A stretch of 39,587 nt of DNA, from NCBI GenBank assembly GCA_040754615.1, contig JBFMBZ010000051.1:1-39587 (forward strand), written 5' to 3'. A model generated the notes under the pieces. That model was not told the origin of the DNA and did no database searches. It saw only the letters and a program-made list of their open reading frames with translations. The position numbers and the translations under genes are program-made. This document shows, one piece after another, positions 1 to 39,587 of the stretch. The stretch's first letter is position 1, and the number at the start of each line of letters is the position of its first letter. The stretch is from Candidatus Omnitrophota bacterium. GTDB lineage: Bacteria; Omnitrophota; Gorgyraeia; Gygaellales; Profunditerraquicolaceae.

Positions 1-2
1 TA

Positions 3-1268
3 AATTTAGGTAATTTACCAAAAGAAATTCAGGGGTGGATAGATATTGCTTCAACGGTTGCTTCTTTAGAGAAAGTAAATGTTTATCTGGTGGGCGGGTT
101 TGTGCGCGACTTGCTTTTGGGGGCGCAGAATTTTGATTTAGACATTGTTGTGGAACAGGAAGGAATTAAATTCGCCCGCGAGTTCGCAAAGAGGCTCCGT
201 TCGGAGCTCATAATACACCAGAGGTTCGCTACGGCCACACTTTTTGTCCGGCCGCATTTAAAGATAGACGTTGCCACGGTAAGAAAAGAGTGTTACCCAA
301 AACCCGCGTCTCTGCCCGAAGTTTCCAGCGGTTGCCTGAGGGAGGATTTGTTCCGCAGGGACTTTACGATTAATGCCATGGCTATAAGCATAGGCAAGAA
401 AGACTTTGGCTCGCTTATAGATTATTTCTCAGGCAAAGAGGATTTACGCAATAAAAAGATACGCGTATTGCACCCCTTAAGCTTTATCGATGACCCTACC
501 CGGATTTTAAGGGCGATAAGGTTTGAAATGCGCTATGGTTTTGGTATCGAACCAAAGACGCTTGGGCTTCTTAAAGATGCCGTCGGCTTAGGCATGCTTA
601 ATAAGTTAGAGCCCCAGAGGCTGCGGGACGAGCTGATTTTAATTTTCAAGGAAAAAGAGCCCTTAAAAGAAATTAGCAGGATAGACAGGCTCGCAGGCTT
701 CAATTTTATCAAAGAGGGGCTTTCTCTTTCCGGAAAAACCCGCGGATTTTTATCTTCAGTCGATAAGCAGGTAAAATGGTACAGGGATAGCTGTCAAAAA
801 TGCCGGCACATAAATTCCTGGCTCGTTTATCTGGGGGGGCTCCTGGATTCTTGCGGTCAAAAAGAAACAAAAAACATCTGCCGTAAATTCGCCTTGCGTA
901 AAGGTGAAGAAAAAATACTCCTCAGTTATAAAGGCGTAAAAGAAAGTTCTATAAGGCAGCTGGAGCAGGAAGGGATACAGGCTTACCGGGTATTTAGCCT
1001 GCTTGAGTCCTTAAGTTATGAAGCGGTTTTGCTACTCAGGGCAAAATATAACAATGCTCAGTTACGTAAACACCTTGCGGATTTTTTGCATACCCATGCC
1101 GGGGTGCGCATTCATATAAACGGGATGGACCTTAAGGGCCTGGGTATTGCATCCGGGCCCTTATACCAGAAGATTTTCCGCCAAGTCCTCAAGGCAAAGC
1201 TAAATGGGCTGGTAGGAACCAAAGAGGAAGAACTGGCGCTGGTAAAGAAAATAATAAGATACAAATGA
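3..1268 (+). CDS. cca: Class II tRNA nucleotidyltransferase (CCA/A-adding enzyme), 5'-truncated by window edge
   Basis: Frame is open from position 3 (NLGNLPKEI...VYLVGGFVRD), so the GTG at 90 is internal. Motifs VGGFVRD..DLD, EDLFRRDFTINA and DDPTRILRAIRF are present. Confidence 0.9.
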   Translation, partial: NLGNLPKEIQGWIDIASTVASLEKVNVYLVGGFVRDLLLGAQNFDLDIVVEQEGIKFAREFAKRLRSELIIHQRFATATLFVRPHLKIDVATVRKECYPKPASLPEVSSGCLREDLFRRDFTINAMAISIGKKDFGSLIDYFSGKEDLRNKKIRVLHPLSFIDDPTRILRAIRFEMRYGFGIEPKTLGLLKDAVGLGMLNKLEPQRLRDELILIFKEKEPLKEISRIDRLAGFNFIKEGLSLSGKTRGFLSSVDKQVKWYRDSCQKCRHINSWLVYLGGLLDSCGQKETKNICRKFALRKGEEKILLSYKGVKESSIRQLEQEGIQAYRVFSLLESLSYEAVLLLRAKYNNAQLRKHLADFLHTHAGVRIHINGMDLKGLGIASGPLYQKIFRQVLKAKLNGLVGTKEEELALVKKIIRYK

Positions 1269-1420
1269 CCATAGGCCTATTAAGGCTTTTAATTTCGTCG
1301 AAAATTGCACGGACGTAAACCTAATTAACCATGAAATAGAGTTTAATTCATAGACGCCTACGGGCTACAACTTACCTCGGAATAGACGTAAGTTGATGCT
1401 CCGTAAGTTGTCTGCTCATT
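1269..1420 (-). repeat. Structured intergenic element, copy A (inverted relative to copy B at 36467)
   Basis: The reverse complement reads AATGAGCAGA-CAACTTAC...GTAAGTTG-TAGC-CCGTAG-GCGTCT-ATGAATT, matching copy B AATGAGCAGA-TAACTTAC...GTAAGTTA-TAGC-GGA-GCGTCT-GCGAATT. The outer boundary is uncertain. Confidence 0.75.
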
Positions 1421-1423
1421 AAT

Positions 1424-1804
1424 ATGTCAAGGCAAGAGAGAGTCACCCAGGCGATAAGAAGAGAGGTAAGCATTATTCTGCACGATGAATTAAAGGACCC
1501 GCGCCTCGGCTTTGTTACGATTACAAAGGTAGAGCTAAGCCATGATTTTCGGCGGGCAAATATTTTTTTTAGCGTCCTGGGCAAGGATGAAGAATACAAA
1601 AAAACAAAGCAGGCATTAAATTCAGCCTTAGGCTTTATCCGCCGGATCCTTTCCCAGAGGATAAACTTAAGGTTTGCTCCCGAAATATCCTTCAGGGAAG
1701 ACCGTTCCACAGAATACAGCATCAGGATAGAAGAATTGCTAAACGAAATCAAGGAGAAGAATGAGCCTAAAAAAAGCAATAGAGTGCATAAAAAAACACA
1801 ATAA
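1424..1804 (+). CDS. rbfA: Ribosome-binding factor A
   Basis: MSRQERV..IRREVS, KDPRLGFVTITKVELSHD and LRFAPEISFRED are typical RbfA motifs. Confidence 0.95.
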   Translation: MSRQERVTQAIRREVSIILHDELKDPRLGFVTITKVELSHDFRRANIFFSVLGKDEEYKKTKQALNSALGFIRRILSQRINLRFAPEISFREDRSTEYSIRIEELLNEIKEKNEPKKSNRVHKKTQ

Positions 1805-2735
1805 TTTCGTAGTTACGAGCCACACAAACCTTGAAGGGGATGCCTTGGGTTCGGAGCTGGCCTTCTTCCGGCTCCTGCGGCGGTTAGGGAAAAGGGCGCG
1901 GGTCATCAATGAAGACAGCGTCCCGCAAAGATACGCCTTTCTTCCCGATACCGAAAGGATAAAGAAGCTTAGCCGTAATACTGCCGATAATAAATTTGAC
2001 TGTTTCGCGGTGCTTGATTGTTCTGATTTAAATAGGACAGGCCGGGTCCACCTGATGAATAAAGACAAAAAGACCATTTTAAATATCGACCACCATATCA
2101 GTAATGTAGGCTTTGGCAACATAAACTGGGTCCAGCCGCATGCCTCTTCCTGTTCGGAGATGGTTTATAAAATTTACAAGAAATTACGCCTCCCCTTCGA
2201 CAAGAAGACAGCCCTCTTGCTTTATACCGGCATACTTACGGATACGGGGAGTTTTCGTTACAGAAGCACTTCGGCTTTTACTCATCAAGCGGTTTCGGAT
2301 TTGCTTAAATATAAAATAGACGCCGCAGGGGTCCACAGAAAGGTATATGAAGATATTCCTTATGAGGATTTATTGTTTTTGTCCGGCATATTACAAAAAA
2401 TAAAGTTAGCATTTAAAGGCAAGGTGGCCTGGATAGAAATTGGCCGGGGCATCTTAAAAAAGAAGGGCTCAAGCATTGACCTGAACGAAGAGATATTGAA
2501 ATTTGCGCGCGCTATCAAGGGAGTTGAAGTGGTTGCGTTATTTAAAGAAAACTTAGGCTCAAGGCAGGAAACCAGGATAAATTTGCGGTCAAGCGGGAAA
2601 ATTGATGTGAATAAAATTGCCGCTTTTTTCGGCGGCGGAGGCCACCGCACTGCCAGCGGATGCACGCTTTCCGTAAGCCTAAGCAGGGCAAAAAAATGCG
2701 TCCTGGCAGAAATAAAAAAATATTTGCGCTCATAA
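1761..2735 (+). CDS. nrnA: DHH/DHHA1 phosphoesterase (bifunctional oligoribonuclease/PAP phosphatase)
   Basis: NIDHH, GILTDTGSF and FGGGGHRTASG motifs; usual position after rbfA; AAGGAG SD upstream. Confidence 0.9.
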   Translation: MSLKKAIECIKKHNNFVVTSHTNLEGDALGSELAFFRLLRRLGKRARVINEDSVPQRYAFLPDTERIKKLSRNTADNKFDCFAVLDCSDLNRTGRVHLMNKDKKTILNIDHHISNVGFGNINWVQPHASSCSEMVYKIYKKLRLPFDKKTALLLYTGILTDTGSFRYRSTSAFTHQAVSDLLKYKIDAAGVHRKVYEDIPYEDLLFLSGILQKIKLAFKGKVAWIEIGRGILKKKGSSIDLNEEILKFARAIKGVEVVALFKENLGSRQETRINLRSSGKIDVNKIAAFFGGGGHRTASGCTLSVSLSRAKKCVLAEIKKYLRS

Positions 2736-2741
2736 AAGCTA

Positions 2742-3680
2742 ATGGAAATAATATTTGGAGTGAACAACTTCAAGAGGTATAAAAACCCCGTGGTGGTTCT
2801 CGGGGTTTTTGACGGAGTGCACCTTGGCCACAAGCTTATTCTTAAAAGCGCGGCCAAGAAAGCAAAGGCCCTGGGCGTAAAAAGCATAGTATTAACTATG
2901 TGGCCTCACCCTAAGGGCAGGGAGAGTATCCATTCTTTAGCTCATCGTTTAAAACTGATCAGCCAGACCGGGATTGACGCGGCCTTTGTGATAAATTTTA
3001 CCCCTTCATTTTCAGCTCTGAGCGGGGAAGATTTCGTAAAAAAAATCTTGGCCGGGAAGATAGGCGCTTCCCATGTTTATGTGGGAAGGAATTTCAGGTT
3101 TGGCAGGGGTGCGTCGGCAGATACAAGAGTTTTGTCCGGGTTATCCGGTATTTATAATTTTAAACTAAAGACCTTTCGGGTACTCAAAAAAAACGGCACT
3201 GCCATAAGCAGCACTTATATACGCAGGTTAATTAAAAAGGGAGACCTGGCCCTTTCTTCGAAACTTCTCGGCAGGCCGGTAAGCATCCTGGGAACGGTTA
3301 TCCGGGGAGACTTTATCGCCAGGTATTTGGGTTTTCCTACGGCAAATATAAACCCTCATCATGAAGTTATACCGGCTAAAGGGATTTACGCAATTGAGGT
3401 AATCTTTGAGAAAAAAAATTATCGGGGCATCTGTTATATCGGCTCAAAGCCAACCTTTAAAACGCATAACTCACTACGCATAACGCACAACGCACAACGC
3501 ACAACGCATATCGAGGTACATGTTTTTGATTTTAATAAAAATATTTATGGAAAGGACCTTGAGGTTTTGTTCATCAAAAAGCTCCGCAGCGAGCAGAAAT
3601 TTGATTCACCCGCGAAATTAACCCTGCAGATAAAAAAAGATATCCTCAAAGCAAAATCCGTTTTTCCCCGCCACAGCTAA
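2742..3680 (+). CDS. ribF: Bifunctional riboflavin kinase/FAD synthetase
   Basis: GVFDGVHLGH, ISSTYIR, GFPTAN, KPTF...IEVH and LRSEQKF motifs. Confidence 0.95.
   Translation: MEIIFGVNNFKRYKNPVVVLGVFDGVHLGHKLILKSAAKKAKALGVKSIVLTMWPHPKGRESIHSLAHRLKLISQTGIDAAFVINFTPSFSALSGEDFVKKILAGKIGASHVYVGRNFRFGRGASADTRVLSGLSGIYNFKLKTFRVLKKNGTAISSTYIRRLIKKGDLALSSKLLGRPVSILGTVIRGDFIARYLGFPTANINPHHEVIPAKGIYAIEVIFEKKNYRGICYIGSKPTFKTHNSLRITHNAQRTTHIEVHVFDFNKNIYGKDLEVLFIKKLRSEQKFDSPAKLTLQIKKDILKAKSVFPRHS
3461..3509 (+). repeat. 7 x 7-bp tandem repeat (consensus AACGCAC/T) inside ribF
   Basis: AACGCAT AACTCAC TACGCAT AACGCAC AACGCAC AACGCAC AACGCAT read directly. Confidence 0.95.
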
Positions 3681-3757
3681 TCTATACAATATCTGCCTAT
3701 CTTCGGGCGCTCTAACCACTACTTGTTGTATATTAATAAGTTAGGGAAATAATTGAC

Positions 3758-3786
3758 TTGACAAAATAGTTTATTTTCTCTATACT
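3758..3786 (+). promoter_or_regulatory. Sigma70-type promoter of the dcw operon
   Basis: TTGACA (3758-3763), 17-bp spacer, TATACT (3781-3786). Confidence 0.85.
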
Positions 3787-3793
3787 TGACTAC

Positions 3794-3820
3794 AAAGTGG
3801 CTAAAAGTGGTTTAAAGTGG
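3794..3820 (+). promoter_or_regulatory. MraZ operator: three AAAGTGG boxes at 10-bp periodicity
   Basis: AAAGTGG at 3794, 3804 and 3814, just downstream of the -10 and upstream of mraZ; matches known GTGG-repeat MraZ operators. Confidence 0.85.
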
Positions 3821-3843
3821 TTTAAAACAAAAGGCGCTTATTT

Positions 3844-4281
3844 ATGTTTTACGGAGAATACTTTCATACCATAGACCGAAAAGGAAGGCTGATTATGCCT
3901 GCGAAATTCCGCGAGGTATCAAAGGCGAATTTCATTGAGCGTTTTTTTGTAACTCGCGGATTAGACCAGTGCCTTTTTATGTTTTCAGAGGAAGAATGGC
4001 GCAATCAGGAAGCAAAGCTTAAGGCCATATCTTTTACGAAACAGCAGGGAAGGATATTTAACCGCCTCTATTTTTCCGGAGCGGCGGAAGTCATCCCCGA
4101 TAAACAGGGCAGGCTCCTGCTTCCCCCATACCTGAAAGATTATGCCCTGATAAAAAGGGAAGTAGTTATTGTGGGAGTTTCTAACCGTATTGAAATCTGG
4201 TGCAAAGAGAAGTGGCAGGAATTCTATTCGAATTCGCGCCAGTCATTTGAAGAGATAGCAGAGAAGTTGATGGATTCATAA
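3844..4281 (+). CDS. mraZ: Division/cell-wall cluster transcriptional repressor MraZ
   Basis: MFYGEY..TIDRKGRL and a second DKQGRL repeat; GVSNRIEIW. Confidence 0.97.
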   Translation: MFYGEYFHTIDRKGRLIMPAKFREVSKANFIERFFVTRGLDQCLFMFSEEEWRNQEAKLKAISFTKQQGRIFNRLYFSGAAEVIPDKQGRLLLPPYLKDYALIKREVVIVGVSNRIEIWCKEKWQEFYSNSRQSFEEIAEKLMDS

Positions 4282-4288
4282 AATAGGC

Positions 4289-5194
4289 GTGGATGCAGTA
4301 AAGAGATACCATATTCCGGTTATGCTGGACGAAGTCTTAGAATATTTGAATCTAAGCCCCGGTAAAATTATAGTGGACGCCACTATAGGAACAGGCGGGC
4401 ATAGCAGGGCCATACTGGAGCGTATTTCCCCCGGCGGCCGGCTTATAGGCATAGACCGCGACAAGGAGTCCCTTGAGGTTTGCAGAGAGCGGCTGAGCTA
4501 TTGCGCAGGGCCCTGTACCTTTGTGCACGAGAATTTTATAAATATAGATAACGTCTTAAAAGAGCAGGGAATTGAGAAAATAGACGGGGTTATTTTTGAC
4601 CTGGGTATTTCATCTTTTCAGTTAGATGACCCGCAAAGAGGCTTCAGCTTTAATGCCGAAGGCCCTTTGGATATGCGTATGGACAGGGATAGTTATATAT
4701 CCGCTTATGACCTTATCAACAATTTAAACGAGGAGGAGCTGTCTGTGCTTTTACGCAATTTCGGCCAGGAGCGGTGGCATAACCGCATCGCAAATTTCCT
4801 GGTAAAGGAGAGGGAAAAACATCCGATTGCGACCACCGCCGAATTATCCGATATCGTCGTAAAGTCTCTTCCTTATAGATTCAGGCACAGGCACTACCGC
4901 ATACATCCCGCAACCAGGACTTTTCAGGCAGTGCGTATCGCGGTAAACCGGGAACTGGAAACGCTGGAAATTGCGTTAAACAAGGCTTTACCGTTGCTTG
5001 CGAAAAACGCAAGGATATGCGTTATATCATTTCATTCTCTGGAAGACAGGATAGCAAAAATTACTTTTCGCCAGGCAGCCAGCGCCGGAATAATAGAAAT
5101 AATCACCCGTAAACCCCTTACTTCGAGCCTTACGCAATTGCGGGAAAACCCTTCAGCGAGGAGCGCTAAGCTTCGGGTAGCGCAAAAACTATAA
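4289..5194 (+). CDS. rsmH: 16S rRNA m4C1402 methyltransferase
   Basis: HIPVM, DATIGTGGHS, DLGISSFQLD..RGFSF, HPATRTFQA and SFHSLEDR motifs; GTG start. Confidence 0.97.
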   Translation: MDAVKRYHIPVMLDEVLEYLNLSPGKIIVDATIGTGGHSRAILERISPGGRLIGIDRDKESLEVCRERLSYCAGPCTFVHENFINIDNVLKEQGIEKIDGVIFDLGISSFQLDDPQRGFSFNAEGPLDMRMDRDSYISAYDLINNLNEEELSVLLRNFGQERWHNRIANFLVKEREKHPIATTAELSDIVVKSLPYRFRHRHYRIHPATRTFQAVRIAVNRELETLEIALNKALPLLAKNARICVISFHSLEDRIAKITFRQAASAGIIEIITRKPLTSSLTQLRENPSARSAKLRVAQKL

Positions 5195-5195
5195 T

Positions 5196-5594
5196 ATGAG
5201 ATTAACCAGGTTCCTTTCCACCCTTTCATTCGTTACGGCATTTTCCCTCCTTTATGTCTACCAGCAGACAGAGATCTTCCGTCTTGCCTACTCAGCGCAA
5301 AAGAAACACACGGCCTGCGAGGAATTGCTTGATAAAAATATTTTCTTACGCTATAATATCAAACGCAGCGCTTCTCTAATCCAGCTCGGAGACAAAATCT
5401 CAGCTTCTAATGAATTCCAGATGCCGGATAACTATAGCGTTATAAGGTTATCCGGGAAAGCCGGCCGTATAGAGACGAGTAAGGCACAGCCCAGGCAAGA
5501 AACCCTTTTGAGCAGGCTCTTTAGCATTAAGAGGCAGGCAGAGGCAGAGACGCTTAAGTCTTCTGTTACGCTCAATATAGAAGGCGGCTGGTAA
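5196..5594 (+). CDS. ftsL: Probable FtsL-like cell division protein
   Basis: Lies between rsmH and ftsI; N-terminal TM helix followed by a leucine-zipper-like segment. Call is positional. Confidence 0.65.
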   Translation: MRLTRFLSTLSFVTAFSLLYVYQQTEIFRLAYSAQKKHTACEELLDKNIFLRYNIKRSASLIQLGDKISASNEFQMPDNYSVIRLSGKAGRIETSKAQPRQETLLSRLFSIKRQAEAETLKSSVTLNIEGGW

Positions 5595-5639
5595 GCCAAT
5601 AATCTTAACAAGCTGTAGATCAGTTAACTTCAGGTAATA

Positions 5640-7364
5640 GTGTATATAATTAATTATCGCCGTAGAACCGAGGCGGTATTTTCTTTTTTTGTGTTTTTTC
5701 TGCTTTTTTGTGTTGCCCGCCTGATTTTTATCCAGGTTTTCCGCTCATCCTACCTTTCTGCCATAGCCAAAAAACAGCATAACCTATTTGTAGAATTGGA
5801 ACCCCGCCGGGGGGCAATATTTGATGCTAACCTCAAGCCCCAGGCAATAAATATAACCCGCGATTCACTCTACGCCTCGCCCAATGAAATCCCGGAGAGG
5901 GAAAAAGAAGGCATTATTAAACAATTGGCCCCTATATTGAACCTGGATGCCGCATATCTAAGAGACAGGCTTAAGCGGAAAAAATCTTTTATTTGGCTGG
6001 CGCGTAAAATTACCCTCGTCCAGTCCGAGGCAATCAAGAAACTGAATATAAAAGGATTGGGTTTTATAAAAGAGAGCAAGCGTTCATATCCAAACGGTTA
6101 TTTAGCCAGCCACCTGATCGGTTTTGCAGGCACAGATAATAAGGGCTTGGAGGGGGTAGAAATTTATTATGACGGGTATCTAAAGGGCGAGAGCGGCTGG
6201 GCGCTTTTTTTGCGCGATGCCCGGCAGAAGAAATTAGATTTGTGGGATAGGCTGGTTTTACCCAAAAACGGTTATGATTTGGTTTTGACTATGGATGAAG
6301 TCATCCAGTATATTGCCGAGAGAGAGTTGGATAAGGCATGCAAGGCTTACCGCGCCAAAGGCGCAAGTATCGTGGTAATGGACCCTAATACCGGCGCTAT
6401 CCTCGCGTTAGCCAACCGGCCGACCTTTGACCTGAATGAAAGGACCTCACAGGATAAGGAAAGGATACGTAACCGCGCCATCTGCGATTTGTTTGAGCCC
6501 GGCTCTGTTTTCAAGATAGTTACCGCTTCCGCAGCCATTGAAGAGAAAAAAGTAAGCGAAGAGGACAAATTCTTTTGCGAAAACGGGGCCTATAAAGTCG
6601 GGCCGCATATCTTACACGACCACCGTCCGCACGGCTGGCTGACATTCAAAGAAGTTATCTGGCAGTCAAGCAATATAGGCACAACAAAAGTTGCCCAGTT
6701 GTTAGGTAAAGACGTCATATACAAATATGCAAAACTTTTCGGGTTTGGTTCTAAGCTGGGGATTGACCTGTTCGGAGAAATTTCTGGTGTGAATAAGGAG
6801 CCGCGCCTCTGGTCAAAAATCTCTATCTGTGCAGTCCCTATAGGGCAGGAAGTGGGAGTAACTGCGCTGCAACTAGCCAGCGCCATATCCGTAATTGCAA
6901 ACGGCGGAAAATTAATGAAGCCGTATCTGGTAAAGCAGGTTGTGGATAAACAGGGGGAAATAATAAAAGAATTTACGCCCGTTATTCTTAACACTGTGAT
7001 TTCTCAGGAAACTTCAGGGAGAGTGGGTAAAATGCTTACCGGCGTCGTAGAGGAGGGCACTGGTAAGCTGGCTAAGCCGCAGGGTATGACGGCAGCGGGA
7101 AAGACCGGAACTGCCCAGAAATTAGAGCCTAACGGAAGCTATTCCCACAGTAAATTCATGGCCTCATTTATCGGGTTTGCTCCAGCGGAAAATCCCATGA
7201 TCGCCATTGCCGTTATCGTTGATGAGCCCCGGCCCTATTATTTCGGAGGGGTGGTGGCTGCCCCGGTTTTTAAAAATGTGGCAAATGACGTTGTAAAATA
7301 TTTAAAGTCAAAAGAAGCGCCAAATCTTGAGTTAGCTTTCGATGCGGGCAAGTCAAATAATTAA
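5640..7364 (+). CDS. ftsI: Class B penicillin-binding protein (division transpeptidase FtsI/PBP3)
   Basis: N-terminal TM, RRGAIFD, EPGSVFK (SxxK), SSN and KTGT; dcw position. Confidence 0.93.
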   Translation: MYIINYRRRTEAVFSFFVFFLLFCVARLIFIQVFRSSYLSAIAKKQHNLFVELEPRRGAIFDANLKPQAINITRDSLYASPNEIPEREKEGIIKQLAPILNLDAAYLRDRLKRKKSFIWLARKITLVQSEAIKKLNIKGLGFIKESKRSYPNGYLASHLIGFAGTDNKGLEGVEIYYDGYLKGESGWALFLRDARQKKLDLWDRLVLPKNGYDLVLTMDEVIQYIAERELDKACKAYRAKGASIVVMDPNTGAILALANRPTFDLNERTSQDKERIRNRAICDLFEPGSVFKIVTASAAIEEKKVSEEDKFFCENGAYKVGPHILHDHRPHGWLTFKEVIWQSSNIGTTKVAQLLGKDVIYKYAKLFGFGSKLGIDLFGEISGVNKEPRLWSKISICAVPIGQEVGVTALQLASAISVIANGGKLMKPYLVKQVVDKQGEIIKEFTPVILNTVISQETSGRVGKMLTGVVEEGTGKLAKPQGMTAAGKTGTAQKLEPNGSYSHSKFMASFIGFAPAENPMIAIAVIVDEPRPYYFGGVVAAPVFKNVANDVVKYLKSKEAPNLELAFDAGKSNN

Positions 7365-8832
7365 GATATTAAAGCTACCCCGAAGCCATTCTTTAAATGC
7401 TGATTTAGAGATAAGAGGCATAAGCTGCAATTCAAAGGATGTGCAAAAAGGTTTTGTTTTTGTAGCGATAAAAGGAGCGCGCCAGGACGGGAATAAATTT
7501 ATTGATGAAGCGCTAAGGAGAGGGGCAAGGATAATAGTTACAGAAGCCACCCCCCGGAGCCTTCCTTCGGTAAGCTCAAGGCCCCCTTCGGCCGCAAAGG
7601 GCGTTTTGCTTATTCAAGTTAAAGATGTCCGATTGGCACTGGCAAAATTAGCCGCGCAATACTACCGGGAGCCATCCAGAGAGATCAAAGTCGTGGGAGT
7701 TACGGGCACGAATGGCAAGACTACGGTAACCTATCTTTTGGAAGCGATTCTGAAAGAAAGCGGCTATAGCCCTGCTGTAATAGGCACGATAAATTACCGT
7801 TTTCAAGGGAAAGTCCTCTCTTCCAGGAATACTACTCCGGGGCCGCTAGAGCTTGAGGCGATGCTTTATAATATGCTAAAGAAACGCATAAAATATTGTA
7901 TTATGGAAGTTTCCTCCCATGCCTTAGACCAGAAACGGATAAATGGGGTAAACTTTCATTCCGCTATCTTTACGAATTTGACCCAGGACCATCTTGATTA
8001 CCACAAAACTTTAGAGAACTATTTCAGGGCAAAAAGAAAGTTATTTTCCCTGCTTGAGGCTCCGTCTTTCGCGGTGATAAATAATGATGACAGATACGCC
8101 GGAAGGATAAAACAAGCCACGTCCGCTGCATATATAACCTACGGGATAGAAAAACATTCCGATGTCATGGCGGAGGATTTAAAATTTACTTCGCGGATTA
8201 CTGAATTTATCCTTAAATACCGGGATAAAAGATTCCGGATAAAATCTAAACTTTTGGGGAAGCACAATGTGTACAATTTATTAGCGGCTGTTGCCTGGTC
8301 TGTAAGGGAAGGGATTGAAATTCCGGTAGTAAAATCAGCGTTAGATAAATTTTCTTCAGTCCCCGGCAGGCTTGAAAAAATCCCCTTTCCGGGTGGCTTT
8401 TCTGTTTTTGTGGATTATGCCCATACCGAAGATGCCCTGGAGAACATTTTAAAGACCCTGAGGTTATTTTCAAAAAATAAGGTTATTGTTGTATTTGGCT
8501 GCGGAGGAGAAAGGGACAGGTCAAAACGGCCGAAAATGGGGGAAGTGGTTTCAAGGCTTGCCGATTACGCTATTATTACCAATGATAACCCGCGCTGCGA
8601 AGACCCTGAAGAAATAATCCGCGGCATAAAGGGAGGCATTAAGAGGGATAATTTTTGTGTTATCCATGACCGTTACGAAGCGATAAAAAAGTCTTTATCC
8701 TTAGCCTGCTTTGGGGATATTGTGTTGATAGCCGGCAAGGGCCATGAAAACTACCAGATATTAAGGGACCGCACAATACACTTTGATGATAGAGAAACGG
8801 TGGCCAGGTGTTTAAAATCTCTGAATTATTAA
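7342..8832 (+). CDS. murE: UDP-MurNAc-dipeptide:meso-DAP ligase
   Basis: GVTGTNGKTT, MEVSSH, NLTQDHLDYH, DYAHT; DNPR motif indicates meso-DAP specificity. Confidence 0.96.
   Translation: MRASQIIKILKLPRSHSLNADLEIRGISCNSKDVQKGFVFVAIKGARQDGNKFIDEALRRGARIIVTEATPRSLPSVSSRPPSAAKGVLLIQVKDVRLALAKLAAQYYREPSREIKVVGVTGTNGKTTVTYLLEAILKESGYSPAVIGTINYRFQGKVLSSRNTTPGPLELEAMLYNMLKKRIKYCIMEVSSHALDQKRINGVNFHSAIFTNLTQDHLDYHKTLENYFRAKRKLFSLLEAPSFAVINNDDRYAGRIKQATSAAYITYGIEKHSDVMAEDLKFTSRITEFILKYRDKRFRIKSKLLGKHNVYNLLAAVAWSVREGIEIPVVKSALDKFSSVPGRLEKIPFPGGFSVFVDYAHTEDALENILKTLRLFSKNKVIVVFGCGGERDRSKRPKMGEVVSRLADYAIITNDNPRCEDPEEIIRGIKGGIKRDNFCVIHDRYEAIKKSLSLACFGDIVLIAGKGHENYQILRDRTIHFDDRETVARCLKSLNY
7557..7602 (+). 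repeat. GC-rich double-hairpin in-frame insert in murE
   Basis: GAGCCTTCC-TTCG-GTAAGCTC followed by GCCCCCTTCGGCCGCAAAGGGC (CCTTCGG twice); encodes an atypical Pro/Ser-rich loop. Confidence 0.5.
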
Positions 8833-10199
8833 AAGCAACTTCCGGGAAGTTAATATCTGCAAATTGTAATGCAGAAATCCGGGGGATTTCTATTGACTCC
8901 CGGACAATAAAGCCAAAAGAGGCCTTCCTGGCGATTAAGGGAAATAATTTCGACGGCCATAATTTTATTGATGAGGCGCTAAAGAGGGGGGCCTCGCTTT
9001 TAATTACAAAACCACAAGGCCGCAAGGCCACCTGCCTATCCGGCAGGCGGGCAAAGCCACAAGCCAAAATTCCGGTTATAACAGTGGATGATACTGTAAA
9101 GGCCCTGGGTGATATTGCCCGATTTTATCGGCAGAGATTGGATACCCCGGTAATTGCCGTTACCGGAAGCAACGGTAAGACTACTACCAAAGAAATGATT
9201 GCCTGGGTGCTCCAAGCTAAGTTCGGGGTGCTTAAAAATGAAGGGACAAAAAATAACAATATAGGCCTGCCTATGGCCCTTTTGAACCCGAATAAGGACC
9301 ATGATATCGCGGTGCTTGAAATAGGGACAAACCATCCGGGAGAGGTGGCAAACCTTGCCAGCATATGCCAGCCGAATATAGGCGTAATCACAAATATCGG
9401 GCCTGCGCACCTCGAATATTTCAAAAGCCTGAAGAACGTATTCGCTGAAAAATATTCTCTCATAGGGCACCTGAAAGGGCCGCGCATTGCCGTATTGAAT
9501 GCCGATGACCCCTTTCTTAAGAAAAAAATATGCCAAAAAACCAAAAGGGCCGTTATCTTTGGTTTTGGCGTAAAAGAAAAAAGCGACTTTTCCGCTACGC
9601 AGGCAAAGTTTTTAAGCAGGCAGCTGCGCTTTCGGGTAAACAAAGCGGGCGGATTCAGGCTGAAATCACCGGGCCGTTTCTATATTTACAATTGCCTGAT
9701 TGCCGTAGCGATTGGCCGTATCTTCGGAATGGGTTATGATGAAATCGCCAAACGCCTCGCATCCTTTAAATTTCCCTCAGGAAGATTAAACTTTTTTGCA
9801 GCCGGCAGGATAAATTTCATTGACGACACTTATAATTCCAATCCCCTTTCTTTAGGGAAGGCCTTAGAGACGCTGCGCTGCCTTAAGTCGGCAGGAAATA
9901 AGATATTTGTGATGGGCGACATGATGGAGCTGGGGGAGGGCAAGGAGGATTTTCACCGGCAGGCAGCTAAGGAGATTGCCAGTTCCTGCGATAAGTTTAT
10001 TGCTGTCGGCTCTTTATCCAGGCTCGCCGCCGAAGAGTCCTTGAGGCTTGGTTTTGATGCCGCAAATATTTTTACCTGCGAAACCATAAAGGAAGCAAAG
10101 GATATTTTGTTTAATAAGCTTTGCCCGGGCCGGGCGGATATCGTCCTGGTTAAAGGCTCCCGGGCCATGAAAATGGAAGAGGTATTCAATAAGCCTTAA
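8808..10199 (+). CDS. murF: UDP-MurNAc-tripeptide:D-Ala-D-Ala ligase
   Basis: ISIDSR, AVTGSNGKTTTKE, NNNIGLP, DDTYNSNP and LVKGSR motifs. Confidence 0.96.
   Translation: MFKISELLKATSGKLISANCNAEIRGISIDSRTIKPKEAFLAIKGNNFDGHNFIDEALKRGASLLITKPQGRKATCLSGRRAKPQAKIPVITVDDTVKALGDIARFYRQRLDTPVIAVTGSNGKTTTKEMIAWVLQAKFGVLKNEGTKNNNIGLPMALLNPNKDHDIAVLEIGTNHPGEVANLASICQPNIGVITNIGPAHLEYFKSLKNVFAEKYSLIGHLKGPRIAVLNADDPFLKKKICQKTKRAVIFGFGVKEKSDFSATQAKFLSRQLRFRVNKAGGFRLKSPGRFYIYNCLIAVAIGRIFGMGYDEIAKRLASFKFPSGRLNFFAAGRINFIDDTYNSNPLSLGKALETLRCLKSAGNKIFVMGDMMELGEGKEDFHRQAAKEIASSCDKFIAVGSLSRLAAEESLRLGFDAANIFTCETIKEAKDILFNKLCPGRADIVLVKGSRAMKMEEVFNKP
9003..9063 (+). repeat. 8-bp tandem repeat (GCCACAAG-like) with nested 21-nt palindromic insert in murF
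   Basis: ATTACAAA ACCACAAG GCCGCAAG GCCAC[CTGCCTATCCGGCAGGCGGGC]AAA GCCACAAG; stem CCTGCC/GGCAGG at 9031-9047. Confidence 0.8.
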
Positions 10200-10207
10200 A
10201 TAAACCG

Positions 10208-11296
10208 ATGCTGTATCATCTCTTATATCCCCTGCATTCCACCATTTCCGCATTAAATATATTCCGTTACATCACGTTTCGTTCCGCCATGGCTGCCTTG
10301 ACTGCTTTTCTGGTAAGCCTTATCCTGGGGCCTTATGTCATAAGAAAGTTAAAAAGCTTAAAAGTAGGGGAAAATATCAGAAAAGAAGACAGCGTCCGGC
10401 TCCATCAGTTGCACAGCAGTAAACAGGATACGCCGACAATGGGGGGGATACTGATATTATTTGCGGTTATTTTCTCTACCCTCCTCTGGTCGGATATATT
10501 TAACAAGTACATAAGAGTGGTTTTATTCAGCACTCTATGGCTCGGTTTGACCGGGTTTTTAGATGACTACCTGAAGCAGGTGAAAAAGAAATCAAAGGGC
10601 CTTACGGCTTCGGCAAAGCTCATCAGCCAGATTGCGCTGGGGTTAATATTGGGGATTTATTTGTTCCTCCAGCCGGAAAACAATATTAAGCTTGACATCC
10701 CTTTCTTAAAGAGTACTGCCTTTAACCTGGACGGGTTTTATATCTTATTCGTCATCATGGTAATCGCCGGTTCATCGAACGCCGTTAATCTTACGGACGG
10801 CCTTGACGGCCTGGCAATAGGGATAGTGGTAATGGTGGCTATTGCGTTCAGCTTGCTTTGTTACGTTTCCGGAAATTTGAACTTCAGTAACTATCTTTTA
10901 ATCCCGTATATTAAAGGAAGCGGAGAATTGACGGTTTTTTGCGCAAGTATCCTGGGAGCCGGATTAGGCTTTCTCTGGTTCAATTGTTTTCCTGCTACAA
11001 TTTTCATGGGAGACGTCGGCTCTCTTGCCCTGGGAGGCGCAATCGGAACCGTAGCCTTGTTGATAAAAAAAGAACTCCTCCTGGTCATAGTGGGAGGTAT
11101 TTTTGTTTTAGAGGCATTATCCGTGATCTTGCAGGTAGGAAGCTTTCGTTTATTCAAAAAACGCGTTTTCAAGATTGCCCCCTTACACCATCATTTCCAG
11201 TTTTTGAATTGGCCGGAAAACAAGGTCATAGTAAGATTCTGGATTATTGCCAGCCTCCTGGCGCTGCTTACTTTGGTTACTCTTAAAGTCAGGTAG
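10208..11296 (+). CDS. mraY: Phospho-MurNAc-pentapeptide transferase
   Basis: TPTMGG, GFLDD, NAVNLTDGLDGLA, FMGDVGS and APLHHHF motifs. Confidence 0.97.
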   Translation: MLYHLLYPLHSTISALNIFRYITFRSAMAALTAFLVSLILGPYVIRKLKSLKVGENIRKEDSVRLHQLHSSKQDTPTMGGILILFAVIFSTLLWSDIFNKYIRVVLFSTLWLGLTGFLDDYLKQVKKKSKGLTASAKLISQIALGLILGIYLFLQPENNIKLDIPFLKSTAFNLDGFYILFVIMVIAGSSNAVNLTDGLDGLAIGIVVMVAIAFSLLCYVSGNLNFSNYLLIPYIKGSGELTVFCASILGAGLGFLWFNCFPATIFMGDVGSLALGGAIGTVALLIKKELLLVIVGGIFVLEALSVILQVGSFRLFKKRVFKIAPLHHHFQFLNWPENKVIVRFWIIASLLALLTLVTLKVR

Positions 11297-11324
11297 GATT
11301 ATCGGTACATATACCAGCTTTATT

Positions 11325-12599
11325 ATGCGTAACAGGGAATTTTTTAAGAATAAGAAAGTTACAGTCATCGGCCTTGCCCGTTCAGGCTCCTCTTGCGTAA
11401 ATCTGCTTCATGAACTCGGCGCCGAGGTAAGCGTAAGCGATGCGGCGCGTAATCCCTCTACGGTTGAAAATTCGCTTGGGATTAAATCCAAAGAAATCAA
11501 AGTGGAATTGGGAGGCCATACCCCTTCTTTTATTAAAGGAAGAGACCTGGTTGTCCTTTCTCCGGGCGTTGCCTTTGATGCTCCTCCGGTTACCTGGGCA
11601 AAAGATTACGGCATACCATTAATAGGGGAAATCGAGCTAAGCTGGATCTTATGCCCGGCTACAATTATTGCCGTAACGGGCTCTTGCGGCAAGACTACCG
11701 TCACTACGCTCCTCGGGAGGGCGCTTGAGGCAGCCGGAAAAAAGGCGTTTGTCTGCGGGAATATCGGGAAGCCGTTTTCTCAGGAAGTAAGCAAGATGCA
11801 GGAGGGGGATTTTGTTTGCCTTGAGGTCAGCTCATTTCAGTTAGAGGCCATACAGGACTTTAAGCCTAAGGCAGCCCTTATACTTAATATTTCCCCAAAC
11901 CATCTTGACAGGTACAAAAATATGCAGGAATATATAGACGCAAAGAAGCGCATATTTATGAATCAGGATAATTCTGATTTCCTGGTTTTAAATAAAGAAG
12001 ACCCGTGCGTATCAAAATTTGCCCAAGAAACAAAGGCGCGCGTACTTTATTTTAAAAGCGAAAAAGGGTTGAATCCCAATCAAGCAGCCGTTATTTCGGC
12101 GGTCACAGCTCTGGGCATTGAGCGAGCCTTTGCCCAGGAAGCCTTTAAAAACTTCACCGGCATTGAGCACCGCCTGGAGTTTGCCGGAAGGGTAAATAAC
12201 ATAAAATTTATCAATGATTCAAAAGCGACTACGGTAGATTCCTGCCTTTGGGCCCTGAGGAATGTCAGTGAGCCGGTCGTCCTTATCGCCGGAGGCAAGG
12301 ATAAAGGGGTTGATTATAGCGCTATTCTTGCTGCAGCCAAAGGGAAGATAAGGGAAGTGGTCTTGATTGGCCAGGCACGGGAAAAGATAAGGCAGGCGTT
12401 AAAAGGCAGCCTCCCTGTTCAAGAGGCTCCCACTTTAGAAGAGGCAGTAAAAATTGCCTACCGTAATTCCAGGCCGGGTGACTGTGTTTTGCTTTCTCCG
12501 ATGTGTTCCAGCTTTGACATGTTTTCAAATTACGAGGAGAGAGGGGAGTGTTTTAAGAGGGCGGTAGGCGAGTTGATGAGGGATACAAATGACCCGTAA
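11325..12599 (+). CDS. murD: UDP-MurNAc-L-Ala:D-Glu ligase
   Basis: GLARSG, VLSPG, TGSCGKTT, LEVSSFQL, NDSKATT and SPMCSSFD motifs. Start moved to ATG 11325 because the track start overlaps mraY. Confidence 0.93.
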   Translation: MRNREFFKNKKVTVIGLARSGSSCVNLLHELGAEVSVSDAARNPSTVENSLGIKSKEIKVELGGHTPSFIKGRDLVVLSPGVAFDAPPVTWAKDYGIPLIGEIELSWILCPATIIAVTGSCGKTTVTTLLGRALEAAGKKAFVCGNIGKPFSQEVSKMQEGDFVCLEVSSFQLEAIQDFKPKAALILNISPNHLDRYKNMQEYIDAKKRIFMNQDNSDFLVLNKEDPCVSKFAQETKARVLYFKSEKGLNPNQAAVISAVTALGIERAFAQEAFKNFTGIEHRLEFAGRVNNIKFINDSKATTVDSCLWALRNVSEPVVLIAGGKDKGVDYSAILAAAKGKIREVVLIGQAREKIRQALKGSLPVQEAPTLEEAVKIAYRNSRPGDCVLLSPMCSSFDMFSNYEERGECFKRAVGELMRDTNDP

Positions 12600-13683
12600 T
12601 ATAAGAATAAACTTGTTAGTAACGGCTTCATTCCTGATCTGCATAGGTATAGTCTGGATATATAGCGCCTCCAGTATTTATGCGCTGGAGAAATACAACG
12701 ACAGCCTCTTTTTCCTTAAAAGGCATTTGTGTTTTTTGATAATCGGAGTTATCCTTACCTTCATTGTGATGAGCATTGATTATAGAACCTTAAAGAAGTT
12801 CTCAAAGCCCCTGCTTATATTTTCTTTGTTTTTATTGGTGCTGGTCCTTGTGCCCGGCCTCGGCAGGGAGGTTTCAGGAGCGCGCCGGTGGTTCAGGTTT
12901 AAATTCCTCAGTTTTCAGCCTTCGGAGCTGGCAAGCCTTGCAGTTATCGTTTATGCCGCGGATTTTATCAGCCGTAACAGCAATGTGATGAAGCAGTTTC
13001 TAAGAGGGTTTGTCCCCGTGATTTGCGTCTTGGGGGTAAGCAGCCTGTTTATACTTTTACAGCCGGATTTGGGCACTACCCTTGCTCTGGGCGTAGTGGT
13101 GATGGTTATGCTGTTTGTAGCCGGATGCCGCAGGCTCCATCTTTTATCCCTGATATTCTCCAGCATCCCGCTACTTTTGGTTTTGATCTTAAGCGTTCCA
13201 TACAGGAGGATGCGCATCCTTGCTTTTTTAAACCCCTGGCTTGACCCGAAGGGGAGCGGTTTCCAGATTATACAGTCACAGGTTGCCCTGGGCTCAGGGG
13301 GAATATTCGGCACGGGGTTAGGCAATTCAAAACAAAAGTTATTTTACCTGCCCGCAGCGCATACGGATTTTATTTTTTCGATTATAGGAGAGGAAGTCGG
13401 GCTCTTAGGTACCCTGGGGGTGATAATTTTATTTATCTTTTTAGTGCAGCAGGGGATAAAGGTCGTAAAAAGCGCTCCGGATAAATTCGGGTATTTTCTT
13501 TCCCTGGGGCTGGTTACCATGATTTCGCTTAAGGCGGTAATCAATATCGGGGTCTCTTGCGGGCTCTTCCCCACAAAGGGCCTGCCCCTTCCATTTATTA
13601 GTTATGGCGGGTCATCGCTTATTTTCGATATGGTCAGCATTGGCTTAATTATGAATGTCGCCCGCACCGGAGAATATCCATGA
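12589..13683 (+). CDS. ftsW: SEDS peptidoglycan glycosyltransferase FtsW
   Basis: GARRW, FQPSE, LQPDLG, YLPAAHTDFIF and LPFISYGGSS motifs; dcw position. Confidence 0.96.
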   Translation: MTRNIRINLLVTASFLICIGIVWIYSASSIYALEKYNDSLFFLKRHLCFLIIGVILTFIVMSIDYRTLKKFSKPLLIFSLFLLVLVLVPGLGREVSGARRWFRFKFLSFQPSELASLAVIVYAADFISRNSNVMKQFLRGFVPVICVLGVSSLFILLQPDLGTTLALGVVVMVMLFVAGCRRLHLLSLIFSSIPLLLVLILSVPYRRMRILAFLNPWLDPKGSGFQIIQSQVALGSGGIFGTGLGNSKQKLFYLPAAHTDFIFSIIGEEVGLLGTLGVIILFIFLVQQGIKVVKSAPDKFGYFLSLGLVTMISLKAVINIGVSCGLFPTKGLPLPFISYGGSSLIFDMVSIGLIMNVARTGEYP

Positions 13684-14762
13684 GGGTCCTGATAGCTACC
13701 GGTTCGAGCGGCGGCCATATCTTTCCGGCGCTTAGCCTCTTTGAGGCCTTAAAAAGCAAGGATGCTAAGATTGAGCTTAGGCTGGTACTTCCCCAAAGGG
13801 CAAAACTGAGCTATGCTTTATTTCCTGATTTTAAAGAGATAAGGTATATTTCAACCGCGCCCCTTAAGCTCAAGGCGGATACTCAGAATCTCTTTGCCTT
13901 GTTCAGATTTTTGAAAGGCGCATTGCAAAGCCTGAATATCCTGCTGGAATTTAATCCGGATGTAGTAGTAGGTTTCGGCACCCTTGATTGCCTGGCGATA
14001 ATATTCTTCTCATGGCTCTTCAGGATAAAGACATTAATCCATGAGCAAAATGTGCTCCCCGGCCGTGCGAATATGTTTTTATCCAGGTTCTGCGATAAGA
14101 TTGCGGTTTCCTTCCCGGAAACAAAAAAGTATTTTAATGTCAGCCCGGAAAAAATAGTCCATACCGGAAACCCTCTGCGCAGGGAATTGCAGGGTATTGA
14201 CAGGCAGAGCGCCTTAAGGTTCTTCGGGCTAAATGAGGGCCTATTTACTATTCTGGTTATGGGCGGCAGCCAGGGGAGCGCCAGCATAAACAGGATTATC
14301 CCGCAGGCGCTTTCAATGTTGGAAGCACATGCGCACTTACAGGTAATCCATTTAACCGGCCAGAAGGATTACGATAAAACAATGAACTTTTACTCCGGAT
14401 TAAAAATTACGGTCAGCCTCTCCACATTTTTAGAGAAGATGCATTATGCCTATTCTGCCTCTGATATCGCGGTATCCAGGGCTGGAGCGACTACTATTGC
14501 AGAGTTAATGCACTTTAGGGTCCCCTCAATATTAATCCCTTACCCTTTTGCTTATAAGCATCAATCCCTCAACGCCACGGTCCTTAAAGAGCATAACGCT
14601 GCCGTGATTATCGAGGAAGAAAGGCTAAAACCGGAGAATTTCAAGGAAACGCTGGAGTCATTCATAAATAATCCCAATAAACTGCAGCAGATGCGCCAGG
14701 CACTGGATGGGCTTTATCTTGAAGGCGCAGCCACGCGCCTGGTAAACGAGGTTCTCGGGTGA
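13680..14762 (+). CDS. murG: Lipid II GlcNAc transferase
   Basis: GSSGGHIFPA, HEQN, TGNPLR, GGSQG, SRAGATT and HQSLNA motifs. Confidence 0.96.
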   Translation: MRVLIATGSSGGHIFPALSLFEALKSKDAKIELRLVLPQRAKLSYALFPDFKEIRYISTAPLKLKADTQNLFALFRFLKGALQSLNILLEFNPDVVVGFGTLDCLAIIFFSWLFRIKTLIHEQNVLPGRANMFLSRFCDKIAVSFPETKKYFNVSPEKIVHTGNPLRRELQGIDRQSALRFFGLNEGLFTILVMGGSQGSASINRIIPQALSMLEAHAHLQVIHLTGQKDYDKTMNFYSGLKITVSLSTFLEKMHYAYSASDIAVSRAGATTIAELMHFRVPSILIPYPFAYKHQSLNATVLKEHNAAVIIEEERLKPENFKETLESFINNPNKLQQMRQALDGLYLEGAATRLVNEVLG

Positions 14763-16117
14763 AGAAGCATTACTATTTTATCGGAATCGGAGGCATAGGG
14801 ATGAGCGGCATTGCCAAACTACTCTTACGTAGCGGACAAAAGGTGAGCGGCTCGGACCTTAAGGAGAGCGAAATTACCCGGGAATTAAAGCTTTTGGGGG
14901 CAAATATCTTTATCGGCCATAAAGCGCAGAATTTAAACAGCGTGGATTGCATAGTTTATTCTTCGGCAATAAGCGAAGATAACCCCGAGATGATTGAAGC
15001 AAAAAAACGCCATTTGCCTATCCTTAAGCGCGCCGAGGCGCTGGCAGGGCTGATGCAGGAGAAAACCGTGATTACTATTGCCGGCAGCCACGGAAAGACT
15101 ACTACCGCTTCTTTAGCGTCTCTTCTTCTGTTAGAGGCAGGCTTATCGCCTACTGTGGCCGTAGGGGGGATCCTGCAGAATATCGATACCAACGCTTCTT
15201 TAGGCAAAGGCGATTTTTTCGTAGCCGAAGCAGATGAATCTGACGGCTCCTTCCTGTATTATCAGCCCAGGTATTCCATAGTTACCAATATTGACTTCGA
15301 GCATTTGGATTTTTACAAAGAATTTTCAAATGAGCTGGCGGCGTTCAAAGAGTTCATTAATAAAACAGAAGACGGCGGTTGCATCTTTGCCTGTAAGGAC
15401 GATACAAATCTGCAAAGCATTTTAAAAGGATGCGACAAAAGGCATCTTTTTTTCGGTCTGGATGCGTCTGCGGATATATACCCTAAGGATATCGTAATAA
15501 ACGGCCTCACTTCTGAATTTATATGCTGCTTGCGGGATAAAGATATAGGGAGGTTCCATCTTGCTTTAGGCGGGAGGCATAATATTTCTAATTCTTTGGC
15601 GGTGATTGCCCTGGGCCTTGAGCTGGGGATAGATTTGAAGATGATCCAGGGCACACTGGCTAGCTATAAGGGGAGCCGCCGCAGGCTACAGGTAAAACAC
15701 TCCGGAGATTACATTCTCATAGATGATTATGCGCACCATCCTACGGAAATTTCTGCAACGCTCCAGGCGATAAAAAATTTAAATCCCAAGAGGATTATCG
15801 CCCTTTTTCAGCCGCATCGCTATAGCCGGACAAAATTGCTTTTGGGTGAATTCTCAAACAGCTTTGGCTTAGCCGATTACCTTATTATCACCGACATATA
15901 CCCTGCCGGGGAGAAGAATATAGAGGGCATAAGTTCCAAGAGTATATATGACAATATAAAGTTATGTTTTCCCGATAAGGAGCTTTATTGCCTGGCTAAG
16001 GAAGAGTTAGTCCCAAGGGTGCTGGGGATAATCAGGCCCGGAGACCTGGTAATCACGTTAGGCGCGGGAGATATTACAAAAGTATCCGATGAACTGGCCG
16101 AAAGATTTAAGGGATAA
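14759..16117 (+). CDS. murC: UDP-MurNAc:L-Ala ligase
   Basis: GIGGIGMSG, GSHGKTT, EADESD, DDYAHHPTEI and FQPHRYSR motifs. Confidence 0.97.
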   Translation: MKKHYYFIGIGGIGMSGIAKLLLRSGQKVSGSDLKESEITRELKLLGANIFIGHKAQNLNSVDCIVYSSAISEDNPEMIEAKKRHLPILKRAEALAGLMQEKTVITIAGSHGKTTTASLASLLLLEAGLSPTVAVGGILQNIDTNASLGKGDFFVAEADESDGSFLYYQPRYSIVTNIDFEHLDFYKEFSNELAAFKEFINKTEDGGCIFACKDDTNLQSILKGCDKRHLFFGLDASADIYPKDIVINGLTSEFICCLRDKDIGRFHLALGGRHNISNSLAVIALGLELGIDLKMIQGTLASYKGSRRRLQVKHSGDYILIDDYAHHPTEISATLQAIKNLNPKRIIALFQPHRYSRTKLLLGEFSNSFGLADYLIITDIYPAGEKNIEGISSKSIYDNIKLCFPDKELYCLAKEELVPRVLGIIRPGDLVITLGAGDITKVSDELAERFKG

Positions 16118-16970
16118 AGTAAAAGAAGGAGAAGCGTTAAAAGATAAGACTACCTTTAGGATAGGAGGCTGTGCCCGTTTCTTCGCTGAGCCGGAAAACG
16201 GACGCGAGCTCAAGGATTTGTTAATTTGTGCCAGGAAAAATAATCTTCCGGTTTTTATCCTGGGTAGCGGCAGTAACATTCTGGTCAATGATAAAGGGGT
16301 CAGGGGACTGGTCCTGAGGTTGAATTCTCCCTTTTTTAGAAAAATAAAGTGCCAAAGAAATTTTATTGAATCAGCATCCGGAGTCAAAATAAAAGAACTG
16401 ATACTGAAATCTTATAATAATGGTTTGTCAGGTTTTGAGTTTTTGGCCGGTATACCGGGCACAACCGCAGGGGCGCTTGCCATGAATGCCGGCTCCTGGG
16501 GCAGGAGCATAGGGGAATTGGCAGAAGAAGTAAAGGTGATGGACTATTCCGGCAGGGAGAAACTTATTAAGAAAAAGGGCATTAGGTTTGGATACCGTAA
16601 TTCCAGCCTTTCTAAATACATTATTTTGGGCGCGCGTTTCAAATTAAACAAAGAAAAGAAGGCGAAGATTAAAGAAAATATCAGCGGATTCCTCGCGCGG
16701 CGTTTTCAAATGCAGGACCTATCCTTTCCTAACGCAGGCTGCATATTCAGAAATCCGCCTCAAGAGCATGCAGGCAGGTTGATAGACCTTTGTGGGTTAA
16801 AAGGAAAGAAGGCGGGAGGAGCGGTTATCTCTAGCAAGCATGGGAATTTCATCCTCAATAAAGGCCAGGCTTCTTGCTCAGATGTTTTAAGCCTGATGAA
16901 TTTGGCAAAAAAAAAGGTAAAGAAGAAATTTAATATCAGCCTTGCTCCCGAGATAAAGATATGGCGATAG
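16089..16970 (+). CDS. murB: UDP-N-acetylenolpyruvoylglucosamine reductase
   Basis: TFRIGG, GSGSNIL, GIPGT..GA..MNAG, FGYRNS, AGCIFRNP and KHGNFI motifs. Confidence 0.96.
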   Translation: MNWPKDLRDKVKEGEALKDKTTFRIGGCARFFAEPENGRELKDLLICARKNNLPVFILGSGSNILVNDKGVRGLVLRLNSPFFRKIKCQRNFIESASGVKIKELILKSYNNGLSGFEFLAGIPGTTAGALAMNAGSWGRSIGELAEEVKVMDYSGREKLIKKKGIRFGYRNSSLSKYIILGARFKLNKEKKAKIKENISGFLARRFQMQDLSFPNAGCIFRNPPQEHAGRLIDLCGLKGKKAGGAVISSKHGNFILNKGQASCSDVLSLMNLAKKKVKKKFNISLAPEIKIWR

Positions 16971-17911
16971 GGGTTAAAAATTTTGGCAAGATCGGCGTGC
17001 TGATGGGAGGGCCCTCAAGCGAGAGGGAAATTTCCCTTAAATCCGGTAAGGCGGTATTGGCTGCTTTAAAAGGCTTAAGGTTAAATGCCGTAGCTGTCGA
17101 TATAAAGACGGATAATGTCAGCAGGAATTTACGCCTGTTAGAGCCTATGGGGATCAGTTGCGCTTTTTTAGCCCTGCACGGATATTTCGGGGAAGATGGC
17201 CGGATACAGGGGCTGTTAGATGCTTTAGGGATTCCTTATACTTCCTCAGGTGTTTTGGCGAGCAGCCTCGCGATGGATAAAGTGGCTTCCCGGTTAATTT
17301 TCTCGGCAAAGGGATTAAAAGTCCCCCGGTACAAGTTAATTAACGCAAGGAGCGCTTATTCTCAAGAGGGAATCCTGGAGGGGATGAAATTCCCATTGGT
17401 CATTAAGCCGGCAACTTCGGGTTCCAGTATCGGGCTGTCTATTATTGAAGACAAAAATAAGCTGATGAAGGCGATGAAATCCGCCTCTATGCATGATAAA
17501 CGGGTAATCATCGAGGAATATATAGGGGGCAGAGAGCTGACGGTCGGTATTTTGGGGAAAAGGGCCTTACCCGTAATAGAGATTATTCCCGGCAGGAAAT
17601 TCTTTGATTTCCAAGCAAAATATCATCCGGGCCTGACGCAGTATGTGGTTCCCGCCAGATTAAATAAAAGTTTATCTGAAAAAATAAAGAAAGCCGCTTT
17701 ATCAGCGCATGAGTCTTTAAGCTGCTATGGATGCTCAAGGGTAGACATCATCCTGGATAAAGCTCAAAACCCGGTTATCCTGGAAGTAAATACCATCCCC
17801 GGCCTTACCAGTACGAGCCTGCTTCCCAAGGCTTGTAAAGCAGCAGGCATAGGTTTTGAGAAATTATGCCTTAAATTAATTGACCTGGCCTATGAAAAAG
17901 AACAAGATTGA
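16961..17911 (+). CDS. ddl: D-alanine-D-alanine ligase
   Basis: GGPSSEREIS, LHGYFGEDG, GSSIG, FDFQAKY and EVNTIPG motifs. Confidence 0.96.
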   Translation: MAIGVKNFGKIGVLMGGPSSEREISLKSGKAVLAALKGLRLNAVAVDIKTDNVSRNLRLLEPMGISCAFLALHGYFGEDGRIQGLLDALGIPYTSSGVLASSLAMDKVASRLIFSAKGLKVPRYKLINARSAYSQEGILEGMKFPLVIKPATSGSSIGLSIIEDKNKLMKAMKSASMHDKRVIIEEYIGGRELTVGILGKRALPVIEIIPGRKFFDFQAKYHPGLTQYVVPARLNKSLSEKIKKAALSAHESLSCYGCSRVDIILDKAQNPVILEVNTIPGLTSTSLLPKACKAAGIGFEKLCLKLIDLAYEKEQD

Positions 17912-18671
17912 TTCAGCGGTTAAGGCGGGTTTTGTTATTTTAACCGCCTCTTTAATTATCCTTCTCCCTTTTTTTTATATCTTTCGCCGGCTTCAGAGGT
18001 CGGAATATTTCAAAATCAAGAATATCGTGGCCAGGGGCCTGAAGGCTTCCGACCTTTCCTATCTATACGGAAGCAGTTTTTTTAATGTTGATTTGGAAAA
18101 AGAGTCAGATTACATCCGCCAGTCTTTCCCGCAGTGCAGCCAGGTCAGGCTGATAAGGGTTTTCCCCAACTGTTTATTTGCCGACTGCATAAAACGCATC
18201 CCGCAGGCAATAGTAAAACTGCAGAAATATTTTTATGTTGATAAAGAAGGAGTCCTATTTTATAATTTAGGGGCGTACCAGAGGCATGACCTGCCCATGA
18301 TTTTGGGATTGGAAAACAGAATCTCTAGCCCGAAGTCCGGGAAAAAATATAATTTAACCGAGCTGTCTCTTGCGCTGGAGATAATTGAAGAAATCAGGCG
18401 GGATAAGTTTTTAAGCGCGCACCAGATTAAGAATATAGAATTAACCAGTCCCGAGGGAGCATCCGTATTTTTGTTTCCGGATAGGGTAAGCCCTTTGAAA
18501 GAGAAGGCTGTGCTTACGGCGTTAGAGGTGAAGGTCGGCAGTGAAGACATAAAGAGTAAAATCTTTATACTCTCAGGCCTGATGGAGCAGACAAAGGTGG
18601 ATCTCTCCAGAATAAAATATATAGACTTAAGGTTTAAAGAGCCGGTAATCAAATTAAAAGATGCTAAATAA
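17892..18671 (+). CDS. ftsQ: Cell division protein FtsQ/DivIB
   Basis: Short basic N-terminus, TM, POTRA-like segment (FKIKNI..RVFPN) and C-terminal YIDLRF; lies between ddl and ftsA. ATG 17892 preferred. Confidence 0.85.
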   Translation: MKKNKIDSAVKAGFVILTASLIILLPFFYIFRRLQRSEYFKIKNIVARGLKASDLSYLYGSSFFNVDLEKESDYIRQSFPQCSQVRLIRVFPNCLFADCIKRIPQAIVKLQKYFYVDKEGVLFYNLGAYQRHDLPMILGLENRISSPKSGKKYNLTELSLALEIIEEIRRDKFLSAHQIKNIELTSPEGASVFLFPDRVSPLKEKAVLTALEVKVGSEDIKSKIFILSGLMEQTKVDLSRIKYIDLRFKEPVIKLKDAK

Positions 18672-19914
18672 TTATATTTGCGCACTGGATATCGGGTCGA
18701 GCAAACTTTGCGCTTCTCTTTTTCAATTTAAAGGGAAACGCTGCAGGGCCGCTTTTTTTGAAAGCATCCCCTTAAAAGGCGTAAGCGAAGGAGTAGTAGT
18801 TGACGCCACAGAGCTGGTGAATACAGTTACCAAGCTCATAAAAAACCTTAAATCAAGGTCCAGGATAAACGTAAAGAATATCTACGCTAATATTTCCGGC
18901 CAGGATATCTTAACAAAGCACAGCCGCTCCATCATGCCTTTGGCGGAACGGGGAAATAAGGTAATTGCCCGTTCGGATATACACAAGGTAATAGAGCAGG
19001 CGCATATCCTGGGTTCAAGCCTGGATGAGGAAATCATTCATCAGATTCCCTTAAGCTTCAATATAGATTCTAAAAGCGGTGTAACTTCCCCCTTAGGCCT
19101 GTATAGCCACAGGTTAGAAGTGGATTTATTCCTGATTTGCGCGAAATTATCCGCCTTCCAGAGTCTATGCCGGGCAATAGGCCAGTCCGGATGCGAATTA
19201 AGGGGGGTATTTTTCTCAGGGTTGGCAAGCTCCCGGGCAGCTATGGATGATAACTTTAAAGAAGGCCTTAATCTTTTCTGCGATGCCGGAGCGGACATGA
19301 CCGAGCTCCTTTTATTCAAGAACGGCGTTTTAAGCGGCGTCAACATTTTGCAGATGGGAGGCAATGATTTTACGGCAAGGCTCGCAGAGGAATTGAAGAT
19401 TCCTTTTGAACTGGCGGAGGATATCAAGAAGACCTATGGGTTAGTCGGCGATTCCGCACAGTTAACAGACGACAAAGAAATATTGATTAAAAAGAGCGAC
19501 CTCTACAAACCGATAAAACAGAAACTGGTCGCTGGCATAGTGACTCAACAGGCTAAGGAATTTTGCGCAAAATTAAAAGAGCAGATCGCTAAGGTAGCGG
19601 CTTCCTACGAAGTCAATAACCTGATAATTGCCGGTCGGTCGGTTCTGCTTGAAGGATTTATAGAAACATTGGAGAACGAACTGAATATCAGGGTAAAATT
19701 GGCAAGGCTTTCTAATAAAAACATACCTCTTTTAGCAAAAGAAGACAACGCCCTATCCGGCCAGCGGTACCTGGCCTATTTAACATCCATCGGGGTAATT
19801 TGTGAAGTTATGGATGGTGACTCCGGACTGATAGAGGCAAAAGCTAATCCTTCCGGGAATATCTTCGTTTCTACGTTCAACAAAATTAAAGAAGTCTATC
19901 AGGAATACTTTTAA
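18661..19914 (+). CDS. ftsA: Cell division protein FtsA (divergent)
   Basis: ALDIGSSK phosphate-1 motif, 1C domain (IIHQIP..F.ID...PLG...RLEVD), AEDIK and a C-terminal amphipathic helix; follows ftsQ. Confidence 0.9.
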   Translation: MLNNYICALDIGSSKLCASLFQFKGKRCRAAFFESIPLKGVSEGVVVDATELVNTVTKLIKNLKSRSRINVKNIYANISGQDILTKHSRSIMPLAERGNKVIARSDIHKVIEQAHILGSSLDEEIIHQIPLSFNIDSKSGVTSPLGLYSHRLEVDLFLICAKLSAFQSLCRAIGQSGCELRGVFFSGLASSRAAMDDNFKEGLNLFCDAGADMTELLLFKNGVLSGVNILQMGGNDFTARLAEELKIPFELAEDIKKTYGLVGDSAQLTDDKEILIKKSDLYKPIKQKLVAGIVTQQAKEFCAKLKEQIAKVAASYEVNNLIIAGRSVLLEGFIETLENELNIRVKLARLSNKNIPLLAKEDNALSGQRYLAYLTSIGVICEVMDGDSGLIEAKANPSGNIFVSTFNKIKEVYQEYF

Positions 19915-19924
19915 GCCCAAGAGC

Positions 19925-21142
19925 ATGCATAGGAAAAGAAAGCATTTTATTTGTTTAATCTTATTCTTTGCGGGAAGCATTGCCTTTTGTTTAAGCAATG
20001 CAAATGCAGAAACAAAAATTATTTACTCCTCTTCGGAATTAGGGTTTGCGAACGATTCGGCTATATACGGAAAATACGTATATGTAATCGGGGACAAAGG
20101 GATGGCAATACTTGATTTTTCTAACCCGCAGGCCCCAAAAAGGATAAAGGCCTTACTTTCAAAAGAGCCTTTCCAGGATATTTACGTAGCAGGTGACTAT
20201 GCTTACGTCACCTGCGGAACCCGCCGCGCTTTTATGGGGAAATTAAAGATTTTTGACGTTTCCGCCCCTCAAAATACCTATGAAATAAAAAACAATTTGC
20301 TCCTTCCGGAGGCTCCGGTAGGGGTGTATGTGAGGGAGGGCATTGCTTATATTGCCTGTTTTGCCTCCGGGATTTTCTTGGTTGATGTGAAAAATCCCAG
20401 GTATCCACGCGTAATTTCTAATTTTAAACTTCCCCATGTTTCCAATTCAGAGATTGAGGAAAAGATGGCAGTGACGGCTAAAAGGAATCCTGAAAATTTC
20501 GTAAACAAGTTTGGAAGAAAAATGGGTTTCAATACCCTGGAAGACGGCCTTAAGTGGATTAGGCATTCTTACGGCACAAAGGCGCATGCCTGGTGGTTTA
20601 CTTTACGCTATCCGTATGTATTCCTTTGCGCAGACGCAGCAGGGCTATTTATAATTGACATTTCAGATCCGGGTAATCCCGTCCAAAAAGGGTATTTTAA
20701 TAAAAAACTGGCTAACGGGAAAGATTGTTTTTTTAATGATATAGAGGTGCATGGAAGTTATGCTTTTATTGCCCTGGATTACCTGGGCATGCTCGTCCTT
20801 GACATCTCAGATCTAGAAAACCCCAAAGAGATTACGCATGTAAACCCGTGGGAGGGTGCAAAGTGGCTGACTAGCGCTGGCCATATGATACAGATTGAAA
20901 TAAAGGGCAATTTAGCTTACCTTACTGCGGGTAAGGACGGGCTCTACGTATATGATATAAGTAACCCAAAAGCGCCCGGCTTAGTTACGAAATTCCCCGG
21001 CTCGTATAGCGCGCAGAAAGGATGCGCCTGGGGGGTATTTACAGAAGGAGATTATATCAGCGTAGGATATAGCAGTAATTGCCCCCCTTCCAGACAAAGA
21101 AGCCCTCTGGGAGGCGCTTTTGAGATATTTGTAGAAAGATAA
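19925..21142 (+). CDS. Secreted LVIVD-repeat beta-propeller protein
   Basis: Signal peptide ending in ANA, then six clear repeats of YAY(V/I)....G(L/M).(I/V).D(I/V)S.P..P and a seventh partial blade. Confidence 0.8.
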   Translation: MHRKRKHFICLILFFAGSIAFCLSNANAETKIIYSSSELGFANDSAIYGKYVYVIGDKGMAILDFSNPQAPKRIKALLSKEPFQDIYVAGDYAYVTCGTRRAFMGKLKIFDVSAPQNTYEIKNNLLLPEAPVGVYVREGIAYIACFASGIFLVDVKNPRYPRVISNFKLPHVSNSEIEEKMAVTAKRNPENFVNKFGRKMGFNTLEDGLKWIRHSYGTKAHAWWFTLRYPYVFLCADAAGLFIIDISDPGNPVQKGYFNKKLANGKDCFFNDIEVHGSYAFIALDYLGMLVLDISDLENPKEITHVNPWEGAKWLTSAGHMIQIEIKGNLAYLTAGKDGLYVYDISNPKAPGLVTKFPGSYSAQKGCAWGVFTEGDYISVGYSSNCPPSRQRSPLGGAFEIFVER

Positions 21143-21168
21143 CCTCCCGCTCGCCTTCAAGCCTTCGC

Positions 21169-21196
21169 TTGACCTCAACATTTTCTTGTGTATAAT
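21169..21196 (+). promoter_or_regulatory. Sigma70-type promoter for the yggS-proC-... segment
   Basis: TTGACC (21169-21174), 16-bp spacer, TATAAT (21191-21196). Confidence 0.7.
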
Positions 21197-21211
21197 ATAT
21201 TAGTCTTAATT

Positions 21212-21907
21212 ATGATTAAAGATAACATTTTAAGAATAAAAGAGCGGATATCTTTTGTCTGCTCTAAAATAGGCCGGGATCCGGAATCAATAATCATTAT
21301 CGCGGCGGCAAAGGCCAGGCCCTTAAATCAGATACAAGATGCTGTCGCAGCAGGGGTAAGTGATATCGGAGAAAACAGGGTACAGGAGGCAGTTGTTAAA
21401 TATAATAACCTGTCGCCTGCGGCCTATTGTTTACGTCCTATACACTGGCACATGATCGGCCACTTGCAGTCCAATAAGGTAAAAGAGGCAGTCAGGATAT
21501 TTGATTTGATTCAATCCGTAGACAGCCTGCATTTAGCAGAAGGAATCAATAAAGAGGCGCAAAAAATAAATAAAATCCAGGATATTCTGGTAGAAGTAAA
21601 TACTTCGGGTGAATCTTCTAAGTTCGGTTTAAACCCCCAGGAGGCCTTTGAAACTATTAAGCAAATTTTAGAGTTCAAAAATATCAGCGTTAAGGGGTTG
21701 ATGACTATTGCCCCAATTGCAGACAATCCGGATAAGGCCCGGCCCTATTTTAAGAAGTTAAGAAATTTAATGGAAGAAATTAACGTAAGGCAAAATACGC
21801 AAGGCGCAATTCGCATTTTATCTATGGGCATGTCTGATGATTTTGAGGCGGCGATAGAAGAGGGGGCGAATATGGTAAGATTGGGCAGGGCGATTTTTGA
21901 AAATTAA
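21212..21907 (+). CDS. yggS: PLP homeostasis protein (YggS/PROSC family)
   Basis: GENRVQE, WHMIGHLQSNK, GLMTIAP, LSMGMSDD and VRLGRAIF motifs. Start moved to ATG 21212 because the track GTG lies within the promoter. Confidence 0.95.
   Translation: MIKDNILRIKERISFVCSKIGRDPESIIIIAAAKARPLNQIQDAVAAGVSDIGENRVQEAVVKYNNLSPAAYCLRPIHWHMIGHLQSNKVKEAVRIFDLIQSVDSLHLAEGINKEAQKINKIQDILVEVNTSGESSKFGLNPQEAFETIKQILEFKNISVKGLMTIAPIADNPDKARPYFKKLRNLMEEINVRQNTQGAIRILSMGMSDDFEAAIEEGANMVRLGRAIFEN
21782..21816 (+). repeat. Degenerate 7-bp tandem repeat inside yggS
   Basis: AACGTAA GGCAAAA TACGCAA GGCGCAA TTCGCAT; related to the ribF unit. Confidence 0.55.
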
Positions 21908-21912
21908 TAACT

Positions 21913-22758
21913 ATGTTTAATTTCTTAAGAAAAAGGATTGGAATCATCGGTTACGGGAATATGGGGTTAGCAATAGCCAGTCGCCTCAGCGGTAAGTATT
22001 ACGTTGTTGTATTTGATAAAGACAAGAGCAAAACACAGAATTTAGTGAACATTCAGGTTGCAAGCAGCCTTTTAGATTTAGTGAAAAAAGCAGATGTCGT
22101 TATCTTAGCGGTTAAACCGCAAGACCTTGGTGCCGTTTTAAATGAAATCAAGCATGACCTTAAAACTAAGTTAATAATCTCTATCGCTGCGGGGATAACT
22201 ACGGGGTATATTGAGAATATTTTAGGTGACTGCAAAGTTATTAGGGCAATGCCTAATTTGCCGGTTAGGATTGGAAAAGGAATGATTTGTTTTTCAAAAG
22301 GGAGGTTCGCTGAACAAAAAGACTTAACATTTTCCTTGAGGCTTTTTAAAAATTTAGGAAGAACAATGGAAATAGAAGAAAAATTGATGAATGATGTGAC
22401 TGCTGCATCTGGTAGCGGACCGGCTTTTTTCTATGATTTTATTGAAAAGCAGAAGAACCTTGGCAATACTAAACTCGGGAACATCAAAAAAGAATTTGAT
22501 AAGATTATGGTAGACTATCTACTTTCTCATAAATGCGGATGGACGCCTCAAGATGCAAGGGTAGTTGTAACTACTACAAGCGCTGCAAGCCTCGCCTTAC
22601 TCAAGATCGAGAATGTCGATCCCAAAGACTTGATAATTCAAATTGCCTCTCCAGGAGGAACTACGCAGGCAGGGTTAGATAAATTAGATAACAAGGGAAC
22701 GCTCACAGATGCAATGGATGCTGCGATTAAGCGCGCTGAAGAACTATCTAAGAATTGA
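21913..22758 (+). CDS. proC: Pyrroline-5-carboxylate reductase
   Basis: IGYGNMG, LAVKPQ, ISIAAG, RAMPN, SGSGPA and ASPGGTT motifs; conserved yggS-proC linkage. Confidence 0.92.
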   Translation: MFNFLRKRIGIIGYGNMGLAIASRLSGKYYVVVFDKDKSKTQNLVNIQVASSLLDLVKKADVVILAVKPQDLGAVLNEIKHDLKTKLIISIAAGITTGYIENILGDCKVIRAMPNLPVRIGKGMICFSKGRFAEQKDLTFSLRLFKNLGRTMEIEEKLMNDVTAASGSGPAFFYDFIEKQKNLGNTKLGNIKKEFDKIMVDYLLSHKCGWTPQDARVVVTTTSAASLALLKIENVDPKDLIIQIASPGGTTQAGLDKLDNKGTLTDAMDAAIKRAEELSKN

Positions 22759-22815
22759 TTTTTATATTCTAAAAAGTAGCGTGACAAGACAGGACCCATG
22801 CAATAGGAGAATAAA

Positions 22816-23676
22816 ATGAGTCGAATAGGAATTATCGGAGGGAGCGGGTTATATCAGATTGAAGGGATAAAGAATATTAAGGAAGTTTCGGTCAATACGC
22901 CTTTTGGCAAGCCCTCTGATAAGTTTACCGTGGGCACGCTTTCCGGCAAAGACGTGGTTTTTCTTCCCCGCCACGGAGTAGGCCATCGTATTGCGCCCAG
23001 CGCTATAAATTATCGCGCAAATATTTTCGGGATGAAAAAACTGGGAGTAGAAAGGATAATCTCGGTGACGGCCTGCGGAAGCCTTAAAGACCAGATAAAG
23101 CCGCTGGATTTTGTAGTGGCGGACCAGTTTGTGGACAGGACAAACCACGCCAGGCAGATGACTTTTTTCGATAAGGGGTTGGTTGCCCACATAGTATTTG
23201 CGCACCCGGTTTGCCAGGATCTGGCTAAAGAATTATTCGAAGCCGGATGCAGCCTGAACCTTAATATGCACCCAAAAGGGGCCTATATTAATATGGAAGG
23301 CCCGGCCTTTTCCACGCTCGCAGAATCAAACCTTTACCGTAACTGGGGCATGGATATTATCGGCATGACTAATATGCCGGAAGCAAAATTAGCCAGGGAA
23401 GCGGAAATTTGCTACGCTACTTTAGCCTGCGTTACGGATTATGACTGTTGGCACCCCCTGCATGAATCCGTAACAATAGATATGGTAATCCAGAATTTAT
23501 CTAAGAACGTGGACAATGCCAAGAGGATAATATCCAGCGCAATAAAAAATCTCAAAGAAGAGCGCAGCTGCCCTTGCAGGGATTCCCTGAAGCACGCAAT
23601 AGTCACGCAGGCTAACCTTATCCCGCCCAAAGTTAAAAAGGACCTCAAGATCATTATCGGAAAATATGTCAAATAA
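22816..23676 (+). CDS. mtnP: S-methyl-5'-thioadenosine phosphorylase
   Basis: [40 protein letters not shown] and VTDYDCW motifs; AGGAG SD. Confidence 0.95.
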
Positions 23677-26488
23677 TATTGATTACAAACCCACTTTAAA
23701 CCTTCCCCGCACGGATTTTTCCATGAAGGCGGACCTGCCTAAGAAAGAGCCCGGGTATTTAAAAGAGTGGGAAGAAAAGAATATCTATCAGTCACTGCGC
23801 AGGAAATCAGAAGGCAGGCCCAAATATATCCTTCACGACGGACCTCCTTACGCCAACGGTGATATACATATAGGCCATGCGTTGAACAAAACCCTTAAAG
23901 ATATAGTAGTCAAATATAAAACCATGAAAGGGTTTGATTCGGCTTTTGTCCCCGGATGGGACTGCCATGGCTTGCCGGTAGAACACCAGTTATTTAAAGA
24001 GCTGAAAATAAATAAATACCAGATTGACCAGCTTGGATTCCGCAAGAAGGCCTTTGACTATGCCCTTAAATATGTGGGGATACAAAGAGAAGAATTTAAA
24101 CGCCTGGGTGTGTTCGCAGACTGGGAAAAACCATACCTTACTTTAGATGCCGGTTATGAAGAGGCAATTATAAATTCTTTAGCGGAACTTGTTAAAAAAG
24201 GATATATTTACCGCGGCCTTAAGCCGGTGAACTGGTGTTTTAAATGCGAGACCGCCCTCGCAGAGGCGGAAGTGGAATATGAAGAGCATGTCTCTCCTTC
24301 AATTTATGTCAGGTTTAAGTTAGATGATAAGCAGGGTTTTGAAAAAGACAGTTTTCTTGTGATTTGGACTACCACTCCCTGGACATTAATCGCAAATGTG
24401 GCAGTAGCGGCCCATCCGGACTTTAAATATTCCTATATCAAGACCGAAAAAGGGAACCTTATAATCGCAAGCGATTTGCTTTCAAGTGCCCTCTCTAATG
24501 CCAATATCGCCAACTACACCTTAATCAGAGAATTTAAAGGCAGGCAGCTGGAGGGCCTGGCGTATATCCATCCGTTTAATTCAAAGAAATTCAGCGTAGT
24601 CCTTGCGGATTATGTTTCTAAGGAAGAGGGGACAGGGCTTGTGCATACTGCTCCGGGCCACGGCAACGAAGATTACCTGACCGGGATAAAATATAATTTA
24701 GAGATTGTTATGCCGGTGGATGCAAAAGGAAATTTTGATTCTTCCGCCGCAGAATTTACGGGCAGGAATGTCTTTGCGGCAAACGATGAGATAATTAATA
24801 AACTGAAAGAGCAGGGAGACTTGTTATTCAGCGTAAAGATCTCGCACTCTTATCCGCATTGCTGGCGCTGTAAAAGTGCGGTAATCTTTCGCGCTACCAA
24901 GCAGTGGTTTATCAGCATTGAACATGCGGGCCTACGCAAAGAGTTGCTCGCGGCAGTGGAAAAAGTTCAATGGGTGCCTGCTGCGGGAAAAGAGAGGATA
25001 GCGGCAATGATAGAGCTGCGGCCTGACTGGTGTATTTCCCGGCAGAGATATTGGGGCGTGCCGATACCTGTTTTGGCCTGCAACAACTGCCAGGAGGAAA
25101 TACTGGAATATGAAGTCGTAAATAAATTTGCCGCCTATATTTCCAAAGAAGGCTCTGATTGCTGGTTTAGGCGCGATGTTAAAGATTTTATCGGCCCGGA
25201 TACGAAATGCCCTAAATGCCAGGGAAGAGATTTTTCCAAAGGCAACGATATACTGGATGTCTGGTTTGATTCAGGGGTAAGCCACCAGGCAGTATTAAAG
25301 AGAAGGGAGGAGCTCTCTTTTCCTTGCGAATTGTATTTGGAAGGTTCAGACCAGCACCGGGGGTGGTTTCAGTCTTCGCTGATTTCGTCTATTTGCATAG
25401 ATAGGCTACCCCCCTTTAAGAGCGTGCTGACCCACGGATTTGTCGTGGACGCAGAGGGCCGCAAGATGTCTAAGTCGCTGGGGAACGTGATTTCTCCTTT
25501 TGATATTATTAAAGATTACGGGGCGGATATCTTAAGGCTGTGGGTTGCCTCAAGCGACTACAATGAAGATATCAGGATTTCCAGCCAGATACTCTTACGT
25601 TTGTCAGAGGCTTACCGTAAGATACGCAATACCGCAAAGTTTATCTTAAGCAACTTGTATGATTTTGACCCTGCGAAAGACAGGGTGGATTATGAAAAAT
25701 TAAATAAAATTGATAAATGGATCTTATACAAAAAGGAGAATGTCCTTCAGGCAGCAGAATCTGCTTATGAGAATTTTGAATTTTACAAGGCATATAAGAA
25801 GATATACGATTTCTGCAACGAAGAGCTATCCATGTATTATCTTGATATGATCAAAGGCCGGCTTTATACTTTTGCCTGTGATTCCGTAGAGAGGCGCGCC
25901 TGTCAGACCGCCATATTTGAAATATTAAACATGCTGGTCAAGGCAGTAGCCCCGATACTGGTTTTTACTTCCGAAGAGATCTGGAGGCATATGCCTAAAG
26001 ATGCCCCAGAGGCTTCTTTAGAAAGCGTCCATTTATCGGGTTTTCCGCAAATCAATCCTGAATTTGCCCAGGCCGGGGTAGCTGTGCAGGAATCAATTGA
26101 TGCCCGGCTTTGCGTTGCAATTACGCTCATACCGGAGATTGCAAAGATATTGGAAGATTTACGCGGCAAAGGCGAAATCGGCAGTTCTTTTGACGCGCAA
26201 ATAATCTTATTGACAAAGGATGAATTTCATTATAAATATTTAAGGAGCCTTGAAGATGAACTTCCGGAGATTCTTAAAGTTTCATCTGTCGGGATAGAAA
26301 AAGGGGATACGCAGGAGAAGGCAATTACCAGCAGCAAATACCCCGATATTGCCATCCTGGCAAGTAAGGCAAATGGGCAGAAGTGCACGCGCTGCTGGAA
26401 TTACAGGCCGGATGTGGGGGGCTCAAAAGAGCATCCTTTATTGTGCTCAAGATGCATAACTGCGGTTAAGAGAGGAGAAATAAATTGA
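23666..26488 (+). CDS. ileS: Isoleucyl-tRNA synthetase (type 1)
   Basis: [41 protein letters not shown] and a C-terminal CTRC...CSRC zinc finger. Confidence 0.98.
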
Positions 26489-26868
26489 AAAAGAAATTCA
26501 GCAAAAAAGATTTGGGCGTCTATAAGAAGTTGCTTCTAAAAAGAAAAGAGGAGCTTATTGAAGGAATACAGCATATATCCGAGGATATTTTAAAGAAATC
26601 CCAGAAGGAGGCCTCGGGGGATATCTCAGGCTATACTTACCATATGGCGGATGTGGCAACGGATAACTATGACCGGGAATTTTCCCTGGGCCTTGCTTCC
26701 AGCGAGCGAAAAGTGCTTTATGAATTTGATGACGCCCTGAAAAAAATAGATGAGGGCACCTTTGGCATTTGCGAAGACTGCAAAGGGCTCATTGCAAAGA
26801 CAAGGTTAAAGGCAGTCCCTTATGCGCGCCTATGCGTCAAATGCCAGGAGAGAAGGGAAAAAAGATAG
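26485..26868 (+). CDS. TraR/DksA C4-type zinc finger protein
   Basis: Coiled coil with HMADVATD tip and CEDC...[14 protein letters not shown]; TTG start overlaps the ileS stop; AGGAG SD. Confidence 0.9.
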
Positions 26869-26884
26869 CTATTCCTCCTTTGCG

Positions 26885-27334
26885 ATGATTCCTGTCATCG
26901 TAATTTCCATCCTTTTTCTTGACCAAGCCAGCAAGTTTTTTATCTTAAAAAACCTGTCCTTAAACGAATCTATCCCGGTAATTAAAGGCGTTTTTCATCT
27001 TACCCTGGTTTTTAACCGGGGCGCCGCCTTTGGCATCTTAAAAAACCAGCTTCCGCTTTTTATATTTACGGCCGTTATATCTGTCATCCTGATAACCCTG
27101 AGCCTAAAAGAAAGCCGGGGAAAGAAAGTTTCCGTCTTTTCTTTAAGCCTTATCCTGGCAGGGGCGCTGGGAAATCTTGCCGACAGGATATTTTTCGGGT
27201 ACGTAATTGACTTCCTGGATTTTCGCATCTGGCCGGTCTTTAATGTAGCGGATTGCGCGATTACTGCGGGAGCTATATTGTTTGGCTGGGCTATCCTGTT
27301 TAGGGGAAGAAAAAATAAACCGGTAAAATCATAA
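26885..27334 (+). CDS. lspA: Lipoprotein signal peptidase II
   Basis: LDQASK, NRGAAFG, GALGNLADR, VIDFL and WPVFNVAD motifs; ATG 26885 preferred. Confidence 0.95.
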   Translation: MIPVIVISILFLDQASKFFILKNLSLNESIPVIKGVFHLTLVFNRGAAFGILKNQLPLFIFTAVISVILITLSLKESRGKKVSVFSLSLILAGALGNLADRIFFGYVIDFLDFRIWPVFNVADCAITAGAILFGWAILFRGRKNKPVKS

Positions 27335-27338
27335 CATT

Positions 27339-28064
27339 ATGTTTCCTATTATCTGTCAAGTTGGGCCTGTAAGCGTTTATTCATACGGGCTGATGCTCGT
27401 CATAGCTTTTTTTGTCTCATCGTTTCTTGCCTCGCAGGAAGCCAAGAAAAGAGGCATGCAAGAGGGCATCATATTTAACCTTTTATTTACGGCTTTTATC
27501 TGGGGGGTTATCGGGGCGCGGGCCTTTTACGTTATTGAAAACCTTGATTTTTACAGGCATGACCTGATTGAGATAATCAAATTGCAGCATGGTGGCCTTT
27601 CATGGTACGGAGGCCTGATCCTGGGGGCTGGTAGCGGCGCTATTTATTTAAAGAAAAAGAAACAGCCTCTTTACAAGGTATTGGATTTAATCATTCCTTT
27701 TGTTGCCCTGGGCCAGGCAATAGGCCGTATCGGTTGTTTATTGAACGGTTGCTGCTATGGCAGGGAATCCCAATTCGGCATTTACTTCCCGGCCCATGAT
27801 TCTGTTTTAATCCCTACCCAGATTTATTCTTCTTTAACCCTGGTTATTATCTTCGTTATCTTGAGGTTTCTGCAAGCAAAACCGCACAGTGAAGGAGAAA
27901 TTTTCTTTACGTATCTTTTGCTTTACTCTATAAAAAGGTTTCTTGTTGAATTCAGCAGGGCCGATAACCCTATAATTTTTTACAAATTTACTCTCTTTCA
28001 AATCATAAGCTTTGCCTTCTTTTGCCTGTCTGTAATCAGACTCCTCAGGATAAAATCCAGATAA
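27339..28064 (+). CDS. lgt: Prolipoprotein diacylglyceryl transferase
   Basis: YSYG, GARAFY, GGLSWYGG, GRIGCLLNGCCYG, PTQIY and RFLVEF motifs. Confidence 0.95.
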   Translation: MFPIICQVGPVSVYSYGLMLVIAFFVSSFLASQEAKKRGMQEGIIFNLLFTAFIWGVIGARAFYVIENLDFYRHDLIEIIKLQHGGLSWYGGLILGAGSGAIYLKKKKQPLYKVLDLIIPFVALGQAIGRIGCLLNGCCYGRESQFGIYFPAHDSVLIPTQIYSSLTLVIIFVILRFLQAKPHSEGEIFFTYLLLYSIKRFLVEFSRADNPIIFYKFTLFQIISFAFFCLSVIRLLRIKSR

Positions 28065-28066
28065 TT

Positions 28067-28978
28067 ATGAAAGAATTCGTATTAAAATCTTCTTCAGAAG
28101 ATTCGGGAATGCGCCTGGATATGTTTCTTCTGCGTTACTCAAATAAGGAAAGTTTAGGGTTGTCCCGCACCCTGATTCAGAAGTTAATCCGCGAAGGAAA
28201 AATAAGAATAAGCGGCCCCGGGTCTTTAAAACCTAACCGTAAAATAAAAGAAAATGAAGAAATTATGATTACGCTGGAAGAAAAAGCTGCGAACGGCCTT
28301 ATCGCCGAGAGCATGCCGTTAGATATTGTTTACGAAGATAATGACGTAGCGGTAATAAACAAGCCTGCGGGCCTGGTCGTACATCCGGGCGCCGGCAACC
28401 ACGAGCATACGCTGGTAAATGCCTTGTTATTCCATCTAAAGGAGTTATCCGATATTAACCCGAAGCGGCCGGGCATTGTGCACAGGCTGGATAAGGAAAC
28501 ATCGGGCTTGCTCGTCGTTGCCAAGAATAATCCTAGCCACCTTGCATTAGCCAGGCAATTTGCAAAGCATACCATTAAACGTAAATACATCGCAGTGGTC
28601 AGGGGCAAGGTAGAATTTGATGAGGATGTGATTGAATTGCCCATTGCAAGACACGCAGTCAAAAGAAAAAGCATGGCTGTCAGTTTCGCTAAAGATTCCA
28701 AGTATTCCAAGACGCATTACCGGACGTTACGCCGCGGTGATGATTATAGCGCGTTAGAGCTTACCCCTTATACCGGCAGGACTCACCAGTTGCGGGTGCA
28801 TCTTTCATTCTTGGGCCATCCTATTTTAGGGGATACCAAATACTCAAGCAACAACGCGTTTACCCGGCTCATGCTCCATGCGCAAGCGCTTGGCTTTATT
28901 CATCCCCAAACCGGTAAATTCCTGGAGTTTTCAAGTAAGATCCCCCCGGAGTTCTCCCCGTTTTTAGCTAAAAAATAA
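28067..28978 (+). CDS. rluD: RluA/RluD-family 23S rRNA pseudouridine synthase
   Basis: S4 domain (RLD..L...SR), NKPAGLVVHP, HRLDKETSG and TGRTHQLRVH motifs; ATG 28067 preferred. Confidence 0.9.
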   Translation: MKEFVLKSSSEDSGMRLDMFLLRYSNKESLGLSRTLIQKLIREGKIRISGPGSLKPNRKIKENEEIMITLEEKAANGLIAESMPLDIVYEDNDVAVINKPAGLVVHPGAGNHEHTLVNALLFHLKELSDINPKRPGIVHRLDKETSGLLVVAKNNPSHLALARQFAKHTIKRKYIAVVRGKVEFDEDVIELPIARHAVKRKSMAVSFAKDSKYSKTHYRTLRRGDDYSALELTPYTGRTHQLRVHLSFLGHPILGDTKYSSNNAFTRLMLHAQALGFIHPQTGKFLEFSSKIPPEFSPFLAKK

Positions 28979-28981
28979 ATC

Positions 28982-29009
28982 TTGATTTTTAAACGAGGGA
29001 TGTTATAGT
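28982..29009 (+). promoter_or_regulatory. Probable extended -10 promoter
   Basis: TTGATT (28982), 16-bp spacer, TG-T-TATAGT (29001-29009); AAGGAGG SD at 29041-29047. Confidence 0.55.
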
Positions 29010-29051
29010 AAAAACAGAAATTTGACCACAAAGTAAGTACAAGGAGGCGAA

Positions 29052-29882
29052 ATGTCAAGAAGAGCAGCAGTCCCCGTCACGGCCCTAATTATACTTATAA
29101 TTATTTCTTTGGCGCTTGCCGCTACCGGATTTCTCCTTTTTCAAAAAGAGAAAGAAATCACCTTTGATTTACAGTCCCAGCTGAAAGAACTGAACGAAAA
29201 ACAAAAAGTGACCGAGAAAAACCTTGAGGAGTCCAGCAGGGCAGCGACGGAACTGCGCTCCAAAGTGCAGGAATTAAGGCAGCAGATAGATGTTTTAAGC
29301 GAAGATTTGCAAAAGGAGAAGATTGCTAAGCAGGAGTCCCTGACCAAGCTTGAGCTCTTAAAGGTTGATTTGGAAGAGCAAAGGGTTTCCCGCCAGGACC
29401 TGGAGAAGAAACTGAGCCAGGCAGAAGATGGGGTAAGAAAAGCGCAGTCACAATTAAAGGAGTTGGATAATCAGAAGAAAACCCTGGAAGCCAAGTTAAA
29501 GGAAATAGAGGCGCAAAACCAGGGGGTAGAGTTAGGCCAGATCGTGGTTACTCCGGAAACGGCTCCTGCAGTCGTGCAGAAAGAGACTCAAAGCGCTGCG
29601 CCCATAACTTCAAAGGCTGCGAAATATAGTACTCCTCCAGCCGCGTTGGGATTAGAAGGGAAAGTGTTAGTGGTAAATAAGGATTATAATTTCGTAGTGA
29701 TTAATCTCGGTACCAAAGACGGGGTTGCTATCGCAGATACTTTCGCATTATACCATTCCAACAGGTACTTAGGAGACGTAAAAGTAGAAAAGATACATGA
29801 TTCCATGGCCGCGGCTGGTTTTGTCACCGAAGGAGTAAAAGAACTTGCAAGCGAAGGTGACAGGGTTGTGCAAAAAAAATAG
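29052..29882 (+). CDS. Hypothetical membrane-anchored coiled-coil protein with C-terminal beta domain
   Basis: TM at about aa 6-29, ~125-aa heptad-rich segment, Pro/Ala linker, beta-rich tail (VVINLGTKDG); strong SD. Confidence 0.85.
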   Translation: MSRRAAVPVTALIILIIISLALAATGFLLFQKEKEITFDLQSQLKELNEKQKVTEKNLEESSRAATELRSKVQELRQQIDVLSEDLQKEKIAKQESLTKLELLKVDLEEQRVSRQDLEKKLSQAEDGVRKAQSQLKELDNQKKTLEAKLKEIEAQNQGVELGQIVVTPETAPAVVQKETQSAAPITSKAAKYSTPPAALGLEGKVLVVNKDYNFVVINLGTKDGVAIADTFALYHSNRYLGDVKVEKIHDSMAAAGFVTEGVKELASEGDRVVQKK

Positions 29883-31238
29883 ATGAGAGGCGTTTTTATA
29901 AGGCCCATTTCCAGCCTCAAAGGAAGTGTTAATCTTGCCGGAGATAAGTCAATAGCCCACCGCGCTCTCCTCATTAGCGCGATAAGCCCAGGGCAGACAA
30001 AGATTTCCAATGTTCCCGCCAATAAAGATTGCCTGGCTACACTTAATGTGATACGGAAGCTAGGAATCAAGTTTAAACAAAAATCATTCGATACCCAAAA
30101 CAGGGCAAAAGAAATAATCATTTACGGCAGAGGTTTAACTGGCCTTAAGAAACCCAGAGGTACAATAATGTGCGGTGAGTCCGGAACTACCTTAAGGCTG
30201 CTCTTAGGCATACTTGCCGGCCAGCCATTCAAGGCAAAGATTAGCGCGGTGGCAGCACTTTTAGACCGGCCGATGCTGCGCGTAAATCTGCCATTAAGGT
30301 TGATGGGCGCACACATTAATGCAAGACGCATAACGCCCAACACACAGGAAGAATACCCTCCCATTGTTATAGAAGGCGGCAGGCTTAAAGGGATTACTTA
30401 TACAATGCCGGTAGCTTCTGCTCAGGTAAAATCTGCTATATTGTTGGCTGGCCTTTATGCTTGCGGAGAAACGCATGTTATTGAGCAGATAAAGACACGT
30501 GACCACACAGAGAGGATGCTCGGCTTATTTAAGGCCAAAATAAAAGTTGTTGGAAATCATATAGTTATAAAAGGAAAAAGAGAATTAGTTACTCCGCGCC
30601 AAGTCTATGTGCCGGGAGATATATCTTCCGCCTCTTTTTTTCTGGCCCTGGGAATTTTGGCAGAGAACTCAAAGATCAACATCAAAAGCGTAAGTTTAAA
30701 TCCGTCGCGATTAGGCATAATCAGAGTATTAAAGAGGATGGGCGCGGATATTAAAGTTACAAAGTCACAAGGCCATAAGGCAACAGGTGAAGAGCCCACA
30801 GGAGATTTAACGGTTAAGAGTAGCCCCTTGAGGGGGACGGTAATTACAAAAAAAGAGATACCTTCTTTAATTGATGAAATACCCCTATTAATGGTTGTGG
30901 CAAGCCTGGCAAAGGGGGAGACTGTATTTGAAGGCGTGGGCGAACTAAGATTTAAGGAAACCGACCGCATAAAGTCCATGTCTGAAAACTTGAAGAAAAT
31001 GGGTGTTAAAATTAAGGTGATCAGCCCTAGAGGGTCTGAAAATATTGTTATCTCAGGAATAAAACGCCTTTATGCGGCTAGGGTTAGAAGTTTTCATGAC
31101 CATCGGACTGCGATGAGCATGGTGGTAGCCGCTTCTTTGGCTAATGGCACCACCTATATTGACGATGTAGGCTGCATAGCTAAATCCTTCCCGGGATTCC
31201 TCCCCTTGCTACATTCCTTACGGAGAAAAAGTTTGTAA
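29883..31238 (+). CDS. aroA: 3-phosphoshikimate 1-carboxyvinyltransferase (EPSP synthase, class II)
   Basis: GDKSIAHR, SGTTLRL, ASAQVKSA, RDHTERM, IDEIP, KETDRI and DHRTAM motifs. Confidence 0.96.
   Translation: MRGVFIRPISSLKGSVNLAGDKSIAHRALLISAISPGQTKISNVPANKDCLATLNVIRKLGIKFKQKSFDTQNRAKEIIIYGRGLTGLKKPRGTIMCGESGTTLRLLLGILAGQPFKAKISAVAALLDRPMLRVNLPLRLMGAHINARRITPNTQEEYPPIVIEGGRLKGITYTMPVASAQVKSAILLAGLYACGETHVIEQIKTRDHTERMLGLFKAKIKVVGNHIVIKGKRELVTPRQVYVPGDISSASFFLALGILAENSKINIKSVSLNPSRLGIIRVLKRMGADIKVTKSQGHKATGEEPTGDLTVKSSPLRGTVITKKEIPSLIDEIPLLMVVASLAKGETVFEGVGELRFKETDRIKSMSENLKKMGVKIKVISPRGSENIVISGIKRLYAARVRSFHDHRTAMSMVVAASLANGTTYIDDVGCIAKSFPGFLPLLHSLRRKSL
30318..30345 (+). repeat. 4 x 7-bp degenerate tandem repeat inside aroA
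   Basis: AATGCAA GACGCAT AACGCCC AACACAC; same family as the ribF array. Confidence 0.65.
30756..30787 (+). repeat. 4 x 8-bp tandem repeat inside aroA
   Basis: GTTACAAA GTCACAAG GCCATAAG GCAACAGG; same family as the murF array. Confidence 0.7.
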
Positions 31239-31246
31239 CTTTTTAT

Positions 31247-31275
31247 TTGACATTGAATTTAATCTCTGATAGAAT
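31247..31275 (+). promoter_or_regulatory. Sigma70 promoter of the mre operon
   Basis: TTGACA (31247-31252), 17-bp spacer, extended TG-A-TAGAAT (31267-31275); AAGGAG SD at 31294. Confidence 0.85.
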
Positions 31276-31305
31276 CTCCCCTATGTCTTCTAAAAGGAGA
31301 AAAAC

Positions 31306-32379
31306 ATGGCTCAAATAAAAGAATTTATAAAGAAATCTATTAATTATCTACGCGGCTTACTCTCCAATGACATCGGGATTGATTTAGGCACTGCGAGTAC
31401 CCTTGTTTACGTAAAAGGGGAAGGCATTGTGATAAGCGAGCCTTCGGTTGTAGCTATTGAACGTTCGACTTCCCGGGTACTGGCGGTAGGAAGCGAAGCA
31501 AAGAGGATGCTTGGCCGTACCCCGGGCAATATCGTGGCTATCAGGCCGATGAAAGACGGAGTAATTACTGACTTTGAGATTACGGAGGCGATGCTGCGCT
31601 ATTTTATCAGAAAAGTCCGTAAGGGGAGATTTCAACTTACTCCCCGCATCGTTATCGCCATACCTTCAGGTATTACCGAAGTAGAGAGGCGGGCAGTGAA
31701 AGAATCGGCAGAGCGTGCAGGCGCGCGTGAGGTTTTTTTGATTGAGGAGCCTATTGCCGCCGCTATCGGAGTGGGCCTGCCTATTCAGGAGCCCATCGGC
31801 AACATGATTATTGATATCGGTGGCGGAACAACGGAAATTGCGGTAATTTCTTTGGCAGGGACTGTTTTTTCCAAATCTATCCGCATAGGCGGCGATGAAA
31901 TGGATGAGGCAATTATTGAATACCTAAAAAAAACCTATAACCTGATGGTCGGTGAACGCACCTCTGAAGACATTAAGATAAAGATCGGCTCTGCTTATCC
32001 TTTGGATGAAGAAATGAGTTTGGAAGTAAAAGGAAGGGACCTGGTCTCGGGGCTACCTAAAATCGTAACCATAACTTCCGAAGAGATAAGGGAATCTTTG
32101 CAGGAGCCCTTAAGGGCAATCCTTGAAATTGCCAAAATTTCATTGGAGCGTACCCCTCCCGAATTAGCCGCAGATTTAATTGATCATGGCATAGTCATGG
32201 CCGGAGGAGGCTCGCTTTTGCGCGGCCTGGATAAACTTATCTCGGAAGAAACCGGACTGCCGGTGCATGTTGCCGAAGACCCCTTAACCGCAGTTGCCAA
32301 CGGCACGGGAAAAGTGCTGGATGAAATACGCTACCTGAAGAAAGTCACCGTCCCCATAAAGACAGAGATGCAGCCTTAA
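31306..32379 (+). CDS. mreB: Rod shape-determining actin-like protein MreB
   Basis: [31 protein letters not shown] and AGGGSLL motifs. Confidence 0.98.
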
Positions 32380-32399
32380 GTAAAATTTCAGAGTAAGAT

Positions 32400-33173
32400 G
32401 TGTTTAGATTTGAGAAAAAAAACCTAATTAAACTTGCCCTTGCCCTCTGTATCGTCCTTACCCTCGTTTCGTTAAACCCTGTTTCAAGACAAATCCTGTT
32501 ATTTACTTTAAAATTCCCCCTCATATTATTGAAGGCTTCCCAGCGCGAGGCAATCGCTCTTTTTACTTTTCATAGAAATTTCTTTCAGAGCGAGAATTTG
32601 AGAAAGCAGATAGATTTATTAAATCAAGAAATCAATGCCTTGAAAGAACTGGAAACGGAAAATGAGAGGTTGAAAAGACTTCTTTCCTTGGGAGAAACCT
32701 TAAATTTCAAAGTTATAGTTGCAAGGGTGGTTGCCCATTCCCCGGACAGCTGGTCGCATGCTTTTTTAATCGATAAAGGCACCAGACACGGTGTGGCAAA
32801 GGGAATGACAGTAATGAGTTACCTGGGGCTGTTGGGCCGCATAATTGAAGCCAATCCAGGCACAAGCAAGGTGCTCCTGGTAAGCGACCCGAATTTTGCC
32901 GTCTCGGCGCTAGTGCAGCGCAGCCGGCAGGAGGGTTTGGTGTGTGGGACTCTTGGGGGCTACCTGATGATGCGCTATCTTCCCGCAGATTCGGACGTGA
33001 ATACAGGCGATACGGTTGTAACTTCCGGTTTAAACGGAAGATTCCCCAAAGGCCTGGTTATCGGTTCAGTCGTTGAAGTCCGGAAGGAATTTTCTGATTT
33101 AAACCGCTACGCGATAATCAAACCTGCAACTCCTCTATCCAGCATAGAAGAGATCTTGGTAGTCATACAATGA
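32400..33173 (+). CDS. mreC: Rod shape-determining protein MreC
   Basis: TM, coiled coil ENERLKRLL, IDKG and VTSGL.G.FPKGL motifs. Confidence 0.94.
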   Translation: MFRFEKKNLIKLALALCIVLTLVSLNPVSRQILLFTLKFPLILLKASQREAIALFTFHRNFFQSENLRKQIDLLNQEINALKELETENERLKRLLSLGETLNFKVIVARVVAHSPDSWSHAFLIDKGTRHGVAKGMTVMSYLGLLGRIIEANPGTSKVLLVSDPNFAVSALVQRSRQEGLVCGTLGGYLMMRYLPADSDVNTGDTVVTSGLNGRFPKGLVIGSVVEVRKEFSDLNRYAIIKPATPLSSIEEILVVIQ

Positions 33174-33652
33174 AAAAATGGTTTTTTATCCCTTTTATAA
33201 TCTTGTCGGGGCTGTTGCAGCTAACGGTGCTGGATTCCTGGCGGATATTCCAGGTCAAGCCGGACCTGCTGTTAGTCAGCATGGTCTGGGCTTGTTTTAT
33301 CTTTAACTTCAGGCAGGCCTTTCTCTTAAGCATCTTCTGCGCAGTCTTAAAAGATACATTTCTTCCCTGGCCGTTTGGCATAAATACAATTCTGTTTCCT
33401 CTTTGGTGTTTTTTGATTTTTAAATTAAGAAAGCAACTGACCTTGGATTATGCGCCGTTACAGATCGCATTAATATTTATTGTTACGCTCATGCAAAATA
33501 TTGCGACAGGGCTGATGCTGATTCTTATGGGCTATACTATTGCGGCAGGCATATTTTTGCGTATTGTCGGGGTTGGTTCTTTATACACGACCTTAACCGG
33601 CGCTTTATCATTATGGGTTTTGATGCGCATGAATTTGCTGCGATCGGAATGA
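33170..33652 (+). CDS. mreD: Rod shape-determining protein MreD
   Basis: Hydrophobic 160-aa protein with KPDLLL, lying between mreC and mrdA with ATGA overlaps. Confidence 0.88.
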   Translation: MKKWFFIPFIILSGLLQLTVLDSWRIFQVKPDLLLVSMVWACFIFNFRQAFLLSIFCAVLKDTFLPWPFGINTILFPLWCFLIFKLRKQLTLDYAPLQIALIFIVTLMQNIATGLMLILMGYTIAAGIFLRIVGVGSLYTTLTGALSLWVLMRMNLLRSE

Positions 33653-35355
33653 GGACAAAAACCGTAATTTGGGGTATTTTTTTCATCTTTGCGGCTCTCG
33701 CCACCGGCCTTCTAAACTTGCAGGTCATTCATGGCAAAAGCTATCGTGCCCTTAGCGATAAAAATTGCATCAGGTTGTTGCCTCAACTCGGCGCCCGGGG
33801 CAGGATTGTGGATACTACGGGCGAGGTAATAGTAGACAACAAGCTGGCCTATGATGCGCTTTACATCCCCCAGACAGGAGGTATTGAACAAACAATTGCC
33901 AATGTGTCTTCTGTCCTCGGCATTTCTCCCGCCGAATTAAAAAATATTATCAGGAAAAATATGGCGGGGCCCTCTGTAGCCGTGGTGTTAGCAAAGGACA
34001 TTGGCTTAAAGAAAGCCATAGCTTTGGAAGAAATAAAAATCGACTCTCCGGGGATAATGGTGCAGCAGCGGCCGGTAAGGCATTATCCTTATGAAAGCCT
34101 TGGTTGCCATGTCTTTGGCTATGTGAACGAAATTGACCGCTGGCGCCTGACAAAATTATCTGATTATGGCTATAAGACCAAAGACCTGGTGGGTTTCGGG
34201 GGCATAGAAGAAAAGTATGATTATTACCTGCGCGAGGAGGAGGGAGGAGTTTCTTTTCTGGTTGACCATGTGGGCAGGTTTGTGCGCTTGCTCGGTTACA
34301 GGGAAGCAGTATCCGGAAAGGACGTACAGTTAACCTTAAACCTGAAGGCACAAAAAATAATCGAAGATAACCTTAAAGGCCATAAGGGGAGCGTGATAGT
34401 CCTGGAGCCTTATAGCGGCGCCATAGTGGCAATGGCAAGTTACCCTGATTTTAGTCCTTCTTCTTTTACCGAGCATAGAACCGCTGAAATCTCAAGGGTC
34501 GTCCGGGATGCCGATTCCCCGCTATTAAACCGTGCGATAAGCGGGATATATCCGGCAGGCTCCGTGTTTAAGATTATCGTCTCCTGCGCCGGCCTTGAGA
34601 CAAAAAAAATCAATCTGAATACTTCTTTTTCCTGCGCAGGGGGTACTTACATCGGCAAGCAGGAGTTCTCCTGTTGGGATACCCATGGCCAACAGAGTTT
34701 AATCCCGGCGATCGCGCACTCCTGCAATGTTTTCTTTTATAAGACGGGAATAATGCTGGGCAGCGGCACAATTCATGACTATGCCGTTAAGTTTGGCCTG
34801 TCAAGGCCCGTTCCCCTTGAGCTGCCTTATGAGGCGAGCGGCTTTGTGCCTTCTGCTGTCTGGAGAAGGATTTATAAATTTAAGAGCTGGTATGCGGGAG
34901 ACACGGCAAATTTAAGCATCGGCCAGGGAGACCTGCTGGTTACGCCGTTACAGATGGCGCGCATGATTTCAGTTTTTGCTAACGGAGGCAATTTAGTCGC
35001 CCCTTACATAGTGAAGGAGGTCGAAGGCAAAACATTTAACCGGGCCAAAAGGCCCGTTTCCTTGGGCCTTAAGGAAACCACTATTGAATATATACGGGAA
35101 GGCTTAAGGCTTGCAGTTTCAGACCCCAAAGGCACAGCCAGCGTATTGTCCGGACTCCCTCTTCAGGCCGCTGGCAAGACCGGCACTGCCCAGGCGCCTC
35201 CCGGCCAAACGCACGCCTGGTTTGCGGGATTTTTTCCTTTTCAAAAACCAAAATATGTACTCTGTGTCTTCCTTGAGCGCGGAGGGCCTGGTTACGCTGC
35301 CAGTGTTATAGCCAGGCATATAATTGAAGCTTTTATCCAGGAGGGCCTGCTTTGA
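33649..35355 (+). CDS. mrdA: Penicillin-binding protein 2 (elongasome transpeptidase)
   Basis: ARGRIVD, YPAGSVFK, SCNVFFY, IGQG and KTGTAQ motifs; ATG 33649 overlaps the mreD stop. Confidence 0.94.
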   Translation: MRTKTVIWGIFFIFAALATGLLNLQVIHGKSYRALSDKNCIRLLPQLGARGRIVDTTGEVIVDNKLAYDALYIPQTGGIEQTIANVSSVLGISPAELKNIIRKNMAGPSVAVVLAKDIGLKKAIALEEIKIDSPGIMVQQRPVRHYPYESLGCHVFGYVNEIDRWRLTKLSDYGYKTKDLVGFGGIEEKYDYYLREEEGGVSFLVDHVGRFVRLLGYREAVSGKDVQLTLNLKAQKIIEDNLKGHKGSVIVLEPYSGAIVAMASYPDFSPSSFTEHRTAEISRVVRDADSPLLNRAISGIYPAGSVFKIIVSCAGLETKKINLNTSFSCAGGTYIGKQEFSCWDTHGQQSLIPAIAHSCNVFFYKTGIMLGSGTIHDYAVKFGLSRPVPLELPYEASGFVPSAVWRRIYKFKSWYAGDTANLSIGQGDLLVTPLQMARMISVFANGGNLVAPYIVKEVEGKTFNRAKRPVSLGLKETTIEYIREGLRLAVSDPKGTASVLSGLPLQAAGKTGTAQAPPGQTHAWFAGFFPFQKPKYVLCVFLERGGPGYAASVIARHIIEAFIQEGLL

Positions 35356-36467
35356 GTAAAAAGAAGAGAAGTTCATTTTATATAATCCTGGCAGTAGCAA
35401 TCCTGATTGCTGCGATAGGGATTATCTCAATATTCAGCAGCACGTACCGTAAAGAAGGTAAAATGTGGCAGGTGATTTATAAACGCCAGATCCTCTGGGT
35501 TTCTCTGGGGCTGGTTATTTTCCTTCTGGTTTCTAATTTGAATTACCGGGTATTCTGGGTGCTGACATATTTCCTTTATGCCTTATCCCTGGCTTTTCTG
35601 CTACTGGTGTTTATTTTCGGCGCGGTGCGTTTGGGCGCGCAGCGCTGGTTACGGATAGCCTGGTTTAATTTTCAGCCTTCGGAACTGGCCAAGTTAATAA
35701 TGGTAATATTCCTTGCGCGCTATTTCAGCAGCAAGTCTATAAGGGATATCGTGCTTTCTACGAGCCATTTTGGAATTTTTAGAGGCATCATCCTGCCTCT
35801 TTTATTTATCAGCGTTCCTGCCATTTTAATAGCCGAGCAGCCGGATTTAGGAAGCGCAATCATGATTTTCCTGATTTTCTTTGCCCTGCTTTATTTAAGC
35901 CTGGTGAAGATTAAATACATATCTGTCTTTCTGGTAATTTTAGTGCTGCTTACCCCGTTATCATGGCTGGTATTACGCGACTATCAGAAAGAGAGGCTGC
36001 TGGTTTTTTTAAATCCTAACATAGACCCCCTGGGCGCGGGCTATACCGTAATTCAGTCAAAGATAGCCATTGGCTCAGGAGGCTTTTTTGGCAAAGGATG
36101 GCTTTCCGGGACACAAAGCCAGCTGCACTTTCTCCCTGAGTCCCACACGGATTTTATCTTTGCCACCTTTGCAGAGGAGTGGGGTTTTTTGGGCTGCGCG
36201 GTGTTATTGGCGCTTTACTGCCTTTTGATTTATCAGGGGATACTGATCGGCCAAAGGACAAATGATTATTTTGCGCGGTTCCTTGCCTTCGGCATTTCTT
36301 TAATGTTGTGTATCCAGGTTTTTATAAATATTTCAATGAACCTTGGCCTTGCCCCGGTTGTGGGCCTGCCGCTTCCGCTTATGAGTTATGGAGGCTCTTC
36401 GGTATTGGTGACTTTTATTGCCCTGGGGATATTGGCAAATATTGACAAGACCAGGGCGGTGTTCTAA
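35352..36467 (+). CDS. rodA: SEDS glycosyltransferase RodA
   Basis: GAQRW, FQPSELAK, QPDLGSA, LPESHTDFIF and SYGGSS motifs; follows mrdA. Confidence 0.96.
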   Translation: MSKKKRSSFYIILAVAILIAAIGIISIFSSTYRKEGKMWQVIYKRQILWVSLGLVIFLLVSNLNYRVFWVLTYFLYALSLAFLLLVFIFGAVRLGAQRWLRIAWFNFQPSELAKLIMVIFLARYFSSKSIRDIVLSTSHFGIFRGIILPLLFISVPAILIAEQPDLGSAIMIFLIFFALLYLSLVKIKYISVFLVILVLLTPLSWLVLRDYQKERLLVFLNPNIDPLGAGYTVIQSKIAIGSGGFFGKGWLSGTQSQLHFLPESHTDFIFATFAEEWGFLGCAVLLALYCLLIYQGILIGQRTNDYFARFLAFGISLMLCIQVFINISMNLGLAPVVGLPLPLMSYGGSSVLVTFIALGILANIDKTRAVF

Positions 36468-36587
36468 ATGAGCAGATAACTTACACAGTCCCCAGGACTG
36501 AGTAAGTTATAGCGGAGCGTCTGCGAATTTATCCCGAGCTTACGTAGAAAATTTCGTAAGAAATTTTCAAGCGTTTAAGCGAGGGAT
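36467..36587 (+). repeat. Structured intergenic element, copy B
   Basis: GCAGA-[TAACTTAC-A-CAGTCC-CCA-GGACTG-A-GTAAGTTA]-TA-[GC-GGA-GC]-G-TCTGC three-way junction, then a long hairpin ATCCC..GCTT..GAAAATTTC-GTAA-GAAATTTTC..AAGC..GGGAT. Confidence 0.8.
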
Positions 36588-36598
36588 GGGAGTCGTAA

Positions 36599-38368
36599 AT
36601 GGACGACATACTTTTACAAGTCAATAAGCCTGGCCGTTACATCGCAGGCGAATGGAATTCTATCACTAAAGACTTCGCTAATTCACAAGTGAAATTTGCC
36701 ATCTGTTTTCCGGATTTGTATGAAGTAGGCATGAGTAACCTCGGGATAAGGATTATTTACGGCCTCTTAAACAGCATTCCTGATGTGGCCTGCGAGAGAT
36801 TTTTCTCTCCTGCGCAGGACATGGAGAATCATTTGCGTAAGCTCGGGCAGGAGATTTGTTCTCTTGAGTCAAAGAAAAAAATGAGCGATTTTGATATGGT
36901 CGGGTTTTCGCTCGGCTCCGAGCTGCTTTACACTAATGTGCTTAACCTGCTGGACCTGGGAGGTATTCCTTTAAAAGCGCGGCTGCGCACTAACGCCGAT
37001 CCTTTGGTCATCGGCGGGGGGCCCTGCGCATTGAACCCGGAACCCATGCATGAGTTTTTTGACCTTTTTATAATCGGAGAAGCTGAGAAGGCGCTTTTGG
37101 AAGTCATTGAAGCATACCGGAGCAATAAAGCAGGATTCAAGGCATCAAAAATCAGCCGCCAGGATTTATTATTTATTCTTTCGGGGATTAAAGGGGTCTA
37201 TGTCCCGTCTTTTTATGAAGCAAGGCACCATCCTTCGGGCCTGTTAGAAAAATTTCATCCTGTTATAGAAGGGGCACCGGATAAAATAAATAAGCGCATC
37301 GTAGAAGATTTTAATTCTTCTTTTTTCCCCTGTGATTGGATTATCCCCTATCTGCAGATTGTGCATGACCGCATCAGCCTTGAGATTATGCGCGGCTGCC
37401 CGAACAGGTGCAGGTTTTGCCAGAGCCGCTCCCAGTATTTCCCTTATCGGCAGAGAGAGGTCGGCACTGCGGTAAATCTTGCAAAACAGGCATTTGTAAA
37501 AACCGGATATGAAGAGATAGCGCTATCCGGCCTGTCGGTAAGCGACTTCCGGGGGATTGAAGAGCTTTCGCAGGAACTAGTCAGTTTTTTTAAGGAGAAG
37601 GCAGTGGCGGTGTCGCTTCCTTCTATCAAGGCAAAAATTGCGGTGGGAAATATTTCTTCCATGATTGCCAGCATTAAAAAAACAGGTCTTACATTCGCTC
37701 CGGAAGCAGGTACGGATGCGCTCAGGAGCATTATCGCGAAAGATTTCAATGAGCAGGATTTCTTCAGGGTGCTGGAAGAGGCATTTTTATCCGGTTATCG
37801 TCTGATAAAATTATATTTTATGATTGGCCTGCCCTGCGAAAAGAAGGAAGATTTAGATAGCATCATCGGTTTTTCGCTCGCCACTTCAGAGGCGAGGAAG
37901 AAACTTAAAAAAAATCCCGCTTTGGTAAATATAAGCATAAATACGCTCATCCCAAAGCCGCATACGAGCCTGCAATGGCTTGATATGATCGGCATTGACC
38001 AGATAAGAGAAAAACAGGATTATTTAAAAGAGAAATCAAAAAATAACAGGTTAAAACTTTCCTTTCATGACAGGTATATGAGTTTTGTGGAGGGCGTGCT
38101 TTCCAGGGGTGACAGGAGGCTCTCCGAAGTTATATACAGGGCATTCCTTAGAGGGGCAAGGTTTGATGCCTGGATGAGCCACTTCTCTTTTGAAAAATGG
38201 GTCGGGGCTTTTAAGGAAACAGGCATTGACCCCGAGTTTTATTTACGCAAGAAATCCCAGGAAGAAGCCCTGCCGTGGGATTTCATCAGCGTGGGGATAG
38301 ACAAAAATAATCTAAAGGCGGAGTATAACAAAGTGCTTGCTATTGAACGGGATAAAGGCTATAATTGA
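36599..38368 (+). CDS. B12-binding radical SAM protein (TIGR03960-like)
   Basis: KPGRY..GE.N, FPDLYEVGMSNLG, EIMRGCPNRCRFC, TFAPEAG, KLYFMIGLP and LPWD motifs; usual position after rodA. Confidence 0.9.
   Translation: MDDILLQVNKPGRYIAGEWNSITKDFANSQVKFAICFPDLYEVGMSNLGIRIIYGLLNSIPDVACERFFSPAQDMENHLRKLGQEICSLESKKKMSDFDMVGFSLGSELLYTNVLNLLDLGGIPLKARLRTNADPLVIGGGPCALNPEPMHEFFDLFIIGEAEKALLEVIEAYRSNKAGFKASKISRQDLLFILSGIKGVYVPSFYEARHHPSGLLEKFHPVIEGAPDKINKRIVEDFNSSFFPCDWIIPYLQIVHDRISLEIMRGCPNRCRFCQSRSQYFPYRQREVGTAVNLAKQAFVKTGYEEIALSGLSVSDFRGIEELSQELVSFFKEKAVAVSLPSIKAKIAVGNISSMIASIKKTGLTFAPEAGTDALRSIIAKDFNEQDFFRVLEEAFLSGYRLIKLYFMIGLPCEKKEDLDSIIGFSLATSEARKKLKKNPALVNISINTLIPKPHTSLQWLDMIGIDQIREKQDYLKEKSKNNRLKLSFHDRYMSFVEGVLSRGDRRLSEVIYRAFLRGARFDAWMSHFSFEKWVGAFKETGIDPEFYLRKKSQEEALPWDFISVGIDKNNLKAEYNKVLAIERDKGYN
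38337..38365 (+). promoter_or_regulatory. Probable sigma70 promoter embedded in the radical-SAM 3' end
   Basis: TTGCTA (38337-38342), 17-bp spacer, TATAAT (38360-38365); GGGAGG SD at 38398-38403. Confidence 0.65.
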
Positions 38369-38408
38369 TTAATTAAAACACAGTAAACCTCTATTTCGGG
38401 AGGCAGTA

Positions 38409-39587
38409 ATGAGAAAAAATATAATAAGCTCGCAAGGCCTGAAACGCAAGCTGTTAGTTGCGGTTGCGCTTATGGCTGTTCTGCCGTTATTAGCGTGTAT
38501 CTCCCTGGTGTCGTGGTATTTAGTGCCTAAAGTCGGCTGGAGGTTAGACGTAAGCCTTGCCATGTTCGTTAGCGCTTTAATCGCATTAACCGGCTTTTTC
38601 GTAATTAAGCAGGTATTCATGCAGTTTTTATCTGTAACTACAGAAGCCAAGCTCATTGCTGCCGGAGACGTCAGCCGGAAGGTAGAGGTAGGCGAATATA
38701 ACGATGAAGTCGGTGATTTGGGCTCTGCGTTAAACCAGCTTACCCACCGTATCCGCAGCAATATGGACGAATTAAAAAGTTACAGTGACAAGACCGCGCA
38801 GATAAATTTTGAAATCCAGAAACGCGTAATCGTATTGTCAGGGCTGTTGCAGATAAGCTCTTTGATTTCACAGGGAGAAGATTTAGGCGATATATTGAAG
38901 CTTGCCGCGGAAAAATCCCGGTTACTCGCTTCTTCCGACGTAGCTTTTCTGTTAGCCCGGGAGAGCGCGGAGGATGCTTTTTCCATGAAGGCAGCCGAGG
39001 GCATAAATTCGCAGTATCTTTTCAGGGTGGGCTTAAGCCCCAAAGAAGATTTATTTCCTCTATTTGCCCATTCGGGGAAACCCTTGATACTTGATGCGAA
39101 AGAATCGCAGAAGGAAAATTTAGTCGCGGCTTTCTATGAAAAATTCAGGCTAAAGAACACTTTAGCCATACCCATCTATGTAAAGGGCAGGGTAGCTGCG
39201 ATATTGGGCATAGGTAATGCCAGGGAGAATTTTTCGTATGCCAAAGACGATTTGGATATGCTGGATATATTCGCCAAACAAGTCGGCATCGCTATTGAAA
39301 ATGATATACTGCTGCACCGTATCGAGAAGCTGGAGATAAAAGACGCGCTTACCGGGCTTTACAATGAAGCGTTTATCCGCGTGCGCCTGGAGGAAGAGAT
39401 AAAGAGGGCAGTGGCTTATCAGAGGCCGTGCGCATTGATTATCTTCGACGTGGATAACTTTAAGAATTTTTATGACAACTTCGGCCTGTTGCCCACAGAG
39501 GTAACGTTAAAAAAGATTGCAAAGCTTTTGAGCGATTCAGTGAGCGACATTGACCGCGTGGGCAGGGTTGGCAATGACGAGTTTGCG
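38409..39587 (+). CDS. 2TM-HAMP-GAF-GGDEF-domain protein with degenerate active site, 3'-truncated
   Basis: Absent from the ORF track because it has no stop in the window. Translated by hand: MRKNIISSQGLKRKLL.., two TMs, HAMP (IAAGDVSRKV..DEVGDLGSALNQL), GAF, DALTGLYN, FDVDNFK, GRVGNDEFA. Confidence 0.9.
   Translation, partial: MRKNIISSQGLKRKLLVAVALMAVLPLLACISLVSWYLVPKVGWRLDVSLAMFVSALIALTGFFVIKQVFMQFLSVTTEAKLIAAGDVSRKVEVGEYNDEVGDLGSALNQLTHRIRSNMDELKSYSDKTAQINFEIQKRVIVLSGLLQISSLISQGEDLGDILKLAAEKSRLLASSDVAFLLARESAEDAFSMKAAEGINSQYLFRVGLSPKEDLFPLFAHSGKPLILDAKESQKENLVAAFYEKFRLKNTLAIPIYVKGRVAAILGIGNARENFSYAKDDLDMLDIFAKQVGIAIENDILLHRIEKLEIKDALTGLYNEAFIRVRLEEEIKRAVAYQRPCALIIFDVDNFKNFYDNFGLLPTEVTLKKIAKLLSDSVSDIDRVGRVGNDEFA

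What the first reader, a model, noticed from the sequence alone, without database searches (positions are those of the whole stretch)
18661..21211. ftsZ missing from an otherwise complete dcw cluster: candidate FtsZ-independent, FtsA-retaining division system
Seen: mraZ through ftsQ-ftsA is intact and is followed by yggS-proC, but no tubulin-signature ORF (GGGTGTG) appears between ftsA and yggS or in any listed ORF. An unrelated gene fills that slot. Known: ftsA-ftsZ is among the most conserved adjacencies in bacteria, yggS commonly lies just downstream of ftsZ, and Chlamydiae and Planctomycetes divide without FtsZ. Inference: this organism may keep FtsA, FtsQ, FtsL, FtsW and FtsI without FtsZ, an intermediate state in FtsZ loss. 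The altered FtsA and MreB (separate findings) point the same way.
Basis: partly seen in the sequence, partly recalled or inferred. Interest (0 to 1): 0.8.

Follow-up and report, generated by a model that had tools for sequence, protein, structure and literature searches.

The report
Omnitrophota: FtsA kept, FtsZ gone
This DNA comes from an Omnitrophota bacterium whose cell-division gene cluster really does lack the near-universal division protein FtsZ while keeping its usual partner FtsA, a state shared by nearly every sampled genome of the phylum and mentioned only in passing in the literature.

Summary
The window holds a complete division and cell wall (dcw) cluster, mraZ to ftsQ-ftsA. Then come a 405-aa secreted LVIVD-repeat protein, yggS and proC. 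No FtsZ or tubulin homologue was found in the window or in the 1.61-Mb, 90%-complete genome. None passed the FtsZ cut-off in 401 sampled genomes of the phylum (Omnitrophota by record titles). Five nearly closed genomes had no tubulin-domain match.

FtsA is kept in at least 199 of 201 genomes, always with a conserved C-terminal amphipathic tail. MinC and ZapA were found in 0 of 101 genomes. MreB and FtsK were each found in 100 of 101.

In relatives ftsA abuts yggS or proC, so ftsZ was cleanly deleted long ago. The LVIVD gene is a private insertion in this genome, not a replacement.

The pattern is already in print as one figure legend (Pende 2021). PVC reviews contradict it. The only "Omnitrophica" genome reported with FtsZ (OLB16) now sits in another phylum.

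The mechanism is inferred, not shown. I favour membrane-bound FtsA organising FtsQ/B/W/I septal wall synthesis, with MreB as helper or rival. Interest is moderate: the absence is robust but already recorded, and the mechanism is unexplored.

The parts
3844..4281 (+). mraZ, first gene of the dcw cluster
   Evidence: PF02381 129.5 bits
4289..5194 (+). rsmH (mraW)
   Evidence: PF01795 351.8 bits
5196..5594 (+). 132-aa ORF in the ftsL position, with an N-terminal hydrophobic segment. It is an FtsL candidate by position only.
   Evidence: No Pfam or NCBIfam family; sequence read
5640..7364 (+). ftsI-type class-B penicillin-binding protein
   Evidence: PF00905 257.9 and PF03717 60.5 bits; NCBIfam class-B PBP models
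7342..12599 (+). murE, murF, mraY, murD
   Evidence: NF001126 597 bits, TIGR01143 384, TIGR00445 396, TIGR01087 399, all over their cut-offs
12589..13683 (+). ftsW
   Evidence: TIGR02614 405.2 against cut-off 337.5
13680..17911 (+). murG, murC, murB, ddl
   Evidence: Pfam domains
17880..18671 (+). ftsQ. Its stop overlaps the ftsA start by 11 nt.
   Evidence: PF03799 28.8 bits; coordinates. In 13 of 19 close loci that hold ftsQ, the ftsQ alignment ends 7 nt past the ftsA start.
18661..19914 (+). ftsA: a divergent but full-length actin-fold protein with the 1C (SHS2) insert and a C-terminal amphipathic tail
   Evidence: TIGR01174 182.8 against 175.85; PF02491 52.3; PF14450 57.8. Aligns over residues 4-349 to solved FtsA structures. 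Tail analysed.
19925..21142 (+). Private insertion: a 405-aa LVIVD-repeat beta-propeller protein with a signal-like N-terminus. Not part of the division system.
   Evidence: PF08309 108.9 bits. Single copy in the genome. Present in 0 of 50 related ftsA loci. No orthologue in 60 relatives. Only 4 homologues at 35% identity or more in the large protein collection.
21188..21907 (+). yggS (PLP-binding protein). The likely true start is the ATG at 21212. In relatives this gene directly follows ftsA.
   Evidence: TIGR00044 194.8 against 106.25; synteny; promoter-like site at 21169-21196
21913..22758 (+). proC
   Evidence: TIGR00112 194.8 bits, just under its cut-off of 196.75; PF14748 and PF03807
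31306..36467 (+). mreB, mreC, mreD (weak match), pbp2, rodA: a complete elongasome set on the same contig
   Evidence: TIGR00904 512.1 against 365.75; PF04085, PF00905/PF03717, PF01098; MreD only 16.5 bits

Best explanation
The window is a chromosomal segment of an Omnitrophota bacterium. The phylum name is inferred from the record titles of the closest ftsA loci.

In the sampled members of this phylum the canonical ftsZ gene is gone. It was excised cleanly from between ftsA and yggS/proC in an early ancestor. The FtsZ-specific helpers MinC, ZapA and SepF are absent too, and no true MinD was found in this genome. The wall-building part of the divisome (FtsQ, FtsB, an FtsL-position ORF, FtsW, FtsI, FtsK, all Mur enzymes) and the MreBCD-PBP2-RodA set are kept. 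The LVIVD beta-propeller gene now lying between ftsA and yggS is a later insertion private to this genome and has no role in division. These points are shown by the calls cited below.

Inferred mechanism (about 0.45 on its own): FtsA stays anchored to the membrane by its conserved C-terminal amphipathic tail. It polymerises there and directly organises the FtsQ/B-FtsW/I septal peptidoglycan synthase, as MreB does for RodA-PBP2. MreB may cooperate at the division site, as reported for Chlamydia.
For: FtsZ absence:
- Own genome: 0 matches to TIGR00065, PF00091 or PF13809 at E<=1. tblastn with E. coli FtsZ gave a best E of 2.1.
- Order-level relatives: 0 of 41 genomes, own genome included.
- Phylum, genomes at least 85% complete: 0 of 201 at E<=0.001. 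This is 0 of 182 among those at least 90% complete and at most 5% contaminated.
- Phylum, no completeness filter: 0 of 401 over the FtsZ cut-off.
- PF00091 gave 0 of 5 at E<=1 in genomes of 1, 1, 2, 4 and 6 contigs.
- Controls matched in 13 of 14 genomes.

FtsA retention:
- 201 of 201 genomes match TIGR01174 at E<=1e-5, and 103 pass the cut-off.
- I rechecked 7 low scorers: the six with best E above 1e-20, plus G167 (2.6e-23). In 5 the top hit was MreB.
- G167 and G080 have a divergent ftsA next to ddl. G171, G181 and G190 have one beside ddl, directly after ftsQ in G171 and G181.
- G105 is unresolved. G103 (86% complete) has none.
- FtsA is therefore present in at least 199 of 201.

FtsA tail: 46 of 47 Omnitrophota FtsA end in [D/E]-Y-F. 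The median helical hydrophobic moment of the last 15 residues is 0.52, against 0.27 for shuffles and 0.57 for the E. coli tail.

Loss of FtsZ partners: MinC 0 of 101 and ZapA 0 of 101. The own genome has no SepF, ZapA or MinC, and no MinD over the cut-off.

Retained genes: MreB 100 of 101 at 366-533 bits (99 of them about 500 or more) and FtsK 100 of 101. FtsB/DivIC is in the own genome at 44.5 bits.

Synteny:
- Of 50 Omnitrophota ftsA loci, 36 have at least 700 nt downstream of ftsA.
- The first recognised downstream gene is yggS in 23 (16 start within 200 nt of the ftsA stop), proC in 4, and other genes in 9.
- LVIVD is in 0 of 50.

Framework for the mechanism: E. coli FtsA forms curvature-preferring antiparallel double filaments like MreB (Nierhaus 2022, PMC7613929, passages seen).
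Against: - No imaging, expression or biochemical data exist for any part of the mechanism.
- FtsA evolves fast here. Only 103 of 201 genomes pass the family cut-off, and some score 28-35 bits. In this genome the second phosphate motif and the adenosine motif differ from E. coli: D-A-G-A-D-M-T and G-R in place of D-I-G-G-G-T and G-G. This could mean relaxed constraint or a changed job rather than a central scaffold. Note that S. aureus FtsA, which is solved with nucleotide, also has a G-E-D-type second motif.
- MreB is far more conserved than FtsA. That fits an MreB-led division as well as it fits my reading.
- The own genome is only 90% complete.
- Two of 401 genomes carry a distant tubulin-superfamily gene.
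- FtsA was not confirmed in 2 of 201 genomes.
- That ftsZ once sat between ftsA and yggS is inferred from gene order in other bacteria (recalled). It was not tested on sister phyla here.
Confidence: 0.85

Rival explanations
1. Division is led by MreB, as reported for Chlamydia. MreB with RodA-PBP2 and/or FtsW-FtsI and FtsK builds the septum. FtsA is an accessory or has been given another task.
For: MreB is present in 100 of 101 genomes at 366-533 bits (99 of them about 500 or more), well over the cut-off. It has an N-terminal amphipathic extension and canonical motifs in this window. FtsA is fast-evolving with altered nucleotide motifs. Most Omnitrophota cells are about 0.2 um, and V. archaeovorus cells are described as cocci (Seymour 2023, PMC10066038, passages); keeping MreB in such cells recalls Chlamydia. 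FtsK is in 100 of 101 genomes. Passages in PMC7613929 and PMC12283558 and the abstract of PMC11975371 link MreB and FtsK to chlamydial division.
Against: FtsA is kept in at least 199 of 201 small genomes (1-3.7 Mb). It keeps a conserved membrane tail and its place right after ftsQ, often overlapping it. That argues for a maintained job tied to the divisome. Chlamydiae and most Planctomycetes lost FtsA (passages). The two readings are not exclusive.
Confidence: 0.3
2. FtsZ is present but was missed, either because the genome bins are incomplete or because the protein has diverged beyond detection.
For: The own genome is 90.36% complete in 107 contigs. Two of 401 genomes hold a tubulin-superfamily protein scoring only 50-54 bits on the FtsZ model, which shows that distant relatives can exist. 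Several contigs break close after ftsA.
Against: 0 of 401 genomes pass the cut-off. 0 of 5 near-closed genomes match the tubulin domain even at E<=1. 0 of 182 high-quality genomes match. The own genome has no homologue of the distant tubulin-like protein either (tblastn best E 0.03 over 41 residues). ftsA abuts yggS with gaps of 8-172 nt in many loci. MinC and ZapA are also absent.
Confidence: 0.03
3. The gene inserted between ftsA and yggS (the LVIVD beta-propeller), or another new gene in that slot, functionally replaces FtsZ.
For: It occupies the position where ftsZ is expected and starts 10 nt after the ftsA stop.
Against: It has a signal-like N-terminus, so it is probably exported. No orthologue was found in 60 relatives. 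It is absent from 50 of 50 related ftsA loci. The genes following ftsA in other families are unrelated to each other: yggS, proC, a PilT-like ATPase, an epimerase, a permease.
Confidence: 0.01
4. Cells do not build their own constriction machinery. These very small, possibly host-dependent cells split by budding, membrane blebbing or host-assisted fission, and the kept dcw genes serve only wall maintenance.
For: Many Omnitrophota are proposed predators or parasites with cells of about 0.2 um (Seymour 2023, passages). Planctomycetes that lack FtsZ bud (passages).
Against: The full FtsQ/B/W/I/K set and FtsA are kept phylum-wide despite genome reduction. In Planctomycetes that bud, these genes erode (passages).
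Confidence: 0.1

Closest known systems
FtsZ-less division of Chlamydiota
   Same: No FtsZ. Peptidoglycan synthesis genes, FtsQ, FtsW, FtsI, FtsK and MreB are kept. Cells are small (Omnitrophota mostly about 0.2 um). The phylum belongs to or sits near the PVC group (passages in PMC5147048, PMC12283558, PMC7613929; abstract of PMC11975371).
   Different: Chlamydiae lack FtsA (Pende 2021 legend; Henriques 2025 passage). Omnitrophota keep it in at least 199 of 201 genomes, and the dcw cluster stays intact and collinear. RodZ was not tested here.
FtsZ-less division of Planctomycetota
   Same: ftsZ is lost in the whole phylum. A few species are said to keep ftsA (FEMS review 2025 and Henriques 2025, passages).
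   Different: Planctomycetes also lost ftsB, usually lost ftsA, have a fragmented dcw cluster, and in several orders lost most mur genes. Here FtsB (own genome) and the whole cluster are kept.
Canonical FtsZ-FtsA proto-ring (E. coli, B. subtilis)
   Same: The same ftsQ-ftsA gene pair. FtsA has the 1C insert and a C-terminal amphipathic membrane tail. The downstream FtsQ/B/W/I machinery is the same.
   Different: FtsA has no FtsZ to tether, and there is no MinC, ZapA or SepF. FtsA is divergent, barely over the family cut-off.
MreB elongasome (actin-like rudder for RodA-PBP2)
   Same: This is what the proposed FtsA mode would work like: a membrane-bound actin-fold filament guiding a SEDS-bPBP synthase without tubulin. 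Nierhaus 2022 proposes a shared curvature-sensing mechanism for FtsA and MreB (passage).
   Different: FtsA is not MreB. Filament formation by Omnitrophota FtsA is untested.

Membership tests
FtsA (TIGR01174) | Whole-protein score over the curated cut-off | tested here: met
   182.8 bits against 175.85
FtsA (TIGR01174) | SHS2 / 1C subdomain inserted in the actin fold | tested here: met
   PF02491 52.3 bits, residues 80-159
FtsA (TIGR01174) | C-terminal amphipathic membrane-targeting tail | tested here: met
   Hydrophobic moment 0.41 for the window protein (7.6% of shuffles reach it). Median is 0.52 across 47 Omnitrophota FtsA, 30 of 47 with 5% or fewer shuffles reaching it. 46 of 47 end [D/E]-Y-F. 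Membrane binding itself was not tested.
FtsA (TIGR01174) | Gene directly downstream of ftsQ in the dcw cluster | tested here: met
   11-nt overlap with ftsQ; the same order in related loci
FtsA (TIGR01174) | Canonical actin-fold nucleotide-binding motifs | tested here: inconclusive
   The first phosphate motif is kept. The second phosphate and adenosine motifs differ from E. coli. S. aureus FtsA shows a similar second motif.
FtsA (TIGR01174) | Binds the FtsZ C-terminal peptide through subdomain 2B (recalled from Szwedziak 2012, paper not held) | not testable with these tools
   The genome has no FtsZ. The contact residues could not be retrieved.
FtsZ-based divisome | FtsZ present | tested here: not met
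FtsZ-based divisome | FtsZ regulators and anchors (MinC, MinD, ZapA, SepF) | tested here: not met
   Own genome: none; best MinD-model hit 91 bits against cut-off 212.9. Phylum: MinC 0 of 101, ZapA 0 of 101.
Chlamydia-type FtsZ-less divisome | No FtsZ, but peptidoglycan synthesis, FtsQ/W/I/K and MreB kept | tested here: met
Chlamydia-type FtsZ-less divisome | FtsA absent | tested here: not met
   FtsA is present
Chlamydia-type FtsZ-less divisome | RodZ partner of MreB at the septum | not tested
   No search was run
LVIVD-repeat beta-propeller (PF08309) | Repeats over the Pfam gathering score | tested here: met
   108.9 bits against 20.2, 3 stretches
YggS (TIGR00044) | Score over the cut-off | tested here: met
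   194.8 against 106.25

The most novel reading that the evidence does not exclude
Omnitrophota divide with an actin-only cytoplasmic scaffold. Membrane-bound FtsA filaments, with no tubulin homologue at all, position and steer the FtsQ/B-FtsW/I septal synthase. The phylum would then be a natural ftsZ deletion, showing that FtsA can organise a divisome on its own as the divisome's counterpart of MreB.
Probability: 0.4. Interest if true: 0.8.

Novelty: new variant of a known kind. Interest (0 to 1): 0.5.

Why it matters
FtsA is understood almost entirely as the membrane tether of FtsZ. A whole phylum that has kept FtsA for a very long time without FtsZ, MinC or ZapA says FtsA has a job of its own.

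It also offers natural proteins for testing that job in vitro: membrane binding, filament formation, and contacts with FtsQ, FtsW and FtsI. It gives the least eroded FtsZ-less divisome known, sitting between the canonical machine and the chlamydial and planctomycetal ones.

It corrects statements in recent PVC reviews:
- Omnitrophota are grouped with FtsZ-bearing phyla.

The older report of FtsZ in "Omnitrophica" rests on genome OLB16, which NCBI taxonomy now places in Candidatus Hinthialibacterota.

The limits are that the gene-presence pattern is already in print and that no genetically tractable culture exists.

Tried and rejected
- **Replacement gene downstream of ftsA.** I looked for a conserved unknown gene that could replace FtsZ. 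The ORFs of 324-444 aa found there in other families are a PilT-like ATPase, an NAD-dependent epimerase and a permease, by reading of the sequences. They were not scanned against families. Rejected.
- **Mobile-element signs around the LVIVD gene.** Only short chance-level repeats were found. Promoter-like and terminator-like sites were no more frequent than in shuffles.
- **FtsE.** The best hit scored 208 bits, below the cut-off of 264.85. Inconclusive.
- **Direct search with the distant tubulin-like protein.** It gave 0 of 301 genomes, but that sample held no genome known to carry it, so the result says little.
- **Residue-level test of the FtsZ-binding surface of FtsA.** Dropped. Szwedziak 2012 is not held, and a search for a mutant name I recalled found 0 papers.
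- **Comparison of FtsA subdomains with FtsZ-bearing phyla.** Not done, because I had no handle on outgroup genomes.
- **Sequencing runs for window 17880-22758.** None was listed and no RNA holder was listed.
- **Closed or unseen sources.** Supplements of papers are closed. The presence/absence tables of Pende 2021, Henriques 2025 and Rivas-Marin 2016 may hold per-genome data that I could not see.
- **Correction to a note.** My mid-session note called window 29883-31238 murA. It is aroA.


Full report
**What is in the window**

All large ORFs lie on the + strand. Profile searches name them as follows:

| Coordinates | Gene |
|---|---|
| 3844-4281 | mraZ |
| 4289-5194 | rsmH |
| 5196-5594 | unassigned 132-aa ORF in the ftsL position |
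| 5640-7364 | class-B PBP (ftsI) |
| 7342-12599 | murE, murF, mraY, murD |
| 12589-13683 | ftsW |
| 13680-17911 | murG, murC, murB, ddl |
| 17880-18671 | ftsQ |
| 18661-19914 | ftsA |
| 19925-21142 | 405-aa LVIVD-repeat protein |
| 21188/21212-21907 | yggS |
| 21913-22758 | proC |
| 22816-29882 | MTAP, ileS, a dksA-like gene, lspA, lgt, a pseudouridine synthase, a coiled-coil membrane protein |
| 29883-31238 | aroA |
| 31306-36467 | mreB, mreC, a weak mreD, pbp2, rodA |

FtsA scores 182.8 bits on TIGR01174 (cut-off 175.85). It carries the SHS2 insert and aligns over residues 4-349 with solved FtsA structures. The protein between ftsA and yggS begins with a hydrophobic signal-like segment. It matches PF08309 at 108.9 bits.

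**Is FtsZ really missing?**

The window is a whole contig of a genome of 1,614,593 bases in 107 contigs, 90.36% complete.
- Six-frame profile searches of that genome with TIGR00065, PF00091 and PF13809 gave no match even at E<=1.
- tblastn with E. coli FtsZ, taken from an annotated K-12 record, gave nothing better than E=2.1.
- A loose tubulin-signature pattern hit two unrelated ORFs, a ParA/MinD-like protein and PstS.
- The same FtsZ profile search found FtsZ in 13 of 14 control genomes.

- 0 of 41 genomes of the same order, own genome included.
- 0 of 201 phylum genomes at least 85% complete at E<=0.001. This is 0 of 182 among those at least 90% complete and at most 5% contaminated.
- 0 of 401 phylum genomes over the FtsZ cut-off without a completeness filter.
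- 0 of 5 near-closed genomes (1, 1, 2, 4 and 6 contigs) with a tubulin-domain match at E<=1.

Incompleteness therefore cannot explain the absence.

**Which phylum**

Of the 20 closest ftsA loci in named records, 14 are titled Candidatus Omnitrophota or Omnitrophica. Four are titled Planctomycetales, one Verrucomicrobiota and one simply "bacterium". I take the phylum to be Omnitrophota. This is an inference from titles.

**What happened at the locus**

I compared 50 Omnitrophota ftsA loci: 20 close ones and the 30 best-scoring ones.
- 36 have at least 700 nt after ftsA.
- In 23 of these the first recognisable gene is yggS. In 16 it starts within 200 nt of the ftsA stop.
- In 4 it is proC. In 9 it is something else. 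By reading the sequences, these are a PilT-like ATPase, an epimerase, a permease and small ORFs.
- None of the 50 holds a relative of the LVIVD gene.

A protein search found no orthologue of the LVIVD gene in 60 relatives. The only hits were repeat-level matches of 63 bits or less inside larger proteins. In a collection of 5.8 billion proteins only four homologues reach 35-48% identity. The gene is single-copy here, with composition like its neighbours.

So ftsZ was removed cleanly, leaving ftsA next to yggS/proC. The LVIVD gene is a later insertion private to this genome. That yggS commonly follows ftsZ in other bacteria is recalled knowledge and was not tested here.

**What else is lost and kept**

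- Not found in the own genome: ZapA, SepF, MinC. The best MinD-model hit is 91 bits against a cut-off of 212.9.
- Phylum: MinC 0 of 101 and ZapA 0 of 101.
- Kept across the phylum: MreB 100 of 101, 99 of them at about 500-533 bits against a cut-off of 365.75, and FtsK 100 of 101.
- Kept in the own genome: FtsK, and an FtsB/DivIC protein at 44.5 bits.
- FtsE is undecided.

**FtsA across the phylum**

TIGR01174 matched 201 of 201 genomes at E<=1e-5, but only 103 pass the cut-off. I rechecked 7 low scorers: the six with best E above 1e-20, plus G167.
- In five of the seven the best hit is in fact MreB.
- G167 and G080 have a divergent ftsA next to ddl.
- G171, G181 and G190 have a very divergent ftsA-like gene (28-50 bits) beside ddl, directly after ftsQ in G171 and G181.
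- G105 is unresolved.
- G103 (86% complete) shows none.

FtsA is therefore present in at least 199 of 201 genomes, and it evolves much faster than MreB.

Its C-terminus is the most constant part. 46 of 47 sequences end [D/E]-Y-F. The last 15 residues have a median helical hydrophobic moment of 0.52, against 0.27 for shuffles and 0.57 for the E. coli membrane tail.

In this genome the second phosphate motif and the adenosine motif differ from E. coli. A similar second motif occurs in S. aureus FtsA, so I do not read this as loss of nucleotide binding.

The MreB in the window has canonical motifs and an amphipathic N-terminal extension.

**Literature** (passages seen with the find mode unless stated)

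- Rivas-Marin 2016 (PMC5147048) found FtsZ only in "Omnitrophica bacterium OLB16". It left open whether its absence from two other genomes was real.
- The 2017 review (PMC5945725) lists Omnitrophica among FtsZ holders.
[quoted passage not shown] This implies FtsA is kept in Omnitrophica.
- Henriques 2025 (PMC12283558) groups Omnitrophota with Verrucomicrobiota as having highly conserved dcw genes.
- Seymour 2023 (PMC10066038) does not mention FtsZ, FtsA or MreB in its main text.

NCBI taxonomy now places OLB16 in Candidatus Hinthialibacterota, which removes the one contrary case. My searches for Omnitrophota/Omnitrophica/OP3 with FtsZ or dcw found no paper that analyses an FtsA-retaining, FtsZ-less divisome. 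Supplements were closed.

**How it most likely works**

Shown: the gene content, the synteny and the conserved FtsA tail.

Inferred: FtsA binds the membrane and polymerises. Nierhaus 2022 (PMC7613929) showed for E. coli that FtsA forms curvature-preferring antiparallel double filaments like MreB, and proposed that they align septal synthesis. In a cell without FtsZ such filaments could be the only cytoplasmic organiser of FtsQ/B-FtsW/I.

The main rival is an MreB-led division as in Chlamydia. It is favoured by the extreme conservation of MreB in cells of about 0.2 um. It is weakened by the near-universal retention of FtsA in reduced genomes. The two may act together. I give the FtsA-scaffold mechanism about 0.45 and the MreB-led one about 0.3. 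The descriptive core (true, ancient, phylum-wide loss, with the slot gene incidental) gets 0.85.

**Verdict**

The absence is recorded in print but barely noticed, and it is contradicted in reviews.

New here:
- the phylum-scale counts;
- the clean ftsA-yggS junction;
- the co-loss of MinC and ZapA;
- the conserved FtsA tail;
- the resolution of the OLB16 conflict.

As a system it is a new variant of the known FtsZ-less PVC divisomes. Interest is 0.5.

Noticed in passing
L082:1318-2517 (+) and L083:1492-2775 (-), from genomes G403 and G440; not in the window: Two of 401 Omnitrophota genomes encode a 399-427-aa tubulin-superfamily protein. It has a lysine-rich N-terminal tail, a G-G-G-T-G-S-G signature, PF00091 at 45-49 bits and a TubZ-like C-domain, but only 50-54 bits on the FtsZ model. 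The large protein collection holds 768 relatives at E<=1e-5, and the best 120 are 64-100% identical. Where NCBI names them, 6 are from Omnitrophota and 15 from Planctomycetota, Phycisphaerae or Sedimentisphaerales, lineages held to lack FtsZ. The nearest solved proteins are RepX/TubZ and archaeal FtsZ at about 40 bits. The architecture differs from the FtsZl1 family of Makarova and Koonin 2010. I found no paper on it. It could matter for how some 'FtsZ-less' PVC bacteria divide.
   Followed up: partly
window 29052-29882 (+): A 276-aa protein with an N-terminal membrane segment, a long coiled coil and a small C-terminal domain, and no curated family. Relatives at E<=1e-5 occur in 125 of 151 phylum genomes, though coiled coils may inflate this. 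In at least 19 genomes compared by hand it lies 1.4-3 kb upstream of mreB on the same strand. The language-model atlas puts it in Omnitrophota-centred clusters without a Pfam family. It is a candidate partner of the MreB or division machinery.
   Followed up: partly
window 18661-19914 and related loci L001-L050: The nucleotide-binding motifs of FtsA vary widely across the phylum. The second phosphate motif and the adenosine motif are replaced in several families. Four loci (L037, L039, L040, L048) lack the conserved aspartate and glycines altogether.
   Followed up: partly
G171, G181 (family f32) and G080, G190 (family f21): loci L105, L109, L110, L112: In these families the gene in the ftsA position, after ftsQ or next to ddl, scores only 28-63 bits on the FtsA model, lower than or level with the cross-match of MreB. 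Profile-only surveys would wrongly score FtsA as absent, or count MreB as FtsA.
   Followed up: yes
several phylum genomes, table: About 11 of the roughly 150 listed ftsA matches lie within a few hundred bases of a contig end on the downstream side. Examples are in G114, G217, G216, G126, G060, G151, G210 and G174. Assemblies often break just after ftsA. The cause is unknown.
   Followed up: no
window 31306-32379 (+): MreB carries a roughly 20-residue amphipathic N-terminal extension before the first phosphate motif and is otherwise canonical.
   Followed up: no
window 21169-21196 (+): A promoter-like site matching 11 of 12 consensus positions lies just upstream of the ATG at 21212. This suggests yggS starts there with its own promoter. 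Such sites are no more frequent in the region than in shuffles.
   Followed up: no
NCBI taxonomy, taxid 1617433: 'Omnitrophica bacterium OLB16' is the genome behind the published statement that Omnitrophica have FtsZ. It is now classified as Candidatus Hinthialibacteria bacterium OLB16, in a different phylum.
   Followed up: yes

Follow-up and report, generated by a model that had tools for sequence, protein, structure and literature searches.

Introduction

REP, BIME and REPIN sequences are elements of Proteobacteria that are accompanied by RAYT transposases, which belong to the Y1 HUH type. Ssn nucleases and their NTS/SRM hairpin repeats were described only in 2025, and the text of that article leaves their mobility as a hypothesis (Chenal et al., Nat Commun 2025, PMC11893778). 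Here, we analyse two copies of a hairpin element, A and B, which reside in a stretch of 39,587 nucleotides from a Candidatus Omnitrophota bacterium (GCA_040754615.1 JBFMBZ010000051.1:1-39587). This whole stretch is referred to as the window, and the genome from which it derives as G000. Neither copy carries a gene, and both belong to a modular family of hairpin elements distributed across the phylum Omnitrophota. Judged by the text of the article cited above, Ssn with its NTS/SRM repeats is the closest described system to this family. In genomic behaviour, REP/BIME/REPIN elements come closest, but no link of the units to RAYT genes was found.

Two copies of a hairpin element in the window

The initial annotation, made from the sequence alone, had reported a structured element that is present twice in inverted orientation. 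Indeed, the head AATGAGCAGAyAACTTAC is found at 36467-36484 (+) and 1420-1403 (-) and at no other place in the window, the chance expectation of this 18-nt head being 0.00 in 100 shuffles, even with 2 mismatches. Reading of both sequences agrees with the annotation in that the loops of copies A and B are unrelated, that the conserved GAATT tail is present in both, and that both carry a side arm with a GNA loop, that is TA + GC-GGA-GC (copy B) or GCCC-GTA-GGGC (copy A) + G. Each copy occupies a gap between housekeeping genes of the same strand, as confirmed by Pfam searches with the neighbours, and the downstream hairpins exist as described, the version in copy A being the weaker one. The outer helix is corrected here: 5'-G-NNN-(A) pairs with NNN-C, with AAT-GA / GA-ATT lying outside. 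A cognate enzyme is absent from the window, as had been stated.

Copy B (Table 1) begins with the last base of the rodA stop codon (36465-36467, 1-nt overlap) and extends to the base ahead of the radical SAM ATG (36599), rodA TAA and radical SAM ATG being 131 nt apart in G000. According to Pfam, the neighbours are an FtsW/RodA-family gene followed by a radical SAM gene on the same strand. Read from 5' to 3', hairpin 1 comprises AAT-GA, P1 GCAGA, P2 TAACTTAC, a 17-nt loop hairpin, GTAAGTTA, the GC-GGA-GC side hairpin between TA and G, TCTGC and GA-ATT. It is matched with 36.9 bits (E 3.4e-8) by R1, the covariance model derived from 44 simple units (alignment A2). Hairpin 2, of the form CCC-GA-GC...GC-GA-GGG, contains a tandem G/A mismatch, and its inner stem (36547-36568) is 9 bp long and capped by a GTAA loop; this module is also found at C40, C91:26391 and C67 of G000, and both orientations occur. 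The right border contains the SD-like motif GGGAG, 8 nt ahead of the radical SAM ATG, as well as a second TAA. Folding of copy B yields -30.4 kcal/mol as DNA (z -7.45 relative to shuffles) and -52.4 kcal/mol as RNA (z -7.4). Copy B is the two-hairpin (H1+H2) form of the Omnitrophota hairpin family and, as judged from the comparison of sequences, represents a lineage-specific 131-nt insertion between the rodA stop and the radical SAM start.

Copy A reads AATGAG-CAGAC-AACTTAC ... GTAAGTTG-TA-GCCCGTAGGC-G-TCTAT-GAATT and is located between two genes of one strand, which Pfam assigns to the PolyA_pol/CCA type and to RbfA. Its AATGAG end is 3 nt away from the rbfA ATG (1424), which is on the opposite strand. 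The 5' arm is duplicated within the loop and the outer stem is in partial decay; R1 gives 16.9 bits (E 0.038), and folding is weaker than that of copy B (z -3.1 to -3.5). The remainder of the gap, from the stop codon of the CCA-type gene (1266-1268) up to the unit, contains a weak AATTT..AAATT hairpin of ~5 bp (1306-1291, -) as well as a palindrome centred on AGGCCT. Copy A is a unit of greater age that has decayed in part.

Table 1. Positions of copies A and B in the window and the basis on which each feature was placed.
Feature	Position	Strand	Basis
Copy B, whole two-hairpin element	36467..36598	+	sequence, gap comparison, fold
Copy B, hairpin 1 ('R' unit)	36467..36529	+	covariance model R1, parsing
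Copy B, hairpin 2 (middle-hairpin type)	36533..36586	+	folding
Copy B, right border, TGGGAGTCGTAA	36587..36598	+	sequence
Copy A, hairpin unit	1346..1420	-	sequence, parsing, R1
Copy A, remainder of gap filler	1269..1345	-	sequence, fold

Size and spread of the family

The annotation had proposed to search the genome and its relatives with a covariance model, and this search returned further copies. Covariation is present in a larger alignment (44 units). Copies A and B are indeed a pair within the window, though not a private one: they belong to a family of hundreds. A loose motif search detected about 15 copies in G000 (1.6 Mb, 107 contigs), and R1 produced 37 matches at E <= 1, covering 27 distinct places at E <= 0.002. 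Within the order, an exact pattern was present in 23 of 41 genomes, and the reversed pattern, used as control, in none. The covariance model had matches in 98 of 151 genomes in a sample of the phylum. Scanning species-representative genomes with the exact pattern yielded at least 120 stretches. Among the stretches listed, almost all titles name Candidatus Omnitrophota/Omnitrophica, accompanied by some 'uncultured Planctomycetia/-ales' and one Nitrospirota MAG.

Rfam 15 gave no match at the gathering threshold in the window, copies A and B producing chance-level values only (E >= 2). Literature searches, which covered article texts, retrieved no description of the family. The text of the Ssn article does not mention Omnitrophota (PMC11893778), and in a preprint on complete Omnitrophota genomes (10.64898/2026.06.07.730766) the terms 'hairpin', 'palindrom', 'intergenic' and 'IS200' have 0 occurrences each.

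Covariation and strand asymmetry

In alignment A2, 96% of 748 cells hold standard pairs (44 units), and pairing drops to ~30% when the partner is slid by 1-3 columns. Double changes amount to 53 versus 12.7 +/- 2.8 in shuffled alignments, and none of 500 shuffles reaches 53. Three pairs covary and are never broken (CG 32/GC 11/UA 1; GC 20/AU 12/CG 11/GU 1; UA 30/CG 12/AU 2). The last of these is the closing pair of the AACTTAC/GTAAGTT stem, whose exchange from T-A in copy B to C-G in copy A had already been noticed in the annotation.

On the strand read in the annotation (R), the outer part of the unit is composed of AAT, tandem mismatched G/A, a covarying stem of 4-5 bp (G-NNN-A) and the 8-9-bp AACTTAC stem, and the inner part of a second tandem G/A mismatch followed by a variable stem-loop. 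The 3' side always carries either a bulge of 1-3 nt (T-N) or a side hairpin set between TA and G. Across the family, the flanks are asymmetric and conserved (AATGAG / GAATT), and c(GNA)g triloops are the commonest hairpin loops. Of 68 units, 55 are predicted to fold more stably as the R strand when RNA parameters are applied, and 64 when DNA parameters are applied. G-U pairs are scarce on both strands (33/1579 vs 42/1402), and wobble pairs are thus uninformative as a guide to the transcribed strand. Near-exclusive Watson-Crick pairing together with the conserved strand asymmetry suits a hairpin of DNA more than an RNA under selection, which is a matter of fit and no proof. The complete genome G188 contains 53 units with no clear strand switch between the replichores, as judged by eye with the origin unlocated.

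Resemblances to attC, to the hammerhead, to the k-turn and to domain V of group II introns were considered and rejected, as spacing and core residues do not fit. That the flanking genes are syntenic housekeeping genes also argues against integron cassettes.

Modular architecture

In the three-hairpin form, H1 is followed by H2 and by an inverted, H1-like H3, with the AATGAG termini pointing outward and H2 frequently being of the type CCCTTGACA...TGTCAAGGG. Inverted pairs around a middle hairpin are present at C104, C26, C18 and C91:24795 of G000 and in G001. The two-hairpin form joins a unit to CCC-GA-GC...GC-GA-GGG; the elements at C40, C91:26315, C91:20870 and C4 are reversed relative to copy B. 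Near-identical copies at unrelated loci, found in G001 and G022, delimit the element: identity stops at AATGAG and at the far end. Identity between copies is bounded by terminal inverted repeats (AATGAG/AAGTGAG and CTCATT/CTCACTT) together with the inverted H1 and H3.

GIY-YIG genes within the middle hairpin

In five relatives, the element harbours a GIY-YIG ORF of 76-92 aa between the H2 stems, with inverted units on both sides (loci L149, L154, L234, L318 and L327). Three of them (L149 of G001, L154 of G032, L234 of G189) were detected by running the model on 99 GIY-YIG loci, two-sided flanking by units thus applying to 3 of 99; they have the order unit, GAATT, H2 5' stem, ATG...ORF, H2 3' stem, AATTC, inverted unit, CTCATT. 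L318 and L327 come from 80 loci picked only for the unit, in which two of three GIY-YIG genes are nested. Gene-less copies have an H2 stem of the same type as L149 and L234, and the stem type CCCTTGACA is common to gene-carrying elements and to gene-less copies in G001 and in contigs C104 and C18 of G000. The nested ORFs match the Pfam GIY-YIG domain with 47-67 bits, NCBIfam returned nothing specific for them, and their closest solved proteins by sequence are the UPF0213 proteins 1YWL and 1ZG2.

The model produced 22 matches in the 99 GIY-YIG loci (248 kb) as compared to 4 in 58 control loci (191 kb). Within the 41 relatives, a unit is present at 5 of 70 GIY-YIG loci versus 2 of 58 controls, which is a modest excess. 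Tracking is likewise weak: by tally, small GIY-YIG genes occur in 20 of 23 genomes with units versus 11 of 18 without, and G035 has 8 units and no small GIY-YIG match. In G000, tblastn detected no nested copy; its two small GIY-YIG genes, with products of 81 and 85 aa, share 35-46% identity with those nested in elements and lack flanking units. Searches with fixed words had missed the nested genes, because the arms of gene-carrying elements have variant box sequences, and it was the covariance model that found them. The fixed-word motif search recorded a unit at 0 of 70 GIY-YIG loci (false negatives), and none of 13 ORFs recognised in five unit-rich genomes appeared flanked on both sides. The CCCGAGC..GCGAGGG hairpin was discarded as a marker of GIY-YIG genes, as it accompanies only 3 of the 31 ORFs recognised.

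The gene-less copies A and B are probably non-autonomous mobile hairpin elements that resemble the Ssn/NTS systems. By analogy with SsnA, which acts on NTS hairpins, the GIY-YIG nuclease would recognise the folded single strand of the arms and nick there, repair or copying after the nick would allow the element to spread, and gene-less copies would be mobilised in trans. The insertions may persist because their termini supply a stop codon (TAA, or TGA in AATGAG) on one side and leave or supply an SD/start context on the other. Rare nesting, the modest enrichment at loci, the weak tracking of GIY-YIG genes and a strong orientation bias speak against a purely selfish reading. The annotation had suggested a mobile element of REP/REPIN-like character that is non-autonomous and has a selected structure, and this interpretation was largely right: the element is multi-copy, its stems covary, and orthologous sites are empty.

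Position at gene junctions

The AATGAG end always points toward the flanking gene. Among 136 distinct units, the CTCATT end lies 1-30 nt ahead of a start codon in 86, with a bimodal spacing (1-4 nt in 37 units, 11-15 nt in 34) and an SD-like motif in 41 of these 86. Another 15 units are stop-adjacent, 12 of them overlapping the stop codon; of the others, 8 allow no clear assignment and 27 are adjacent to neither codon. Copy B therefore represents the minority orientation. In G000, units located after a gene overlap its stop codon in four of four cases, and the ribD stop is the TGA inside AATGAG. The AATGAG end also adjoins tRNA 3' ends, and it follows a TATAAT box that is common to G000 and G019 (sequence read by eye). 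The bases 5' of the AATGAG terminus vary (TA, TT, TC). The motif GGGATwAATTC was considered as a -10 box, which would make the hairpin a 5'-terminal mRNA stabiliser, and was rejected, as the copies read have no consistently spaced -35.

The annotation had proposed to look for empty sites in the orthologous gaps, and these exist: the rodA–radical SAM gap is empty in most relatives, and the gap upstream of rbfA lacks a unit in all of them. Synteny of rodA and the radical SAM gene is kept in 27 of 29 relatives' loci, and in 17 of these 27 the gap measures -12 to 38 nt; stop and start overlap in G022 (TAATG) and G008 (TGATG). Larger gaps are present in the other 10. The one in G012 contains another family member in the same orientation, flush with the stop (40.2 bits); the remaining nine gave no match to the unit model, and several of them read as different hairpin-forming repeats. 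Upstream of rbfA, neither motif nor model detected a unit in any of 29 relatives. The rnfA–rnfB junction is occupied in G000 and empty in G015 and G016 (...TTTTAAATGG...). Comparison of occupied and empty junctions allows for a target duplication of 0 to about 3 nt, the boundary being ambiguous; the exact ends of the element cannot be placed because the empty sites, which already read TAATG/TAAATG, resemble its terminus. G000 shares an occupied helicase leader with G019 and an occupied ilvC-leuA gap with G010, and the copies differ from each other in a compensatory manner. Occupation of the same gaps in different genera points to host-level selection or hot spots.

From this placement, a more specific picture may be drawn, which we put forward tentatively and with more doubt than confidence: an operon-junction mobile element with a minimal GIY-YIG nuclease, which homes to stop-start junctions and is expression-neutral by build. 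One terminus would provide the stop codon and the other leave or supply the SD/start context, and the complementary termini would fold the insert such that the upstream stop and the downstream start come to lie side by side and coupling is kept. If true, this would be the first genomic evidence of mobile Ssn-like nuclease/hairpin systems, and the insertion would be a naturally occurring one that is transparent to translation.

It appears rather unlikely that the hairpins are mainly host-serving RNA signals at gene boundaries, perhaps co-opted from mobile DNA, which would be transcribed within operons to stabilise or process cistrons, or would hold stop and start together for coupled translation. 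Such a signal would be dispensable, because the orthologous gaps are empty in most relatives, the genes there overlapping or abutting. The strong orientation bias would allow for a host role at the RNA level, at least a secondary one. The filling of corresponding gaps in different genera, with compensatory differences between copies, would be in keeping with a host function, as would the start-adjacent position of so many units with its bimodal spacing and SD-like motifs, the overlapped stop codons, the contact with tRNA 3' ends and the conserved TATAAT box, and the mutual complementarity of the element termini (AATGAG and CTCATT). Other observations oppose it: G-U pairs are rare, unlike in selected RNAs, the R-strand features are kept even in copies whose other strand would be transcribed, the two-hairpin element is found in either orientation with respect to transcription, and no Rfam family matches.

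Y1 transposases as candidate partners

Returning to mobility with a GIY-YIG nuclease as the preferred reading, a second candidate enzyme has to be weighed. The annotation had drawn attention to the HUH/Y1 class, in which case the units would be hairpins of the REP/REPIN or IS200/IS605 (PATE) type, mobilised by a RAYT/TnpA enzyme (Y1 HUH transposase) whose gene lies at another place in the genome. This assignment was not supported, and we consider it improbable. Enzymes of the class are at hand, as G000 yields four Y1_Tnp matches, including a RAYT-like ORF of 225 aa that is intact, and Y1_Tnp is present in 30 of 41 relatives. Yet, none of 33 Y1_Tnp loci contains a unit, neither by motif nor by covariance model (100 kb), and the Y1 genes of G000 have no flanking inverted repeats of the unit type. 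Y1 also does not track the units: by tally it is present in 17 of 23 genomes with units versus 13 of 18 without, and G022 carries 8 units and no Y1 match. Folded asymmetric hairpins, inverted doublets and the lack of a clear target duplication would suit a Y1 enzyme, but the varying bases 5' of the terminus provide no fixed target word. The annotation had recommended to see which nuclease or transposase genes are flanked by copies; five GIY-YIG genes located in the middle hairpin are, and no gene at the 33 Y1_Tnp loci is. A parent insertion sequence with a transposase between the element ends was not found, the GIY-YIG nuclease being the sole gene type detected there.

The annotation's other suggestion, a new ncRNA family, here taken as a small RNA gene in its own right or a leader family of the riboswitch type, was not borne out and is most improbable: stems covary and the duplicated 5' arm of the copy A subtype would permit alternative pairings, but there are dozens of copies per genome next to dozens of unrelated genes, in both orientations, with Watson-Crick pairs almost exclusively on both strands, wholly variable loops and no conserved unpaired core resembling a ligand pocket, orthologous sites are empty, and Rfam has no match.

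Significance and comparison with known systems

For the window alone the result is modest, that is two gene-less copies of a family. The family as a whole displays orthologous junctions in both the occupied and the empty state, forms with and without the gene that have their arms in common, and a marked preference for the few bases between a stop and the next start in very compact genomes. It thereby makes two questions testable, namely in what way elements of this kind spread and how a structured insert of 130-200 nt between coupled genes is tolerated in an operon.

Correia/NEMIS elements of Neisseria and Rickettsia palindromic elements are likewise small and gene-less, have inverted ends, lie at or in genes and can supply expression signals or frame ends. 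In contrast to them, the Omnitrophota family shows no DDE-type parent and no clear target duplication, and it is built from three hairpins instead of one long terminal inverted-repeat stem. PATEs of the IS200/IS605 type resemble it in their asymmetric hairpin ends, the lack of an obvious target duplication and a single-stranded logic, whereas the family has no fixed left-end target word and, at the loci examined, no TnpA/TnpB between or beside the arms. With REP/BIME/REPIN the family shares extragenic palindromes arranged in mosaics of alternating orientation and in inverted doublets, a non-autonomous nature and a position in intercistronic gaps, from which such elements can act on mRNA. It departs from them in that 0 of 33 Y1 loci are linked to a unit, in its longer units with covarying stems and side arms, and in being phylum-wide and not species-specific.

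The differences from Ssn/NTS, as far as the article text goes, concern the build of the repeats. By eye, the printed NTS consensus shares no boxes with AATGAG..AACTTAC..GTAAGTT..GAATT; the arms of the family are compound hairpins of 50-120 nt as compared to about 28 nt; and the gene is placed inside the loop of a third, middle hairpin, with elements lying flush at stop-start junctions (PMC11893778). By sequence the nested nucleases are nearest to UPF0213 proteins, and it is by layout that they are likened to Ssn. In this layout, the family corresponds to the system as described in the article text: both comprise many dispersed hairpin repeats with orientation-specific flanks around genes, most copies are without a gene and a single-strand-specific fold is implied, and a single-domain GIY-YIG gene of ~90 aa lies between repeats (repeat-gene-repeat), an arrangement that five relatives display, unlike G000 (PMC11893778).

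Y1 transposase genes

The window's own genome (G000, 1.6 Mb) contains four matches to Y1_Tnp, the Pfam family of Y1 HUH transposases (RAYT/IS200-like). One of them is an intact 225-aa ORF, of which a second, partial copy lies at a contig end; the hairpin repeat was found to flank neither of these two copies.

Alternative folds and arrangements of the units

In the subtype of the AATGAG-ended hairpin unit that combines a GCAGA stem with a side arm, part of the 5' arm (CTTACG) recurs within the loop, and therefore two mutually exclusive hairpins are possible. For copy A, the alternative hairpin is the one chosen in the predicted minimum-energy fold. The loop region of one unit, in locus L041, is the reverse complement relative to its own arms, as though an inversion had been made possible by these palindromic arms. 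Units of the family occur in inverted pairs as well as in tandem, with two or three copies arranged head to tail.

Positions of the features discussed (C, contig; L, extracted locus)
Feature	Genome and contig	Position	Locus
CTTACG in loop (copy A)	G000, window	1346-1420 (-)
CTTACG in loop	G000:C26	3427-3504
CTTACG in loop	G000:C18	13793-13870
CTTACG in loop	G022, G021
Loop reversed		1501-1556 of locus	L041
Tandem array	G022:C103		L122
Tandem array	G188:C1	544290-544507
Tandem array			L297
tRNA gene and three-hairpin element (region)	G000:C18	13360-13900
Y1_Tnp	G000:C82	55904-56581	L018
Y1_Tnp	G000:C17, C46, C80
GIY-YIG beside tRNA gene	G000:C9	3268-3510 (locus includes flanks)	L053
GIY-YIG beside tRNA gene			L162, L150, L224

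Repeats at gene junctions

The gap between rodA and a radical SAM gene, which holds copy B in G000, is occupied in other genera (loci L245, L252, L254, L255 and L264) by different hairpin-forming repeats, e.g. GTGAC-rich or AGCTGATAGC-type palindromes. Several families of repeats appear to share this junction as a general insertion site.

On contig C18 of G000, a three-hairpin element directly follows a tRNA gene with zero spacer, and only 3 nt separate its far end from the initiation codon of a short gene, interpreted as rpmG, that precedes secE-nusG. Thus, the tRNA gene and the rpmG-like gene are linked by the repeat alone. Small GIY-YIG genes of a second type directly adjoin tRNA genes and are followed 3' by a hairpin unit and then by a repeat of the tRNA 3'-end, an order that is clear in L162, L150 and L224. 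This arrangement looks like a tRNA-gene-targeting element. At the G000 locus, a D-arm-like word, GGTAGAGCGAGTGG, is present on either side of the GIY-YIG gene.
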